DNA of 64,000 bases from Phyllobates terribilis (taxonomy: Eukaryota), in the NCBI RefSeq assembly GCF_046119375.1, contig NW_027362762.1, positions 358,112,001 through 358,176,000 on the forward strand, written 5' to 3'. Each line of letters starts with the position of its first letter. Positions within the stretch are counted from its first letter, which is position 1. A program made the translations under genes and the position numbers. Positions 1-64,000 of this stretch are shown piece after piece. The notes under the pieces are model-generated. The model did not search any database, was not told the DNA's origin, and saw nothing but the letters and a program-made list of their open reading frames with translations.

Positions 1-89
1 TTCATGTGCGGGAACCACGACTATTCGCCTCTACAGTGATGCCGGTGACCTCACCCACAGGTGTACGTACCGGTCACCACCGCTCCGGG

Positions 90-370
90 ATCTTTACATC
101 ACGTCCAGTTAGGCCGCAAAATGTGACGTCAGCGACTTCCGGGGATAAAGCGACGACTTGTTACATAACGCAGCGATAAAAGGAAACGTCAGGGCCCCCA
201 GCACAAGTACAGCCAGTGCCCTCCCCCAACATGGAACCACTGCCCACCGCTCATCGGCGCTGTTTGCGGAAGTGATGTACGCAGGTGACGTCATGAAACT
301 GGTCTCGTGTCTCTCCCCCCCCCCCACTCCTGTCACGTGACTGTAGTGCTTACCTCCAGAGAAGTGAGTT
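90..370. promoter_or_regulatory. CpG-rich promoter-like region (candidate first exon/promoter of FAM172B, possibly shared with a divergent upstream gene)
   Basis: High CpG density, TGACGTCA (CRE-like) motifs at ~124 and ~286, ETS-like ACTTCCGG at ~136, candidate + strand donor GAA|GTGAGT at 364. Gene assignment is inference. Confidence 0.4.
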
Positions 371-458
371 ACTCTGTTTGATGGTTGTTGTGGCCATAGT
401 GCCGGGCGGTATAAGTATGTGTGTGGCGTGAGGGTCTCATCACCTGCTCAGTGCACAC

Positions 459-591
459 NNNNNNNNNNNNNNNNNNNNNNNNNNNNNNNNNNNNNNNNNN
501 NNNNNNNNNNNNNNNNNNNNNNNNNNNNNNNNNNNNNNNNNNNNNNNNNNNNNNNNNNNNNNNNNNNNNNNNNNNNNNNNNNNNNNNNNNN
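459..591. other. Assembly gap (133 N)
   Basis: Run of N. Confidence 0.99.
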
Positions 592-644
592 ACACGTCTA
601 TATGCCGTATACACACACATCACACAATATTGTCAGTACTTGCC

Positions 645-845
645 CCCCCCGCCACCTGTACCTATCACCAGTCCCTGCCGCCCGCCACCTGTACCTACCA
701 CTAGTCCCTGCCGCCAGGCCCTGCTGCCCGCCACCTGTACCTATCACCAGTCCCTGCCGCCCGCCACCTGTACCTACCACCAGTCCCTGCCGCCAGGCCC
801 TGCTGCCCGCCACCTGTACCTACCACCTGACCCTGCCACCCGCCA
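645..845 (+). repeat. C-rich minisatellite, ~33-bp unit (CCCGCCACCTGTACCTA(T/C)CACCAGTCCCTGCCG variants)
   Basis: About 5 degenerate tandem copies visible. Confidence 0.85.
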
Positions 846-1071
846 GCAGTCATGCCTGCACCACCTCTTTTGCTTAGAAGTTGTTGATGAAGTGCAGTTT
901 TCTAATTCGGCTGAATTGAGCCAATGGCTTGAAAAAACAGATATAAATGGAAGAAAAAATCTGGTTCCGGGAAATAGAAGTTTCCAAAAATATTTTTTAT
1001 TCGTAGAAAAATAGTTCAAAACAGTACAGGCAATGAAATAAGATTCGATGGGAAAATCACATCATAAGAAC

Positions 1072-1116
1072 CAGCTACGCGTTTCGAGCATGTTGCTATG
1101 CTCTTTGTCAAAGCTG
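1072..1116 (-). ncRNA. Variant minimal type I hammerhead ribozyme (3' pseudo-LTR)
   Basis: Minus strand CAGC-T-TTGACAAA-GAGCAT/agcaac/ATGCTC-GAAA-CGCG-TA-GCTG gives stem I, variant core, 6-bp stem II, GAAA, palindromic stem III and a GUA site. Confidence 0.75.
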
Positions 1117-1472
1117 ATAAACTGATGGTCAGACAAGGTATATATATACTGGACTGCCAATCAGGAAAGCAGGTTTGAAACGTGAGCATTATATCAAGTC
1201 ACACATGAAGAATAATAAACTAATTAAAATACAGAAGGAAAAAGACAGGAAAAAACTACCATACAAAATTACAGTACAGACCAAAAGTTTGGACACACCT
1301 TAAAGATTTTTCTGCATTTTCATAACTTTGAAAATTGTACATCCACACTGAAGGCATCAAAACTATGAATTAACACATGTGGAATTATATACTTAACAAA
1401 AAAGTGTGAAACAACTGAAAATATGTCTTATATTCTAGGTTCTTCAAAGTAGCCACCTTTTGCTTTGATGAC

Positions 1473-2659
1473 TGTAACGCGCCCCCTGGGCCGTGGGGTA
1501 CCCAGTCCCGGGCCGGCAGATGCTGGGGGTTGTAGTCACTGTGGCGGTGACCCAGGGCGGTCAATACAAGGGGAATGATATGTATAGGTTTTTATAATGT
1601 CCGACTACACCACCTGTGGAATGCGGCTAAAGGGGGCCGCCGCTGTGGAACAGTCCTCTGAAGCTGGTGGTTTTGCAGCAATGATGGTATAACTCCCCAC
1701 AGGAAGAGTTAGCTCCAGGGCAGTGTGTGGATGATGGTGGTTGTGCTGGGCGTTGTAGTGCAGTGAGGGATGGCGCAGCAAAGAACACAGAGACAAGATA
1801 GTGCAGTCCCAGGGTCTTTACTCACAGTTGTTGCAGTCCAGATAACAGGTACCAGAGCAATCTCCCCCGTCGTGCTGTGCGTACTCAGTGAGGGGCTCTG
1901 TCCACCCCCAGATAGCTCTGGAGTACTTAGCAGGACCCCCTTCTGTGTCCTTTCTCTGGCCTCTTTCCTGCACCTCACACCTAGTGACTCCAATCCGGTA
2001 CCCGCGGGCCTTGGCAGGCGACATATGTTCCGTCCCCTGGGTCCTATGTGGCTACCTTCTCGGTGAGACTGGCGTGGACTTTTGGCTACAGGACTTAAAG
2101 TACTGCAGCCTCCGGTTTCTAGCTAAGACTTGCAATCTTTCACTAGTTGATGGATCCGGTTCCCTTCTTCTGGCCTGACCCCTCCACCTCCCGGCAGATT
2201 CGGGCGTACGGGTGGCCTCCAGCGCTGCTCGTACCCCTGGGATCCCTTCTTCCTGGAGCCTTCCTGCTCCCTCTCCTCTCCTTCTCTTCAGACTTGGGCC
2301 TCACTGTACAGGCCCGCCTCTGGAGCAGAGCTCATACAGAGCCTCGGCTCCTGTCACTTCTCCTCCTGTGACTGGCTGAACTGAACTAAGATGGTTTCCT
2401 ATTTATGCTCTCCCTGTCATGTGCTCCCGTAAGCTACCTTCTCCACGCACACCCACTACATAGTCCCCTCCCGCCAGCTAGGGAACCTGGAACTGTGCTT
2501 TCCCTTAGGAGCAATATCGCCCTACCCCCACTGCGGGTATGTGTTGGATGCAGGTGTTAGGGTCCTGAGCTGTACTCCTTCCTTACCTGAGGGTGAGATA
2601 CCACACCTCTGGGTGAGATGCAGTACCTCTGTGGCGACTGAACCCTCAGGGGCGCCACA
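1473..2659. mobile_element. Solo LTR (Gypsy-like), ~1.19 kb, inserted in the Tc1 left TIR/transposase C-terminus
   Basis: TGT...ACA termini with short inverted ends (TGTAACGCGCCCC / GGGGCGCCACA). Flanks rejoin to the Tc1 sequence seen intact in the right TIR (4722-4770). Confidence 0.75.
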
Positions 2660-3417
2660 ACTGCTTTGCACACTCTTGGCATTCTCTTGATGAGCTTCAA
2701 GAGGTAGTCACCGGAAATGGTCTTCCAACAATCTTGAAGGAGTTCCCAGAGATGCTTAGCACTTGTTGGCCCTTTTGCCTTCACTCTGCGGTCCAGCTCA
2801 CCCCAAACCATCTCGATTGGGTTCAGCTCTGGTGACTGTGGAGGCTAGGTCATCTGGCATAGCACCCCATCACTCTCCTTCTTAGTCAAATAGCCCTTAC
2901 ACAGCCTGGAGGTGTGTTTGGTGTCATTGTCCTGTTGAAAAATAAATGATGGTCCAACTAAACGCAAACCGGATGGAATAGCATGCCGCTGCAAGATGCT
3001 GTGGTAGCCATGCTGGTTCAGTATGCCTTCAATCTTGAATAAATCCCCAACAATGTCACCAGCAAAGCACCCCCTCACTATCACACCCCCTCCTCCATGC
3101 TTCACGGTGGGAACCAGGCATGTAGAGTCCATCCGTTCACCTTTTCTGCGTCGCACAAAGACACGGTGGTTGAAACCAAATTTGGACTCATCAGACCAAA
3201 AGCACAGATTTCCACTGGTCTGTTGTCCATTCCTTGTTTTCTTTAGCCCAAACAAGTCTCTTCTGCTTGTTGCCTGTCCTTAGCAGTGGTTTCCTAGCAG
3301 ATATTTTACCATGAAGGCCTGCTGCACAAAGTCTCCTCTTAACAGTTGTTGTAGAGATGTGTCTGCTGCTAGAACTCTGTGTGGCATTGACCTTGTCTCT
3401 AATCTGAGCTGCTGTTA

Positions 3418-4280
3418 GGCTGAGTTCACACGATGCGTATTTCATGCGTTTCCGCGGCATTTTTGCAGTTGCGTAAACGCCGTGGAAACGCATGAAAAAA
3501 CGCATGGTAGAAGGGAAGCAATGTTCCCCAATTGAAATCCGCATGTGCTGTGCCCATGATGCGGATTTTTCCGCAGCGTAAACGCTGCGCTCAAAAATCC
3601 GCAGCATGTCATTTAATTTTGCGGAAACGCGGCGTTTTCGCCGCCATTGACTTGCATTAGAACGCGCCAATTCCGCAAGACTGCATCTGTACTTGCGTTA
3701 TTGGCGCGTTCTAATGTGCGGATGGTACCCGAGTGTGGAGGAGAGGAGAGTCTCATCCACACCCAGGTACCATTAAAAAAGCTGTAAAAAACAAGAATAA
3801 AATAAAAAAAAAAAATATATATATATATATATATACTTACCATCTGTCGGCCCGCGCACCGCTCCTGCTTGCTTCCCGGCACTTGCAGTGAGTTGTAGGA
3901 CCTGCGGTGACGTCAGAGTCATGTGACGGGTCACGTGACGCTGACGTCGGCAGGTCTTTCAATTCAAAGTTGCTGGCAGCTGGGAGAACGGAGTGAGCAG
4001 GACAGCGCGGGCCATCGGAGGTAAGTATATACACTCTCTCGGGTCACACTATATAAATCCATGCTGTTTGCATGGATTTATATAGTGTGACCTAGTTGTC
4101 AAGACATTTCCAGGTGATGCTAAAATCGCCTGGAAAGCGCTTGTCAATCTGCATGTGGAAACGCATGTGGATCCGCATGTATTCTGCAGGAAAAACGCAT
4201 GCACAATCTGCATGCGTTTTTTTTCTGCCAGGGAGATGCAGAAATTTTCTGCTTCATTTCTGCATCGTGTGCACATAGCC
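3418..4280. mobile_element. PIF/Harbinger-type MITE (863 bp) inserted in the Tc1 transposase
   Basis: TTA TSD on both sides (3415-17, 4281-83). TIRs GGCTGAGTTCACAC / GTGTGCACATAGCC. Flanks rejoin as GCTG-TTA-ACCTG. Confidence 0.85.
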
Positions 4281-5024
4281 TTAACCTGCGATTTCTGATG
4301 GTGGTGACTCGGATAAACTTATCCTCAGAAGCAGAGGTGACTCTTGGTCTTGCTTTCCTGGGGCGGTCCTCATGTGAGCCAGTTTCTTTGTAGCGATTGA
4401 TGGTTTTTGCAACTGCACTTGGGGACACTTTAAAAGTTTGCCCAATTTTTCGCACTGACTGACCTTCATTTCTTAAAGTAATGATGGCCACTCGTTTTTC
4501 TTTACTTAGCTGCTTTTTTCTTGCCATAATACAAATTCTAACAGTCTATTCAGTAGGACTATCAGCTGTGTATCCACCTGACTTCTGCACAACACAACTG
4601 ATGGTCCCAACCCCATTTATAAGGCAAGTAATCCCACTTATTAAACCTGACAGGGCACACCTGTGAAGTGAAAACCATTTCCGGTGACTACCTCTTGAAG
4701 CTCATCAAGAGAATGCCAAGAGTGTGCAAAGCAGTCATCAAAGCAAAAGGTGGCTACTTTGAAGAACCTAGACTATAAGACATATTTTCAGTTGTTTCAC
4801 ACTTTTTTGTTAAGTATATAATTCCACATGTGTTAATTCATAGTTTTGATGCCTTCAGTGTGAATGTACAATTTTCAAAGTCATGAAAATACAGAAAAAT
4901 CTTTAAATGAGAAGGTGTGTCCAAACTTTTGGTCTGTACTGTATGTTTGAACATTCCAAAAGAATAATATGAAAGCATACAAAAAATCAAGACATGCAAA
5001 TATATAGAATAAAAGGAAATTCAC

Positions 5025-7423
5025 TTAGGTATAATGATACATAATCTCCCGACGTGCATTAAGACCATTAGGATGATCGCAAAATGCTTCTCTGGTAAGA
5101 AGATGTCGTCTGCGATCGCCCCCTCTCTGCATATGCTTAAGCCGTTCAATACCAAACACTTGTAAAGCATGGGTGTTTCTCTGATGTCGTTCAATAAAAT
5201 GTTTAGAAGCATGTGAAACATTCCGATTACTGCTACAAAGAGAAAAAATATCAGTCAAGTGTTCAGAAATACGGTCTTTCAATCTCCTGATGGTACATCC
5301 TACATAGATCAATTTACACTCCTTACATGATATAATATAAACCACTCCTCTAGTATTACAATTGATATATGTCTTAATGGGGAATGATTTGGTATAAGAG
5401 GAATTGAAAAACTCTTTTGCTGGAATCATGTGGCTGCACGTGCGGCATTTAGCCTGACCACAACCATAAAATCCCTGAAAGTTAAGCCATGTGGTCCTTT
5501 TTTTGACTGAAGAAAACAGAGATGGGGACAACACGTTGCCAATGGTTTTCCCTTTACGTGCTACAACAGAACACCCTGAATTTAAACTCTTAGATAAAAT
5601 GGGATCTTCAAATAGAATGGGTAAATGTTTGATTTAATCGCTGAAAATTCAGTACTATATTGTAGGGATAGAACCAATTTGTTTTTCTGTACCTTGCTAT
5701 TCCCATCGTGACGGACAATGTTATGTCTGTCTTTATTCTGTGATGTTCCGTTCCTGTTGTTATGAATATCAATATCTGAGTTATTCCCACTGACAATGTG
5801 TTGGCCCCTATTAAAAATCCATTTCGGATAACCACGTCGGATGAAATTGGTTTTAGAGCTGGATAATTCACCATCTAATATTTGTGCATTATTGCAATTT
5901 CTTGCTATATGTGTGAATTCACCCACTGGCACTGCTTTTATTGTGTGACGTGGGTGACTACTACTAGCATGCAAAATGGTATTACCAGAAAGAGGTTTAC
6001 AATAGGTACTTGTGGCAATGTTTTTATTAGAGATGCCGCACAAATTTAAATCCAAAAATGAAATATTATTTTTCTGGTGCTGATATGTGAAAGTAAGATT
6101 ACAATGATTGATATTCAAATAATGTATAAATTCGGGTATGGGAGATACATCGATGACCAACTCATCATATGGTCTGGCGATGTATCTGCCATACCAATAA
6201 ATATGTCCCAAAAAAGGATTGTCACAATACAAATAGCTCTCCTCCCAATAAGCCATAACCAGATTTGCCAACGAAGGTGAATATTTTGTCCCCATAGAAA
6301 CACCCCTGATTTGTATGTAAAATTGGCCATCGAAGGAGAAGTAATTAACTGTCATTAGAACGTCAACAACCTGTATGACAAAATTGCAAAGATCTGGTGA
6401 ATATTTACTGTAATTACCCAAATGGAAAGACAACGCCTCGAGAGCAATTTCCGGTGGAATAGATGTATATAGAGCAACAATATCACAGGAGATCCAACTG
6501 TAGTTCTCCTGCCACACTATATGGGATAGCTGCTCCAGAACATCACCTGTGTCCTGTAGAAAGCCGGGCGTCCTCTGTGACAGAGGCTGCAACAAGGAGT
6601 CCACCCACTCGCCCAGTGTCTCAGAGACTGAGCCGATACCCGATATAATGGGTTGCATAGGTGGAGGAGTGATCCCCTTGTGCACCTTGGGCAAAGCGTG
6701 CATGAATAGGGGTGACTGGAAAATCCACCTGCATATAATCACATTGGGTTTGAGTTAGAATGCCCAAAGACAAGCCATCCTGCTGGATATTGTTAATTTT
6801 TGTGGCAATATTTTTGACTGGATCACACTGCAATTTCATATAGGTGGTGGAATCACTTAATAGTGTTAGAATTTGGCATCTGTAAACATCTGAGTCCAAA
6901 ACAACCACCAGGCCGCATTTGTCAGTCATACGTGTCACAATATGATCCATATCTCGCAATTCTTGCAAAGCTTTTTGTTGATTTTTAGACAGATTGTGTT
7001 TTTTGTGATGTGTGCGATCACTATATGCCAGAATCCTAAATTCTCTTTCCATGGTTTCCTGGAACCGGTCCATACAATCAACACTGGGTTGAAGAGGATA
7101 AAAAAAGGGGTTCTTGGTTACAAAGGACGTCGCCTGCGATATTAATTCAGGTGCTGATGATTGATCTTGTAAATTCTGCAATTGTAATAGAGCCTTTTGT
7201 TCTTCAAATTTTAAAAGTCTATATTCATTTTTGATTGGCCGGGTGGAAACGTCCATTTGTGGTTCAGATTCAGAAAAAAAAATTTTTTTTTTATAGTCAC
7301 ATTGCGTATAAATTTATTGAGGTCAATGAGAGTAGAAAAAAGGTCAAAGTGTCTGTCTGGTACAAAAGAAAAACCCAGTGATAGGACTTCGTCCTGATCT
7401 TTAGCTAGTATCTGTTTTGACAA
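5025..7423 (-). pseudogene. Penelope-like RT-GIY-YIG polyprotein, frameshifted into several ORFs (7211-7423, 6621-7256, 5582-6742, 5025-5534)
   Basis: LSLGFSFVP N-terminal motif, RT palm motifs, thumb (HASSSHP..TIKAVPVGEF), GCGQAKCRTCSH linker, GVVYIISCKECKLIYVGCT..RLKDRISEH endonuclease. Confidence 0.88.
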
Positions 7424-7490
7424 ATTGAGAACGTTTGAGGTGTATTCATTTATGGTCGTTGCTTGCGGCGAGTTGTCATACCCGCAGGAT

Positions 7491-8216
7491 TTAATATGTT
7501 TGCGGCCACCTCTCCTTTTGCATTTTTTGCATATTTAGAAGCTTTTGCTTTACGATAATATGATGGCTTATTCCTATTTTCCACATCAATATTGATATCA
7601 TCCATTGATTCCTGATCTGAAGAACTAAATGAAACATGTAATTATAGTTATTTCTTCTTTTTAAGATTGATTTAGGTGAGAGGGAGGTACGAGACCATCT
7701 ACCCCATTCATACACTTGATGTGAAGCATAATCATTGCTGTCCCTGAGGAATTTGTCTTTTTTCCTCATCCTGATAGTAGATTCCGTTTTCTCCACCATA
7801 GAATCAATGCGTTTATTAAAGTCCTGATAATCAGGTTTATCTTTATGTTGTTCCAAGGAGGCATGAATATTAGATATTTCAGTTCGTAAGCTGTTAAGCT
7901 TCGAATCCTCTTGTTTAACAAAGAGTCTCATCAAATTCATGGAACAACCCGTCAATATTTGATTCCAATCGGTGACAACATTTTCTGAATAAATAGTAGT
8001 CGGAATCTTTTTTATTCTGAGGCCTCTTGGGATCATATTTTTTTGCAAATAATTTGTAAGTGTAGTTTGATCCCACCACACCTTCATCTCACTAAGCATT
8101 AACTTCTCGAGCTGTTTAAATAGCAAAGTCATATCATTTGAAACGGGTGTCTTCAGGGGATCAGAAGAAAAAACACTCTCAGCTTTTCTAAATCGTTCAG
8201 CCTGAGAACACGCCAT
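7491..8216 (-). CDS. Upstream ORF (ORF1-like, 241 aa) of the Penelope-like element
   Basis: Intact long ORF between the 5' pseudo-LTR and the RT frames, with WWD..L..YL...MIPRGLRI motif and a predicted coiled-coil-like region. Confidence 0.65.
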   Translation of the reverse strand: MACSQAERFRKAESVFSSDPLKTPVSNDMTLLFKQLEKLMLSEMKVWWDQTTLTNYLQKNMIPRGLRIKKIPTTIYSENVVTDWNQILTGCSMNLMRLFVKQEDSKLNSLRTEISNIHASLEQHKDKPDYQDFNKRIDSMVEKTESTIRMRKKDKFLRDSNDYASHQVYEWGRWSRTSLSPKSILKRRNNYNYMFHLVLQIRNQWMISILMWKIGISHHIIVKQKLLNMQKMQKERWPQTY

Positions 8217-8629
8217 TTGCTAATTCAGAAAAAAACTGCACCAATAAATATTCTGTTTTGAGTCTTTTGATTTTTTTAAATGGAGCTGTGAAAAAAACAA
8301 AAAAATCTCTTCAGGAAAAAAAGTGTATTTTCAATATTACTACAAGAACCTGCTGGTTCAAAAAAATGGGATTTCTGTGAGCTCGAAAAAATGACCAAAT
8401 ACAAGATAGAAAGTAAAAATAATTCAGCTCACCTGGTTCTCACATGCTCCTGATGCAGGGAAGCCCGGTAACGTGCGGTCTCACGTAAAAGGTAACAATA
8501 TAACTGGAAGAAAAAAACGGCTTCCGGGAAATAGAAGTTTCCAAAAAGATTTTTTTATTCGTAGAAAAATATTTCAAAACAGTACAGGCAATGAAATAAG
8601 ATTCAATGGGAATATCACATCATAAGAAC

Positions 8630-8674
8630 CAGCTACGCGTTTCGAGCATGTTGCTATGCTCTTTGTCAAAGCTG
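8630..8674 (-). ncRNA. Variant minimal type I hammerhead ribozyme (5' pseudo-LTR)
   Basis: Identical motif to 1072-1116. Confidence 0.75.
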
Positions 8675-9413
8675 ATAAAAACCAGGACTTCACTGGCACA
8701 GGGTTATTGCCATGAGGCGAGCTATTCCCGAGCCCCTTACCACAGGGACCCACCGATGCTGAGCATAGAGTTCTGAGACGCCCCATTAGATTGGAGCGGT
8801 GGTCATACATGTTCACAGCCGCCCCATTCATTGTGGAATTGTCAGTGTGCCGTAGAGTATGTGTGTGTGGCCACTGCTCCAGTCACTGTCTGACAGAGGC
8901 AGCCGGGTACAGCACTCGCCTATCTCCTGCAGTCCCATAGACAATGAGTGGAGTGGTGGCCACACACTGTCACATCTGTTTTTCCCTGAACAGTGAATGG
9001 TGCGGCTATGAGTATGCCTGGTCACCACACCAATCTAATGGGGCATTACAGAACTCTACTTTCAGGATCAGTGGGGTCCTGACTCCCATTGATCAGTGGG
9101 ATGACATCTATCCTGTGGCTAGGTAATGTCTTGGTATGGTGGGAATAACCCTTTCAATCCCTTGCCTCTACAGTGCTCTTCACAGACCTATAGAAGTAAA
9201 CAGACTGGTGGGCAGCACAGGAGCAGCAGAGGACTCATCAGGTAAGTAATTAGTCTTTTGTTATTTTATACCACTTACTCTCTTTACCCTAATATTTGCC
9301 AATCCCCTGAAAACCTCTTTTAATACTTGTATTGTTAAGTGGCCAGTCAGACATTGTATTCATTTACATTTGAGCCAAATTTCTCACTCTGATACTTAAA
9401 CACTAGAATCCAT

Positions 9414-10199
9414 TAAAGAGGTTTTCCAGTTTGAGAAAACCCCGGTCCCCTAGCTGCAGTTGGTTTTAAAAAGGCAATCTGTGCTTTACTCTCCCTCCTA
9501 GGGTCCAGTTCTGCGTCTCCTCCGCTGTTCCCAGTGTCTGTTATTGTCTGCAGCACTAACGTCACGTCAGCAGCCAGTAACTGAGCTCTGCCCAAGATGA
9601 CAGCACAAACCTCGAAACCCACTGATTGGCTGCAGCGCTACTGTTGTGATGCCGGCGCTGCAGACAATAACCATCAGTGAGCTCATCGGTTCATGCTGTC
9701 AACTTGACCAGAAATCCGTTTTTGGCTCCCTTGCTGTGGACGTGATGTTAACACTAACTAAAACAAACAGCAGGGAGACAACATTGGACCCGGGGAGGGT
9801 GAGTAAAGAACAATTGTTTATTTGTTCTTTTTTTAAACAAATTGCAGTTGAGAGGTTTTTTTTTTAAAACTGGAAAATTCCTTTAAAGAAGCACTCCCAT
9901 CAAAATGTGTTTTATTCCCTTAATATATTATACGTGATTTAAAACGGACTTGCTGAATCCTTCTAATATCATCTCAAAAGTCCCTGGCAGGGGGGCGGAG
10001 GAGGGAGCAGCTGGGTCAGGAGTTGAACAGGGGAATGATAAATTCAGGGAAAAGAGACTTCCTGTTTCTACATAAAGAGAAGAATTATCTGTATAGAAAG
10101 GCGAAATGAGCAGTTGTAAGTACATAGTGCCATATAATATGATGACTGCAATATATTAAGAGGATAAAAACTTTGATGGGAGGTGGAGTGCTTCTTTAA
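9414..10199. mobile_element. Two adjacent T2/Kolobok-type MITEs sharing a TTAA site (~9414-9886 and ~9886-10199)
   Basis: TTAAAGAGGTTTTCCAG...CTGGAAAATTCCTTTAA, then TTAAAGAAGCACTCCCATCAAA...TTTGATGGGAGGTGGAGTGCTTCTTTAA. Confidence 0.75.
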
Positions 10200-10615
10200 G
10201 CATATATAGTTTGTTACTGGGTAACAGATATTACCTTCTTATTTCCCCACTTTTCACGTTATTTTCTGTCTGAACATTTTACAAATAATTAATATTAGTT
10301 ATGTAAATAATGTTATGCCTACATACAGAGGAAGTACAGGTGAAGCCTCTTTTAAATTAGCACATATCACGATGCAGAACTCTTAAGACACCACAAGCCA
10401 TTGAACTTGTAAAGTTAGGTGTTGAGTTACACTTTTTTGCATTGAGATATGTTTGTCTTTTAAGAAGTGCTACATTTGAATATACCATCTGCGGCCTCCT
10501 TCCACAGGGGCAGCAGACTGCAGCTGAGGGTGGTCATTTAGTAACACATGGGTATATAGGGGCACGGCTAGGGTGTACAGGCCTTTTGGCATTTACGCTG
10601 TAATGGCCTATGCTT

Positions 10616-11009
10616 AAATGGAACCTGTCACCATGATAATGCAGACACCATGTTATACAGCAGGAGGAGCTGATCATATAGGTTTGTTGGAAAAGATTCT
10701 AAATTACCTGTGCTTTAATCCTATAATCCTTTGCTCTTTCTGGGATTTTGGGTCCACTGGGCGGTTCCATCAGTGACTGACAGTTAGCCCCGTATGCACA
10801 CTTATACAGAGAAAGCTGTCAGTCACTGATAGGACCGCTCACTGGACTGAAAATCCCAGAAAGATCAAAGGATTATATGACTAAAACACAAGTTATACTG
10901 AATCTTTTCTCACAAAACTATATATCAATCTTCTCAGCTCCTCCTGTTCTATAACAATGTGCTGCCTGCAAATTGGACTGTATTATCATAGTGACAGGTT
11001 CCCTTTAAC
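10616..11009. mobile_element. T2/Kolobok-type MITE
   Basis: TTAAATGGAACCTGTCAC...GTGACAGGTTCCCTTTAA termini and an internal palindrome. Confidence 0.75.
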
Positions 11010-11523
11010 ATGTACTGTATAACTCATGGAAAGCTCATATTGTGGCATCCATCCCCCAAAGCATACCATATACTGTGATGAATACATTCTTCTGTAGTAG
11101 TCCCTGCAAAGAAACAGCGTGTATACTATACCACTCCATAGGTTTTTTTTTATTTTTCCTCTGGTGTACTGGCCAGACGAAGTCCACTCTATGTAACCCT
11201 ATAGATGTGTAGCGTATCCATTAGCTTTCCTGGCATACATGCTAAGCATGATGTAAATGGGGCCTTACTTCCATTATGGCAGCGTAAGACCCTCTTTTTC
11301 AGCAGTTCAGATCACAAATGTAAGAGCTGGGCGACTTCGCCACATTATGGAGGAGCTGGAAAGGTCCTCCATGGTTTCTTCTGTTCTTGCCTCCTCTTCT
11401 GCAGTCCCCGAATGTTTTTGTCCTCTACTCCTCATGCAGAGCGACTCGCATCTAGAGCTGCCTATGGTAGTACAGTGTTCCCTGTTACATCATGGCTGTG
11501 TTACATTTGATGGTGGTAGAAAC

Positions 11524-11842
11524 CAGGGCTGTGGAGTCAGTAAGCCAAACCTTTGACTCCGACTCCTCAATTTCCCTGACACCAACTCCCTCATACATGG
11601 CTCATGTTTAAGTGATAAATTTACTGTAGGACACATTTTTCTCAGCTAAAAGTCTAGACCCTTAGATCAGGAATAGGACAGACATTTATAGGACATTTCA
11701 TAACTTTCCCAAATTCTTATGAAAAAAATATTCCCCACAAACTGCATTGAACTACTGTACCCAATTTATTATATATTTTAGGAGTCTGTCCATTTAATGC
11801 CGACTCCAACAAAATGGGCTCCGACTCGACTCCACAGCCCTG
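11524..11842. mobile_element. hAT-like MITE (CAGGGCTGTGGAGTC TIR family)
   Basis: TIRs CAGGGCTGTGGAGTC / GACTCCACAGCCCTG. Homologous to the copies at 21522, ~25982 and 46764. Confidence 0.8.
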
Positions 11843-11850
11843 GAACACTT

Positions 11851-12950
11851 TAACCCCTTACTGGCCTGGGGCGTATTAGTACGCCCCATGCCATCACCCC
11901 CGGTTCAGTGAGGGCTCCGGTGCTGATCCCGCACTGAACCTGCAACAGCCGCGGGTTGAATCGCGATCCAACCGCGGCTGTTAACCAGTTAAATGCCGCT
12001 GTCAATCTCTGACAGTGGCATTAGCCCCGCCCATCGGTGACCCTGTCACATGATCGCTGGTCACCGATGCGTGGGCATGACAACCTGGGGTCTGCAGCAG
12101 ACCCCCGTGGTTGTCATGTCTCACTTGCTATGAGCGCCACCTAGTGGTCGGTGCTCATAGCACATGAGCATTTCCGCTACACAGAGGCGATGAGCAGATC
12201 GCATCAGACAACTGCAGCTTCTAGTCTCCTATGGAGACTATAGAAGCATGCAAAAAGTGGGGGAAAAAAAATGTTTTTAAAAATATGAAAAAAATAAAAG
12301 TTTAAATCACCCCCCTTTTTGTCCCATTCAAAATAAAATAATAATAAAAAAAAAACCTACATGCACATATTTGGTATAGCCGCGTTCAAAATCGCCCGAT
12401 CTATCAATATAAAAAAATAATTAATCCGATCGGTAAACGGCGTAACAAGAAAAAAATTCTAAACGCCAGAATTGCGTTTTTTTGGTCGTCGCAACATTGA
12501 AATAAAATACAGTAACATTCGATCAAAACATCGGATCTACCCAAGATAGTATCAATAAAAACGTCAGCTCGACGCGCAAAAAATAAGCCCTCACTCGGCC
12601 CCAGATCACGAAAAATGGAGACGCTACGGGTCTCAGAAAATGGTGCCATCTTTTTCTTCTAATTTTAGCAAACTTTGGAGAATAATGATGGCAGTTCAGT
12701 TTTAGCATTCGGTGAACGTGGTAAAAAAAACAAAAAAACAACAACTGTGGAATTGCATTTTTTTTTTTGCAATTTCACCGCACTTGGAATTTTTTCCCGT
12801 TTTCCAGTACACAATATGGTAAAACCAGTGATGGCATTTAATAGTACAACTCGTCCCGCAAAAATTAAGCCCTCACATGGCCATATTGAACGAAAAATAA
12901 AAAGGTTATGGCTCTGGAAAGAAGGGGAGTAAAAAATGAAAATGCTCCAG
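11851..12950. mobile_element. Non-autonomous piggyBac-like (TTAA-CCCCTT) element, right end truncated
   Basis: TTAACCCCTTA start. Internal sequence is homologous (inverted) to 53330-54180. Confidence 0.65.
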
Positions 12951-13635
12951 TCATGATGTGTGAACATAGCCTAACATAGCAGATACTTAATCCTGAATTT
13001 ATACTTATACAGTAAGCCAACACTAGACAAGCTAAACTTCTACCAAACCTGAAAGCAGCTTATTGGACGGATTCCAATAAGAGTGAATACTGGGGAATCA
13101 CTGTTCATGCTTTATCCTGTCTGGCTGTCTGCTACAACCCTCGGCCATCATTTGTTATTGCAGATGAAAACGGAGGTTAGTCGCACACCTCTCCTGCAGT
13201 GGTCACCGTAGGATAAATGTGTTATTATCTGAAGTCCATACAAAGTAAGGCTGGGTTCAGACTGTTGTTGCAAACATCAGGCCAGTCTTTGTCGTGGATG
13301 GGAGCAGGTGCTTTCTGTACACTGACCAGGATAGTGCAATCTTATGACACGTGGGCCTGAGGTCTGTGTAGAAAATCCTGATGTACATTAAAGGGAACCT
13401 GTCATTTTTTGGTATCGCGGTATAGGGTCTCGTCTACCAACAACATTGATGCCTTTTTTGTACAGATTCGATGTCCCATTGCTGTTAAATCAAATGTAAA
13501 ATAATATGCAAATCAGGCAGCAGGTGCAATGAGGGTGTCAGTGCATTTGTACTATTAACAGTGCAATTCCAGGATCATTTGCTGATGAGTTCAATGTTTG
13601 ATTTCTTAGCAAATGTACAAAATAGTCATCATTTT

Positions 13636-14119
13636 TAAAGACCACTTGTCACCTCAGAAAACGCAGTTTACCTGCAAATTTAGGGTTAATCTGCAGGTAA
13701 ATAGCGTTATAATGTTGCCGAGCTGCCTTACGAGAAGTGCAGCTACCGGGAGAAAATGAACTCATTTTTTCCAAGGAGCTGCCGGCTTTCAGTCATGGGG
13801 AGTGTACAGAGCATCTACTGTCAGCGCTCACTATACTGTGAACAGCGGCTGTAAGCACGCCCCTGCACATTGTCTGACAGCTGACTCTGCAGTGCATCTG
13901 TACAGCGTGAGCTGTCAATCAAAGTGCTGGGGCGTGCTCACAGTCACTGCTCATAGTGAGTGCTGCTGTGATGACTAATCACTCCCTGCACCGCTCCTAT
14001 GACCAAAGGTCGGTGGCTTCCAGGACGGTAGCCACACTTTCAGTAAGGCAGCTGAGAAGCTTTCTAACACTATTTACCGGTAGATTAACCCTATATTTGC
14101 TGGTTAATAGCATTTTCCA
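13636..14119. mobile_element. T2/Kolobok-type MITE
   Basis: TTAAAGACCACTTGTCACC...GGTGATGGGTTCCCTTTAA with internal inverted symmetry; related to 21086-21836 and 57895-58267. Confidence 0.65.
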
Positions 14120-14369
14120 CGGTGATGGGTTCCCTTTAATGTTGGCTAATGGCCTATATAGCAATACTGCTAGTTCTTGGAAGTAAAATCCTCCCTTTCA
14201 CACAGTGGCTACAATAGACGCCTTTGCTGTTCTTTTCTGATCTGTTGCCCACAAGGACAGGCCACAAACCAAAACAATGCTCATTTGAAGCTGGACTGAT
14301 GGGAAGCGTGTGTAATCCTTGGAAACAACACAAAATTTGAGCTTGGTTTAAGTTGGTATACATGTAGCA

Positions 14370-15165
14370 CACAAATGCATGTTTCATAATGCCCATGAAT
14401 CAGAAAAACCCACAAGAAGCAAAACAAACAAACCCTGCTGTAAATAAATAAAAAGCAAGTGCATTTAAATGAAATAAGGCTCTTAGTAACACTGTCTCTG
14501 ATCAAAAATAGTATGAAAGCTATCCCACCAGCAACAAGGTGAACCCGTAGAGCTGGATCGTACAATTGAAAGGCTGGTGTTAATAGTTTGGGACCCATCC
14601 TTTGTCTGCCCTTATTCACACAGAGGTCAGTTTTGTCACATGGTAAGGTTTTTACTATTAGATAGTGTTGAGCGAGTATGTTCTATTAACCCTTTCGGCG
14701 AGTATGCTCCGGCCGAGCACTGAGTAGTTACAGCTGCACGGTGGTATGTTTGAATCGCTCCCGTGTGCATGATTTGTGACTATTTGACAGCTTTATTACA
14801 TGTGAGGAATGTCTATTTCTTACACATTCCTCACATGTAATAAAGCTGTCAAACAGTTGCAAATCATGCTCACGGGAGTGATTCAACCTTATCACCGAGC
14901 AGCTATAAATACTCGGAGCTCGGCCCGAGCATACTCGGACAGAACATACTTGCTCAACACTACTATTAGACAGTGTAGAACTTTCCCAAACAGGTTCACC
15001 TTGTCGCTGGTGGGATAGCTTTTATACTATTTTTGATCAGAGACAGTGTTACTAAGAACCTTATTTCATTTAAATGCACTTGCTTTTTATTTATTTACAC
15101 CAAGGTTTGTTTGTTTTGTTTCTTCTGGGTTTTTCATGTGTAATATACATGGTTGTGCTGAGTAC
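14370..15165. repeat. Large inverted repeat (arms ~14370-14548 and ~14993-15165), probably an older MITE enclosing the hAT MITE
   Basis: e.g. AAGCAAGTGCATTTAAATGAAATAAGG...CAAGGTGAACC versus GGTTCACCTTG...CCTTATTTCATTTAAATGCACTTGCTT. Confidence 0.8.
14663..14962. mobile_element. hAT-type MITE (300 bp)
   Basis: TIRs TAGTGTTGAGC / GCTCAACACTA with a perfect 8-bp TSD CTATTAGA (14655-62, 14963-70). Confidence 0.85.
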
Positions 15166-15261
15166 TCGGATTCATGGGACACTTTGAACTGTCTTTATGC
15201 TTTGGCTAATACATGTTCACAGTCGTCCCTCCTCAATGATTTCTATATCTAATTAAATATA

Positions 15262-17433
15262 CAGTGGTGTGAAAAAGTGTTTGCCTCCTTCCTGATTTCT
15301 TATTCTTTTGCATGTTTGTCACACTTAAATGTTTCAGATCGCAAAACAAATTTAAATATTAGACAAAGATAACACAAGAAAACACAAAATGCAATTTTTA
15401 AATGAAGCTCTTTATTATTAAGGGAAAAAGAAATCCAAACCTACCGGGCCGTGTGTGAAAAATTGATTGCCCCCCTCCTAAAACATAACTTAACTATTGT
15501 TTATGACATCTTTGGGAAGCTGAGTTCAATTTCCCTAGCCACAATCAGGCCTGATTACTGCCACACTTGTTCTTAATCAAGAAATCACTTATTTAGGACC
15601 TGCCCGACAAAGTGAATTAGACCAAAACATCCTCAAAAGCTAGACATTATGCTGTGATCCGAACAAATGAGAAACTAATTGAGATATATCAGTCTGGAAA
15701 AGTTTATAAAGCCATTTCTAAAGCTTTGGGACTCCAGCAAACCACAGTGAGAGCCATTATCCACAAGTGGCAAAAATACGGAACCGTGGTGAACCTTCTC
15801 AGGAGTGGCCGACCAACCAAAATTACCTCGAGTGCAGCGACGACTCCTCCAAGAGGTCACAAAAGACCCCACAACAACATCCAAAGAACTGCAGGCCTCA
15901 CATGCTTCAGTTAAGGTCAGTGTTCATGTAGTAAAGAAGGATCCGAGGGCACTACCAAATATCAAACTGGGATCAGCCGGTAGCACACAAAACCAAATAA
16001 TGAGACAAAAGAAAAAAGAAGTGTGCAAACTACACTGGGATCACCAAAAACAATAATGAGAATTTTATTAAATACGTAGATGAACATAGACAGTTAAAAA
16101 CATTTAAAAAGCCATCATAGCTAAGAAACAAACACTCCATCTGATAAGTCCATAATGGGACAGGCACCTCTCCTCCAATGTTACCTGAGACTATAATAAT
16201 GATATTGGTAACCTGGTGTATGCAAGGTATGTCAAACAGTGACCCATACCTATAATGCTTTACACATAGCCTGCCTATTAAGCAAGAGGCAGTAAAACAT
16301 GGCAAGATGTTTGCAATAAAAAAGGCCAATAAGCCCAAATGTATTGAGCAGTGTAAATATAACACAAAACAGTAAGTCAGACAGCCATGGCAGAATGCAG
16401 CAATGGAAGCAAGAGAGGGTACCTGAGAGTAAACCAAGTAGGTGTGGAGGAGCTGGAGACAACCTCGCAACCTCTAACGTGGCTTTATCAGGGAAGGGAA
16501 GTGTTCATGACTCCACCATAAGAAAGAGCCAGGGCAAAAATGGCATGCATGGCAGAGTTCCAAGACGCAAACCAATGTTGAGCAAAAATAGCATTAAGGC
16601 GCGTCAGTTTTGCCAGAAAACGTCTTGATGATCGACAAGACTTTTGGGAGAATACTCTGGACTGACGAGGCAAAAGTTGAACTTTTTGGTAGATGTATGT
16701 CCCATTACATCTGGCGTAGAAGTAACACAGCATTTCAGAAAAGGAACATCATACCAACAGTAAAATATGGTAGTGGTAGCGTTATGGCCTGGGGCTGTTT
16801 TGCTTATTCAGGACTTGGAAGACTTGCTGTGGTAAATGGAACCATGAATTCTGCTGTCTACCAAAAAATCCTGAAGGAGAATGTCCGGCCATCTGTTCGT
16901 GACCTCAAACTGAAGCGCACTTGGGTTATGCAGCAGGACAATGACTCAAAACTCACCCGCAAGTCCACCTCTGAATGACTTAAGAAAAACAAAATTAAGA
17001 CACTGGAGTGGCCTAGTCAAAGTCCTGACCCGATTGAGATGCTGTGGCATGACATTAAAAAGGCAGTTCCTGCTCGGAAACCCTCCAATGTGGCTGAATT
17101 ACAATAATTGTGCAAAGATGAGCGGCCAAAATTCCTCCAGAACATTGTAAACGACTCATTGCCAGTTATCACAAATGCTTGATTGCAGTTGTTGCTAAGG
17201 ATGGCTCAACCAGTTATTAGGTTAAGGGGGCAATCACTTTTTCACACAGTGCCCTGTAGATTTGGATTTCTTCTTCCCTTAATAATAAAGGCCTTCATTT
17301 AAAAATTGCATTTCGTGTTTATTTGTTATCTTTGTCTAATATTTAAATTTGTTTTGTGATCTGAAACTTTTAAGTGTGACAAACATGCAAAATAATAAAT
17401 CTGAAAGGAGGCAAACACTTTTTCACACCACTA
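15262..17433 (+). mobile_element. Frog Prince-like Tc1 (DD34E class) transposon, degenerate, with a 571-bp insertion
   Basis: TA flanks and ~200-bp TIRs CAGTGGTGTGAAAAAGTGTTTGCC. Transposase fragments IEIYQSGKVYKAISKALG, QEVTKDPTTTSKELQAS, LWTDEAKVELFG, QQDND, WPSQSPD match the Frog Prince transposase as recalled. Confidence 0.9.
15929..16499. mobile_element. Unclassified 571-bp insertion (probable truncated non-LTR/PLE fragment) in the Frog Prince ORF
   Basis: 10-bp TSD AGTGTTCATG at 15919-28 and 16500-09; no TIRs. Confidence 0.7.
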
Positions 17434-17630
17434 TATATAACACTGGGTTGGACACAAGGTATAAAACCTAGATTGAATTTTTTGTGAGCAGATTCTTTAG
17501 TAAGTTACATTTTAATTATTGCCTCACGAAGCATTCTTGTGAATTTAGGATTAAACTGACATACAAACACCTATGTTAGCTGCTAGTTTACCAAGCTTAA
17601 AGCATGTCAATTCTTTCTTTTTACTTAGAT

Positions 17631-18698
17631 ATGATGGAAGGACTGATGAGATTTACTTCAAGTCTACAAGTTCCTTCTAGTCTGGAAGACTTGCAGTACT
17701 CTTTCAATGAGCATGGAGAGTTGAGGCATTTGGTCACCAAGGAACCATTTGTCTACAATTACTACAAAAAAGAACATGAAAGAAATCACAAACGTTACAA
17801 AATGCTTGGAGATATAATCACGCTTCATATCTATGAACTACTTGAAAAACAACTCAACTTTGACAGAATTACTATTCCTATTGATGCTAGCGATGAAGAA
17901 CCAAAGTCATTCTTCTTCATGAGTAGGGAACCATTGAGTAATCAGAAAAAATTGTTCGTACTTCTTCAAGATAGAGGGGTAATCCGAGCCGGACAGTGGA
18001 GCCAAAAGGTCATAGTCCATCACTCTCTAGACAGAGGAACCCAGATCCCATATATCACCTCTGCTTTAAGAGACAACAGCTCAGTAATTGTCCTTAACCC
18101 CAATGACAATTTTGTGGAGATGAAAGAAGACACACAAGCTCTTGTCAAAAAAGAAGATGCTGTCTGTGTAGAAACCAGGGATGCATGTAATGTGTCTACA
18201 GATAAGAAGCTTGCTTTCCCTAAAAGATGTTGCACTTCTCCAGAAGAACACACCAACTATGTCTGGGATCACTTTATTTCGAGAAGTGCAGCTACGAATG
18301 TGTCATTTATTGCCCATGGGTATGGTGGCTTAGTGTTTATGGATTTGCTTAGTAAGAAAAGCCAAGAGGTCATGAGTAAAGTGACTGCTGTGGCTTTCAT
18401 AGATTCTAGGCATCATGCTCAGCATCAGACAAGAACTGACCCCGAAATATGGACTTGGATACGCTCACACTGCAGAAGCTGGGTATTAAGTGCCAAGCCG
18501 TTAGACAGACCTACTGGGTGTTTAAGAAAACTGGATTGTTACAAGGTATCTGCCGGAACTGAAAAATATGATCTTGCACCTTCTTGTGCTCTTCAGTCTA
18601 TTTTCCGATTTCTTAGTAGATCTTCAAAAAGTCGTCAATATTCAGTTCCCCCGGTACGCACAATGGTAACTAGAAGTTCAGTTAGGAAGTCAGTGTAA
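17631..18698 (+). CDS. FAM172B: FAM172/ARB2-family protein (FAM172B/ARB2B-like), single coding exon, ~355 aa from Met 17631
   Basis: Similar to FAM172A/ARB2A (YSFNEHGELRH, GVIRAGQWSQ, RGTQIPYI, VLNPNDN, YVWDHFI, AHGYGG, KVTAVAFIDS, VSAGTEK). Acceptor TTTTTACTTAG at 17628. Position upstream of TRMT10C and PCNP matches the human FAM172BP locus. The true start may lie in an upstream exon. Confidence 0.85.
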   Translation: MMEGLMRFTSSLQVPSSLEDLQYSFNEHGELRHLVTKEPFVYNYYKKEHERNHKRYKMLGDIITLHIYELLEKQLNFDRITIPIDASDEEPKSFFFMSREPLSNQKKLFVLLQDRGVIRAGQWSQKVIVHHSLDRGTQIPYITSALRDNSSVIVLNPNDNFVEMKEDTQALVKKEDAVCVETRDACNVSTDKKLAFPKRCCTSPEEHTNYVWDHFISRSAATNVSFIAHGYGGLVFMDLLSKKSQEVMSKVTAVAFIDSRHHAQHQTRTDPEIWTWIRSHCRSWVLSAKPLDRPTGCLRKLDCYKVSAGTEKYDLAPSCALQSIFRFLSRSSKSRQYSVPPVRTMVTRSSVRKSV

Positions 18699-20513
18699 AT
18701 GGCATGTCTGCACAAATAGTAATACTGCTGGAAAATATACCGAACCCAAGTGTGCATCTGTATCCAGGCATGTATGTATTAGTAACCCAGTAATAATGGG
18801 AATCTATGTATACTTTAGTTGGAGAACACCCTAATCTGTATTACAGCAATGGAATTAGCATGATGAAATGATCTCAAGTTAATATTTAGCAGTTTTCTTA
18901 TGGAAGACTGTGCATCAAATAAATCGTCCTCTAAATAATACCAGAATACTGTAGTGTTTCCATGCGTCAGATGTATGTATAAGTATTACTATACCTTTAT
19001 CTACAATATGAAAATATTTTTAAAATATATATTTGCTCTGTGTGTGTCAATAAAACTCTACGGGTCAGTGTGCTGTCCAAGAAAAAAAAAACAACGGACG
19101 GCACTAGGATGTGTGAATGTGGCCTAAGTGTAATTGCTGAATTTGCATTTTTCTGTAGATGTAGAACAAATTTGAGTTGCATTCAAATTAATGGGATTTC
19201 ATCTTATGTTTTGCAAAGGGTAAACTCAGTGGTGAAAATTGAAAGCATAACTTTAGATTAAAAATCTGCACTGCAGGTCGATTTCCACTTAATTTTCTGT
19301 AGTTAAAGGGAATCTGTCACCCCCTGGCACTTATCTGACCTCTAATATTGGCATACAGGTGATAAAAATGTGAATCTATACTTACCTGTATGCCTCATAT
19401 TAGAGGTCTTGTTGCTGTGAAATGTCTTTTTATTGTTTCAAGTTTCTGACACTTGCCGGCCCGGGGACTGGAAGAAATCCCCGCCCTGTGATTTGCAGTT
19501 TTACAGGCATATCTCACGCCTGCGCAATTTACCTTCTACACAAGGCGCACTTTATCCTCAGTCTATGTTCAGGTATGTTGAGCGCTGGCAAGTCACTGTG
19601 ACTTCCGCTCCAGTGACCTCCAGTGTGCGCAACACTAAGGTTCGCTCCCCACTTCCTCCCGGCCTTGTCATCGTTAGGAACCATATTGCATATATGTATA
19701 CAAAAATATTCTTGCCTGATGTATCAAGCATGGGAAGAGAAAATCGCATGATGGGTGGTATAGTTGCCCCAAAAATAGTAATGGGTGAGTATTATGCATG
19801 GCAACCATTCAAATTAATAAAACCTATGCAATAAAGTTGAACAATAAGATCTACAGGAGCCTGGTCCAGCAGCCACATGAGAAGTCCGTGGCCGCTAAAC
19901 AAAGCTTTGAACATCTCCTACCTGCAGCATCCCCTACGCCTCTAGTAATTAGTAGAAGGTTGCTCAAATGACGTCAAGGTGGCCTACTACCCAGAAAAAG
20001 TGCTGGATATGCCACATGTAGTCATGTCACAGGGCTCTGGTCCACAAAACATGGAGAACTGACATGGCCGCTAGACCATGGTACTGCAAAACTTTTTGCT
20101 CAACTCTACAGTGCAGTATACTAGTGTATTGAGTGATATGTCCAGATCTTAACATGAACATTGCTAGCTACATCAGCACATTTATCATTGTAGTACACAT
20201 TGACACAATCCTCCAATTTATTACACAAGTAATTAATACAATAAATGTACACTTGTACAGCATTCACATAAGCAGTTCAAATGGAAATTAAATACTATGC
20301 AGTACAAGCAAAATAAAGCTGTTATAAAAAAAAAAATCATGTGTATTAGCTTGACTGCATTAAAGTTGTCCATTAAGTAAGATGGCCTCTCATTCCTCGA
20401 GGATTCCAGTCTGCTGTAGCCAGTGTTCCTACTCATTTACTTTCGCACAAATATGAGCATAAATACAGAGCTTTTTCTCTTGTTTGATGGTGACTACAAT
20501 GTCCTTGGCCACA

Positions 20514-23430
20514 CTACACCCCCTGATACAAAAGGTCATATTTTGGAATGTTCTTTGGATCTATTGGACTTTGTACAATGAGCTTTCCACGCATTGCACC
20601 CCTGTAAACTACTTCAATGAGGTCAATAAAGTCTTGCTTCGTCTTGAAACTTCCTACAAACTTGGTATGATCTGGGGACCTGGAAAGCAAATTGTTTCAT
20701 TAGGGCTTTTGTCTAAGCAATGACCACAGTGTAAAACAGTACAAGTTCAGGGTAGAATACAATTAGTACCATAAAATATCCCATGGGTCAGTTTCACATG
20801 GCCACAATAGAGACTATATGAGCCCATACATCGCTCTACGCACTATCTCATGCTGGAACACAGCGCTTCTTCCTGCAGAGCTTCAGAATTTTGCAAAGAA
20901 GGGCTTGCAAAAATCCACACGTTGGCTAGTCACAAATCCTTGAGACTTGTCCCATTATTTTTTTGTCTGACAGCATAAGATTTAATTGAGCCATATACAC
21001 CTCGGTTTTAAGAGCAGATTTATGTCTGTTTGTGAGACTCAGAGCTTGTCCTATTCTCATCTGTTTTGCAGATTAGATTCTGCAATTAAAGGAAACCCAT
21101 CATGTTAAAAAACAGTTAATCTGCAGGTTAATAGTGTTCTAAAGTCGTGCGGCCACCACACTGACAACCCGGCTACCAGGAGGAAATTAACTTTATTCAT
21201 CCAGGTAGACTCCGGCTTTCAGTCATAGAGGCGAGGCTTCAGTCTCCGCTCATTACAAAGTGAGCAGTAGCTGTAATCACACCCTGGCACTGACTTGACA
21301 GCCGACTTTGCACTGATGCACTGCTGAGCCGGCTGTCAGTCAGTGCTGGGGGCATAGTGTACTGAGCGGTGACTGAAGCTACACCTCTATGACTGAAAGC
21401 CGGAGGAATAAAATTACATTTCCACCCGGTAGCCAGGCTTTCAGTGTGGCGCTCACACATCTTCAGAACGCTATTAACCTGCAGATTAACCCCATATCTA
21501 AAGGTTGTGTTTCTTTACATGCAGGGCGGTGGAGTCGGTATAAAATGGACCAACTCCGACTCCTAAAATATATAATAAATTGGGTACAGTAGTTCAATGC
21601 AGTTTGTGGGGAATATTTTTTTGGGGGGAAAGTTATGAAATGTCCTATAAATGTCTGTCCTGATCTAAGGGTCTAGACTTTTAGCTGAGATGAATCTGTG
21701 TGACAGTAAACTTATCACTTAAATATGAGCCATGTATGAGGGAATCGGAGTTAGAGTAGGTGTCATGGAAATTGAGGAGTCCAGGGTTTTGGCTTACCGA
21801 CTCTACAGCCCTATTTACATGACAGGTCCCCTTTAAAGTCTATGAGGATCCATGTAAAATGGATGAGAAGCAGAAGACCTATTTTTTGCTTTAGAATGTA
21901 GCCCAATACTTTAAAAATTAGCCCTGCTATTAAGGATTTTTAAGTCTGCCATGTGTGAAAATACAATTCCAAGCCAAACAGGTTTCTGGCACACTTCACA
22001 CTTGGGCAACACTACTCTGTAAACAAACAGCTGAGACCGCGATGGAGTAGCTACAGTGTGTTGAGGACTCCAAGTCTGATGTAATAAGTTATATAACTCA
22101 TTCTAGTTGGGAAGGAAATGAATGATATTCCATTAGTAGATCCAATAAAAGAACAAATAACATGCTAATTTCACTTTACCCATAATCCACTTTCATATGT
22201 TGTCCATTAAAGAAAAAGACAGTAGATGGGATATAGCTGATATCAAAGTATTGGCGGTAGACCGGCACTTTGTCCACATCCACAAGATAAATGGCAGCCA
22301 TTTTACTTAAGTCATGGGATGTCTTCGCAAGCTGAAAAGAAACCAACAAAGAGAAGATGTTAATAAGATACAATGGATATGGATTGGATATACCGTATAT
22401 ACTCGTGTATAAGCTGACTTTTTCAGCACATTTTTTATGGTGAAAAAGCCTCCCTCGGCTTATACTCTGGTCTATATATATAGTAAGTATATACTTGCTG
22501 TGGGAGGGGAGGGTGGCGGAGAGGCAGAGCACAGGCAGTAGCCGGCTGCTGCAGCTACCACGTGTGCTCGCTACTAAAGAGAACGAATATTCACTCCTCC
22601 ATGCACATGGTAGGGGAGAGGAGTGAATATGTATTTTCTTTAATAGCGCACACTGTCAGCAGCGGCCGCAGCTCCTGCTGCGGCTCAACGATCCTCTGCC
22701 CGCTATTAGACAGTATGAATATTCACTCTTCTCCACTCCCATGGACGTGGAGAGGAGTGAATATTCATTCTCTTTAGTAGCGGGCTGCGGCCGCTGCTGA
22801 CAGTGTGCGCTATTAAAGAAAACGCATATTCACTACTCTCCACGCCCATAGTCCCGGTGTGGAGAAGAGTGAATATCCCCACAGCTCACCTCAGCGTCTG
22901 AGGGTGCATGGCAGTGACGTCATGCACTGCTCAGATGCGGAGATCAGCTGCTGGCAGAATAGGACGCAGCGCTGGAGCAGAGGGAAGTGTATTATTTTCA
23001 TGTGTGCAGTGATGGGGGGCCATGGATACTAGGATTGGGGAATGAGGGGGCCACGCATACCAGGATTGGGGGATTGAGAGGGCCACGCATACCAGGATGG
23101 GGAAATTTACCAGAAACTGCTGCATTTCCCACCCTAGGCTTATACTCTATTCAATACCCAGTTTTTTGTAGTAAAATTAGGTGCCTCGGCTTATATTCGG
23201 GTCGGCTTATACTAGAGTATATACGGTATGTGCAAAATACACCAGAAAAGCGTTTCAAACATAATGTAGTAGGTTTCAGGAAGAAATAACACACTTACAA
23301 TATTATCGAGCTGCAAACAAACAGGATCGTCATCTCTTCCAAACCGGAGAACCAAGACCATCTCAGCTGTTGTTTTTATCACATGATCTATATCAGATTT
23401 ACTACTTAATTTCGGGAGAAGAAAACTCAT
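20514..23430 (-). CDS. TXNL4B: Thioredoxin-like protein 4B (Dim2), 149 aa; coding exons 23299-23430, 22180-22331, 20514-20679
   Basis: [44 protein letters not shown] / [51 protein letters not shown] / [58 protein letters not shown] boundaries; 132+152+166=450 nt; polyA signal at 20217-22 (minus). Confidence 0.96.
21086..21836. mobile_element. T2/Kolobok-type MITE in TXNL4B intron, containing a nested hAT MITE
   Basis: TTAAAGGAAACCCATCATG...TGACAGGTCCCCTTTAA termini. Confidence 0.7.
21522..21813. mobile_element. hAT MITE (CAGGGC..GTGGAGTC family)
   Basis: Perfect 8-bp TSD TTTACATG (21514-21, 21814-21). Confidence 0.85.
22393..23226. mobile_element. Tc1/pogo-type MITE in TXNL4B intron
   Basis: TA flanks, TIRs CCGTATATACTCGTGTATAAGC / GCTTATACTAGAGTATATACGG, internal inverted block at 22580-22870 and G-rich short repeats. 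Confidence 0.8.
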
Positions 23431-25499
23431 GATTTTCAAGGTTCGGCCTCAGATGGTTTCTAAAAAAAAGAGGAACGGAAACATTTAATAGCTAATTCAG
23501 GACTGTTCTTACATACAGGCTTTCTCTTAGCATGGTTTCACAAGTGACATGTTTAAAAGGATTGTCCCTTTTTAAAATGTTATTTAACAATAGGGTTGCA
23601 GAGATCTAAAATAATAAATGCCAATGTAGATGGCATGAGCGGCTGAACCCAGCGAAAGCTTCTGAAAGCTGTGTGAGGTCACTGCTGCAACCAATCATGA
23701 AAGAGTGGAGCAGCATCGGTGAGGCAGTCCTGGACCCGAGGAGGGTAAGTAACTGCCATGTTTATTATTTCAGATCTCTGCAACCCTATGGTACACTAAA
23801 AATATAAGAGACATTCCCCTTAAGAAAAAGGTTGTAGTTTTTTTAACTAAATGGAAGGGCAATAAAAAGAGAAGGATGTCAGAATTCTACTTCTCCTTCT
23901 TGCTGGTTCCACTACTTATTTTGGTTAAAAAAAAATATGCATTGAACAATTTGTTTTTTGTTTTGTCTTCAGGAGGGCACTGCCCCCATGTCTCCCGGAT
24001 TCCTGTCGGTGGGCAGTGCATTACTGATGACTGACAGTTCGGACCAGAGACATGGTTGCGTAGCTGGCCTGAACTATGCATTCTTCGACACTTCAAGCAG
24101 TGGTAGCTTTACCTCTACAGCATTGGAAGAGCACAGGGACACTGAAGCTGGATCTGGCCAACTTCAGAATAGTGCTAGCAAATGGGTGGACTGAAGTAAA
24201 AAGCCAGGTTATCAAACTTAGGATTTAGTTTGGAAAACGAAGGTTTAGCCCCTTCACGACATCCACCATACATATATGGTGCCGCTATTTCTGGTCATCG
24301 CGCAGTGACCGTGTTAAGATGTCTGTTGTCCTGGACAGCAGACCATCCCTGTACGTCGCCCTAGGGGGGGCTGTACCGTTCCCCCCACCCCGTGTCGGCC
24401 ATCGCTGTGATTGGCTGATCAATTCTGACCAGCAAATCACAGCGATTTGACAATAAAGTAAAAAAAAAAAATCAATGTGACACGCTGTGATTGGTGCTGT
24501 CTGAAACAGCATCAATCACAGCAGTCAAAATGGATGGGATGATCAATTTGGCACCAATTGGCTGAATAATAGTTAAGGACCAATCAGCACCAAAAGGGTT
24601 GATCTAAAATAATGATCTCCGGTCTGCACGCCATCTTTTCTTAAGATCTGGAGTGCAGAGTGGTTGTGTAGCATAGCCCCTGTATACCTGTCAGAAAAAG
24701 GAAAATCACTGGTGGCCAATGCGATCCTGCTACGATCTCCTGCATCTTCTGTGTCTCCTTTGCTGTGTGACCAATCTGTGATCACAGCAGCAGCAGTTTT
24801 CAAATCCTTGTTCCAGCTGCCCCCCCGTCCCTCAACCCCCAATTGACCTCCTCTCCTCAACCCCAAATCGATCTCCTCCCCAAAATGCATTTTTGGCGCC
24901 TTTTAAGTGCTTGCCTCCTGCATGCACACCCCTACAGTATTTTTTGCTCAGCATTGAGCATTTGCACACTTTTTTTTGTGACACTGTGTGCAGTTCTCGT
25001 GGCCACACTGCTCTGATCGGTATCGCTGCTGAACAGAGACTGCGCCAAAGGACTTTTTCTTTTTTTTGCTATAGGTAGAGTAGTGGACGTTGCAGTGTTC
25101 GTGACATCTGATTTTCTTGTAGAAAAAAAAATAATAGTAGTTAGTACCAAGTAGCTTTATAGGTAGGGAGGTAGCACATTAGGGAAGCGTACGCTGCAGT
25201 TTTAATGACGTCTGATTTTATTTTGCCGGAAAAAAATAGCACCGAGTATCTTCTTAGCTAGCACATAGGGGAGCGGACATCACTGCAATTTTTTTTTATA
25301 CAAAGGCTTTTTTTTTAACTTCTACTGATTTTTCGTTTCATTTTTTTTTTCTTCTAAATGTTTCTCCTAAATTTTTACTTTTTTTTCTCTACTTTTTATA
25401 GTAAATTTAATAATAAATGATACCCTTTACACACGCCCCCACAATACACATGTAAGCACCACTTACACACACATCCCCAGTGTTTTGAAGAATCAAGAA

Positions 25500-27352
25500 T
25501 ACGCTATTCACCAGAGGAGGCATACACTTTCCTTGCCTTCGACACGGATTCAGGCTTGAGGAAGATCCCACATTTCTCTATTTTTCTTCTTCCTCATCCT
25601 CATCTAGTGAGGAAGGACCCCCAGCAAGGTAACCCCTACAGCAATCGATCCCATATGGACTGCCCCCTACCCCCCCACCCCCCGAAAACGATCAGCCTCT
25701 TATTCCGGATTTAATGGGCAGCTCAAAATTTTCTACAGTGCGGAAATAATAAATCTTATGGTGGTGCGGAAAAATTTATGTGCACATTAATTTTTCACCC
25801 AAAATCCCACATCCTCACATACCAGCTGGACCCCTGTAAATGCACTAGAAAGGATGACATTTTGGGGCATTGTGCTGCATATGGGCATAGTCAGAAAACC
25901 AGAGATTCGGCAGTACTGGAGTACTGATGTACTATATGTACTATACAACACACCAGTATTCTGTATGGCCATGAAAAGGACACAGCCATGGAGTCAGTAA
26001 GTCAAACCCCTGACTCCGACTCCACAGCCCTGCCCCACTACTGAGCATGTACATAAAGTGCAGCACAGATTCATCTCAACTGAAAGCCGAGATCCTTAGA
26101 TCAGAAACAGAACAGACATTTATAGGACATTTCATGACTTTCACAAATTCTTACGAAAAAACTTACAACACCTCCTGCACTGTACTAATGAACCAATTCA
26201 TTATATATTTTAGGAGTCAGTCGGTCCATTTTATATAGACTCAGACTGCACCAAAATGAACACCAACTCCACAGCCCTGTTTGAAGCAATCCAAAAATGT
26301 TAGCATTATAATGATAATGTGCAGTGTCCTCCCCGAGACTATCCTAACTTTGATTATCTATACAAAATTCGGCCAGTTTGCTGAGGCGTACAACCCCCAA
26401 AGGGACATCTGTATAGATGAATCTTTGGTTCATTTCAAAGGGAGACTAAAATTCCAGCCATACCTGCCGAGTAACAGGGCCAGGTACGGAATTAAACTGA
26501 ACAAACTGCGAGAGTACCTCAGGGTGTACCCTCTACGAAGGGCGGGACACCCAAATTGACATTCCTGAATGCCCCTCCCCCGTCCTGGGGGTGAGTGGGA
26601 GAATTGTGTGGGAATTGCTGCACCCACTGCTGGATAAGGGTTATCACCTCTACGTAGATAATTTTTACACCAGCAACCCATTTTTCAAGTCCCTCTCTGT
26701 CAGAGGTACAGATGCATGTGGCACCGTGCGAAGAAATCAGAGAGGCCTTCCTAAGTAGCTAATCGGGCAACTGCTGAGAAAGGGTGTCCGCAAAGTATAA
26801 GGACAAGAGGGATGTCCTATCTTAACCACCATACACCGTGACAACAGCTCCCTTGTCACTATCCAAGGTACCACAACACAAGTCCCAAAGCCAGATTGTA
26901 TCCTGGATTATAATAAATTCATGAGGGTTGCAGATCTCTCAGATCAGGTCCTCAAACCATACAGTGCCATGCAAAAAGCTAAAGTATAGTACAAAAAAAT
27001 GGCAGTTCACATTGTACAGATGGTACTGTACAAGGCTTTTGCGCTGTTAAGATCTAAAGGCAATATGGGGACCTTCCTTCAGTTTCAGGAGGTAGTCATG
27101 AAGGCCCTAATGTTTGGCACTCAGGAAGGTGAAGGTCCCAGTACTTCTGAAACTGATGGTGCCTGTATCATACCAGGTCAACATTTTCCCGGTGAGATTG
27201 CCCAAATTGCAAAAAAGGGAAGATCACAAAAAAATGCAGAGTATGCTCCAAGAGGGGAATCTGAAAAGACACAATTTACCATTGTGAAACCTGCCCTGAG
27301 AAACCTGACCTTTGCATTAAGGATTGCTTCAAAGCGTACCACACATACATAA
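25500..27352 (+). pseudogene. piggyBac transposase pseudogene
   Basis: WTPV...FWGIVLHMG...IRQYWS, ICIDESLVHFKGR...YGIK, NFYTS..., CGTVRRN, KDKRDV, KPDCILDYNKFM..ADLSDQ, and C-terminal CRVC...C..C....C cysteine-rich domain; stops and frameshifts. Confidence 0.85.
25982..26279. mobile_element. hAT-family MITE inserted in the piggyBac transposase
   Basis: GACTCCACAGCCCTG termini; homologous to the other copies. Confidence 0.7.
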
Positions 27353-28769
27353 ATTAATAACATTTGGTTTTACCTTGTTAACACAACACACATTCATAGT
27401 CTGATGTACTCGGCACAACTTACACATACCTCCAAATTATAAATTCATACTGTACATCAGTAAAACCAAAGTCATTATTATCATTACTATAACTAGGACT
27501 CTAGATAATTCCTTGCGGGGTGTAGTTTCCAAAAATTGGGTCACTTTTGGGGTGTTTCCCCTGTTTAGGCACATCAGGGGCTCCCCAAATGCGACATGGC
27601 ACCCGTAAACCACTCCACCAAAGCCTGCAATTAAAACGTCACTCCTTCCTTTTGCAGCTCGGCAGTGTCTCCAAACAGTAGTTTTCCTCCACATATGGGG
27701 TGGTATCGGTGTACTCAGGAGAAATTGCACAACAAATTTTGGGATCCATTTTTTCCTGATACCCTTGTGAAAATAAAAAAATGGGGCTAAAATAACATTT
27801 TTGTGGAAAAAATGTGATTTTTTTTATCTTCATAGCTCAACGTCATAAATTTTTGCAAAGCACCTGGGGTTCAATGTGCTCACCGTACATCTAGATAAAT
27901 TCCTTGAGGGGTCTGCTTTCCAAAATGGGGTCACTTGTGGGGAGTTTCCACTGTTTAGGCACATCAGGGGCTCTGCAAATACAACATGGCGTCCGCTATT
28001 GATTCCAGACACTTTTGCGTTACAAAAGTCAAACGGTGGTCCTTCCCTTCCGAGTGCCCAAACAGTAGTTTTCCCCCACATATGGGGTATCAGCGTACTC
28101 AGAAGAAATTGCCCAACAAATTGTATGGACCTGAGCATGACAGCGTGATGCTGTCACGCTCAGGTCCGCATAGCAGACAGCCAATCCGAGGATTGCGAGT
28201 AATATGGCAGTCTGACTGAATCAGTGACGTCAGTGCCAGGTTGAGCGGGAATATGGGTGGGGGAAGGAGGGAATATATTAATTTCGCATGTACTTAAGCT
28301 TGACTTGCTGGCGTGCGAGTATAAATTTTCCGGGACTTACAGCAACACAAAGGGGCAACAAAGCAATAAAAGTTACATAGCCTCAAAGGGCTGCCCGAGC
28401 TCTATTTTAGGATACTATTGGTATGGTACCAAAAAATAACATGACAAATTCCCTTTAAAGGGTTAAATCAGCAGTAACATCCTGTATCACACAAATTTCA
28501 CAGCCATTTCTGACTACAGATGACAAAGTAATCCAAAATGGTGATGTTTGGTGATGGCAGCATAGCGAAACAAGGTTACAGGGGGATCGGCTGCTGCTAT
28601 CACATGTGCTGCTGGACACTGAGCATAAGTATGTAACTTACACCAGTGCTCAGTATACAGCAGCGTACAATAGGTTCTGTAGTGGTGTCCCCACTGCAAA
28701 ATGAGACCCTGCTGTAGAGTGATCACTGATATAAGGTGTATTTAGACACACAGACTGCATATACTACAG

Positions 28770-31700
28770 CTATATAGGTGTACAGAGCCTACTCTATACG
28801 TTACACAGTAGGTATATAGGCGTGCAAAGCCTACTCTATATGTTACACTGTGGGTATATAGAAGCACAGAGCCTACGCTATACGTTACACTGTAGGTATA
28901 TAGGAGTACACAGCCTACTCTATACGTTACACTGTGGGTATATAGGAGTGCACAGCCTACTCTATACGTTACACTGTCGGTATATAGGAGTACAGAGCCT
29001 ACTCTATAAGTTACACTGTCGGTATATAGGAGTACACAGCCTACTCTATATGTTACACTGTGGGTATATAGAAGTACACAGCCTACTCTATAAGTTACAC
29101 TGTCGGTATATAGGAGCACAGAGCCTACTCTATACGTTACACTGTCGGTATATAGAAGCACAGGGCCTACGCTATACGTTACACTGTAGGTATATAGGAG
29201 TACACAGCCTACTCTATACGTTACACTGTAGGTATATAGAAATACACAGCCTACTCTATACGTTACACTATGGGTATATAGGAGCACAGAGCCTACTCTA
29301 TACGTTACACTGTGGGTATATAGGAGTACACAGCCTACTCTATACGTTACACTGTAGGTATATAAAAATACACAGCCTACTCTATACGTTACACTGTAGG
29401 TATATAGAAATACACAGCCTACTCTATAGGTTACACTGTGGGTATATAGGAGTACACAGCCTACTCTATACGTAACACTGTGGGTATATAGGAGTACACA
29501 GCCTACTCTATAAGTTACACTGTCAGTATATAGGAGTACACAGCCTTCTCTATACGTTACACTGTAGCTATATAGGAGTACACAGCCTACTCTATACGTT
29601 ACACTGTGGGTATTGTAAGGCAGCGCTAGTCATCATAATGGGGGTTACTCGCTGCACCGGGTCAATTAAGGCACATAAGCAATGTATTTACGCTTTTCTC
29701 ACAATGTTGCAGTTTATTACATAATAAGCCACAGTTCACCGGGTCCAACTCCGTGGCACGCCGACACACATATCTACAATATTCATGAGACAAGTGGCAC
29801 ACAGGCCCACTTGCTCCAGGTTACAGCCTACGGCAAGGTAATAAATTATCAATGTCCATAACACAGTCCATGTAACAAAGTGTATTACCTTTGCCGGGTT
29901 TTAGCTGCTACAGTCCGTTTATTCCGCCACCACTGTGGCTTTGCGGCTTTCCCAGGTGGGGGTCTCTAGCCGTCGTCCCCTCGTAGGCTACTGGTATGTC
30001 TTCCACACTTGACATCCAGCCTGCGCCTTTCAGGGTTCTTCACCAAGCCGGCTCTCCCTCAAAGGCCACTGACATCCACGCACAGGATCCAGGCTCGGCC
30101 TTTCAGGCTGCCAGGCTTCACTCTCGGCCTCCGTAGGCCTCTCACAAACGGTGTCCCACACACACGGAGCACAGGCCTCACGCCTCACACACCTGTCTCA
30201 AATTACCAGGGTTTATATATCCTGTGCACACACAAACTGACAGGACCTTGCTGATGTCACAGTCATGTGATCAGTCAGCAGTGTGTATAGGTCCTGTGTG
30301 CTGTCCCAGTCATGTGTACAGACCTTTACTGTGCATACAGGACCTGTGTGATGTCACAGTCATGTGACCAGTCACCTGAGGGGAGAGGTATATGGTCAGG
30401 TAAAACACATCCTAGACCATTACCGTAATGCAAGCACGTCGCTGCATTACAGTATATAGGAGTACACAGCATACTCTATACGTTACACTGTCGTTATATA
30501 GGAGTACAGAGCCTACTCTATAAGTTACACTGTCGGTATATAGGAGTACACAGCCTACTCTATACGTTACACTGTGGGTATATAGGAGTGCACAGCCTAC
30601 TCTATATGTTACACTGTGGGTATATAGAAGTACACAGCCTACTCTATACGTTACACTGTCGGTATATAGGAGTACACAGCCTACTCTATACGTTACACTG
30701 TGGGTATATAGGAGTACACAGCCTACTCTATACGTTACACTGTCGGTATACAGGAGTACACAGCCTACTCTATACGTTACACTGTGGGTATATAGGAGTG
30801 CACAGCCTACTCTATACGTTACACTGTCGGTATATAGGAGTACACAGCCTACTCTATACGTTACACTGTGGGTATATAGGAGTACACAGCCTACTCTATA
30901 CATTATACTGTGGGTATATAGGAGTACACAGCCTACTCTATACGTTACACTGTGGGTATATATAGGAGTACACAGCCTACTCTATACGTTACACTGTGGG
31001 TATATAGGAGTACACAGCCTACTCTATACGTTACACTGTCGGTATATAGGAGTACACAGCCTACTCTATACGTTACACTGTGGGTATATATAGGAGTACA
31101 CAGCCTACTCTATACGTTACACTGTGGGTATATAGGAGTACACAGCCTACTCTATACGTTACACTGTCGGTATATAGGAGTAGACAGCCTACTCTATACA
31201 TTACACTGTCGGTATATAGGAGCACAGAGCCTACTCTATACGTTACACTGTCGGTATATAGGAGCACAGAGCCTACTCTATACGTTACACTGTCGGTATA
31301 TAGGAGTACACAGCCTACTCTATACGTTACACTGTGGGTATATATAGGAGTACACAACCTACTCTATACGTTACACTGTGGGTATATAGGAGTACACAGC
31401 CTACTCTATACGTTACACTGTCGGTATATAGGAGCACAGAGCCTACTCTATACGTTACACTGTCGGTATATAGGAGTAGACAGCCTACTCTATACGTTAC
31501 ACTGTCGGTATATAGGAGTAGACAGCCTACTCTATACGTTACACTGTCGGTATATAGGAGTACACAGCCTACTCTATACGTTACACTGTCGGTATATAGG
31601 AGTACACAGCCTACTCTATACGTTAAACTGTCGGTATATAGGAGTACACAGCCTACTCTATACGTTACACTGTGGGTATATAGGAGTAGACAGCCTACTC

Positions 31701-34700
31701 TATACGTTACACTGTCGGTATATAGGAGTAGACAGCCTACTCTATACGTTACACTGTCGGTATATAGGAGTAGACAGCCTACTCTATACGTTACACTGTC
31801 GGTATATAGGAGTAGACAGCCTACTCTATACGTTACACTGTCGGTATATAGGAGTACACAGCCTACTCTATACGTTACACTGTGGGTATATAGGAGTACA
31901 CAGCCTACTCTATACGTTACACTGTGGGTATATAGGAGTAGACAGCCTACTCTATACGTTACACTGTCGGTATATAGGAGTAGACAGCCTACTCTATACG
32001 TTACACTGTCGGTATATAGGAGTACAGAGCCTACTCTATACGTTACACTGTGGGTATATAGGAGTAGACAGCCTACTCTATACGTTACACTGTCGGTATA
32101 TAGGAGTAGACAGCCTACTCTATACGTTACACTGTCGGTATATAGGAGTACACAGCCTACTCTATACGTTACACTGTCGGTATATAGGAGTACACAGCCT
32201 ACTCTATACGTTACACTGTCGGTATATAGCAGTACACAGCCTACTCTATATTTTACACTGTAGGTATATAGAAGTACACAGCCTACTCTATACGTTACAC
32301 TGTCGGTATATAGGAGTACAGAGCCTACTCTATACGTTACACTGTGGGTATATAGGAGCACAGAGCCTACTCTATACGTTACACTGTGGGTATATAGGAG
32401 TACACAGCCTACTCTATACGTTACACTGTCGGTATATAGGAGTACACAGCCTACTCTATACGTTACACTGTCGGTATATAGGAGTACACAGCCTACTCTA
32501 TACGTTACATTGTCGGTATATAGGAGTGCACAGCCTACTCTATACGTTACACTGTGGGTATATAGGAGCGCACAGCCTACTCTATACGTTACACTGTCGG
32601 TATATAGGAGCACAGAGCCTACTCTATACGTTACACTGTGGGTATATAGGAGCACACAGCCTACTCTATACGTTACACTGTGGGTATATAGGAGTACACA
32701 GCCTACTCTATACGTTACACTGTCGGTATATAGGAGTACACAGCCTACTCTATACGTTACACTGTCGGTATATAGGAGTACACAGCCTACTCTATACGTT
32801 ACACTGTCGGTATATAGGAGTACAGAGCCTACTCTATACGTTACACTGTGGGTATATAGGAGCACAGAGCCTACTCTATACGTTACACTGTGGGTATATA
32901 GGAGCACACAGCCTACTCTATACGTTACACTGTGGGTATATAGGAGTACACAGCCTACTCTATACGTTATACTGTCGGTATATAGGAGTACACAGCCTAC
33001 TCTATACGTTACACTGTCGGTATATAGGAGTACACAGCCTACTCTATACGTTACACTGTGGGTATATAGGAGTACACAGCCTACTCTATACGTTACACTG
33101 TGGGTATATTTAGTACACAGCCTACTCTATACGTTACACTGTGGGTATATATAGGAGTACACAGCCTACTCTATACGTTACACTGTGGGTATATAGGAGT
33201 ACACAGCCTACTCTATACGTTACACTGTCGGTATATAGGAGTACACAGCCTACTCTATACGTTACACTGTCGGTATATAGGAGTACACAGCCTACTCTAT
33301 ACGTTACACTATCGGTATATAGGAGTACACAGCCTACTCTATACGTTACACTGTGGGTATATAGGAGTGCACAGCCTACTCTATACGTTACACTGTCGGT
33401 ATATAGGAGTACAGAGCCTACTCTATACGTTACACTGTGGGTATATAGGAGCACACAGCCTACTCTATACGTTACACTGTGGGTATATAGGAGTACACAG
33501 CCTACTCTATACGTTACACTGTCGGTATATAGGAGTACACAGCCTACTCTATACGTTACACTGTCGGTATATAGGAGTACAGAGCCTACTCTATACGTTA
33601 CACTGTGGGTATATAGGAGCACAGAGCCTACTCTATACGTTACACTGTGGGTATATAGGAGTAGACAGCCTACTCTATACGTTACACTGTGGGTATATAT
33701 AGGAGTACACAGCCTACTCTATACGTTACACTGTCGGTATATAGGAGTACACAGCCTACTCTATACGTTACACTGTGGGTATATATAGGAGTACACAGCC
33801 TACTCTATACGTTACACTGTGGGTATATAGGAGTACACAGCCTACTCTATACGTTACACTGTCGGTATATAGGAGTACACAGCCTACTCTATACGTTACA
33901 CTGTCGGTATATAGGAGTAGACAGCCTACTCTATACGTTACTCTGTCGGTATATAGGAGTACACAGCCTACTCTATACGTTACACTGTCGGTATATAGGA
34001 GCACAGAGCCTACTCTATACGTTACACTGTGGGTATATAGGAGTAGACAGCCTACTCTATACGTTACACTGTCGGTATATAGGAGTAGACAGCCTACTCT
34101 ATACGTTACACTGTCGGTATATAGGAGTAGACAGCCTACTCTATACGTTACACTGTCGGTATACAGGAGTACACAGCCTACTCTATACGTTACACTGTCG
34201 GTATATAGGAGTACACAGCCTACTCTATACGTTACACTGTCGGTATATAGGAGTACACAGCCTACTCTATACGTTACACTGTGGGTATATAGGAGTACAC
34301 AGCCTACTCTATACGTTACACTGTGGGTATATAGGAGTAGACAGCCTACTCTATACGTTACACTGTCGGTATATAGGAGTAGACAGCCTACTCTATACGT
34401 TACACTGTCGGTATATAGGAGTACAGAGCCTACTCTATACGTTACACTGTGGGTATATAGGAGTAGACAGCCTACTCTATACGTTACACTGTCGGTATAT
34501 AGGAGTAGACAGCCTACTCTATACGTTACACTGTCGGTATATAGGAGTACACAGCCTACTCTATACGTTACACTGTCGGTATATAGGAGTACACAGCCTA
34601 CTCTATACGTTACACTGTCGGTATATAGCAGTACACAGCCTACTCTATATTTTACACTGTAGGTATATAGAAGTACACAGCCTACTCTATACGTTACACT

Positions 34701-37700
34701 GTCGGTATATAGGAGTACAGAGCCTACTCTATACGTTACACTGTGGGTATATAGGAGCACAGAGCCTACTCTATACGTTACACTGTGGGTATATAGGAGT
34801 ACACAGCCTACTCTATACGTTACGCTGTCGGTATATAGGAGTACACAGCCTACTCTATACGTTACACTGTCGGTATATAGGAGTACACAGCCTACTCTAT
34901 ACGTTACATTGTCGGTATATAGGAGTACACAGCCTACTCTATACGTTACACTGTGGGTATATAGGAGCGCACAGCCTACTCTATACGTTACACTGTCGGT
35001 ATATAGGAGCACAGAGCCTACTCTATACGTTACACTGTGGGTATATAGGAGCACACAGCCTACTCTATACGTTACACTGTGGGTATATAGGAGTACACAG
35101 CCTACTCTATACGTTACACTGTCGGTATATAGGAGTACACAGCCTACTCTATACGTTACACTGTCGGTATATAGGAGTACACAGCCTACTCTATACGTTA
35201 CACTGTCGGTATATAGGAGTACAGAGCCTACTCTATACGTTACACTGTGGGTATATAGGAGCACAGAGCCTACTCTATACGTTACACTGTGGGTATATAC
35301 GAGCACACAGCCTACTCTATACGTTACACTGTGGGTATATAGGAGTACACAGCCTACTCTATACGTTATACTGTCGGTATATAGGAGTACACAGCCTACT
35401 CTATACGTTACACTGTGGGTATATAGGAGTACACAGCCTACTCTATACGTTACACTGTGGGTATATAGGAGTACACAGCCTACTCTATACGTTACACTGT
35501 GGGTATATATAGGAGTACACAGCCTACTCTATACGTTACACTGTGGGTATATAGGAGTACACAGCCTACTCTATACGTTACACTGTCGGTATATAGGAGT
35601 ACACAGCCTACTCTATACGTTACACTGTCGGTATATAGGAGTACAGAGCCTACTCTATACGTTACACTGTGGGTATATAGGAGCACAGAGCCTACTCTAT
35701 ACGTTACACTGTGGGTATATAGGAGTAGACAGCCTACTCTATACGTTACACTGTGGATATATAGGAGTAGACAGCCTAATCTATACGTTACACTGTCGGT
35801 ATATAGGAGTACACAGCCTACTCTATACGTTACACTGTGGGTATATATAGGAGTACACAGCCTACTCTATACGTTACACTGTGGGTATATAGGAGTACAC
35901 AGCCTACTCTATACGTTACACTGTCGGTATATAGGAGTACACAGCCTACTCTATACGTTACACTGTCGGTATATAGGAGTACACAGCCTACTCTATACGT
36001 TACACTGTCGGTATATAGGAGTACACAGCCTACTCTATACGTTACACTGTCGGTATATAGGAGTACACAGCCTACTCTATACGTTACACTGTGGGTATAT
36101 AGGAGTGCACAGCCTACTCTATACGTTACACTGTCGGTATATAGGAGTACAGAGCCTACTCTATACGTTACACTGTGGGTATATAGGAGCACACAGCCTA
36201 CTCTATACGTTACACTGTGGGTATATAGGAGTACACAGCCTACTCTATACGTTACACTGTCGGTATATAGGAGTACACAGCCTACTCTATACGTTACACT
36301 GTGGGTATATATAGGAGTACACAGCCTACTCTATACGTTACACTGTGGGTATATAGGAGTACACAGCCTACTCTATACGTTACACTGTCGGTATATAGGA
36401 GTACACAGCCTACTCTATACGTTACACTGTGGGTATATATAGGAGTACACAGCCTACTCTATACGTTACACTGTCGGTATATAGGAGTACACAGCCTACT
36501 CTATATTTTACACTGTAGGTATATAGAAGTACACAGCCTACTCTATACGTTACACTGTCGGTATATAGGAGTACACAGCCTACTCTATACGTTACACTGT
36601 CGGTATATAGGAGTACAGAGCCTACTCCATACGTTACACTGTGGGTATATAGGAGCACAGAGCCTACTCTATACGTTACACTGTCGGTATATAGGAGTAC
36701 AGAGCCTACTCTATACGTTACACTGTGGGTATATAGGAGTACACAGCCTACTCTATACGTTACACTGTCGGTATATAGGAGTACACAGCCTACTCTATAC
36801 GTTACACTGTCGGTATATAGGAGTACACAGCCTACTCTATATGTTACACTGTCGGTATACAGGAGTACACAGCCTACTCTATACGTTACACTGTCGGTAT
36901 ATAGGAGTACAGAGCCTACTCCATACGTTACACTGTGGGTATATAGGAGCACAGAGCCTACTCTATACGTTACACTGTCGGTATATAGGAGTACAGAGCC
37001 TACTCTATACGTTACACTGTGGGTATATAGGAGTACACAGCCTACTCTATACGTTACACTGTCGGTATATAGGAGTACACAGCCTACTCTATACGTTACA
37101 CTGTCGGTATATAGGAGTACAGAGCCTACTCTATACGTTACACTGTGGGTATATAGGAGCACAGAGCCTACTCTATACGTTACACTGGGGTATATAGGAG
37201 TAGACAGCCTACTCTATACGTTACACTGTCGGTATATAGGAGTAGACAGCCTAATCTATACGTTACACTGTCGGTATATAGGAGTACACAGCCTACTCTA
37301 TACGTTACACTGTGGGTATATATAGGAGTACACAGCCTACTCTATACGTTACACTGTGGGTATATAGGAGTACACAGCCTACTCTATACGTTACACTGTC
37401 GGTATATAGGAGTATACAGCCTACTCTATACGTTACACTGTCGGTATATAGGAGTACACAGCCTACTCTATACGTTACAATGTCGGTATATAGGAGTAGA
37501 CAGCCTACTCTATACGTTACACTGTCGGTATATAGGAGTACACAGCCTACTCTATACGTTACACTGTCGGTATATAGGAGCACAGAGCCTACTCTATACG
37601 TTACACTGTGGGTATATAGGAGTACACAGCCTACTCTATACGTTACACTGTCGGTATATAGGAGTAGACAGCCTACTCTATAAGTTACACTGTCGGTATA

Positions 37701-40700
37701 TAGGAGTACACAGCCTACTCTATACGTTACACTGTCGGTATATAGGAGTAGACAGCCTACTCTATACGTTACACTGTCGGTATATAGGAGTACACAGCCT
37801 ACTCTATACGTTACACTGTCGGTATATAGGAGTACACAGCCTACTCTATACGTTACACTGTGGGTATATATAGGAGTACACAGCCTACTCTATACGTTAC
37901 ACTGTGGGTATATAGGAGTACACAGCCTACTCTATACGTTACACTGTGGGTATATAGGAGTACACAGCCTACTCTATACGTTACACTGTGGGTATATAGG
38001 AGTGCACAGCCTACTCTATACGTTACACTGTCGGTATATAGGAGTACAGAGCCTACTCTATACGTTACACTGTGGGTATATAGGAGCACACAGCCTACTC
38101 TATACGTTACACTGTGGGTATATAGGAGTACACAGCCTACTCTATACGTTACACTGTCGGTATATAGGAGTACACAGCCTACTCTATACGTTACACTGTG
38201 GGTATATATAGGAGTACACAGCCTACTCTATACGTTACACTGTGGGTATATAGGAGTACACAGCCTACTCTATACGTTACACTGTCGGTATATAGGAGTA
38301 CACAGCCTACTCTATACGTTACACTGTGGGTATATATAGGAGTACACAGCCTACTCTATACGTTACACTGTCGGTATATAGGAGTACACAGCCTACTCTA
38401 TATTTTACACTGTAGGTATATAGAAGTACACAGCCTACTCTATACGTTACACTGTCGGTATATAGGAGTACAGAGCCTACTCCATACGTTACACTGTGGG
38501 TATATAGGAGCACAGAGCCTACTCTATACGTTACACTGTCGGTATATAGGAGTACAGAGCCTACTCTATACGTTACACTGTGGGTATATAGGAGTACACA
38601 GCCTACTCTATACGTTACACTGTCGGTATATAGGAGTACACAGCCTACTCTATACGTTACACTGTCGGTATATAGGAGTACACAGCCTACTCTATATGTT
38701 ACACTGTCGGTATACAGGAGTACACAGCCTACTCTATACGTTACACTGTCGGTATATAGGAGTACAGAGCCTACTCCATACGTTACACTGTGGGTATATA
38801 GGAGCACAGAGCCTACTCTATACGTTACACTGTCGGTATATAGGAGTACAGAGCCTACTCTATACGTTACACTGTGGGTATATAGGAGTACACAGCCTAC
38901 TCTATACGTTACACTGTCGGTATATAGGAGTACACAGCCTACTCTATACGTTACACTGTCGGTATATAGGAGTACACAGCCTACTCTATATGTTACACTG
39001 TCGGTATACAGGAGTACACAGCCTACTCTATACGTTACACTGTCGGTATATAGGAGTACAGAGCCTACTCTATACGTTACACTGTCGGTATATAGGAGTA
39101 CACAGCCTACTCTATACGTTACACTGTCGGTATACAGGAGTACACAGCCTACTCTATACGTTACACTGTCGGTATATAGGAGTACACAGCCTACTCTATA
39201 CGTTACACTCTCGGTATACAGGAGTACACAGCCTACTCTATACGTTACACTGTCGGTATACAGGAGTACACAGCCTACTCTATAAGTTACACTGTGGGTA
39301 TATAGGAGTACACAGCCTACTCTATACGTTACACTGTCGGTATATAGGAGTACACAGCCTACTCTATACGTTACACTGTAGGTATATAGAAGTACAGAGC
39401 CTACTCTATACGTTACACTGTCGGTATACAGGAGTACACAGCCTACTCTATACGTTACACTGTCGGTATATAGGAGCACACAGCCTACTCTATATGTTAC
39501 ACTGTGGGTATATAGGAGTACACAGCCTACTCTATACGTTACACTGTCGGTATATAGGAGTACACAGCCTACTCTATACGTTACACTGTCAGTATATAGA
39601 AGTACACAGCCTACTCTATATTTTACACTGTATGTATATAGAAGTACACAGCCTACTCTATACGTTACACTGTCGGTATATAGGAGTACACAGCCTACTC
39701 TATACGTTACACTGTCGGTATATAGGAGTACACAGCCTACTCTATACGTTACACTGTGGGTAGATAGGAGTACACAGCCTACTCTATACGTTACACTGTG
39801 GGTATATAGGAGTACACAGCCTACTCTATACGTTACACTGTGGGTATATATAGGAGTACACAGCCTACTCTATATGTTACACTGTGGGTATATAGGAGTA
39901 CACAGCCTACTCTATACGTTACACTGTCGGTATATAGGAGTACACAGCCTACTCTATACGTTACACTGTGGGTATATATAGGAGTACACAGCCTACTCTA
40001 TACGTTACACTGTGGGTATATAGGAGTACACAGCCTACTCTATACGTTACACTGTCGGTATATAGGAGTACACAGCCTACTCTATACGTTACACTGTCGG
40101 TATATAGGAGTAGACAGCCTACTCTATACGTTACACTGTCGGTATATAGGAGCACAGAGCCTACTCTATACGTTACACTGTCGGTATATAGGAGTAGACA
40201 GCCTACTCTATACGTTACACTGTCGGTATATAGGAGTACACAGCCTACTCTATACGTTACACTGTGGGTATATATAGGAGTACACAACCTACTCTATATG
40301 TTACACTGTGGGTATATAGGAGTACACAGCCTACTCTATACGTTACACTGTCGGTATATAGGAGCACAGAGCCTACTCTATACGTTACACTGTCGGTATA
40401 TAGGAGTAGACAGCCTACTCTATACGTTACACTGTCAGTATATAGGAGTACACAGCCTACTCTATACGTTACACTGTCGGTATATAGGAGTAGACAGCCT
40501 ACTCTATACGTTACACTGTCGGTATACAGGAGTACACAGCCTACTCTATACGTTACACTGTCGGTATATAGGAGTACACAGCCTACTCTATACGTTACAC
40601 TGTGGGTATATAGGAGTACACAGCCTACTCTATACGTTACACTGTGGGTATATAGGAGTACACAGCCTACTCTATACGTTACACTGTGGGTATATAGGAG

Positions 40701-43031
40701 TACACAGCCTACTCTATACGTTACACTGTCGGTATATAGGAGCACACAGCCTACTCTATACGTTACACTGTCGGTATATAGGAGCACACAGCCTACTCTA
40801 TACGTTACACTGTCTGTATATAGGAGTACACAGCCTACTCTATACGTTACACTGTCGGTATATAGGAGTAGACAGCCTACTCTATACGTTACACTGTCGG
40901 TATATAGGAGTAGACAGCCTACTCTATACGTTACACTGTCGGTATATAGGAGTAGACAGCCTACTCTATACGTTACACTGTCGGTATATAGGAGTAGACA
41001 GCCTACTCCATACGTTACACTGTCGGTATATAGGAGTAGACAGCCTACTCCATACGTTACACTGTGGGTATATAGGAGTACACAGCCTACTCTATACGTT
41101 ACACTGTGGGTATATAGGAGTACACAGCCTACTCTATACGTTACACTGTCGGTATATAGGAGTAGACAGCCTACTCTATACGTTACACTGTCGGTATATA
41201 GGAGTACACAGCCTACTCTATACGTTACACTGTGGGTATATAGGAGTACACAGCCTACTCTATACGTTACACTGTGGGTATATATAGGAGTACACAGCCT
41301 ACTCTATACGTTACACTGTGGGTATATATAGGAGTACACAGCCTACTCTATACGTTACACTGTCGGTATATAGGAGTACACAGCCTACTCTATACGTTAC
41401 ACTGTCGGTATATAGGAGTAGACAGCCTACTCTATACGTTACACTGTCGGTATATAGGAGCACAGAGCCTACTCTATACGTTACACTGTCGGTATATAGG
41501 AGTAGACAGCCTACTCTATACGTTACACTGTCGGTATATAGGAGTACACAGCCTACTCTATACGTTACACTGTGGGTATATATAGGAGTACACAACCTAC
41601 TCTATATGTTACACTGTGGGTATATAGGAGTACACAGCCTACTCTATACGTTACACTGTCGGTATATAGGAGCACAGAGCCTACTCTATACGTTACACTG
41701 TCGGTATATAGGAGTAGACAGCCTACTCTATACGTTACACTGTCAGTATATAGGAGTACACAGCCTACTCTATACGTTACACTGTCGGTATATAGGAGTA
41801 GACAGCCTACTCTATACGTTACACTGTCGGTATACAGGAGTACACAGCCTACTCTATACGTTACACTGTCGGTATATAGGAGTACACAGCCTACTCTATA
41901 CGTTACACTGTGGGTATATAGGAGTACACAGCCTACTCTATACGTTACACTGTGGGTATATAGGAGTACACAGCCTACTCTATACGTTACACTGTGGGTA
42001 TATAGGAGTACACAGCCTACTCTATACGTTACACTGTGGGTATATAGGAGTACACAGCCTACTCTATACGTTACACTGTCGGTATATAGGAGCACACAGC
42101 CTACTCTATACGTTACACTGTCGGTATATAGGAGCACACAGCCTACTCTATACGTTACACTGTCTGTATATAGGAGTACACAGCCTACTCTATACGTTAC
42201 ACTGTCGGTATATAGGAGTAGACAGCCTACTCTATACGTTACACTGTCGGTATATAGGAGTAGACAGCCTACTCTATACGTTACACTGTCGGTATATAGG
42301 AGTAGACAGCCTACTCTATACGTTACACTGTCGGTATATAGGAGTAGACAGCCTACTCCATACGTTACACTGTCGGTATATAGGAGTAGACAGCCTACTC
42401 CATACGTTACACTGTGGGTATATAGGAGTACACAGCCTACTCTATACGTTACACTGTGGGTATATAGGAGTACACAGCCTACTCTATACGTTACACTGTC
42501 GGTATATAGGAGTAGACAGCCTACTCTATACGTTACACTGTCGGTATATAGGAGTACACAGCCTACTCTATACGTTACACTGTGGGTATATAGGAGTACA
42601 CAGCCTACTCTATACGTTACACTGTGGGTATATATAGGAGTACACAGCCTACTCTATACGTTACACTGTGGGTATATATAGGAGTACACAGCCTACTCTA
42701 TACGTTACACTGTGGGTATATAGGAGTACACAGCCTACTCTATACGTTACACTGTCGGTATATAGGAGTACACAGCCTACTCTATACGTTACACTGTCGG
42801 TATATAGGAGTACACAGCCTACTCTATACGTTACACTGTGGGTATATAGGAGTACACAGCCTACTCTATACGTTACACTGTGGGTATATATAGGAGTACA
42901 CAGCCTACTCTATACGTTACACTGTGGGTATATATAGGAGTACACAGCCTACTCTATACGTTACACTGTCGGTATATAGGAGTAGACAGCCTACTCTATA
43001 CGTTACACTGTCGGTATATAGGAGTACAGAG
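28770..43031 (+). repeat. 42-bp tandem satellite, consensus GGAGTACACAGCCTACTCTATACGTTACACTGT(C/G)GGTATATA, ~320 copies, ~14 kb
   Basis: Directly visible. Occasional 44-bp units (extra TA); divergent left edge and homogeneous right part. Confidence 0.99.
29614..30451. mobile_element. Solo LTR (838 bp) inserted in the satellite
   Basis: TGTAA...TTACA termini and a 4-bp TSD GTAT (29610-13, 30452-55). Confidence 0.88.
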
Positions 43032-43039
43032 TGTTGTAT

Positions 43040-43330
43040 ACGTTGGCAGTCGGCGCTCCCGTCCTCCAGTGCTGCCCTGCAGGGTGTCGCCGCCGATGAT
43101 GACATTACCTAGGCTCCGCACATAGTATCAGTCTGCAGCAGTCTATGAGCTGTGGAATCTATCACTGGGGAAGGAATAGAGAGCTGCACCGGAAGTGGAA
43201 GTGTCTGCGGCGCTGCGCGGCGGGCATGTGTGGAGCAGCAGGTACGTCTGTGCAGACATGGAGGGCTGTAGGTAGCACGCAGTGGTCATGGCGGCTGCCC
43301 GGTGACCTGTGCCCGGCCCGTGGGGTCTGT
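43040..43330. promoter_or_regulatory. CpG-rich putative bidirectional promoter of TXNL4B (-) and TRMT10C (+) with non-coding first exons
   Basis: Tandem ETS/GABP motif CCGGAAGTGGAAGTG at 43189-43203. Plus-strand donor CAG|GTACGT at 43242; minus-strand donor TAG|GTAATG at 43108. Matching acceptors at 44949 (+) and ~23460 (-). Confidence 0.65.
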
Positions 43331-44972
43331 CAGTGCTGGCTAGAAGTGACCTCTGCAGGAGCTGCCGGTGACCTTCCTAATGCCCACTAAGGCATCTGCT
43401 AGGCACAGCCACATCGTGCCCCTAGTGTCAGCAAGTAACCCCTTCCCTCTCGGGCAATTGGTTGTTTTTCACTTCCCATGTTCCTTCCATTCTTCTTAGA
43501 GGCCTCACTGTTTTGTGGATACAGCCATATGGGGGCTTGTTTTTTGAGGACAAGTTGTAGTTTTGAATAACACCATTGTCCCATCAATTGGCTCAAAAGA
43601 CGGGAAAAGTTGGGTGAAATAGTGAGAAAAGCCCTTCATTGCTGTTTGGTGTTTTGTTACGCTGTTCATTGTTCAGTAAGAAAAGAGCGGGAAATGGTCG
43701 GTGTGATTATGGCAATGCCTTGGGCTACTGATGAGTTGTTTGTGACCCGTCCTGCACAAAGTGCTGGCTCTTTTCTGTGAATGATGGGAGCCGGCAACCC
43801 CCTTCCAAGTATAGGTGCTCGGTGCACCATGGTGTGGTCAAACATTTAAAGGGATCCTGTCATGTAAAATAACGCTATTAACCTGCAGGTATGGGATTAA
43901 TCTGCAGGTTAATAGTGTTCTGATACCACGCGACTACCGCACTGTGAACCTCGCTATCGGGAGAAAATGAACTTTATTCCCCCCGGCAGCCTCGCTCTTT
44001 CAGCCACAGTGGTGGCTGTCAGTCTTTTTTAATTATGACCCTTCGTCAATTAGGGCCATGTCTATAATGTAATGTATTAATGATGGATGTTTAACAATAA
44101 GATATGCCTAATTCATTAAGAGGCACACGCCATTTGGCGAATTAGGCACATTTTATCACTGGCTTAATCCTTGCCGGATCTGTTACTCCAGTCATGGACA
44201 CCACAATTTTTAATGACTTTGCCATGCTCCATAATGCCCCAGATCCAACTATTTTGGCAGACCTGGCCAAAACTGTCAATGAAAACACCAAAGCTTGCAA
44301 ATTTTTTGCACATCCTCCTAAACACCTTGATAGACCGGAGCCGATATTGCTGACCTCATAATTATGTTGACAGAAAATAAAAATGTCTAACTCTTAAAAA
44401 AAAAAAAAAAAAAATGCAGTGATGAAAAAATAGAAGCTTTTGCAAAATCACTCCCCAAAAAAGTGCATTTTAAATTTATCTATAGATTTTATTGTAACAT
44501 CTAGCTGCTGCATTTTTAGCCTCGAAAATTGGAAATGATCAATAGGAAAATCTCAGCTTTTTTTTTTTGCACAACACCATGATTATAGTATTTTGAGTAC
44601 AGGATGCGTGATTTTAGCTAGATGAGACTTGTGCGGCAGCAGAATCATGCAATAAAATCTGTATTTAGCAGTATTCATATTTGCAGACCCCAAAAAAGGA
44701 AGCTACACACTATAAAAGTACATTATTCTGCACCTAGTCACATGCAAATACCACAAGAATGTAGCATAAATGTGCATTGGCGCATAATGGATCTATGGTC
44801 GGAGGTCATTGGGATTGGCCATCTGTATACAGGCCTCCTTGCTCTCACTGATGAAGGCACATGCTGGAACCTATTTTATTACTATATTAGTTTAAACTTG
44901 CATTTTATTTTATGCAGTATTTTAAAATAATCTTTCTGTTTTCTTTCAGTCTAATTTTCACAAAGCCTGGAC

Positions 44973-46232
44973 ATGGGGTTCATGAACGCATTCCTACGAA
45001 CCTTTAGGTGTTCTACAGTCCACGTTATAATTAAGGAAGGTATAAATAGACAGCACCCCTTAAGAATCTCTCACCAGCTCATGCAATGCAGAATGTTGAC
45101 ACTGACCCACTGCACAAGGAACCAAGAGAAGCCCAGTGTTTCCGAAAAGTTAGATCTGGACACGTGGAAAAATATTTTAAAAAGTGCTGCACAAAAGACT
45201 GAAAGTGAAGAAAGTGAGCCAGAAATTGAAGAAGAGTCCACCATTGAAAGTATGCAGAAGCTTGTTGACATGTGGAGACTGGCAGGAAAAGCCATACCAG
45301 ACTCCATTGGCACAGAGGAGCTACAGGCTCTTCTGGAGCTTCCCACAAAGTCATCCAGAAAAAAATACCTGAAACAACTCCACTTTAAAGAGCTAAACAA
45401 GAAAAACAAGCAAAAAAAGAAATTAGAAAAAGAGCAGTCAAAGAGTGGTGTTGAGATTAACACTGAGAAGCCAAGTACCTACTTGCTAAAGTTCAGGAAT
45501 AGGTCAGAGGATTGCTTTGAAGCATGGCGTTGTGCCCAAGCTATGATATTTGGGCAACCACTAATATTTGATATGGCTTATGAACGTTACATGTCTCAGA
45601 GGGAAATGGAGAACACGGTGAGTCAAATTCAGATGTGTGACGGCTTCAACAAAAGCTCCAAGGAACCCTTTCATCTTCATTTCTGTAACCTACAACCCAA
45701 TGGTCCATACCATAAAGAGTTGGTGAAACGTTATGACGGTGCCTTTGATAACCTTTTGATAACTACCACTGAAAAATCTCACGTCGACATCTTCCCCAAG
45801 GATCGACTGGTTTACCTCACGGCTGACTCTCCAAATGTGCTCAAGACATTTGAGCACGATAAAATTTATATCATTGGGGCTTTTGTTGACAAAAGTCAAA
45901 AGACTGGAGTGTCTTTAGGAAATGCTAAGCGGCTACAGTTAGCCACAGCACGGCTACCAATAGATAGCTTCCTGAAGTGGACCCGTGGAGGCAAAAATCT
46001 CACTCTTAACAATGTGATTGAAATCCTGATGACTGTTAAGGACACTGGAGACTGGAAGACAGCAATGTCCTCTGTTCCAACCAGAAAACATGATGGATTA
46101 AGGGAAAGTCGTAAATCTGAGCAAATCTTGTCAAAAAATGCTAAAACATACGAGTTACTGAAACAGAAAGCCTCAAAGGCTCAAAAAGAGACCCAAAATG
46201 GGCCTAAAAACTGGTGGCAAGAGAGTGATTAA
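44973..46232 (+). CDS. TRMT10C: tRNA methyltransferase 10C / mitochondrial RNase P protein 1 (419 aa, single coding exon)
   Basis: Basic N-terminal presequence, AQAMIFGQPLIFDMAYE, PFHLHFCNL, LVYLTADSPNVL, IYIIGAFVDK, LATARLPID, LTL motifs of the SPOUT Trm10 domain; acceptor TTTCTTTCAG at 44949. Confidence 0.97.
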   Translation: MGFMNAFLRTFRCSTVHVIIKEGINRQHPLRISHQLMQCRMLTLTHCTRNQEKPSVSEKLDLDTWKNILKSAAQKTESEESEPEIEEESTIESMQKLVDMWRLAGKAIPDSIGTEELQALLELPTKSSRKKYLKQLHFKELNKKNKQKKKLEKEQSKSGVEINTEKPSTYLLKFRNRSEDCFEAWRCAQAMIFGQPLIFDMAYERYMSQREMENTVSQIQMCDGFNKSSKEPFHLHFCNLQPNGPYHKELVKRYDGAFDNLLITTTEKSHVDIFPKDRLVYLTADSPNVLKTFEHDKIYIIGAFVDKSQKTGVSLGNAKRLQLATARLPIDSFLKWTRGGKNLTLNNVIEILMTVKDTGDWKTAMSSVPTRKHDGLRESRKSEQILSKNAKTYELLKQKASKAQKETQNGPKNWWQESD

Positions 46233-46763
46233 AGCAATATATAATCAAAAACAGTAAATCATACATTTTTCACTTTTGTTACTTTTGTTCATTTACTTTG
46301 TTGTGTAAGTGCACACATGGTGACATAAAACATAGGGCTAGGCTTCATAGCAGCATAATAACCTTAGAATAGTCTCTATGTTGCTATGCCTAACATTTTC
46401 TCTTCTGGTATGATGTCTAATAGAGTGCTCCTATCAACCATGCAGCAAGGCAGTGTAAATAAATATAGCCATAGGCCCCACTTTATCATGACCAGTGTCC
46501 AACCTGTGTCGTGTGCCTCGCAACAAATCTTACTCCAGTTGGGGACTGGAGTAAGACTTTTAGCAAAAGGTATGCTACAGCGTTTCCCATTCTGCTCCAT
46601 CTTCACCTATTTTGGTAGAGCTGGATGAAATTCACATTGCACAAAAGTTTTGCGACATTTCAAAGCAACTTACGCCAGAATTTTGGCATAATCGCTTTTA
46701 TAAATCAGGGTCTAAGTGTCTGATTTTAGAATTCTTACTGAGAAACTGATGGGTCCACGTGAC

Positions 46764-47004
46764 CAGGGCTGTGGAGTCGATATAAAATGGGCCGACTCCT
46801 AAAATATAGAATAAATTGGGTACAGTAGTACAATGCAGAATGTGCTGTAAATTTTTTCATAAGAATTTGGGAAAGTTATGAAATGTCCTATAAATGTCTG
46901 TTCTGTTCCTGATCTAAGGAATCTGTGCTACACTTTATGTACATGCTTAGTAGTGGGGCAGAGCTGTGGAGTCGGAGGTTTGGCTTACTAACTCCACAGC
47001 CCTA
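46764..47004. mobile_element. hAT MITE (CAGGGCTGTGGAGTC family)
   Basis: 8-bp TSD CACGTGAC/CACATGAC (1 mismatch). Confidence 0.8.
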
Positions 47005-47569
47005 CACATGACAGAGACTTTTACTCCTGGATTTTGTTGAGAATCCCACAGCAAATTCTGTATGTTCTACATGTGGATTTTGTTGTGGGGGTCACTGCAG
47101 GTTTCACCCATTCGACATTAAAGGGGTATTCACATCTCATACATGTGTGGCATTTCCACAGGATATGACCTAAATTGTTAATAGATGTGGGTCTCACCTA
47201 CGGAACCCACCTCTATCTAGATAATAGAGTTTGCCGCATGCTGATTTCAATGAAGGTGTCAGATTTCCCATACAAATTAATTGAAATTCCTCAGGCTCAT
47301 TTTAAAGCCAAAGCAGTTAATTAGGGAAGATGAGGGCAGATATGGATGTAAAAAAAATGCTCCAATGTCGTTGTTTCTGTGATCAATGCTGGTCCTGCAG
47401 TATTGATGTCTCGTGTATGGGGGAGTCAAGAGAGACATGGCTGTCAGCTGAATGATAGTTTGGCAGCGACGCTATGCACGGCTCACATGGAGAGATCAGT
47501 GAGGGCAGACAGGACGCAGCGCTGGAGGAGAGACAAGAGAGGTGAGTAGGAGTGTTTATTTTTGGATGA

Positions 47570-47860
47570 GGGGGCCATGCATACCAGGATAGGGATGAGG
47601 GATGCCATGCGTACCAGGATAGGGATGAGGGGTGCCATGCGTACCAGGGTAGGGATGAGGGGTGCCATGCGTACCAGGGTAGGGATGAGGGGTGCCATGC
47701 GTACCAGGGTAAGGATGAGGGGTGCCATGCGTACCAGGGTAAGGATGAGGGGTGCCATGCATACCAGGATAGGGATGAGGGGTGCCATGCATACCAGGAT
47801 AGGGATGAGGGGTGCCATGCATATCAGGATGGAGGGGTGCCATGCATGCCAGGATGGAGG
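47570..47860 (+). repeat. 30-bp G-rich minisatellite (GGGTGCCATGCGTACCAGGATAGGGATGAG) inside a Tc1/pogo-type MITE ending at ~48077
   Basis: About 9 tandem copies; downstream TIR-like end CTTATAGTCTGAAAAATACGG-TA. Confidence 0.88.
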
Positions 47861-50090
47861 CCAAGTATAATAGGAAGGGGGGGCATATCTACCAGGATGG
47901 GGGATATTATCAGAATTGGGAGACATTACCCCTATACCAGTGTCAACAGCAGACTCGCTCCCCCTTAAATGTGCATCGTGACCACATTTTTTGCTTACAT
48001 TTTTTTTTTCTATTTTCCTCTTCTAAAACCTAAGTGCGTCTTATGGTTCGGTGCATCTTATAGTCTGAAAAATACGGTAACTTACCTCTCACTGCTCCAG
48101 CTTTGACATTGATTGCTGCAGCCATTGGTTTCATGGCATTTACATGATCATGACCCTTGCTCCTCATGATATCACTGCTGCAGCCACATCAACAAAGACT
48201 CGGGGCAGTAGTAGAGAGACATCAATGGGGCTGCAGTAAAGCTGATGCTAATGAAGAACAAGATATGGTGTTTCTTGATAAGGGTTGGGCCTGTTGAAAT
48301 CTCTTACTCATCTCCTGCCAAGATATTAGAAGATTGGAAGATATTAAACACATTAAATCCTGGATTGGGACAATGTAAATCTACTGTATATGGCCATCTT
48401 GATGAGATTTGTATCTTTGAAAAAGTAACCTTCAAAAGGCCTTTGCGGGCAATTTTTTTATGCATTTATTTTGAGCTAAAAATAATTTTTTCTATTAGGT
48501 TTGATTAGATATTTTGCACTGTTCGGCTTTTAACCCCTTAATAACATCTGATGTACTAATACGCGTCTGTGCCCTGGGACTTAAGAGCCAGACCCGTATT
48601 AGTACGTCATCGCGATCGCGCGCGCACACAGGCTGTGCGGGCGCGATCGCCGCCGGGTGTCAGCTGATTGTCACAGCTGACACCCGGTACTATGTGCAGG
48701 GAGCGGTCCTGCACCGTTCCCAGCACATTAACCCCCGCGATGCTGCGATCGAAGTCGATCGCGGCATTACGGGGGCAAGGGGAGGTGATCGCCGATACTC
48801 ACCTCCTCTTCCGGCTTCCAGCGCAGTCTGCAAAGGCTTCCCGGGTGTTGCCATGACGACCCGATGTCGTCATGACAACATCCGGGTCACCAGAGAGCAG
48901 GAAGATTGCTTGGACATGCGCAGTGCATCTCCAAGCAATCTTCACACTGTGCACTTCTGACAGCCTTCATGGCATAGGGATGGTGCTCCATTCCTGTGCC
49001 ATGCAGGCGATCAGAAAAAAAAAAGTGAAAGTCCCAGACTGGGACAAAGTAATAAAGTGTATAAACTGTGTGAAAGTGGGAAAAAAAAAAAAAGTGCAAA
49101 AATATTATAAAAAAAATAATACACCAAAAATAAAAATATAATGTACCCATCAATAAATATTATTATAAAAAAAATAAAAAAAAACCAATAAAAGTACACA
49201 TATTTGGTATTGCCACGTCCGGAACAACCTGACCTATAAAACTGTCCCACTAGTTAACCCCTTCAGTGAACACGGTAAAAAAAAAAAAAAAAAAAAACGA
49301 AGCAAAAACAATGCTTTATCACCATACCGCCAAACAAAAAGTGGAATAACACGCGATCAAAAAGACGCATATAAATAAAAATGATACCGCTGAAAACGTC
49401 ATCTCGTCCCGCAAAAAACAAGCCGCCATACAGCTCCATCAGCCGAAAAATAAAAAAGTTATAGCTCTCAGAATAAAGCGATACTAAAAAATATTTTTTT
49501 CTATAAAATAGCTTTTATTGTGTATAAGCGCCAAAACATAGAAAAATGATACAAATGTGGTACCGCTGTAAACGTACTGACCCGAAGAATAAAGCTACCT
49601 GATCAATTTTACCACACGCGGAACAGAATAAAAAAAAACAATTCCTGAATTGTTGGTTTTTGTTTATTCTGCCTCCCAAAAATCGGAATAGAAAGCGATC
49701 AAAAAATGTCACGTGCCTGAAAATGGCACCAATAACAACGTCAAGTCATCCCGCAAAAAACGAGCCGTCACATGACTGACTGCCAAAATTTGGAAAAATT
49801 ATAGCTCTCAAAATATGGCGATGCAAAAACTAGATTTTACAAAAAATGCGTCTTTTAGTGTGTGACAGCTGTCAGTCATAAAAACCCCATATGATTCTGG
49901 CATTGCTGTAATCACACCGACCCGAAGAATAAAGTCGTCTAATCACTTATACCGCACAGGGAACGGCGTCAAAAATAAACTCTTGGGTTAGGATTGGGCT
50001 AGGGTTGTGCTGGGGCTAGGGTTGTGCTAGGGTTAGGGCTGGGGTTGGGATTTTTTTCAAAAGTAAGAAAAAAAGATGACGATATGGCGA

Positions 50091-50385
50091 CTAGTGTTGA
50101 GAGCAAGTGCTCGCTACTTGAGTTTGCATCGGGTGCTCTGGTATGCATTGAGTATCGTGGGTATTTGAGTGACATGCTCGAGTCTCTGCCCCATATGTTT
50201 CGCGGCCAAAAAACTTTACGGGGATTGCCTGCCATGCACGAGCGATCCCCGCATGTTTTTTTTTGGGTGTCTAATAACCGTGAAACATGCGGAGCAGGGA
50301 CTCGAGCATGTCACTCGAGCAAACGCTGTACATGGTGCATACCTGAGTACCCGATGCAAACTCAAGTAGCGAGCACTTGCGCTCA
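50091..50385. mobile_element. hAT-type MITE (TAGTGTTGAG family) nested in the piggyBac-like element
   Basis: TAGTGTTGAGAGCAAGTGCTCGCTACTTGAG ... CTCAAGTAGCGAGCACTTGCGCTCAA inverted ends; same family as 14663-14962. Confidence 0.75.
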
Positions 50386-50429
50386 AGAATAATGACAACT
50401 TATTCAATATGATGACCTAATGTAAACAA

Positions 50430-52500
50430 ATTCTGTGCCGTACCTCTGGGTTCAAAATGTTCACTATACACCTTAATAAAATCCTTGAGGGGTATAGTTT
50501 GGACACTTGTGGGGGAGCTCCACTGTTTAGGCACATCACGGGCTCTTCAAACGCGACATGGTGTCCGCTAACAAATTGAATGGAAAATCGGCTCAAATTG
50601 TTAGCGGACGCCATGTTGCGTTTGGAGAGCCCCTGTGTGCCCAAACATTGGAGCTCCCCCACAAGTGACCCCATTTTGGAAACTAGATCCCCCAAGGCAC
50701 CTATCTAGATGCATAGTGAGCACTTGGAATCCCCAGGTGCTTCACAAATTGATTCGTAAAAATGAAAAAGTGAAAAAAAAAACACTTTTTCATTTTTATG
50801 AATCAATTTGTGAAGCACCTGGGGTTCCAAGTGCTCACTATGAATCTAGATAGGTGCCTTGGGGGGTCTAGTTTCCAAAATGGGGTCACTTGTGGGGGAG
50901 CTCCAATGTTTGGGCACGCAGGGACTCTCTAAATGCAACATGGTATCCGCTAACAAATTGAATGGAAAATCGGCTCAAATTGTTAGCGGACACCACATTG
51001 CGTTTGGAGAGCCCCTCTGTGCCCAAACTTTGGAGCTCCCCCACAAGTGACCCCATTTTGGAAACTAGACCCCCCAAGGCACCTTTCTAGATGCATAGTG
51101 AGCACTTGGAACCCCCAGGTGCTTCACAAATTGATTCGTAATAATGAAAAAGTGAAAAAAAAACACTTTTTCATTTTTATGAATCAATTTGTGAAGCACC
51201 TGGGGTTCCAAGTGCTCACTATGAATCTAGATAGGTGCCTTGGGGGGTCTAGTTTCCAAAATGGGGTCACTTGTGGGGGAGCTCCAATGTTTGGGCACAC
51301 AGGGACTCTCCAAATGCAACATGATATCCGCTAACAAATTGTCGGCTCAAATTGTTAGCGGATATCATGTTGCATTTGGAGAGTCCCTGTGTGCCCAAAC
51401 ATTGGAGCTCCCCAACAAGTGACCCCATTTTGGAAACTAGACCCCCCAAGGCACCTATCTAGATGCATAGTGAGCACTTGGAACCCCTAGGTGCTTCGCA
51501 AATTGATTTGTAAAAATGAAAAAGTGTTTTTTTTTTCACTTTTTCATTATTACGAATCAATTTGTGAAGCACCTGGGGGTTCCAAGTGCTCACTATGCAT
51601 CTAGAAAGGTGCCTTGGGGGGTCTAGTTTCCAAAATGGGGTCACTTGTGGGGGAGCTCCAAAGTTTGGGCACAGAGGGGCTCTCCAAACGCAATGTGGTG
51701 TCCGCTAACAATTTAAGCCGATTTTCCATTCAATTTTTTAGCGGATACCATGTTGCATTTAGAGAGTCCCTGTGTGCCCAAACATTGGAGCTCCCCCACA
51801 AGTGACCCCATTTTGGAAACTAGACCCCCCAAGGCACCTATCTAGATGCATAGTGAGCACTTGGAACCCCTAGGTGCTTCACAAATTGATTCGTAAAAAT
51901 GAAAAAGTGTTTTTTTTTTTCACTTTTTCATTATTACGAATCAATTTGTGAAGCACCTGGGGGTTCCAAGTGCTCACTATGCATCTAGAAAGGTGCCTTG
52001 GGGGGTCTAGTTTCCAAAATGGGGTCACTTGTGGGGGAGCTCCAAAGTTTGGGCACAGAGGGGCTCTCCAAACGCAATGTGGTGTCCGCTAACAATTTGA
52101 GCCGATTTTCCATTCAATTTGTTAGCGGATACCATGTTGCATTTAGAGAGTCCCTGTGTGCCCAAACATTGGAGCTCCCCCACAAGTGACCCCATTTTGG
52201 AAACTAGACCCCCCAAGGCACCTATCTAGATGCATAGTGAGCAGTTGGAACCCCCAGGTGCTTCACAAATTGATTCATAACAATGAAAAAGTGGTTTTTT
52301 TTTCACTTTTTCATTTTTACGAATCAATTTGTGAAGCACCTGGGGGTTGCAACTGCTCACTATGCATCTAGATAGGTGCCTTGGGGGGTCTAGTTTCCAA
52401 AATGGGGTCACTTGTGGGGGAGCTCCAATGTTTGGGCACACAGGGGCTCTCTAAACGCAACATGGTGTCCGCTAATTATTCAAGCAAATTTTACAATCAA
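50430..52500. repeat. Array of ~190-bp units in alternating orientation (period ~380 bp)
   Basis: GGGGGTCTAGTTTCCAAAATGGGGTCACTTGTGGGGGAGCTCC and its reverse complement alternate; mirror ORFs in the ORF track. Confidence 0.92.
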
Positions 52501-53329
52501 AAAGTCAAATGGCGCTCTTTCCCTTCCGAGCCCTACAGTGCGCCCAAACAGTGTTTTTTCCCCAAATATTGGGTATCTGCGTGCCCAGGGGAAATTGCAC
52601 AACAAATTTTGCGGTCCATTTTTTCTTGTTACCCCTGTGAAAATAAAAAAAATTGGGTCTAAAGTAACATTTTTGTGAAAAAAGTTAAATGTTCATTTTT
52701 TTCTTCCACATTCAAAAAATTCCTATGAAGCACCTGAAGGGTTAATAAAGTTCTTGAATGTGGTTTTGAGCACCTTGAGGGGTGCAGTTTTTAGAATGGT
52801 GTCACTTTTGGGTATTCATAAAGACCTCTCAAAGTGACTTCAAATGTGATGTGGTCCCTAAAAAAATGGTTTTGTAAATTTTGTTGGAAAAATGAGAAAT
52901 CGCTGGTCAACTTTTAACCCTTATAGCTCCCTAACAAAAAAAAATTTTGGTTCCAAAATTGTGCTGATGTAAAGTAGACATGTGGGAAATGTTATTTATT
53001 AACTCTTTTGTGTGACATATCGCTCTGATTTCAGGGCTTAAAAATTCAAATTTTGAAAATTGCAAAATTTTCAAAATTTTTGCCAAATTTCCGTTTTTTT
53101 CACAAATAAACGCAAGTGATATCGAAGGAATTTTTGCACAATCATGAAGTACAATATGTCACGAAAAAACAGTCTCAGAATCAGGGGGATCCGTTGAAGC
53201 GTTCCAGAGTAATTACCTCATAAAGTGACAGTGGTCAGAATTGTAAAAATTGGCCCGGTCATTAACGTGCAAACCACCCGCGGGGCTTAAGGGGTTAAAG
53301 GCTGTTTCTTTCCTTGCACATTCATCTTT

Positions 53330-54185
53330 AACCCCTTAAAGACCGTAGGTTTTTTTGCTCCCCTTCTTCCCAGAGTCATAACTTAGTTATCTTTCCGTCA
53401 ACATGGCCATGGGAGGGCTTGTCTTTTGCGGGACGAGTTGTACTTTTGAACAACAGCATTGGTTTTACCATATCATGTACTGGAAAACGGCAAAAAAATT
53501 CCAAGTGTGGTGAAATTGCAAAAAAGTGCAATTCCACAATAGTTTTTTTTTTTTATATATACAATGTTCACTAAAAGCTAAAACTGACCTGCCATTGTGA
53601 TTCTCCAGGTCGTTATGGATTTTTTTAAAAAAGAGCATTTTCCGAGACCCGTAGCATCTCCATTTTTTGGGATCTGGGGCTGCTTGAGGGCTTATTTTGT
53701 GCGCCGAGCTGAAGTTTTTATTGATACATTTTGGGATAGATACGATGTTTTAATTGCCTGTTATTGCATTTTATTGCAATGTTGAATCGACCAAAAACCC
53801 GTAATTCTGGCATTTTGATTCTTTTTCTCTTTACGCCGTTTACCAATCGGATTAATTCTTTTTATATTTTGATAGATCGGGCGATTCTGAACTCGGGGAT
53901 ACCAAATATGTGTGTATTTGATTTTTTTAATTGTTTAATTTGAATGGGGCAAAGGGGGGTGATTTGAACTTTTTATATATTTTATTTTTTTTTTATATAT
54001 TTTTAAAAACTTTTTTTTTTTTCCTTTTCACATGCTTCAGTAGTCTCCTTAGTGCTACAAATAGCTGAAGCCCTACTATGTGTAACAAAAAATGCTCATC
54101 TGAGGTTGACAGCGGCATTTAACTATTTAACAGCCGCGGATGGATCGTGATTCCAGCCATGGCTGTTAGGGGCACATGACAGCTG
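53330..54185. mobile_element. Partial non-autonomous piggyBac-like element
   Basis: TTAACCCCTTAAAGACC start; inverted homology to 11851-12950. Confidence 0.65.
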
Positions 54186-54503
54186 ATCTCTGGAATAAAA
54201 CATTGGATCACAGATATCAAGGTATCGCTTTATTCAACTTTCTATGACTTGCATGTCCATATAGACCGATTAGGGGGGTTGATCCTAATGACGATTTCCC
54301 TTTAAAAAGGGAATCTGTCAGCAGGTTTTTGCTACTTCATCTGAAAGAGCAGCATGATGTAGGCAAAGCCACCCTTAATCCAATGGTGTATCACTTAGAT
54401 TACTGGGTACAGCTCTTATAAAATATGTTTTAATACAAGTTTTTAGATTTAGCAATGCAGCAGAGCTGAGAAAACTGCCCCCATCCACACCAGGCTCTTT
54501 ATA

Positions 54504-56064
54504 CACTGTGTGCAGAATTATTAGGCAAATGAGTATTTTGATCACATGATACTTTTTATACATGTTGTCCTACTCCAAGCTGCATAGGCTTGAGAGCCAA
54601 CTACCAATTAAGTAAATCTGGTGATGTGCATCTCTGTAATGAGGAGGGGTGTTGACTAATGACATCAACACCCTATATAAGGTGTGCTTAATTATTAGGC
54701 AACTTCCTTTCCTTTGGCAAAATGGGTCAGAAAGAGAGATTTGACGGGCTCTGAAAAGTCCAAAATTGTGAGATGTCTTGCAGAGGGATGCAGCAGTCTT
54801 CAAATTTCCAAGCTTTTGAAGCGTGATCACCGAACAATCAAGCGTTTCATGGCAAATAGCCAACAGGGTCGCAAGAAGCGTGTTGGCCAAAAAAGGCGCA
54901 AAATAACTGCCCATGAATTGAGGAAAATCAAGCGTGAAACTGCCAAGATGCCATTCGCCACCAGTTTTGTCATATTTCAGAGCTGCAACATTACTGGAGT
55001 ATCAAAAAGCACAAGGTGTGCCATACTCAGGGACATGGCCAAGGTAAGGAAGGCTGAAGAATGACCACCTTTGAACAAGAAACAAGATAAAACGTCAAGA
55101 ATGGGCCAAAAAATATCTTAAAACTGATTTTTCAAAGGTTTTATGGACTGATGAAATGAGAGTGACTCTTGATGGGCCAGATAGATGGGCCAGAGGCTGG
55201 ATCAGTAAAGGGCAGAGAGCTCCACTCCGACTCAGACGCCAGCAAGGTGGAGGTGGGGTACTGGTATGGGCTGGTATCATCAAAGATGAACTTGTGGGAC
55301 CTTTTCGGGTTGAGGATGGAGTGAAGCTGAACTCCCAGACCTACTGCCAGTTTCTGGAAGACAACTTCTTCAAGCAGTGGTACAGGAAGAAGTTGGTATC
55401 GTTCAAGAAAAACATGATTTTCATGCAGGACAATGCTCCATCACATGCATCCAACTACTCCACAGCGTGGCTGGCCAGTAAAGGTCTAAAAAAAGAAAAA
55501 ATAATGACATGGCCCCCTTGTTCACTTGATCTGAACCCCATAGAGAACCTGTGGTCCATCATAAAATGTGAGATCTACAGGGAGGGAAAACAGTACACCT
55601 CTCGGAACAGTGTCTGGGAGGCTGTGGTGGCTGCTGCACGCAATGTTGATCAAAAACAGATCAAGCAACTGATAGAATCTATGGATGGAAGGCTGTTGAG
55701 TGTCATCATAAAGAAAGGTGGCTATATTCATCACTAATTTTTTTTTGTTTTTGCTTTTGCATGTCAGAAATGTTTATTTCTAAATTTTGTGCACTGATAT
55801 TGGTTTACCTGGTGAAAATAAGCAAGTGAGATGGGATTATATTTGGTTTTTATTAAGTTGCCTAATAATTCCGCACAGTAATAGTTACCTGCACAAACAG
55901 ATATCCTCCTAAGATAGCCAAATCGAAAAAAAGCCCACTCCAACTTCCAAAAATATTAAGCTTGGATATTTGAGTCGTTTGGGTTGATTGAGAACATAGT
56001 TGTTGATCAATAATAAAAAATAATCCTCTAAAATACAACTTGCCTAACAATTCTGCACACAGTG
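54504..56064 (+). mobile_element. Tc1-superfamily DD37E (TRT-like) transposon, near full length (1561 bp), inserted in a T2-type MITE
   Basis: TA flanks; TIRs CACTGTGTGCAGAATTATTAGGCAA. Transposase ~54722-55737 (LWTDEMRVTLDGPD, MQDNAPSH, DLNPIENLW; 37 residues between D2 and E) with frameshifts and a TGA at 55062. Confidence 0.92.
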
Positions 56065-57894
56065 TATACAATGTCTGTAGACAGTGAGCGGCTTATCACA
56101 TGAGGGAGCGGAGGTGGACTTGTGCTGCTGTGTCCGAGCAAGTATAAGCTCCTGGTGCTAAAACAATCATCGCAACCACGTTGTGCCGATTGGAGCAGAG
56201 GGGGAGCTTCCTCCCTCTGCTATGCTGATCGATGTCATGATCACTATTAGCAGCATCAGAGGGGTTAAACTCCTGTATTCGGCACTAGCACCGATTGTGG
56301 GAAATGCTGCGGGGTGTCAGATCTCGTATAGAGCTGACACACACTTTTGATCGCGCCGGAGCTTGGAGCGAGCCCGCATGATTGTCACGCCGTACATATC
56401 CGGCAGTTTGCAGAAACGCACCCACTGCAGCACCGTACATGTACAGCGGATGTCGTGAAGGGGTTAATGTAGTCTGTGGCCATAAATCAGCTGAGAGGAT
56501 CTCACAATTAGAGTAGTAGGTTGATGGACTGGTCTGGTCACATGCTCCTCCACCAGCAGCCATTGTATGGACAGATGTGCTGGTCAGTTCGTGAGGAAAA
56601 TTGCACTAACAGAAGACCGTGGCCGACCTCTCTACCTGAGAATCCGCCACTGAGCTCATTCTTGTTTTATACTTGATACAGATGTTTATAGCACTGTGTG
56701 ATGGTGGATGGCTGATGGGTAATCTCATTAAAAAAAAAAGTCTCCTTTTCTGTCATAGCCTTTTATAGACAGAAAATAAGTAAATCACCACTCAACAGAG
56801 AACCAGAAAGCAGATGGCCAGGACCGTGATCAATTGGCTGGGGGAACATAGGGGCAGTATTAGTAGTTTATGTTACTTACTGTATAATAACTAATTTTAA
56901 CCATGAGAGGCTCCATGATGTATCATTGCAACAGAGCGGGTGTATGGAGTGGGCTCAGGAACTGAGTTATCTCCACACAAGGCTGATTTTTTCTGTTAGG
57001 TTTTGTAACAATGATGAGTTTTTGGTGAGTTTCTGATGCTATATACTTTCGCTGAGCCAAATATGCAATGTCTCACAGTTTCAGCAAAGTGATTGAGCAT
57101 GAGATTTCTATAAATCCCAATGTGCTTTTTTTTTCCCCTTTACACAGTGTAAACTGACCTACAGTGTATGTTTGAAATCCTTAACATGTCAATTTTGCTT
57201 GCAGGTACGCTGAGTTGTATGTGCAACGCATGTAAACAGAACATGACTGCATCAAAAAAAAAAGTTTAGTCAAATTCAAATACCTGGACGTATCATAAAG
57301 AGAGCAGTTTTATTTAAAACATGACATACCAAAAAGACAAACTGTAGCACTCAAGAACGTAATGGAAAAAAAACTCACAAGTAATCTAACGTACATAATA
57401 GGTGCAGAAAATCTACATCATCAGAAACTCACCAAATACTCATTGTGAGAACAAAGCCTTCTAAAGCCAGAATCTGCCTCTAACAGCAGCAAGTAAAGCG
57501 CTGTTCTCTGCTGTTAACCCTTTAATTGCTGCTGTTAATAACTTAACAGCTCCATTTAAGCCACAAGATGCTGCCTGGACATCTGTTCCATGCGCCTACC
57601 TGACATGATTGCAGGCTTAATACTCTTATGGGGACTAAAACAGATTAAAAAAATAAACATAAAAAATGTATATACAGTCCTTTACAAAAGTTTTAGTCAA
57701 GTGTGGAAAAATTGCTGCAAAATACGAATGCTTTCAAAAATGGAAGTTAATATATAATTTTTGTTAGTGTTTTTTTTTTCTTTTAAATCTATGAACAAAA
57801 GAGAGATTTAAATCAAACCAATATTTGGTGTGCTGACTCTTTGCTTTCAAAGCAGCAATTCTACTTGGGACACAGTTTTTTCAAGAGATTCTGT

Positions 57895-58267
57895 TACCAG
57901 AAATAACGCTATTAACGCTGCGGGGAGAAAATTAACTTTATTTCCCCTGGCAGCATTTAGGTTTCAAGTCACGGGGCGGCGCTGGTTCAGTCACCGCTCT
58001 AAGAATACAGAGCAGTAGCTATAACCATACCCCCGGCCCTGACTGACAGCTGAGCCCCAATGCAGAACTAGTGTCGGTCAGTGCTGGGGGCTCGGTTACA
58101 GCCACCGCTCTGTATACTCAGAGGAGTTGTCTGAACCCACGCCGGTGCCGCTCCCATGACTGGAACTTGAACGCTGCCGGGGAGAATAAAGTTAATCTCC
58201 CTGCAGCGCTTGGCTAACGGGCTCCGGGCAGGTTAATAGCGTTTTTTCTGGTGACAGGTTCCCTTTA
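57895..58267. mobile_element. T2/Kolobok-type MITE
   Basis: Internal palindrome; ends TGACAGGTTCCCTTTAG; related to 13636-14119. Confidence 0.6.
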
Positions 58268-59639
58268 GGGCTGGTGCATAATACAGAGCACTGCAATGCA
58301 AGAAAACATTGCATTGTACTCTTTTATTAAATGTCAGTGCTCATCTGCAATTTTGTTTTTTTTCTCCGGTCAAATCGGACTGAGGAAAAAAATGTCAAAT
58401 AAAAGCTGACATTTCATCAGCCAAGTACAGTAGATTCAGAGCCAAAGCCCTCAGAATAGAATAGATACATAAATGTCCTGTAGATATTTAATGTCACAAG
58501 CCCTCTACGTATAATAAGGGCACTAAAGAGTGTTTAGCCTTATTAAACCTATTAAATAATTAAAAAAAAATGATGTGGGGCACCCCCCCCCCCCCCCTTA
58601 CTTTTGATAACCAGCCAAGTTAAAGCAGACAACTGCGGGCTTATGTTAGCAGGCTGGCAAGGACCCTGGTTATTGGACCCTTCCCAGCCTAAAAAAACAC
58701 ACCCGCAGCCACCCCATAATTGGCGCATCACATGACCTCGTTGGAGGTCCGACATAATCCATGGTGTTCCCACTGATTCAGTACTTCAACCTATGGAGTG
58801 TTGTTCTGAGAATGATGCTTCATAGGTCACTCCCGGTCATGTCTGGCGAGCGCTGACGTCAGTAACATCTTTGCTCATTTGACATGAGGAATTGACTTAT
58901 GGTTGCTGAGCAGAATCAAAGCTGCCGGCTCGAGCGAGATAAAGCGGCTCTGACATCAGTAACTACATCGGTCATCAGAGTCGCTGAGTCTCATAGAGGT
59001 CTGTAGGACTCAACCACTGATGAGCAACATCTGAGCTATTTTTGATACACGAATGTGAGCAAGCCCTTAAAGGGACTCGGTGGGGAGGATGTCGTAAACA
59101 TCTTGGAGAAGTAACAACATATCTTCTGTGGATGAAAGCTTGTGCAAACCCTTCTGTCTTCCACACAGATCATAACTTCTTATTCTTCACGCTGAGGATA
59201 GTTCTTCAATCAATTGGCTGACCCCAAACATTGTCTCGCTCCGGAATGAATTCAGAACTTCCACCTTGCTTCACTGTTGGTTGCCTACAGACATTCACCA
59301 TTGTACTGCTCTCCTGACCTATGGCAAACAAGCAGCCTTCTGTTACAGCCAAATATATCAAATGTTGGCAGTAACAGAAGTCCAGAGCAGTAGCATAGCC
59401 ACGAGGGGGGGGGATTTGTGCTTCGGAAAAGACTCCATTGGGAAAAAAATAATTACGCACTATCCTGCCTGCTGTGTGCTCCTCTGTGTTTTATAATAAA
59501 GCTTTTTGTAGTGAAAAGAAATAAATGAATAAGAACAGAAGTCGTCTGCCTTCTGCTGTGTGCTCCTTCGTGTTTACAATAAAGCTTTGTGAAGTAGATT
59601 GAAAAAAAAAAAGGTCTAACACAACCATAGAGACAAGTG

Positions 59640-59764
59640 TAATCCTGAGCGTACGCATAAGACTGTCTAGGCTGCGCTGCCTGCACTCTATGGTTACGCG
59701 GCTGGACGGAGGCTCGGCTTGTGGAAGGTCTGACGTCATGGCTGTCTAGTTAGCGCCGAGAAAG
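59640..59764 (+). promoter_or_regulatory. PCNP promoter/5'UTR region
   Basis: CpG-rich, TGACGTCA at ~59732, directly upstream of AAGATGGCG start. Confidence 0.55.
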
Positions 59765-62505
59765 ATGGCGGATATGAAGGAGCTACAAGGAGGTGATATG
59801 GAGAGTGTGTGATGGCGATGCGTGTTCTGTGCGGGTGTGTGGTGGAGAGGAGTGCGGCGTGTGCTGGGGATGGCTGCGGTGCAGTGCGGGTCACACAGAG
59901 TCGTACATGGCGTGCTGCTGATACACTGACACTATGTGACACTATGTGCCGTGTGGGTTGCTGCCTACACTATTAATATGGTGAATTTTGGTATTTTTTG
60001 TGGTTGCTGTTCCCATCATTCAGCTCAGTAACAAAATGCTCATCTTGGTAAGTTGTTTCAACTTCACCAGGACCCGAAGAAGACGCAGAAATCCCAGTGA
60101 ACACTAAGCCTGTTTCTTCCAGTAATGGAGGGGAGAGCTCGGGCCGCGGCACGGAGAAGAGGTCAGCAGTCGCCTCGGCGGAGGAGGCTGGCTCCGAGCC
60201 CTGCCCATCCAAAGTGGCCAAGTTCGGCTTTGCGTTTGGAGGTCAGGCTGCGAAGAAGCCGCCGTCCATATCGATAAAGCTCGGCTCGGCGGTACGTACC
60301 CGGTGTTCATGGGCGGAGGTGCGGAATAAAGGCTTCTACCTTCGCTTGTAATGTAGGGTATCCTGGAAATACAGGAGCCCATATTAAAAGCTGTTACCAT
60401 GGAATGTAGCACTGGCTCCAGCTCCTACTGAGAGTCGGATGACGTGGGCAGCCATGAAACAGCTAAATGGCTGCATACTCCTGCCTGTATAGCGGGGTCC
60501 TGAACTCGGACCCCTCCTGTTATGGCGGCTGTATCGGTCCATTTATTTTCTATTCGTAGATTAACTGAAATTGTCACCAGATGCTGTGAAGTTATCGGTA
60601 CCTTCCTGCTTATCCCCTGTGGGAACAGTGATAAAACCCTACTGATTGTCACCAAGAAATAGTTGTCTCTTGGTTATCGTAATCCAGAGGAAATGAAAAA
60701 ATTAGTATTGGGCTAAAAATATACTTTTTAATTGGCTGTCTGAAGAATATAAGGAGGCAATATAGTGGAGTCTCTGGCATAGACTAATTATTGAATGTAT
60801 GGGTTGTCTCTATTCACCTCTTGACAATGGTGGGAAGAAGGATCAGGCATGTTAAATTTCAGCATGCCCAATCCTTTCTTCCTGCTGTACATATGCTGGT
60901 GCCATTGTAAGCTGATGCATGTTCAGCCAAATGTGCATGTCCCACTGCGTTTGGGGCCATTGTCAGGATGGATTCCTGTCACCGTACACCATACAGAGCC
61001 ATTGTAAAGAGGGGAATATGTTTCATTGTTGTATCAGTCTGCTGCACTTTTTTATACAGTTAAATGGTATGCAGAAAGAGGCAGAAACCCCACTTTTGGC
61101 CTCCATGTGGTGAATAGGGTCCTATGGTAATGTTACAGTATGTCGGGGAAGGTCCTGACATACATTGTAAAGTGTGGTCCTTGCCTCGATGTCTGGAGGA
61201 AACTCCATCAGAAATGACCCTTCAGCTAAAACAGCTGTCTGGAAGTTGCACCAATCTTCATCTTCTCAAAGTCTTGCAATTTGCTGTCTGGCCAGGTTGT
61301 AGCTATTCTCGCATTATTAGTGAATGATCTTTTTCTTTTTTAGAAACCGAAGGATATACCTCCTGCCGCAGTCCCCAAAAAAACCTCTGTGGCAGCAGCG
61401 TTTAATGATGAGGATGATGTAAGTATGCACATCCAATTGTGTGCCCCCTTCAAGACTTGTTGAGTTGACATGTCTGCAGTGCCTTTTGTTTATAGCGTTT
61501 AGGCTATGTGCCCATGATCAGGCAATAGCGGCACTTTAGACGCACTCTATTTTCACTGCTTCCAAAGCACTGTGTCCGATCGAGCAGGTAAATCCGAATG
61601 TGTTCATTGAACACATGCGGAGTTACCGCACCCTATACATTCAATTGGGGAAATTTCTGTTGCGGAGACCAGCGTCTCCTCAACAGAGATTTACATGCTG
61701 CGGCTTGTAAAGCCACGCCGCTGGTGAGTTTATGCGGCGTCAAATAGAAGTACAGTGGGCATGGGATTTCTTTAAATCCAATCCACTGTGCTTCTACTGT
61801 ACAACGTAGTGTTGTGGAAGCAGCGCAAGTGCGCTTCGTCCAAAACGCTGCAAATCCTGATTGTGGGCACATACCCTTATCGTTGGTGAACATAAATAAA
61901 TCGGGTGGGATACAGAGTTGCTGAAATCTGGGCACAATGGTGTTTGGATTTGCCATGAATCCAAAAGAGAATGCAGCTGCTGGGACAGCAGGGAGATTTA
62001 ACCCATAATATACTTTTTTTCTCAATATTTTATCTCCTCTATACTTCTCTTGGACAAATTTGTCAAAAAGGTGAAAACCCCTTTTTAATTTATGAGGGTT
62101 GGTGTGTTGCAAATCGCCATTCCTATACAGGTATATGGCCTATTTTTGTTTTCACAATACATCTCCATCTGTTGAACACAGGCTGTTTCGTTGCCTCTTC
62201 TCATGGCTGAAAGGATTGGTCCTTTTGTCTGTAGAGTATGGAAACATCTATGTTGAAATGCACAGAACTAGCTCCAAGCAGTACATTAGCAGCTTGGGTC
62301 TTATGTTCCAGTATCAGGTAGCTACATTCTTTTCATCCTTTACAGCTCAGTGGCTAAAGAGGCCGAAACGTGATTCTTCCCGTACATATGCTGCCTCGTG
62401 TTTTAGAAATGCAGGCTGTATTTCATGTAGATAACGTTACTATTTGCAGAGTGAACCTGAAGAAATGCCCCCAGAAGCAAAGATGAGGATGAAAAATATT
62501 GGAAG
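59765..62505 (+). CDS. PCNP: PEST proteolytic signal-containing nuclear protein, exons 1-4 (59765-59792, 60071-60291, 61344-61418, 62450-62505); last exon not found in the window
   Basis: MAD...G / [24 protein letters not shown]...KFGFAFG...ISIKLGSA / KPKD...[11 protein letters not shown] / [18 protein letters not shown](R). Canonical splice sites and consistent phases. Exon 1 donor is weaker. Confidence 0.93.
61502..61876. mobile_element. PIF/Harbinger-type MITE in PCNP intron 3
   Basis: TTA TSD on both sides; TIRs GGCTATGTGCCCA / TGGGCACATACCC. Confidence 0.8.
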
Positions 62506-62969
62506 GTACTGTTCACTTTCTGTAATCCTTTGGAGTTACACTGCCCCCTACAGGAGCTTCTTTGTATGCGATTGCACTGACTCTGAAAATGTTTTACTTC
62601 TGTTTTCCTGATTTGTAAAAATATTTCACGACTAAAAAAATAGATCGATATAGTGCTGGCTGGTACAACTGCCAAACTGTTAGGCTAACTTTGGACATGA
62701 TGTGCCGCCTTCCACAAGTAATACCTGATGCTGCTTATTAGGCCATGCATCAGTACAATACGTCAGTTGTGGGGGCAATTGTGCATCAGGAGACATTGTC
62801 CTGTTCTGGAGGCCATTACATGCCTTACTGCACCCACTGACCCGAGTTTATTCGGCCACCTAATAAAAGATTAGTTGTGATTCTCCTCTTAATCAATGAC
62901 ATGTCCCTATAGAATTGGTTAGCGTCTTCTGGACCCTTATGATCATCGGTGGACTTGTATATCAGTAGT

Positions 62970-63498
62970 AGAGGTTGGAACCTCAGCACCACAAAAGAAA
63001 ATGAAATGAGTCTGTGGGTTTTGCTGCAGTGTAAATTTATCTTGATCCGGCAAGGAGTCAAAAACAGATCTTGACGAACGTTTCGACTGGGAATGGTCTT
63101 TGTCAAGGACATCTGTTGCGGGTGCAGGTAACCAGAATACTAGGTAGAGCAATAATGTAAAACGTAAGATTTTTCATGTCAAGGAGGACCTGTGTGGAAC
63201 AGGATTCAGGAAATGCAGCATGCAGGGTATAAGCCTTTGGCTTACTGCATTTCCTGAGTCCTGGCTCCTGCTCCACACAGGTCCTCCTTGACATGAAAGA
63301 TCTTCCGTTTTACATTATTGCTTTACTAGAATTCTGCCTCTCTACACCGCAACAGATGTCCTTGACAAAGATCGTTCCTAGTCGAAACGTTGGACAAGAT
63401 CTTTTTTTGACTCCTTGCCGGATGAAAATAAATTTACACTGCAGCAAGACTCACGGTCTCGTTTCATTTTCATTTGTGGTGCTAAGGTTCCAACCTCT
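62970..63498. repeat. ~250-bp-arm inverted repeat in PCNP intron 4, probably derived from Penelope pseudo-LTRs
   Basis: Arms ~62970-63218 and ~63245-63498 with a ~26-nt spacer; each arm has a TTGACAAA...GAAACGTT hammerhead-like motif. Confidence 0.85.
63358..63395 (+). ncRNA. Variant minimal hammerhead ribozyme motif
   Basis: GTCC-TTGACAAA-GAT/cgttccta/GTC-GAAA-CGTT-GGAC: stem I GTCC/GGAC, palindromic AACGTT stem III. Confidence 0.5.
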
Positions 63499-64000
63499 GT
63501 AAGTTTGGACCACGAGTCCTTTCCTCAAGCGCACAATTCTTTCAAAAGGACAGTGAGCTGGTCTTTCTCCTTCTAATCTGTATAGCAGTAGTGTCACTGT
63601 TTGATGACCCTCATAAAGGTACATGCCAGATAACTCATGGATTGAAAAATAAAGTTCCCCACCATTTTGATCGGGTTTTTTATTTTTTGAGACCAACAGT
63701 CTTTGTTGATGAGGTACAGTGGTGTCCTCATGGCTGCAGACAATCACTGGGCTCAGCAGTGACTCTGAGGTAGTAGGTATAAATGTCCCCTTAGGCTTAC
63801 TCTGTATTTAGGCAGTCTCTCATTGCTAAATATTGAAATAATGAAACTCCAGAGAAGATGATGGGATGGGCTTTTCCTACGTACTGGTTTCTTGTCGAGA
63901 TCTGGAAGTTGGTTTTATATCAGGACATTATCTGACAGATGTAGAGCCACATTTCCAGTAAAACTTTGCAATAAGCATATCTTTGTTCTGGGTAGACTGC

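Follow-up and report, generated by a model that had tools for sequence, protein, structure and literature searches.

Does a pair of hammerhead ribozymes bracketing a retrotransposon supply the template from which new copies are made? The question is raised by a 64,000-nucleotide window of Phyllobates terribilis (GCF_046119375.1, contig NW_027362762.1, positions 358,112,001 to 358,176,000, forward strand), where a Penelope-like element (936-8679) carries one minimal hammerhead motif in each pseudo-LTR. The hammerhead's role in such elements is stated as unclear in an excerpt of PMC8557442. A preliminary description of this DNA proposed that cutting at both sites would release a ~3.9-kb unit RNA that could circularise, a hypothesis put forward earlier (PMC4209133, in excerpt) and for which we found no positive evidence. 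The template of this insertion was instead probably an RNA, neither cut nor spliced, that started at the leading edge of the 5′ hammerhead motif.

Anatomy of a decayed element

Two direct repeats of 186 bp (936-1121 and 8494-8679; previously put at ~175 bp) flank a decayed Neptune-type body split by a Tc1 transposon, and align over 187 columns with 94.65% identity. The 66 nt containing the hammerhead motif (1056-1121 and 8614-8679) show no differences between the repeats, so the identity of the motifs reported at the outset stands; such a block has a chance probability of P 0.025. Asked whether they predated the insertion, the differences between the pseudo-LTRs are mostly private and in a few cases ambiguous. 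Reading along the minus strand, the 5′ pseudo-LTR (8494..8679) has its first base 10 nt before U3 of the motif and contains no TATA box. It is followed by a predicted 147-nt 5′-UTR intron (8286..8432, minus strand), kept in the DNA, with a CAG/GTGAG donor, a pyrimidine tract and an AG acceptor; the same candidate splice signals recur with identical spacing in a sister copy, L192. An upstream reading frame of 242 aa (7491..8219, minus strand) drew no Pfam match with E below 0.007 and nothing usable from the Atlas, and is left without a family. Contigs of two sequencing runs, of uncertain kind, cover pieces of the element, and no splice joint is seen in them.

The reverse-transcriptase (RT) region (5582..7534, minus strand) survives as three frameshifted pieces (7211-7534, 6621-7313 and 5582-6754). 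Its match to Pfam RVT_1 is weak (E 0.022, under the cut-off), a PDB search with an RT piece returned 0 matches, and it contains a DKG-like motif that we take to be a mark of RT. The catalytic YIDD region is scrambled by a micro-inversion (6136..6194) that lies between 17-bp imperfect inverted arms and is inverted relative to sister copies. A CxxxxCxxC linker and a GIY-YIG endonuclease follow (5025..5633, minus strand; Pfam PF01541, E 3.8e-7, above the cut-off), the linker reading CGQAKCRTC and being present in L192 as well. The Tc1-type DNA transposon (1272..4941, minus strand) is a later insertion with a TA duplication, terminal inverted repeats identical at 197/201 positions, and nested inserts of its own. 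Beyond it lies a predicted family promoter (1139..1161, minus strand), comprising a putative CCAAT box (ATTGG, 1161-1157) and TATATATATA (1148-1139), the first T of which is 37 nt before U3 of the 3′ motif. The 3′ pseudo-LTR (936..1121, minus strand) lacks a tail and ends where the shorter of the family's two 3′-end classes does (+176). After insertion, both ribozymes were whole and the promoter was lost; a search for target-site duplications found none for this element or for another copy, L196.

RT followed by a C-terminal GIY-YIG domain, together with pseudo-LTRs, inverted 5′ copies and a tail on one end, is the layout of Penelope-like elements, and the locus is a decayed retrotransposon of this kind. 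The initial identification of a Penelope-like element with minimal type I hammerheads in both pseudo-LTRs was right. Membership of the Neptune clade is likely; the RT itself is identified by the weak Pfam match and by motifs. The Cys-rich linker is a feature common to Neptune and Nematis (PMC8557442, in excerpt).

The hammerhead motif and its relatives

The 5′ motif (8628..8676, minus strand) has U3 at 8669, an extra U at 8670 and A17 at 8634, with a predicted cut at 8634/8633; the 3′ motif (1070..1118, minus strand) has U3 at 1111, A17 at 1076 and a predicted cut at 1076/1075. From cut to cut is 7,558 nt, or 3,886 nt once Tc1 and one TA are removed, in accord with the proposed ~3.9-kb unit. 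The minus-strand UUGACAA core, 6-bp stem II, GAAA, ACGCGU palindrome in stem III and GUA site are as first described. Stem I is also present but spans 6 bp (AUCAGC/GCUGGU) rather than the CAGC/GCTG given, and the single U between it and U3 had been overlooked. The core, called non-canonical at first, has a precedent: U3-A8 is a previously published covariant, with ~1,300 matches reported in Schistosoma (PMC4209133, in excerpt), and the additional base ahead of stem II is usual.

An exact pattern of the UUGACAA-type core matched the genome 54 times, versus 0 with the pattern reversed, so the motif is not a chance occurrence. Across the genome, 7,559 cores were counted (C3-G8, 6,050; U3-A8, 1,093; mixed, 416), where ~220 U3-A8 cores would be expected if the positions varied independently, the copies themselves not being independent. 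The motif has its extra base, an A, at 9.1, and the G10.1-C11.1 pair occurs in 12/12 aligned motifs, both features being built into the search pattern; A17 is retained in 113/117 matches. Helix II covaries, as had been asked of the family copies: 180/192 cells are paired across 48 clusters (shuffle mean 94, maximum 110), and 67/76 within the U3-A8 clusters (shuffle mean 44, maximum 55). A covariation score of 0.795, obtained on 12 hand-picked motifs, was reached by 0/500 shuffles, with slid controls at ≤0.14. The covariance-model search suggested as a check went the other way: an Rfam scan of 1-12000 gave no hammerhead among its 14 matches at E≤10.

Modeling suggests how cleavage might be restrained. 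The predicted monomer fold pairs A17 with the extra U at a probability of 0.98 and is 2.1 kcal/mol more stable for it; alternatively, the extra U may bulge, or may wobble-pair with a G while a C bulges. Situated where stem I meets the core, it may damp cleavage. The helix III palindrome would form an 8-mer self-duplex of -9.5 kcal/mol, and the dimeric hammerhead was not the minimum-energy predicted co-fold. The register of stem I is direct in 26/29 C3-G8 clusters and shifted in 6/19 U3-A8 clusters; some shifted U3-A8 clusters have C or U at H17. The reading that the family simply lost H17 is weakened, because sister families keep the extra U together with a C or U at H17.

Start sites, cut sites and the template

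Genome-wide, TATAWA lies 30-42 nt before position 3 of the motif in 3,360 matches, versus 104 in a control window at 60-72 nt. Among body-attached families, a TATA box occurs at this spacing in 6/9, versus 0/9 in four upstream control windows. No report of such a positional link was found in the literature, the search covering journals outside subscription. The 5′ ends of sister copies fall just downstream of this box. A 19-mer lying 3′ of the cut was the sole criterion for a set of 81 independent arms, so that the ribozyme played no part in their choice. Of these, 53 begin at U3-13..+8, the leading edge of stem I, ~31 nt past the TATA box; another 18 continue into the body, 3 break off further upstream, and 4 and 3 begin at +16..19 and +36, respectively. 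The copies descend from few masters and are not strictly independent events. The mode is 4 nt before U3, with a spread over ~20 nt, and a larger, partly core-selected set agrees (54/90 at the stem I edge). Among non-inverted truncated arms, 15/24 begin within a 22-nt window (P 3e-11 versus uniform). The preliminary description was thus right that 5′ ends cluster at the motif and that this copy starts close to stem I, the measured start being 5 nt before CAGC where ~4 nt before stem I had been estimated; the boundary is not the cut site, which lies ~40 nt further downstream. A few copies appear to record cutting: 2-3/81 arms start at the predicted bond (P 0.001-0.02; 3/7, P 0.0014; 2/6, P 0.017), two of them clean cases and the third (L195) a fold-back whose centre is an AGCT palindrome spanning A17.

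At the other end, 43 of 90 arms terminate at +160-185 and 44 at +250-282, and 21/22 inverted pairs combine one 3′ end of each class. These positions fit a scheme in which transcription would start at stem I from a TATA promoter supplied by the 3′ end of a copy lying upstream. RT would then initiate internally, either ~170 or ~265 nt downstream of U3, and copy to the RNA 5′ end, leaving short stubs, pairs joined head-to-head or, in the present case, a promoterless copy of full length. Most sister copies start before the motif and few at the cut, and the ribozyme therefore likely cuts only rarely; its palindromic stem III would need a partner, and A17 could be bound by the extra U. Since a cut would remove the cap and the first 40-48 nt, the ribozyme likely serves as an off-switch that acts slowly, or as a step in processing, rather than as an obligatory source of template. 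The element boundary, ~40 nt upstream of the cut, implies a template uncut at both ribozymes, unless a circular template happened to be left by chance where short copies end.

That exception belongs to the first rival reading, to which we assign a low probability: cleavage at both sites would yield a 3.9-kb unit that is ligated into a circle for RT to run round. Covariation of core and stems, the arms that start at the cut and the existence of L192, a more-than-unit partial tandem with a promoter, are compatible with it, and circles have been shown for related short retrozymes (PMC7229834, in excerpt). However, the 53 arms and the element itself stop at a point that would be meaningless on a circle, insertion in vitro was unaffected by ribozyme mutants (PMC11167929, in excerpt), and 8/9 frog retrozyme dimers were uncut in vitro (bioRxiv 10.64898/2026.07.22.740005, in excerpt). 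The ribozyme probably does not release a circle, and circles are unlikely as a routine route; as a rare route rebuilding promoter-bearing partial tandems and the tail, they may still play a part. Transcription starting at stem I cannot by itself account for the origin of promoter-bearing partial tandems like L192. No head-to-tail stub arrays were seen among the loci read, family stubs being solo or inverted. One locus (L193) was dropped from the family as a chance match.

Just as doubtful is a second reading, in which the motif no longer cuts and is kept as a fold (for ACGCGU-mediated RNA dimerisation, protein binding or RT stopping), the 5′ edge marking RT exit from the fold or joining at AGCT palindromes rather than a start site. 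It would accommodate the predicted A17 pairing, the several head-to-head joints that form perfect palindromes about AGCT at -4..-1, and the lack of enrichment of the untemplated G expected from cap copying (3/15 joints), a result that also speaks against the preferred reading. Yet solo copies without a fold-back share the same edge, and families without AGCT still have head-to-head cores 4-9 nt apart (4/8 hand-picked neighbouring pairs in the first 100 places). RT would moreover enter from the 3′ side of the fold, so that a stall should leave it incompletely copied. The fixed TATA spacing, the clean starts at the cut and the retention of A17 also speak against a dead fold. A third reading, put forward for rotifer elements (PMC3846280, in excerpt), is very improbable: self-priming on an antisense transcript driven by a TATATATA promoter that works in both directions. 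It could account for the head-to-head pairs, the retained predicted intron and the symmetric TATA of this family, but fails to predict that sense 5′ ends lie 31 nt past the TATA box or that sense copies start at the cut, and in most other families the boxes, TATAAA or TATATAAG, are directional.

Copying from uncut RNA that starts at the ribozyme thus remains the preferred reading. An extended version of it, which we regard as speculative and on balance unlikely, would have the hammerhead occupy the first 45 nt of the transcript, at a set distance downstream of a TATA box across many unrelated families of this genome, and act as a decapping switch that is dimer-gated and, in this lineage, damped by the extra U binding the cleavage-site base. 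The genome would preserve traces of rare cuts, and an occasional double cut followed by circularisation would rebuild promoter-bearing tandems from promoterless progeny. The locus itself is defunct, one more copy of an element type already known. Its family offers a countable genomic read-out, in which most templates appear uncut and begin at the ribozyme, and a few percent appear cut at the predicted bond.

Relation to known systems

The comparisons that follow draw on excerpts of the cited works. Minimal type I hammerheads in metazoan Penelope-like elements were described by Cervera and De la Peña in 2014 (PMC4209133), who reported a frog genome with thousands of solo motifs and proposed the cleave-and-circularise idea. 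Their elements likewise have two pseudo-LTR motifs ~3-4 kb apart, no real helix III, a palindrome at 15.2-16.2, an extra base between 9 and 10.1 and the G10.1-C11.1 pair. Unlike in the excerpted text, though possibly not in its figures, one extra U separates stem I from U3 here and in sister families; the fixed spacing to a TATA box and the counted 5′ ends go beyond that account. Dimeric hammerheads of Penelope-like elements are touched on in PMC6765202. Variants such as the present ones may already be described in work on dimeric hammerheads of these elements, reportedly by Lünse et al. in 2017. The coding 3.9-kb unit and stubs that are solo or head-to-head do not fit a non-LTR retrozyme. Animal non-LTR retrozymes do resemble the present motifs in their type I hammerhead, dimer-type stem III and kinship with pseudo-LTRs, but are non-coding tandems of 170-400-nt units with demonstrated circles (PMC7229834; bioRxiv 10.64898/2026.07.22.740005).

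Elements of the Neptune clade (Craig et al. 2021, PMC8557442) share the RT, Cys linker and C-terminal GIY-YIG domain as well as pseudo-LTRs, inverted 5′ copies and a tail on one end (also PMC12602865), and a killifish Neptune has an upstream frame without known function (PMC12602865); the present copy differs in its frameshifts, catalytic-motif inversion and Tc1 insertion. In Drosophila virilis Penelope, the start site lies inside the pseudo-LTR (PMC2377424), and this element and rotifer Pen2a_Av (PMC3846280) resemble the family in placing a start site, or a putative TATA box and initiator, in the pseudo-LTR, in palindromic head-to-head joints and in a 5′-UTR intron. Drosophila Penelope differs in its TATA-less internal promoter and in a ribozyme behind the intron, and a TATA box tied to the ribozyme position appears in neither excerpt.

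In the green anole, the Poseidon element PAc (Frangieh et al. 2024, PMC11167929) offers a further parallel. It belongs to another clade, has a tail of 30-40 nt versus ~90 nt here, and its ORF starts inside the ribozyme, whereas here the ribozyme is followed by an intron and the upstream frame. PAc uses two internal RT start sites that yield an optional tail, matched by the 3′ end classes found here, and its pseudo-LTR hammerhead is dispensable for insertion, uncut RNA being the main template. No reads ending at the cut are described for PAc in the excerpt, whereas 2-3 genomic copies start there in the present family. The family thus lends genomic support to the in-tube result and argues against circles as a routine template.

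The element and its paired ribozyme motifs

Two direct repeats, 936-1121 and 8494-8679, align over 187 columns with 94.65% identity and form the pseudo-LTRs of a Penelope-like element (PLE) read on the minus strand. Both carry one and the same minus-strand motif, comprising stem I, UUGACAA, an extra A, a G-C-closed 6-bp stem II, GAAA, an ACGCGU palindrome, and A17, with U3 at 8669 and 1111 and A17 at 8634 and 1076; the predicted cuts lie 3,886 nt apart without a Tc1 insertion. The preliminary description had recognized the core, stem II, GAAA, palindrome, and GUA site but overlooked the 6-bp length of stem I and the single U between stem I and U3. The covariance-model search it proposed gave no hammerhead among 14 Rfam rows.

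The element contains a predicted 147-nt intron (8432-8286, minus strand), a 242-aa upstream minus-strand frame without family assignment, a reverse transcriptase (RT) split by frameshifts, whose RVT_1 match falls below the Pfam cut-off (E 0.022), and a CxxxxCxxC linker followed by GIY-YIG (E 3.8e-7). Compared with sister copies, it has a 59-bp inversion across the catalytic motif. The element is an endonuclease-bearing PLE, now dead, whose linker suggests the Neptune or Nematis clade (available text of PMC8557442), Neptune being the likelier in a vertebrate host. The Tc1 insertion (1272-4941, TA on both flanks) holds two nested inserts, one resembling a solo LTR (1474-2659) and one (about 3418-4281) with many short hairpins of weak miRNA-like Rfam scores. 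In another family copy (L103, G000:C3:837276804), the TATA box is interrupted by a Tc1 that shares its terminal repeat with this one.

The PLE directly follows a CpG-rich stretch (1-460) and lies upstream of, and antisense to, two plus-strand host-gene frames: an Arb2-domain frame (17601-18698; Pfam E 1e-65), presumably FAM172-like, and a single-exon tRNA m1G methyltransferase frame (44955-46232; E 4e-34), which we take to resemble TRMT10C. Short inverted-repeat, MITE-like elements occur near the PLE 5′ end (8743-9081, 9413-9886, and 10614-11008). The window also holds a 14-kb minisatellite array (about 28700-42700) yielding long repetitive open frames and a second Tc1-type transposase fragment (55075-55737, plus strand; DDE_3, E 5e-15).

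Core variation and stem pairing

Exact patterns retrieved 7,559 cores from the 10.6-Gb genome (6,050 C3-G8, 1,093 U3-A8, and 416 mixed, counted as copies rather than events), and reversed patterns gave 0-2 matches genome-wide. Independence of positions 3 and 8 would predict about 220 U3-A8 cores, versus the 1,093 observed. U3-A8 is known from Schistosoma PLE hammerheads, and a base between 9 and 10.1, a G10.1-C11.1 pair, and the palindrome are common PLE-hammerhead features (both from the available text of PMC4209133). Genome-wide, the ACGCGU palindrome recurs in dozens of families, in no fewer than 7,559 minimal hammerhead cores. Stem covariation, whose absence would have counted against the ribozyme in the preliminary description, is present between families: stem II pairs in 180/192 cells across 48 clusters (shuffle mean 94), and 12 hand-picked motifs score 0.795 for covariation, a value matched by 0/500 shuffles, while slid controls do not exceed 0.14. 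Selection thus acts on this fold across families. Inside the window's own family, stem II is nearly invariant.

Stem I closes directly on position 3 (at least two Watson-Crick pairs) in 26/29 C3-G8 clusters; among 19 U3-A8 clusters, seven use this register and six, including the window's family, one shifted by one base. Because H17 is C or U in shifted-register sisters, the extra U is not simply its partner. In the monomer fold of the window's family, A17 pairs with the extra U (probability 0.98), 2.1 kcal/mol below the open form, and such pairing would damp cleavage. This stem-I variant may already be covered by Lunse et al. 2017 or by the figures or supplements of PMC4209133.

Start edge and TATA-box spacing

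A first set of 94 arms, from loci chosen partly by core pattern, was reduced to 90 by removing four segmental-duplicate rows; by eye, six rows were relabelled inverted and one start shifted. Counted from U3, 54/90 begin at -13..+8, 20 of them at -4; the remainder reach into the body (17), stop further upstream (6, one because Tc1 occupies its TATA box), or begin within the ribozyme (2), at the cut (1), or downstream (10). An unbiased search with the 19-mer just 3′ of the cut gave 117 genome matches, A17 preceding all but four; 83 of the 100 matches listed were read, taking one of 18 near-identical copies of a duplicated block, and removal of one chance match and one duplicate left 81 arms. Among the matches listed, 53/81 begin at -13..+8, so the proposed clustering of 5′ ends at the motif is borne out in both sets; 18 reach the body, three lie upstream, four start at +16..19, none at +20..35, and three at +36, the predicted cut. 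Two of these three are clean solo insertions (L194, G000:C3:889757867; L196, G000:C5:246290277), and the third (L195, G000:C4:580705475) is an ambiguous fold-back whose central palindrome includes A17. Against chance at one named base among 28, P is 0.0014 (3/7) or 0.017 (2/6) among the matches listed. A large tandem segmental array (G000:C8:280.2-281.6 Mb) repeats a block with family pieces 18 times at 40-160 kb spacing.

The 3′ copy retains ATTGG at 1161 and TATATATATA at 1148-1139, and its TATA box lies ~31 nt ahead of the modal start, which falls on the A of a CA dinucleotide. Genome-wide, TATAWA has 3,360 matches 30-42 nt upstream of position 3 versus 104 at 60-72 nt, forward-strand counts including TA runs repeatedly; the reverse strand alone gives 1,484 versus 34. 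The box occurs at that spacing in 6/9 coarse families with RT or GIY-YIG upstream, versus 0/9 in four upstream control windows and 1/9 downstream, and in 10 of all 36 coarse groups, many truncated, versus 2-4 in control windows. Many cores genome-wide have a TATA box 30-42 nt upstream, often with CCAAT- or GC-box-like motifs farther up. Cores lie 4-9 nt apart in 4/8 opposed neighbouring pairs hand-picked from the first 100 canonical places, showing that other families have this start edge as well. Counting against a transcript start at stem I, a cap-derived G is not enriched at 5′ joints (3/15). No paper tying a TATA box to ribozyme position was found in the literature searched.

Copying route and known elements

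We consider it probable that RNA starts at stem I from the upstream copy's promoter and that RT starts internally on a mostly uncut, rarely cleaved template. A promoter in the upstream copy's 3′ end would yield RNA beginning at stem I, and RT would copy from its internal start up to the RNA 5′ end. The window insertion would have read through the 3′ ribozyme, retained the 5′ ribozyme whole, and arrived without a promoter; neither ribozyme would thus have been cut in its template. Rare cutting, perhaps under dimer gating, would remove the cap and the first 40-48 nt. Cleavage can promote cap-independent translation (available text of PMC13725137), a possible alternative use of the 5′ cut.

Double cleavage releasing an RNA that could circularise, as put forward in the preliminary description, would fit poorly with a window insertion copied with neither ribozyme cut. 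A rare circle is one of three routes that could rebuild promoter-bearing partial tandems such as L192; insertion into the element's own pseudo-LTR (available text of PMC11167929) or a template jump would each suffice. With an uncut template favoured, the circle is therefore improbable except as a minor route. L192/L191 (G000:C1:353294000-353312900) comprises a truncated body and a ribozyme followed by 2.5 kb from a second copy; an inverted arm lies ~10 kb away.

Earlier papers already describe PLE hammerheads, the U3-A8 core, uncut templates, and the proposal of RNA circles. The 3′ ends of 90 arms fall at +160-185 (43) or +250-282 (44), with three elsewhere, two classes that agree with the two RT start sites in the available text of PMC11167929. 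Inverted pairs combine one short and one tailed arm in 21/22 cases, in agreement with the one-sided tail described in the accessible parts of PMC8557442 and PMC3846280.

What the first reader, a model, noticed from the sequence alone, without database searches (positions are those of the whole stretch)
6135..6195. Hairpin micro-inversion that flips the RT catalytic YIDD motif while keeping the frame open
Seen: 18-bp inverted arms (GGTATGGGAGATACATCG at 6135-6152 and CGATGTATCTGCCATACC at 6178-6195, 17/18 match) flank a 25-nt loop. The RT frame reads YGRYIARPYDELVIDVSPIP, while the opposite strand reads YGRYIDDQLIIWSGDVS. Re-inverting the loop restores Y-I-D-D-Q-L-I-I-W-S-G-D with no indel. Inference: a template-switch inversion at a stem-loop silenced the active site. 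It could be recurrent or reversible, a built-in on/off hotspot in this family, and an ORF-based RT scan would miss the catalytic motif.
Basis: seen in the sequence. Interest (0 to 1): 0.8.

Follow-up and report, generated by a model that had tools for sequence, protein, structure and literature searches.

The report
Flipped hairpin loop in dead retrotransposon
In a decayed Penelope-like retrotransposon, the 25 bases that should encode the reverse transcriptase's catalytic YIDD motif lie flipped between two 18-base inverted arms, and those arms are a conserved, co-varying RNA hairpin shared by all nine related (apparently frog) elements whose DNA I could read.

Summary
Arms 6135-6152 and 6178-6195 match 17/18 and flank a 25-nt loop. 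The RT frame (minus strand) reads YGRYIARPYDELVIDVSPIP; the plus strand reads YGRYIDDQLIIWSGDVSAIP. Relatives at 40-50% identity read WYGRYIDD(L/I)xxxWxxDVxAIP with the same length. The window's loop matches theirs only as its reverse complement (15.4/25 against 5.1/25). So the loop is inverted exactly, with no indel.

The host copy is already dead, with at least three frame breaks. No second inverted copy turned up among 18 relatives with the same residue pattern, 9 of which were also read as DNA. A built-in or reversible switch is therefore unsupported. A one-off template-switch inversion is the best reading.

The arms were not made by the event. All nine relatives with DNA carry the hairpin:
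- 95.6% of stem cells pair, and 6 of 18 pairs show compensatory double changes (Arg codon against partner: AGA:TCT, AGG:CCT, CGC:GCG, CGT:ACG).
- Pairing far exceeds what the amino acids require (172/180 against 128±5).
- G·U outnumbers A·C 14 to 1, and the sense strand folds 11 kcal/mol better than the antisense.
- Two more distant PLEs lack the hairpin.

This looks like a selected sense-strand RNA structure. It is not in Rfam or in the papers searched, and its function is unknown.

The parts
6178..6195 (-). 5' arm of the hairpin in RT sense. It covers the last two bases of the Trp codon plus the Tyr-Gly-Arg-Tyr-Ile codons and the first base of the next codon.
   Evidence: It pairs with 6135-6152 and corresponds to columns 11-28 of alignment A3.
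6153..6177 (-). 25-nt loop, inverted in this copy. RT sense reads (I)ARPYDELVI; the plus strand reads DDQLIIWSG.
   Evidence: Identity to nine relatives is 5.1/25 in RT sense and 15.4/25 as the reverse complement. A plus-strand tblastn hit covers 6137-6199.
6135..6152 (-). 3' arm of the hairpin in RT sense (codons Asp-Val-Ser-Pro-Ile-Pro). It carries the one mismatch, CCC where relatives have GCC or TCC.
5582..6742 (-). Open piece of the PLE reverse-transcriptase gene (386 aa) that holds the hairpin.
   Evidence: Homologues at 40-52% identity are PLE RT proteins of anurans.
6705..7438 (-). N-terminal part of the RT-EN gene, in two further frames. Frame changes lie near 7277-7289 and 6703-6705.
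   Evidence: tblastn of P0159, P0162 and P0014.
5031..5630 (-). C-terminal part with the GIY-YIG endonuclease, in another frame (break near 5630). The GIY-YIG match is at about 5169-5348.
   Evidence: Pfam PF01541, E 3.5e-7; tblastn.
7491..8216 (-). Upstream ORF of the element (241 aa).
   Evidence: 36% identical (E 7e-37) to the upstream ORF of relative L026.

Best explanation
The window holds a degenerate Penelope-like retrotransposon on the minus strand (about 8216 to 5025). Its relatives are anuran elements.

In this lineage, the RNA around the catalytic YIDD codons forms a long sense-strand hairpin. The 5' arm is the codons W-Y-G-R-Y-I. The loop is the codons DD..W.. . The 3' arm is the codons D-V-S/P/A/T-A-I-P, a stretch of the protein that varies in other PLEs and has evolved to stay complementary to the constrained 5' arm.

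In this one copy, the spacer between the arms was replaced by its exact reverse complement. The most likely route is a double template switch of a DNA polymerase guided by the two arms. The polymerase copies the opposite strand across the loop and then switches back. This leaves no indel and no footprint in the arms.

The event is most likely a single, neutral lesion in a copy that is also broken by frame shifts. It is not a regulated switch.

Shown: the exact inversion, the pre-existing arms, conservation and covariation of the stem, the strand asymmetry, and the decay of the copy.

Inferred: the template-switch route, the timing (after insertion), and that the hairpin is kept by selection on the element's RNA (my estimate 0.7). 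Its function is unknown. My preferred guess is a cis-acting element of the PLE transcript, either a protein-binding site or a translation-pausing site.
For: Inversion.

Arms pre-exist in 9 of 9 relatives with DNA.

Stem statistics on 10 sequences:
- 95.6% of cells are paired, against 87.5±1.3 in shuffles (0/500) and 23-43% when the 3' partner is slid.
- 6 pairs have changes on both sides (5/500).
- There are 15 further pair types (1/500).
- The covariation score is 0.316 against 0.156 (0/500).

RNAalifold recovers the same stem and extends it by 4 bp.

The Arg codon and its partner covary as AGA:TCT, AGG:CCT, CGC:GCG, CGT:ACG, CGT:GCG and CGG:TCG, with the partner residue changing among S, P, A and T. 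Stepwise routes through G·U are visible: TAC:GTA to TAT:GTA to TAT:ATG, and ATC:GAT to ATT:GAT to ATT:AAT.

Pairing exceeds what the amino acids demand. Observed pairing is 172/180, against 127.6±4.9 (maximum 146) in 5000 synonymous recodings. Synonymous sites elsewhere are saturated.

G·U 14, A·C 1, other 7. The sense strand is more stable than the antisense in 8 of 9 relatives, by a mean of 11.2 kcal/mol, p = 0.008.

Relatives fold at -37.7 to -50.8 kcal/mol with z from -5.5 to -9.9. Two more distant PLEs do not fold (z -0.5 and -1.8).

The copy is decayed, with frames changing at about 7280, 6704 and 5630.

Loop inversion at perfect hairpins by template switching is documented (PMC8794818; PMC5453318).
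Against: - No reads were available, so an assembly error cannot be excluded directly.
- Only one copy of this family is in the window, and no close family member (above 57% identity) is in the protein collections. Neither the age of the inversion nor its order relative to the frame breaks can be placed.
- The template-switch route is inferred from the product alone. Recombination between the arms or cruciform processing would give the same sequence.
- The covariation rests on nine relatives, not all independent. Part of the G·U excess follows from which changes are synonymous.
- No function for the hairpin was shown.
Confidence: 0.75

Rival explanations
1. Assembly or sequencing artefact: the true locus has the forward loop, and the assembler or polisher placed the loop in the wrong orientation.
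For: Inverted repeats can confuse graph assemblers. No reads were available to check.
Against: The arms are only 18 nt and carry a mismatch, so the longest perfect stretch is 10 nt. Any k-mer or read longer than that fixes the orientation (inference). The copy shows other independent decay: a private arm substitution and three frame breaks. That fits an old, freely mutating copy.
Confidence: 0.05
2. Built-in, recurrent or reversible on/off device: the hairpin exists so that the loop can flip and toggle RT activity in this family.
For: The arms pre-exist and are conserved in all relatives, so the substrate for repeated flips is present in every copy. An exact flip keeps the frame open.
Against: Among 18 proteins with the arm-compatible pattern, 9 of them also read as DNA, none has an inverted loop. 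The sense-strand bias (G·U 14 against A·C 1; sense 11 kcal/mol more stable) points to an RNA structure, not a DNA switch site. The one flipped copy is otherwise dead. No recombinase or other switch machinery is evident.
Confidence: 0.04
3. The inversion arose during retrotransposition, either in a master copy or by strand switching while cDNA was made. The copy would then have been inserted already inverted, and the frame breaks came later.
For: Reverse transcriptases switch templates readily, and the very stable hairpin is present in the RNA template.
Against: First-strand synthesis on single-stranded RNA has no complementary strand from which to copy the loop in reverse, so extra steps are needed (inference). 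The data cannot tell this apart from a post-insertion event. No sister copies sharing the inversion were available.
Confidence: 0.15
4. The hairpin is not selected as RNA. Repeated template-switch 'correction' between the arms keeps it complementary, as a mutational by-product, and the same process flipped the loop here.
For: Template switching can create stems, make multi-base compensatory changes in one step, and invert loops (PMC8794818). The three-base change AGA:TCT to CGC:GCG would be easy this way.
Against: Template switching yields Watson-Crick pairs, yet 14 cells are G·U and only 1 is A·C. Stepwise paths through G·U are seen, and the sense strand is favoured. Synonymous sites elsewhere are saturated, so correction would have to outrun point mutation for a very long time.
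Confidence: 0.15

Closest known systems
Template-switch mutations at hairpins: loop inversions in rRNA and other RNA genes (Mönttinen and Löytynoja 2022, PMC8794818) and short template switches in the human genome (Löytynoja and Goldman 2017, PMC5453318)
   Same: An exact reverse complement of the spacer between two complementary arms, with no length change and no footprint in the stems. The same process is also proposed to create and maintain stems.
   Different: The reported loop inversions are mostly 4 nt, and up to 7-8 nt. Here the loop is 25 nt, lies inside a protein-coding gene, and removes a catalytic motif while the frame stays open.
Small hairpin-associated inversions in chloroplast non-coding DNA, and quasipalindrome mutagenesis in E. 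coli (cited from my own knowledge, not checked here)
   Same: Short inverted repeats flank a spacer that flips, and such flips recur at the same hairpins.
   Different: Those are organellar or bacterial and mostly non-coding. Recurrence is documented there but not here.
Bacterial invertible DNA switches (invertons; cited from my own knowledge)
   Same: Inverted repeats flank a segment whose orientation turns a function on or off.
   Different: Invertons need a site-specific recombinase, and both orientations coexist in a population. There is no sign of either here. The arms behave as an RNA stem with G·U pairs.
Conserved RNA structures inside coding regions of retroelements and RNA viruses (for example the Ty1 5' domain, PMC5454406, and influenza HA structures, PMC6704317; both seen only as search hits)
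   Same: A stem kept by covariation and synonymous-site constraint on top of a coding sequence.
   Different: No such element has been described for PLEs in the papers I could search. The only known PLE RNA motif is the hammerhead ribozyme in the pLTR (PMC4209133), which is elsewhere in the element and was not found in this window.

Membership tests
Penelope-like element (EN+ PLE) | Reverse transcriptase of the PLE type | tested here: met
   The ORF 5582-6742 matches PLE RT proteins at E 1e-107 to 1e-40. 443 library proteins score below 1e-30, and the named ones come from anurans.
Penelope-like element (EN+ PLE) | C-terminal GIY-YIG endonuclease | tested here: met
   Pfam PF01541, E 3.5e-7, on ORF 5025-5534. 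It is collinear with relatives.
Penelope-like element (EN+ PLE) | Catalytic YxDD in the RT reading frame (an intact, autonomous copy) | tested here: not met
   The RT frame reads YGRYIARPYDEL, and the motif is on the other strand. There are at least three frame breaks as well. This is a dead member of the family.
Penelope-like element (EN+ PLE) | Hammerhead ribozyme / pLTR | tested here: not met
   No Rfam match in 4800-8600 at E up to 1, nor in the whole window at gathering score. The element's ends were not mapped.
Hairpin loop inversion by template switching | The spacer is the exact reverse complement of the ancestral spacer, with unchanged length | tested here: met
   15.4/25 identity to relatives as the reverse complement, against 5.1/25 as read. 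The residue count is the same.
Hairpin loop inversion by template switching | The inverted arms existed before the event | tested here: met
   All nine relatives carry the arms with a forward loop.
Hairpin loop inversion by template switching | Made by a polymerase switching strands, rather than by recombination or cruciform processing | not testable with these tools
   All of these routes give the same product.
Selected cis-acting RNA structure | Compensatory changes and pairing beyond the coding constraint | tested here: met
   as detailed in the report.
Selected cis-acting RNA structure | Strand specificity (G·U tolerated, A·C not) | tested here: met
   G·U 14 against A·C 1. The sense strand is more stable in 8 of 9 relatives, p = 0.008. 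Part of this bias is owed to which changes are synonymous.
Selected cis-acting RNA structure | Demonstrated function or in-cell structure | not testable with these tools
   This needs structure probing or a retrotransposition assay.
Invertible on/off switch | Both orientations occur among copies or reads, with a dedicated recombinase | tested here: not met
   No other inverted copy among 18 proteins with the arm-compatible pattern, 9 of them also read as DNA. Reads were not available.
microRNA precursor | Match to a known miRNA family, or small-RNA evidence | tested here: not met
   No Rfam hit on the hairpin in the window or in nine relatives. Small-RNA data were not available.

The most novel reading that the evidence does not exclude
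The hairpin is a functional cis-acting RNA element of a neobatrachian PLE lineage. It would be needed for the element's own replication or for control of its translation, for example as a binding site for its RT or as a ribosome pause. It has been kept for a very long time by making a variable part of the protein follow the codons of the catalytic motif. Because it brackets the YIDD codons, loop flipping would then be a recurrent, structure-driven way in which copies of this lineage lose RT activity.
Probability: 0.35. Interest if true: 0.8.

Novelty: new variant of a known kind. Interest (0 to 1): 0.6.

Why it matters
The inversion is a clean natural example of a long (25-nt) hairpin-loop flip inside a coding sequence. 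It removes a catalytic motif but leaves an open frame, so ORF-based annotation would call the gene intact.

More important is the conserved hairpin it exposes. Very little is known about how Penelope-like elements recognise and copy their RNA (PMC11167929). A strongly co-varying sense-strand stem over the RT active-site codons is a concrete, testable candidate for a cis-acting element. In it, amino-acid replacements (S/P/A/T) track synonymous changes of an Arg codon.

It is also a useful test case for telling selection on RNA structure apart from template-switch homogenisation.

Tried and rejected
- **Other copies in the window:** blastn and tblastn found only this one.
- **Exact-protein look-up of the window ORF:** not on record.
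- **DNA of the toad relatives:** P0123 (Bufo bufo) and P0011 (B. gargarizans) could not be fetched because the sample files are too large. All 12 look-ups are now used.
- **Scan of metagenome contigs with the protein alignment:** gave only distant PLE fragments. L004 and L005 served as outgroups, and L006-L008 lack the motif region.
- **Scans of viral and bacterial/archaeal contigs:** found nothing.
- **Pfam:** RVT_1 does not hit the window ORF.
- **Rfam:** nothing at the hairpin in the window or in relatives. The three sub-threshold hits are chance.
- **Inner helix within the loop (A4 columns 36-44 with 51-59):** only 61.7% paired, and the register varies, so I do not claim it.
- **Using the arm mismatch to place the breakpoints:** rejected. 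Relatives have a perfect pair there, so it is a private substitution and is uninformative.
- **Programmed -1 frameshifting:** no conserved slippery heptamer upstream, by eye on A4 only.
- **Re-inverted or mended sequence:** I did not build one or submit one to any tool.

Full report
**1. The observation**

Arms 6135-6152 and 6178-6195 are 18 nt, match 17/18, and flank a 25-nt spacer. The minus-strand ORF 5582-6742 (386 aa) reads ...WYGRYIARPYDELVIDVSPIPEF.... The plus-strand ORF 6077-6280 reads ...YGRYIDDQLIIWSGDVSAIP.... As RNA, the 81-nt stretch folds at -32.9 kcal/mol in RT sense and -34.7 kcal/mol on the other strand, with z about -6 and no shuffle as good. The window has many other inverted repeats, mostly in satellites and transposons, so the case rests on comparison with relatives.

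**2. What the locus is**

The minus strand from about 8216 to 5025 carries a Penelope-like element (PLE):
- An upstream ORF (7491-8216) is 36% identical to the upstream ORF of relative L026.
- An RT-EN gene follows, whose C-terminal part has a GIY-YIG domain (PF01541).

Against full-length relatives (P0159, P0162, P0014), the gene is collinear but changes frame near 7277-7289, near 6703-6705 and near 5630. The copy is therefore degenerate. It is the only copy in the window. The named homologues come from anurans: Bufo bufo, B. gargarizans, Hyla sarda, Xenopus and others. The closest proteins are only 49-57% identical, so no member of the same family was available.

**3. The loop is inverted**

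Relatives read WYGRYIDDLLIIWGGDVPAIP, WYGRYIDDLLLVWGGDIPAIQ and similar. These match the window's plus-strand reading and have the same length.
- tblastn puts P0159 residues 426-446 on window 6137-6199, plus strand (76% identity, E 1e-6). Everything else is on the minus strand.
- At the DNA level, the window's loop is 5.1/25 identical to nine relatives as read in RT sense, which is the random level. It is 15.4/25 identical as its reverse complement, the same as relatives against each other at 15.2/25.

The event is an exact, length-preserving inversion. The open frame is unremarkable, since eight codons without a stop are expected about two times in three.

**4. The arms pre-exist and are a conserved structure**

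I obtained DNA for nine distinct relatives: L001, L002, L003, L009, L013, L014, L015, L025 and L026. All have the hairpin with a forward loop.

The stem pairs codon with codon:
- Trp GG with Pro CC
- Tyr with Ile/Val
- Gly with Ala/Ser
- Arg with Ser/Pro/Ala/Thr
- Tyr with Val/Met/Ile
- Ile with Asp/Asn

On the 10-sequence alignment A3:
- 95.6% of cells pair, against 87.5±1.3 in shuffles (0/500) and 23-43% when the 3' partner is slid.
- 6 of 18 pairs have changes on both sides (5/500).
- There are 15 further pair types (1/500).

RNAalifold finds the same stem and extends it outward by 4 bp. That extension is 80.6% paired, with 3 covarying pairs.

The Arg codon and its partner run through AGA:TCT, AGG:CCT, CGC:GCG, CGT:ACG, CGT:GCG and CGG:TCG. 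The encoded partner residue changes to follow the Arg codon. Stepwise paths through G·U are visible: TAC:GTA to TAT:GTA to TAT:ATG, and ATC:GAT to ATT:GAT to ATT:AAT.

**5. It is not a by-product of the protein sequence**

With the amino acids held fixed and codons redrawn from the elements' own usage, the expected pairing is 127.6±4.9 of 180 cells (maximum 146 in 5000 draws). The observed value is 172.

Synonymous sites elsewhere in the gene are saturated. Conserved Gly, Ala and Pro columns show 0.18-0.36 codon identity. In the stem, by contrast, Gly is GGC in 9 of 10, Ala is GCC in 8 of 8, and Ile is ATA in 8 of 8, although ATA is rare at other Ile columns.

The 3' arm lies in a stretch that varies in other PLEs (W.G.E..L..F). 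That explains how it could evolve to mirror the constrained 5' arm.

**6. Strand**

Non-Watson-Crick cells are G·U 14, A·C 1 and other 7. The sense strand folds better than the antisense in 8 of 9 relatives, by a mean of 11.2 kcal/mol (p = 0.008). Part of the G·U excess follows from which changes are synonymous. However, synonymous changes that would give A·C are absent (TAT to TAC opposite ATA; GAT to GAC opposite ATC), while the two Asp codons in the loop vary freely. This favours a sense-strand RNA structure.

Relatives fold at -37.7 to -50.8 kcal/mol, with z from -5.5 to -9.9. Two more distant PLEs (L004, L005) do not fold there, with z of -0.5 and -1.8. The hairpin therefore belongs to one lineage.

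There is no Rfam family for it, and I found no mention of it in the PLE papers I could search.

**7. How the inversion most likely happened**

With near-perfect arms, a polymerase can switch to the complementary strand at one arm, copy the spacer backwards, and switch back at the other arm. This leaves no indel and no mark in the stems. The process is documented for hairpin loops, mostly of 4-8 nt (PMC8794818; PMC5453318).

The product alone cannot exclude recombination between the arms, or an event during retrotransposition. The one arm mismatch (CCC where relatives have GCC) is private to this copy and does not locate the breakpoints.

**8. Switch or accident**

All 18 proteins with arm-compatible residues, 9 of them also read as DNA, have forward loops. 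None is inverted. The flipped copy is otherwise broken, and the stem behaves as RNA. I therefore read the inversion as a one-off neutral lesion at a standing hairpin.

Recurrence among the very many genomic copies in frog genomes is plausible. It could not be tested, because large genomes gave no DNA through the tools.

**9. Limits**

- No reads were available.
- Nine relatives are a modest sample, and they share ancestry (tree).
- The function of the hairpin is unknown.

Noticed in passing
window 30452-43028 and 28771-29613: A 42-bp satellite: 298 copies at 95% match over 12.6 kb, plus a 20-copy block upstream. It also produces many spurious long ORFs.
   Followed up: no
window 50504-52475: A 384-bp unit repeated about 5 times and built of long palindromes, with inverted arms up to 373 nt at 90%.
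   Followed up: no
window 3191-4527 (-) and 55156-55737 (+): Tc1/mariner-type transposase remnants: a Sleeping Beauty-like HTH, HTH_Tnp_Tc3_2, and a DDE_3 ORF. A perfect 23-nt palindrome lies at 4042-4092.
   Followed up: partly
window 17604-18698 (+) and 44973-46232 (+): Two uninterrupted ORFs with cellular domains: Arb2 (E 1e-65) and tRNA m1G methyltransferase (E 3e-34). They may be single-exon genes or retrocopies.
   Followed up: no
window 459-591 and 648-845: An N run of 133 bases, left untouched. Next to it is a 79-bp tandem repeat of 2.5 copies.
   Followed up: no
L015-L024 (Logan contigs from ten SRA runs): The same intact 542-aa PLE protein, and an identical 69-nt stretch over the hairpin, was assembled independently in ten runs of one SRR5149xxx series. 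This would fit a transcribed, possibly active element. The run type was not checked.
   Followed up: no
L015:1957-2037, L009:1158-1238, L026:2307-2387 and other relatives: In several relatives the stem continues outward (about 26 bp in L015) and the 25-nt loop folds further. The whole is then a 27-30-bp hairpin of 61-77 nt, the size of a microRNA precursor. The inner helix is only 61.7% paired across relatives.
   Followed up: partly
proteins P0003, P0044, P0050, P0148, P0158: Several of the closest predicted proteins end 5-30 residues before the WYGRYIDD site. Whether the contigs or ORFs break near the hairpin for a common reason was not examined.
   Followed up: no
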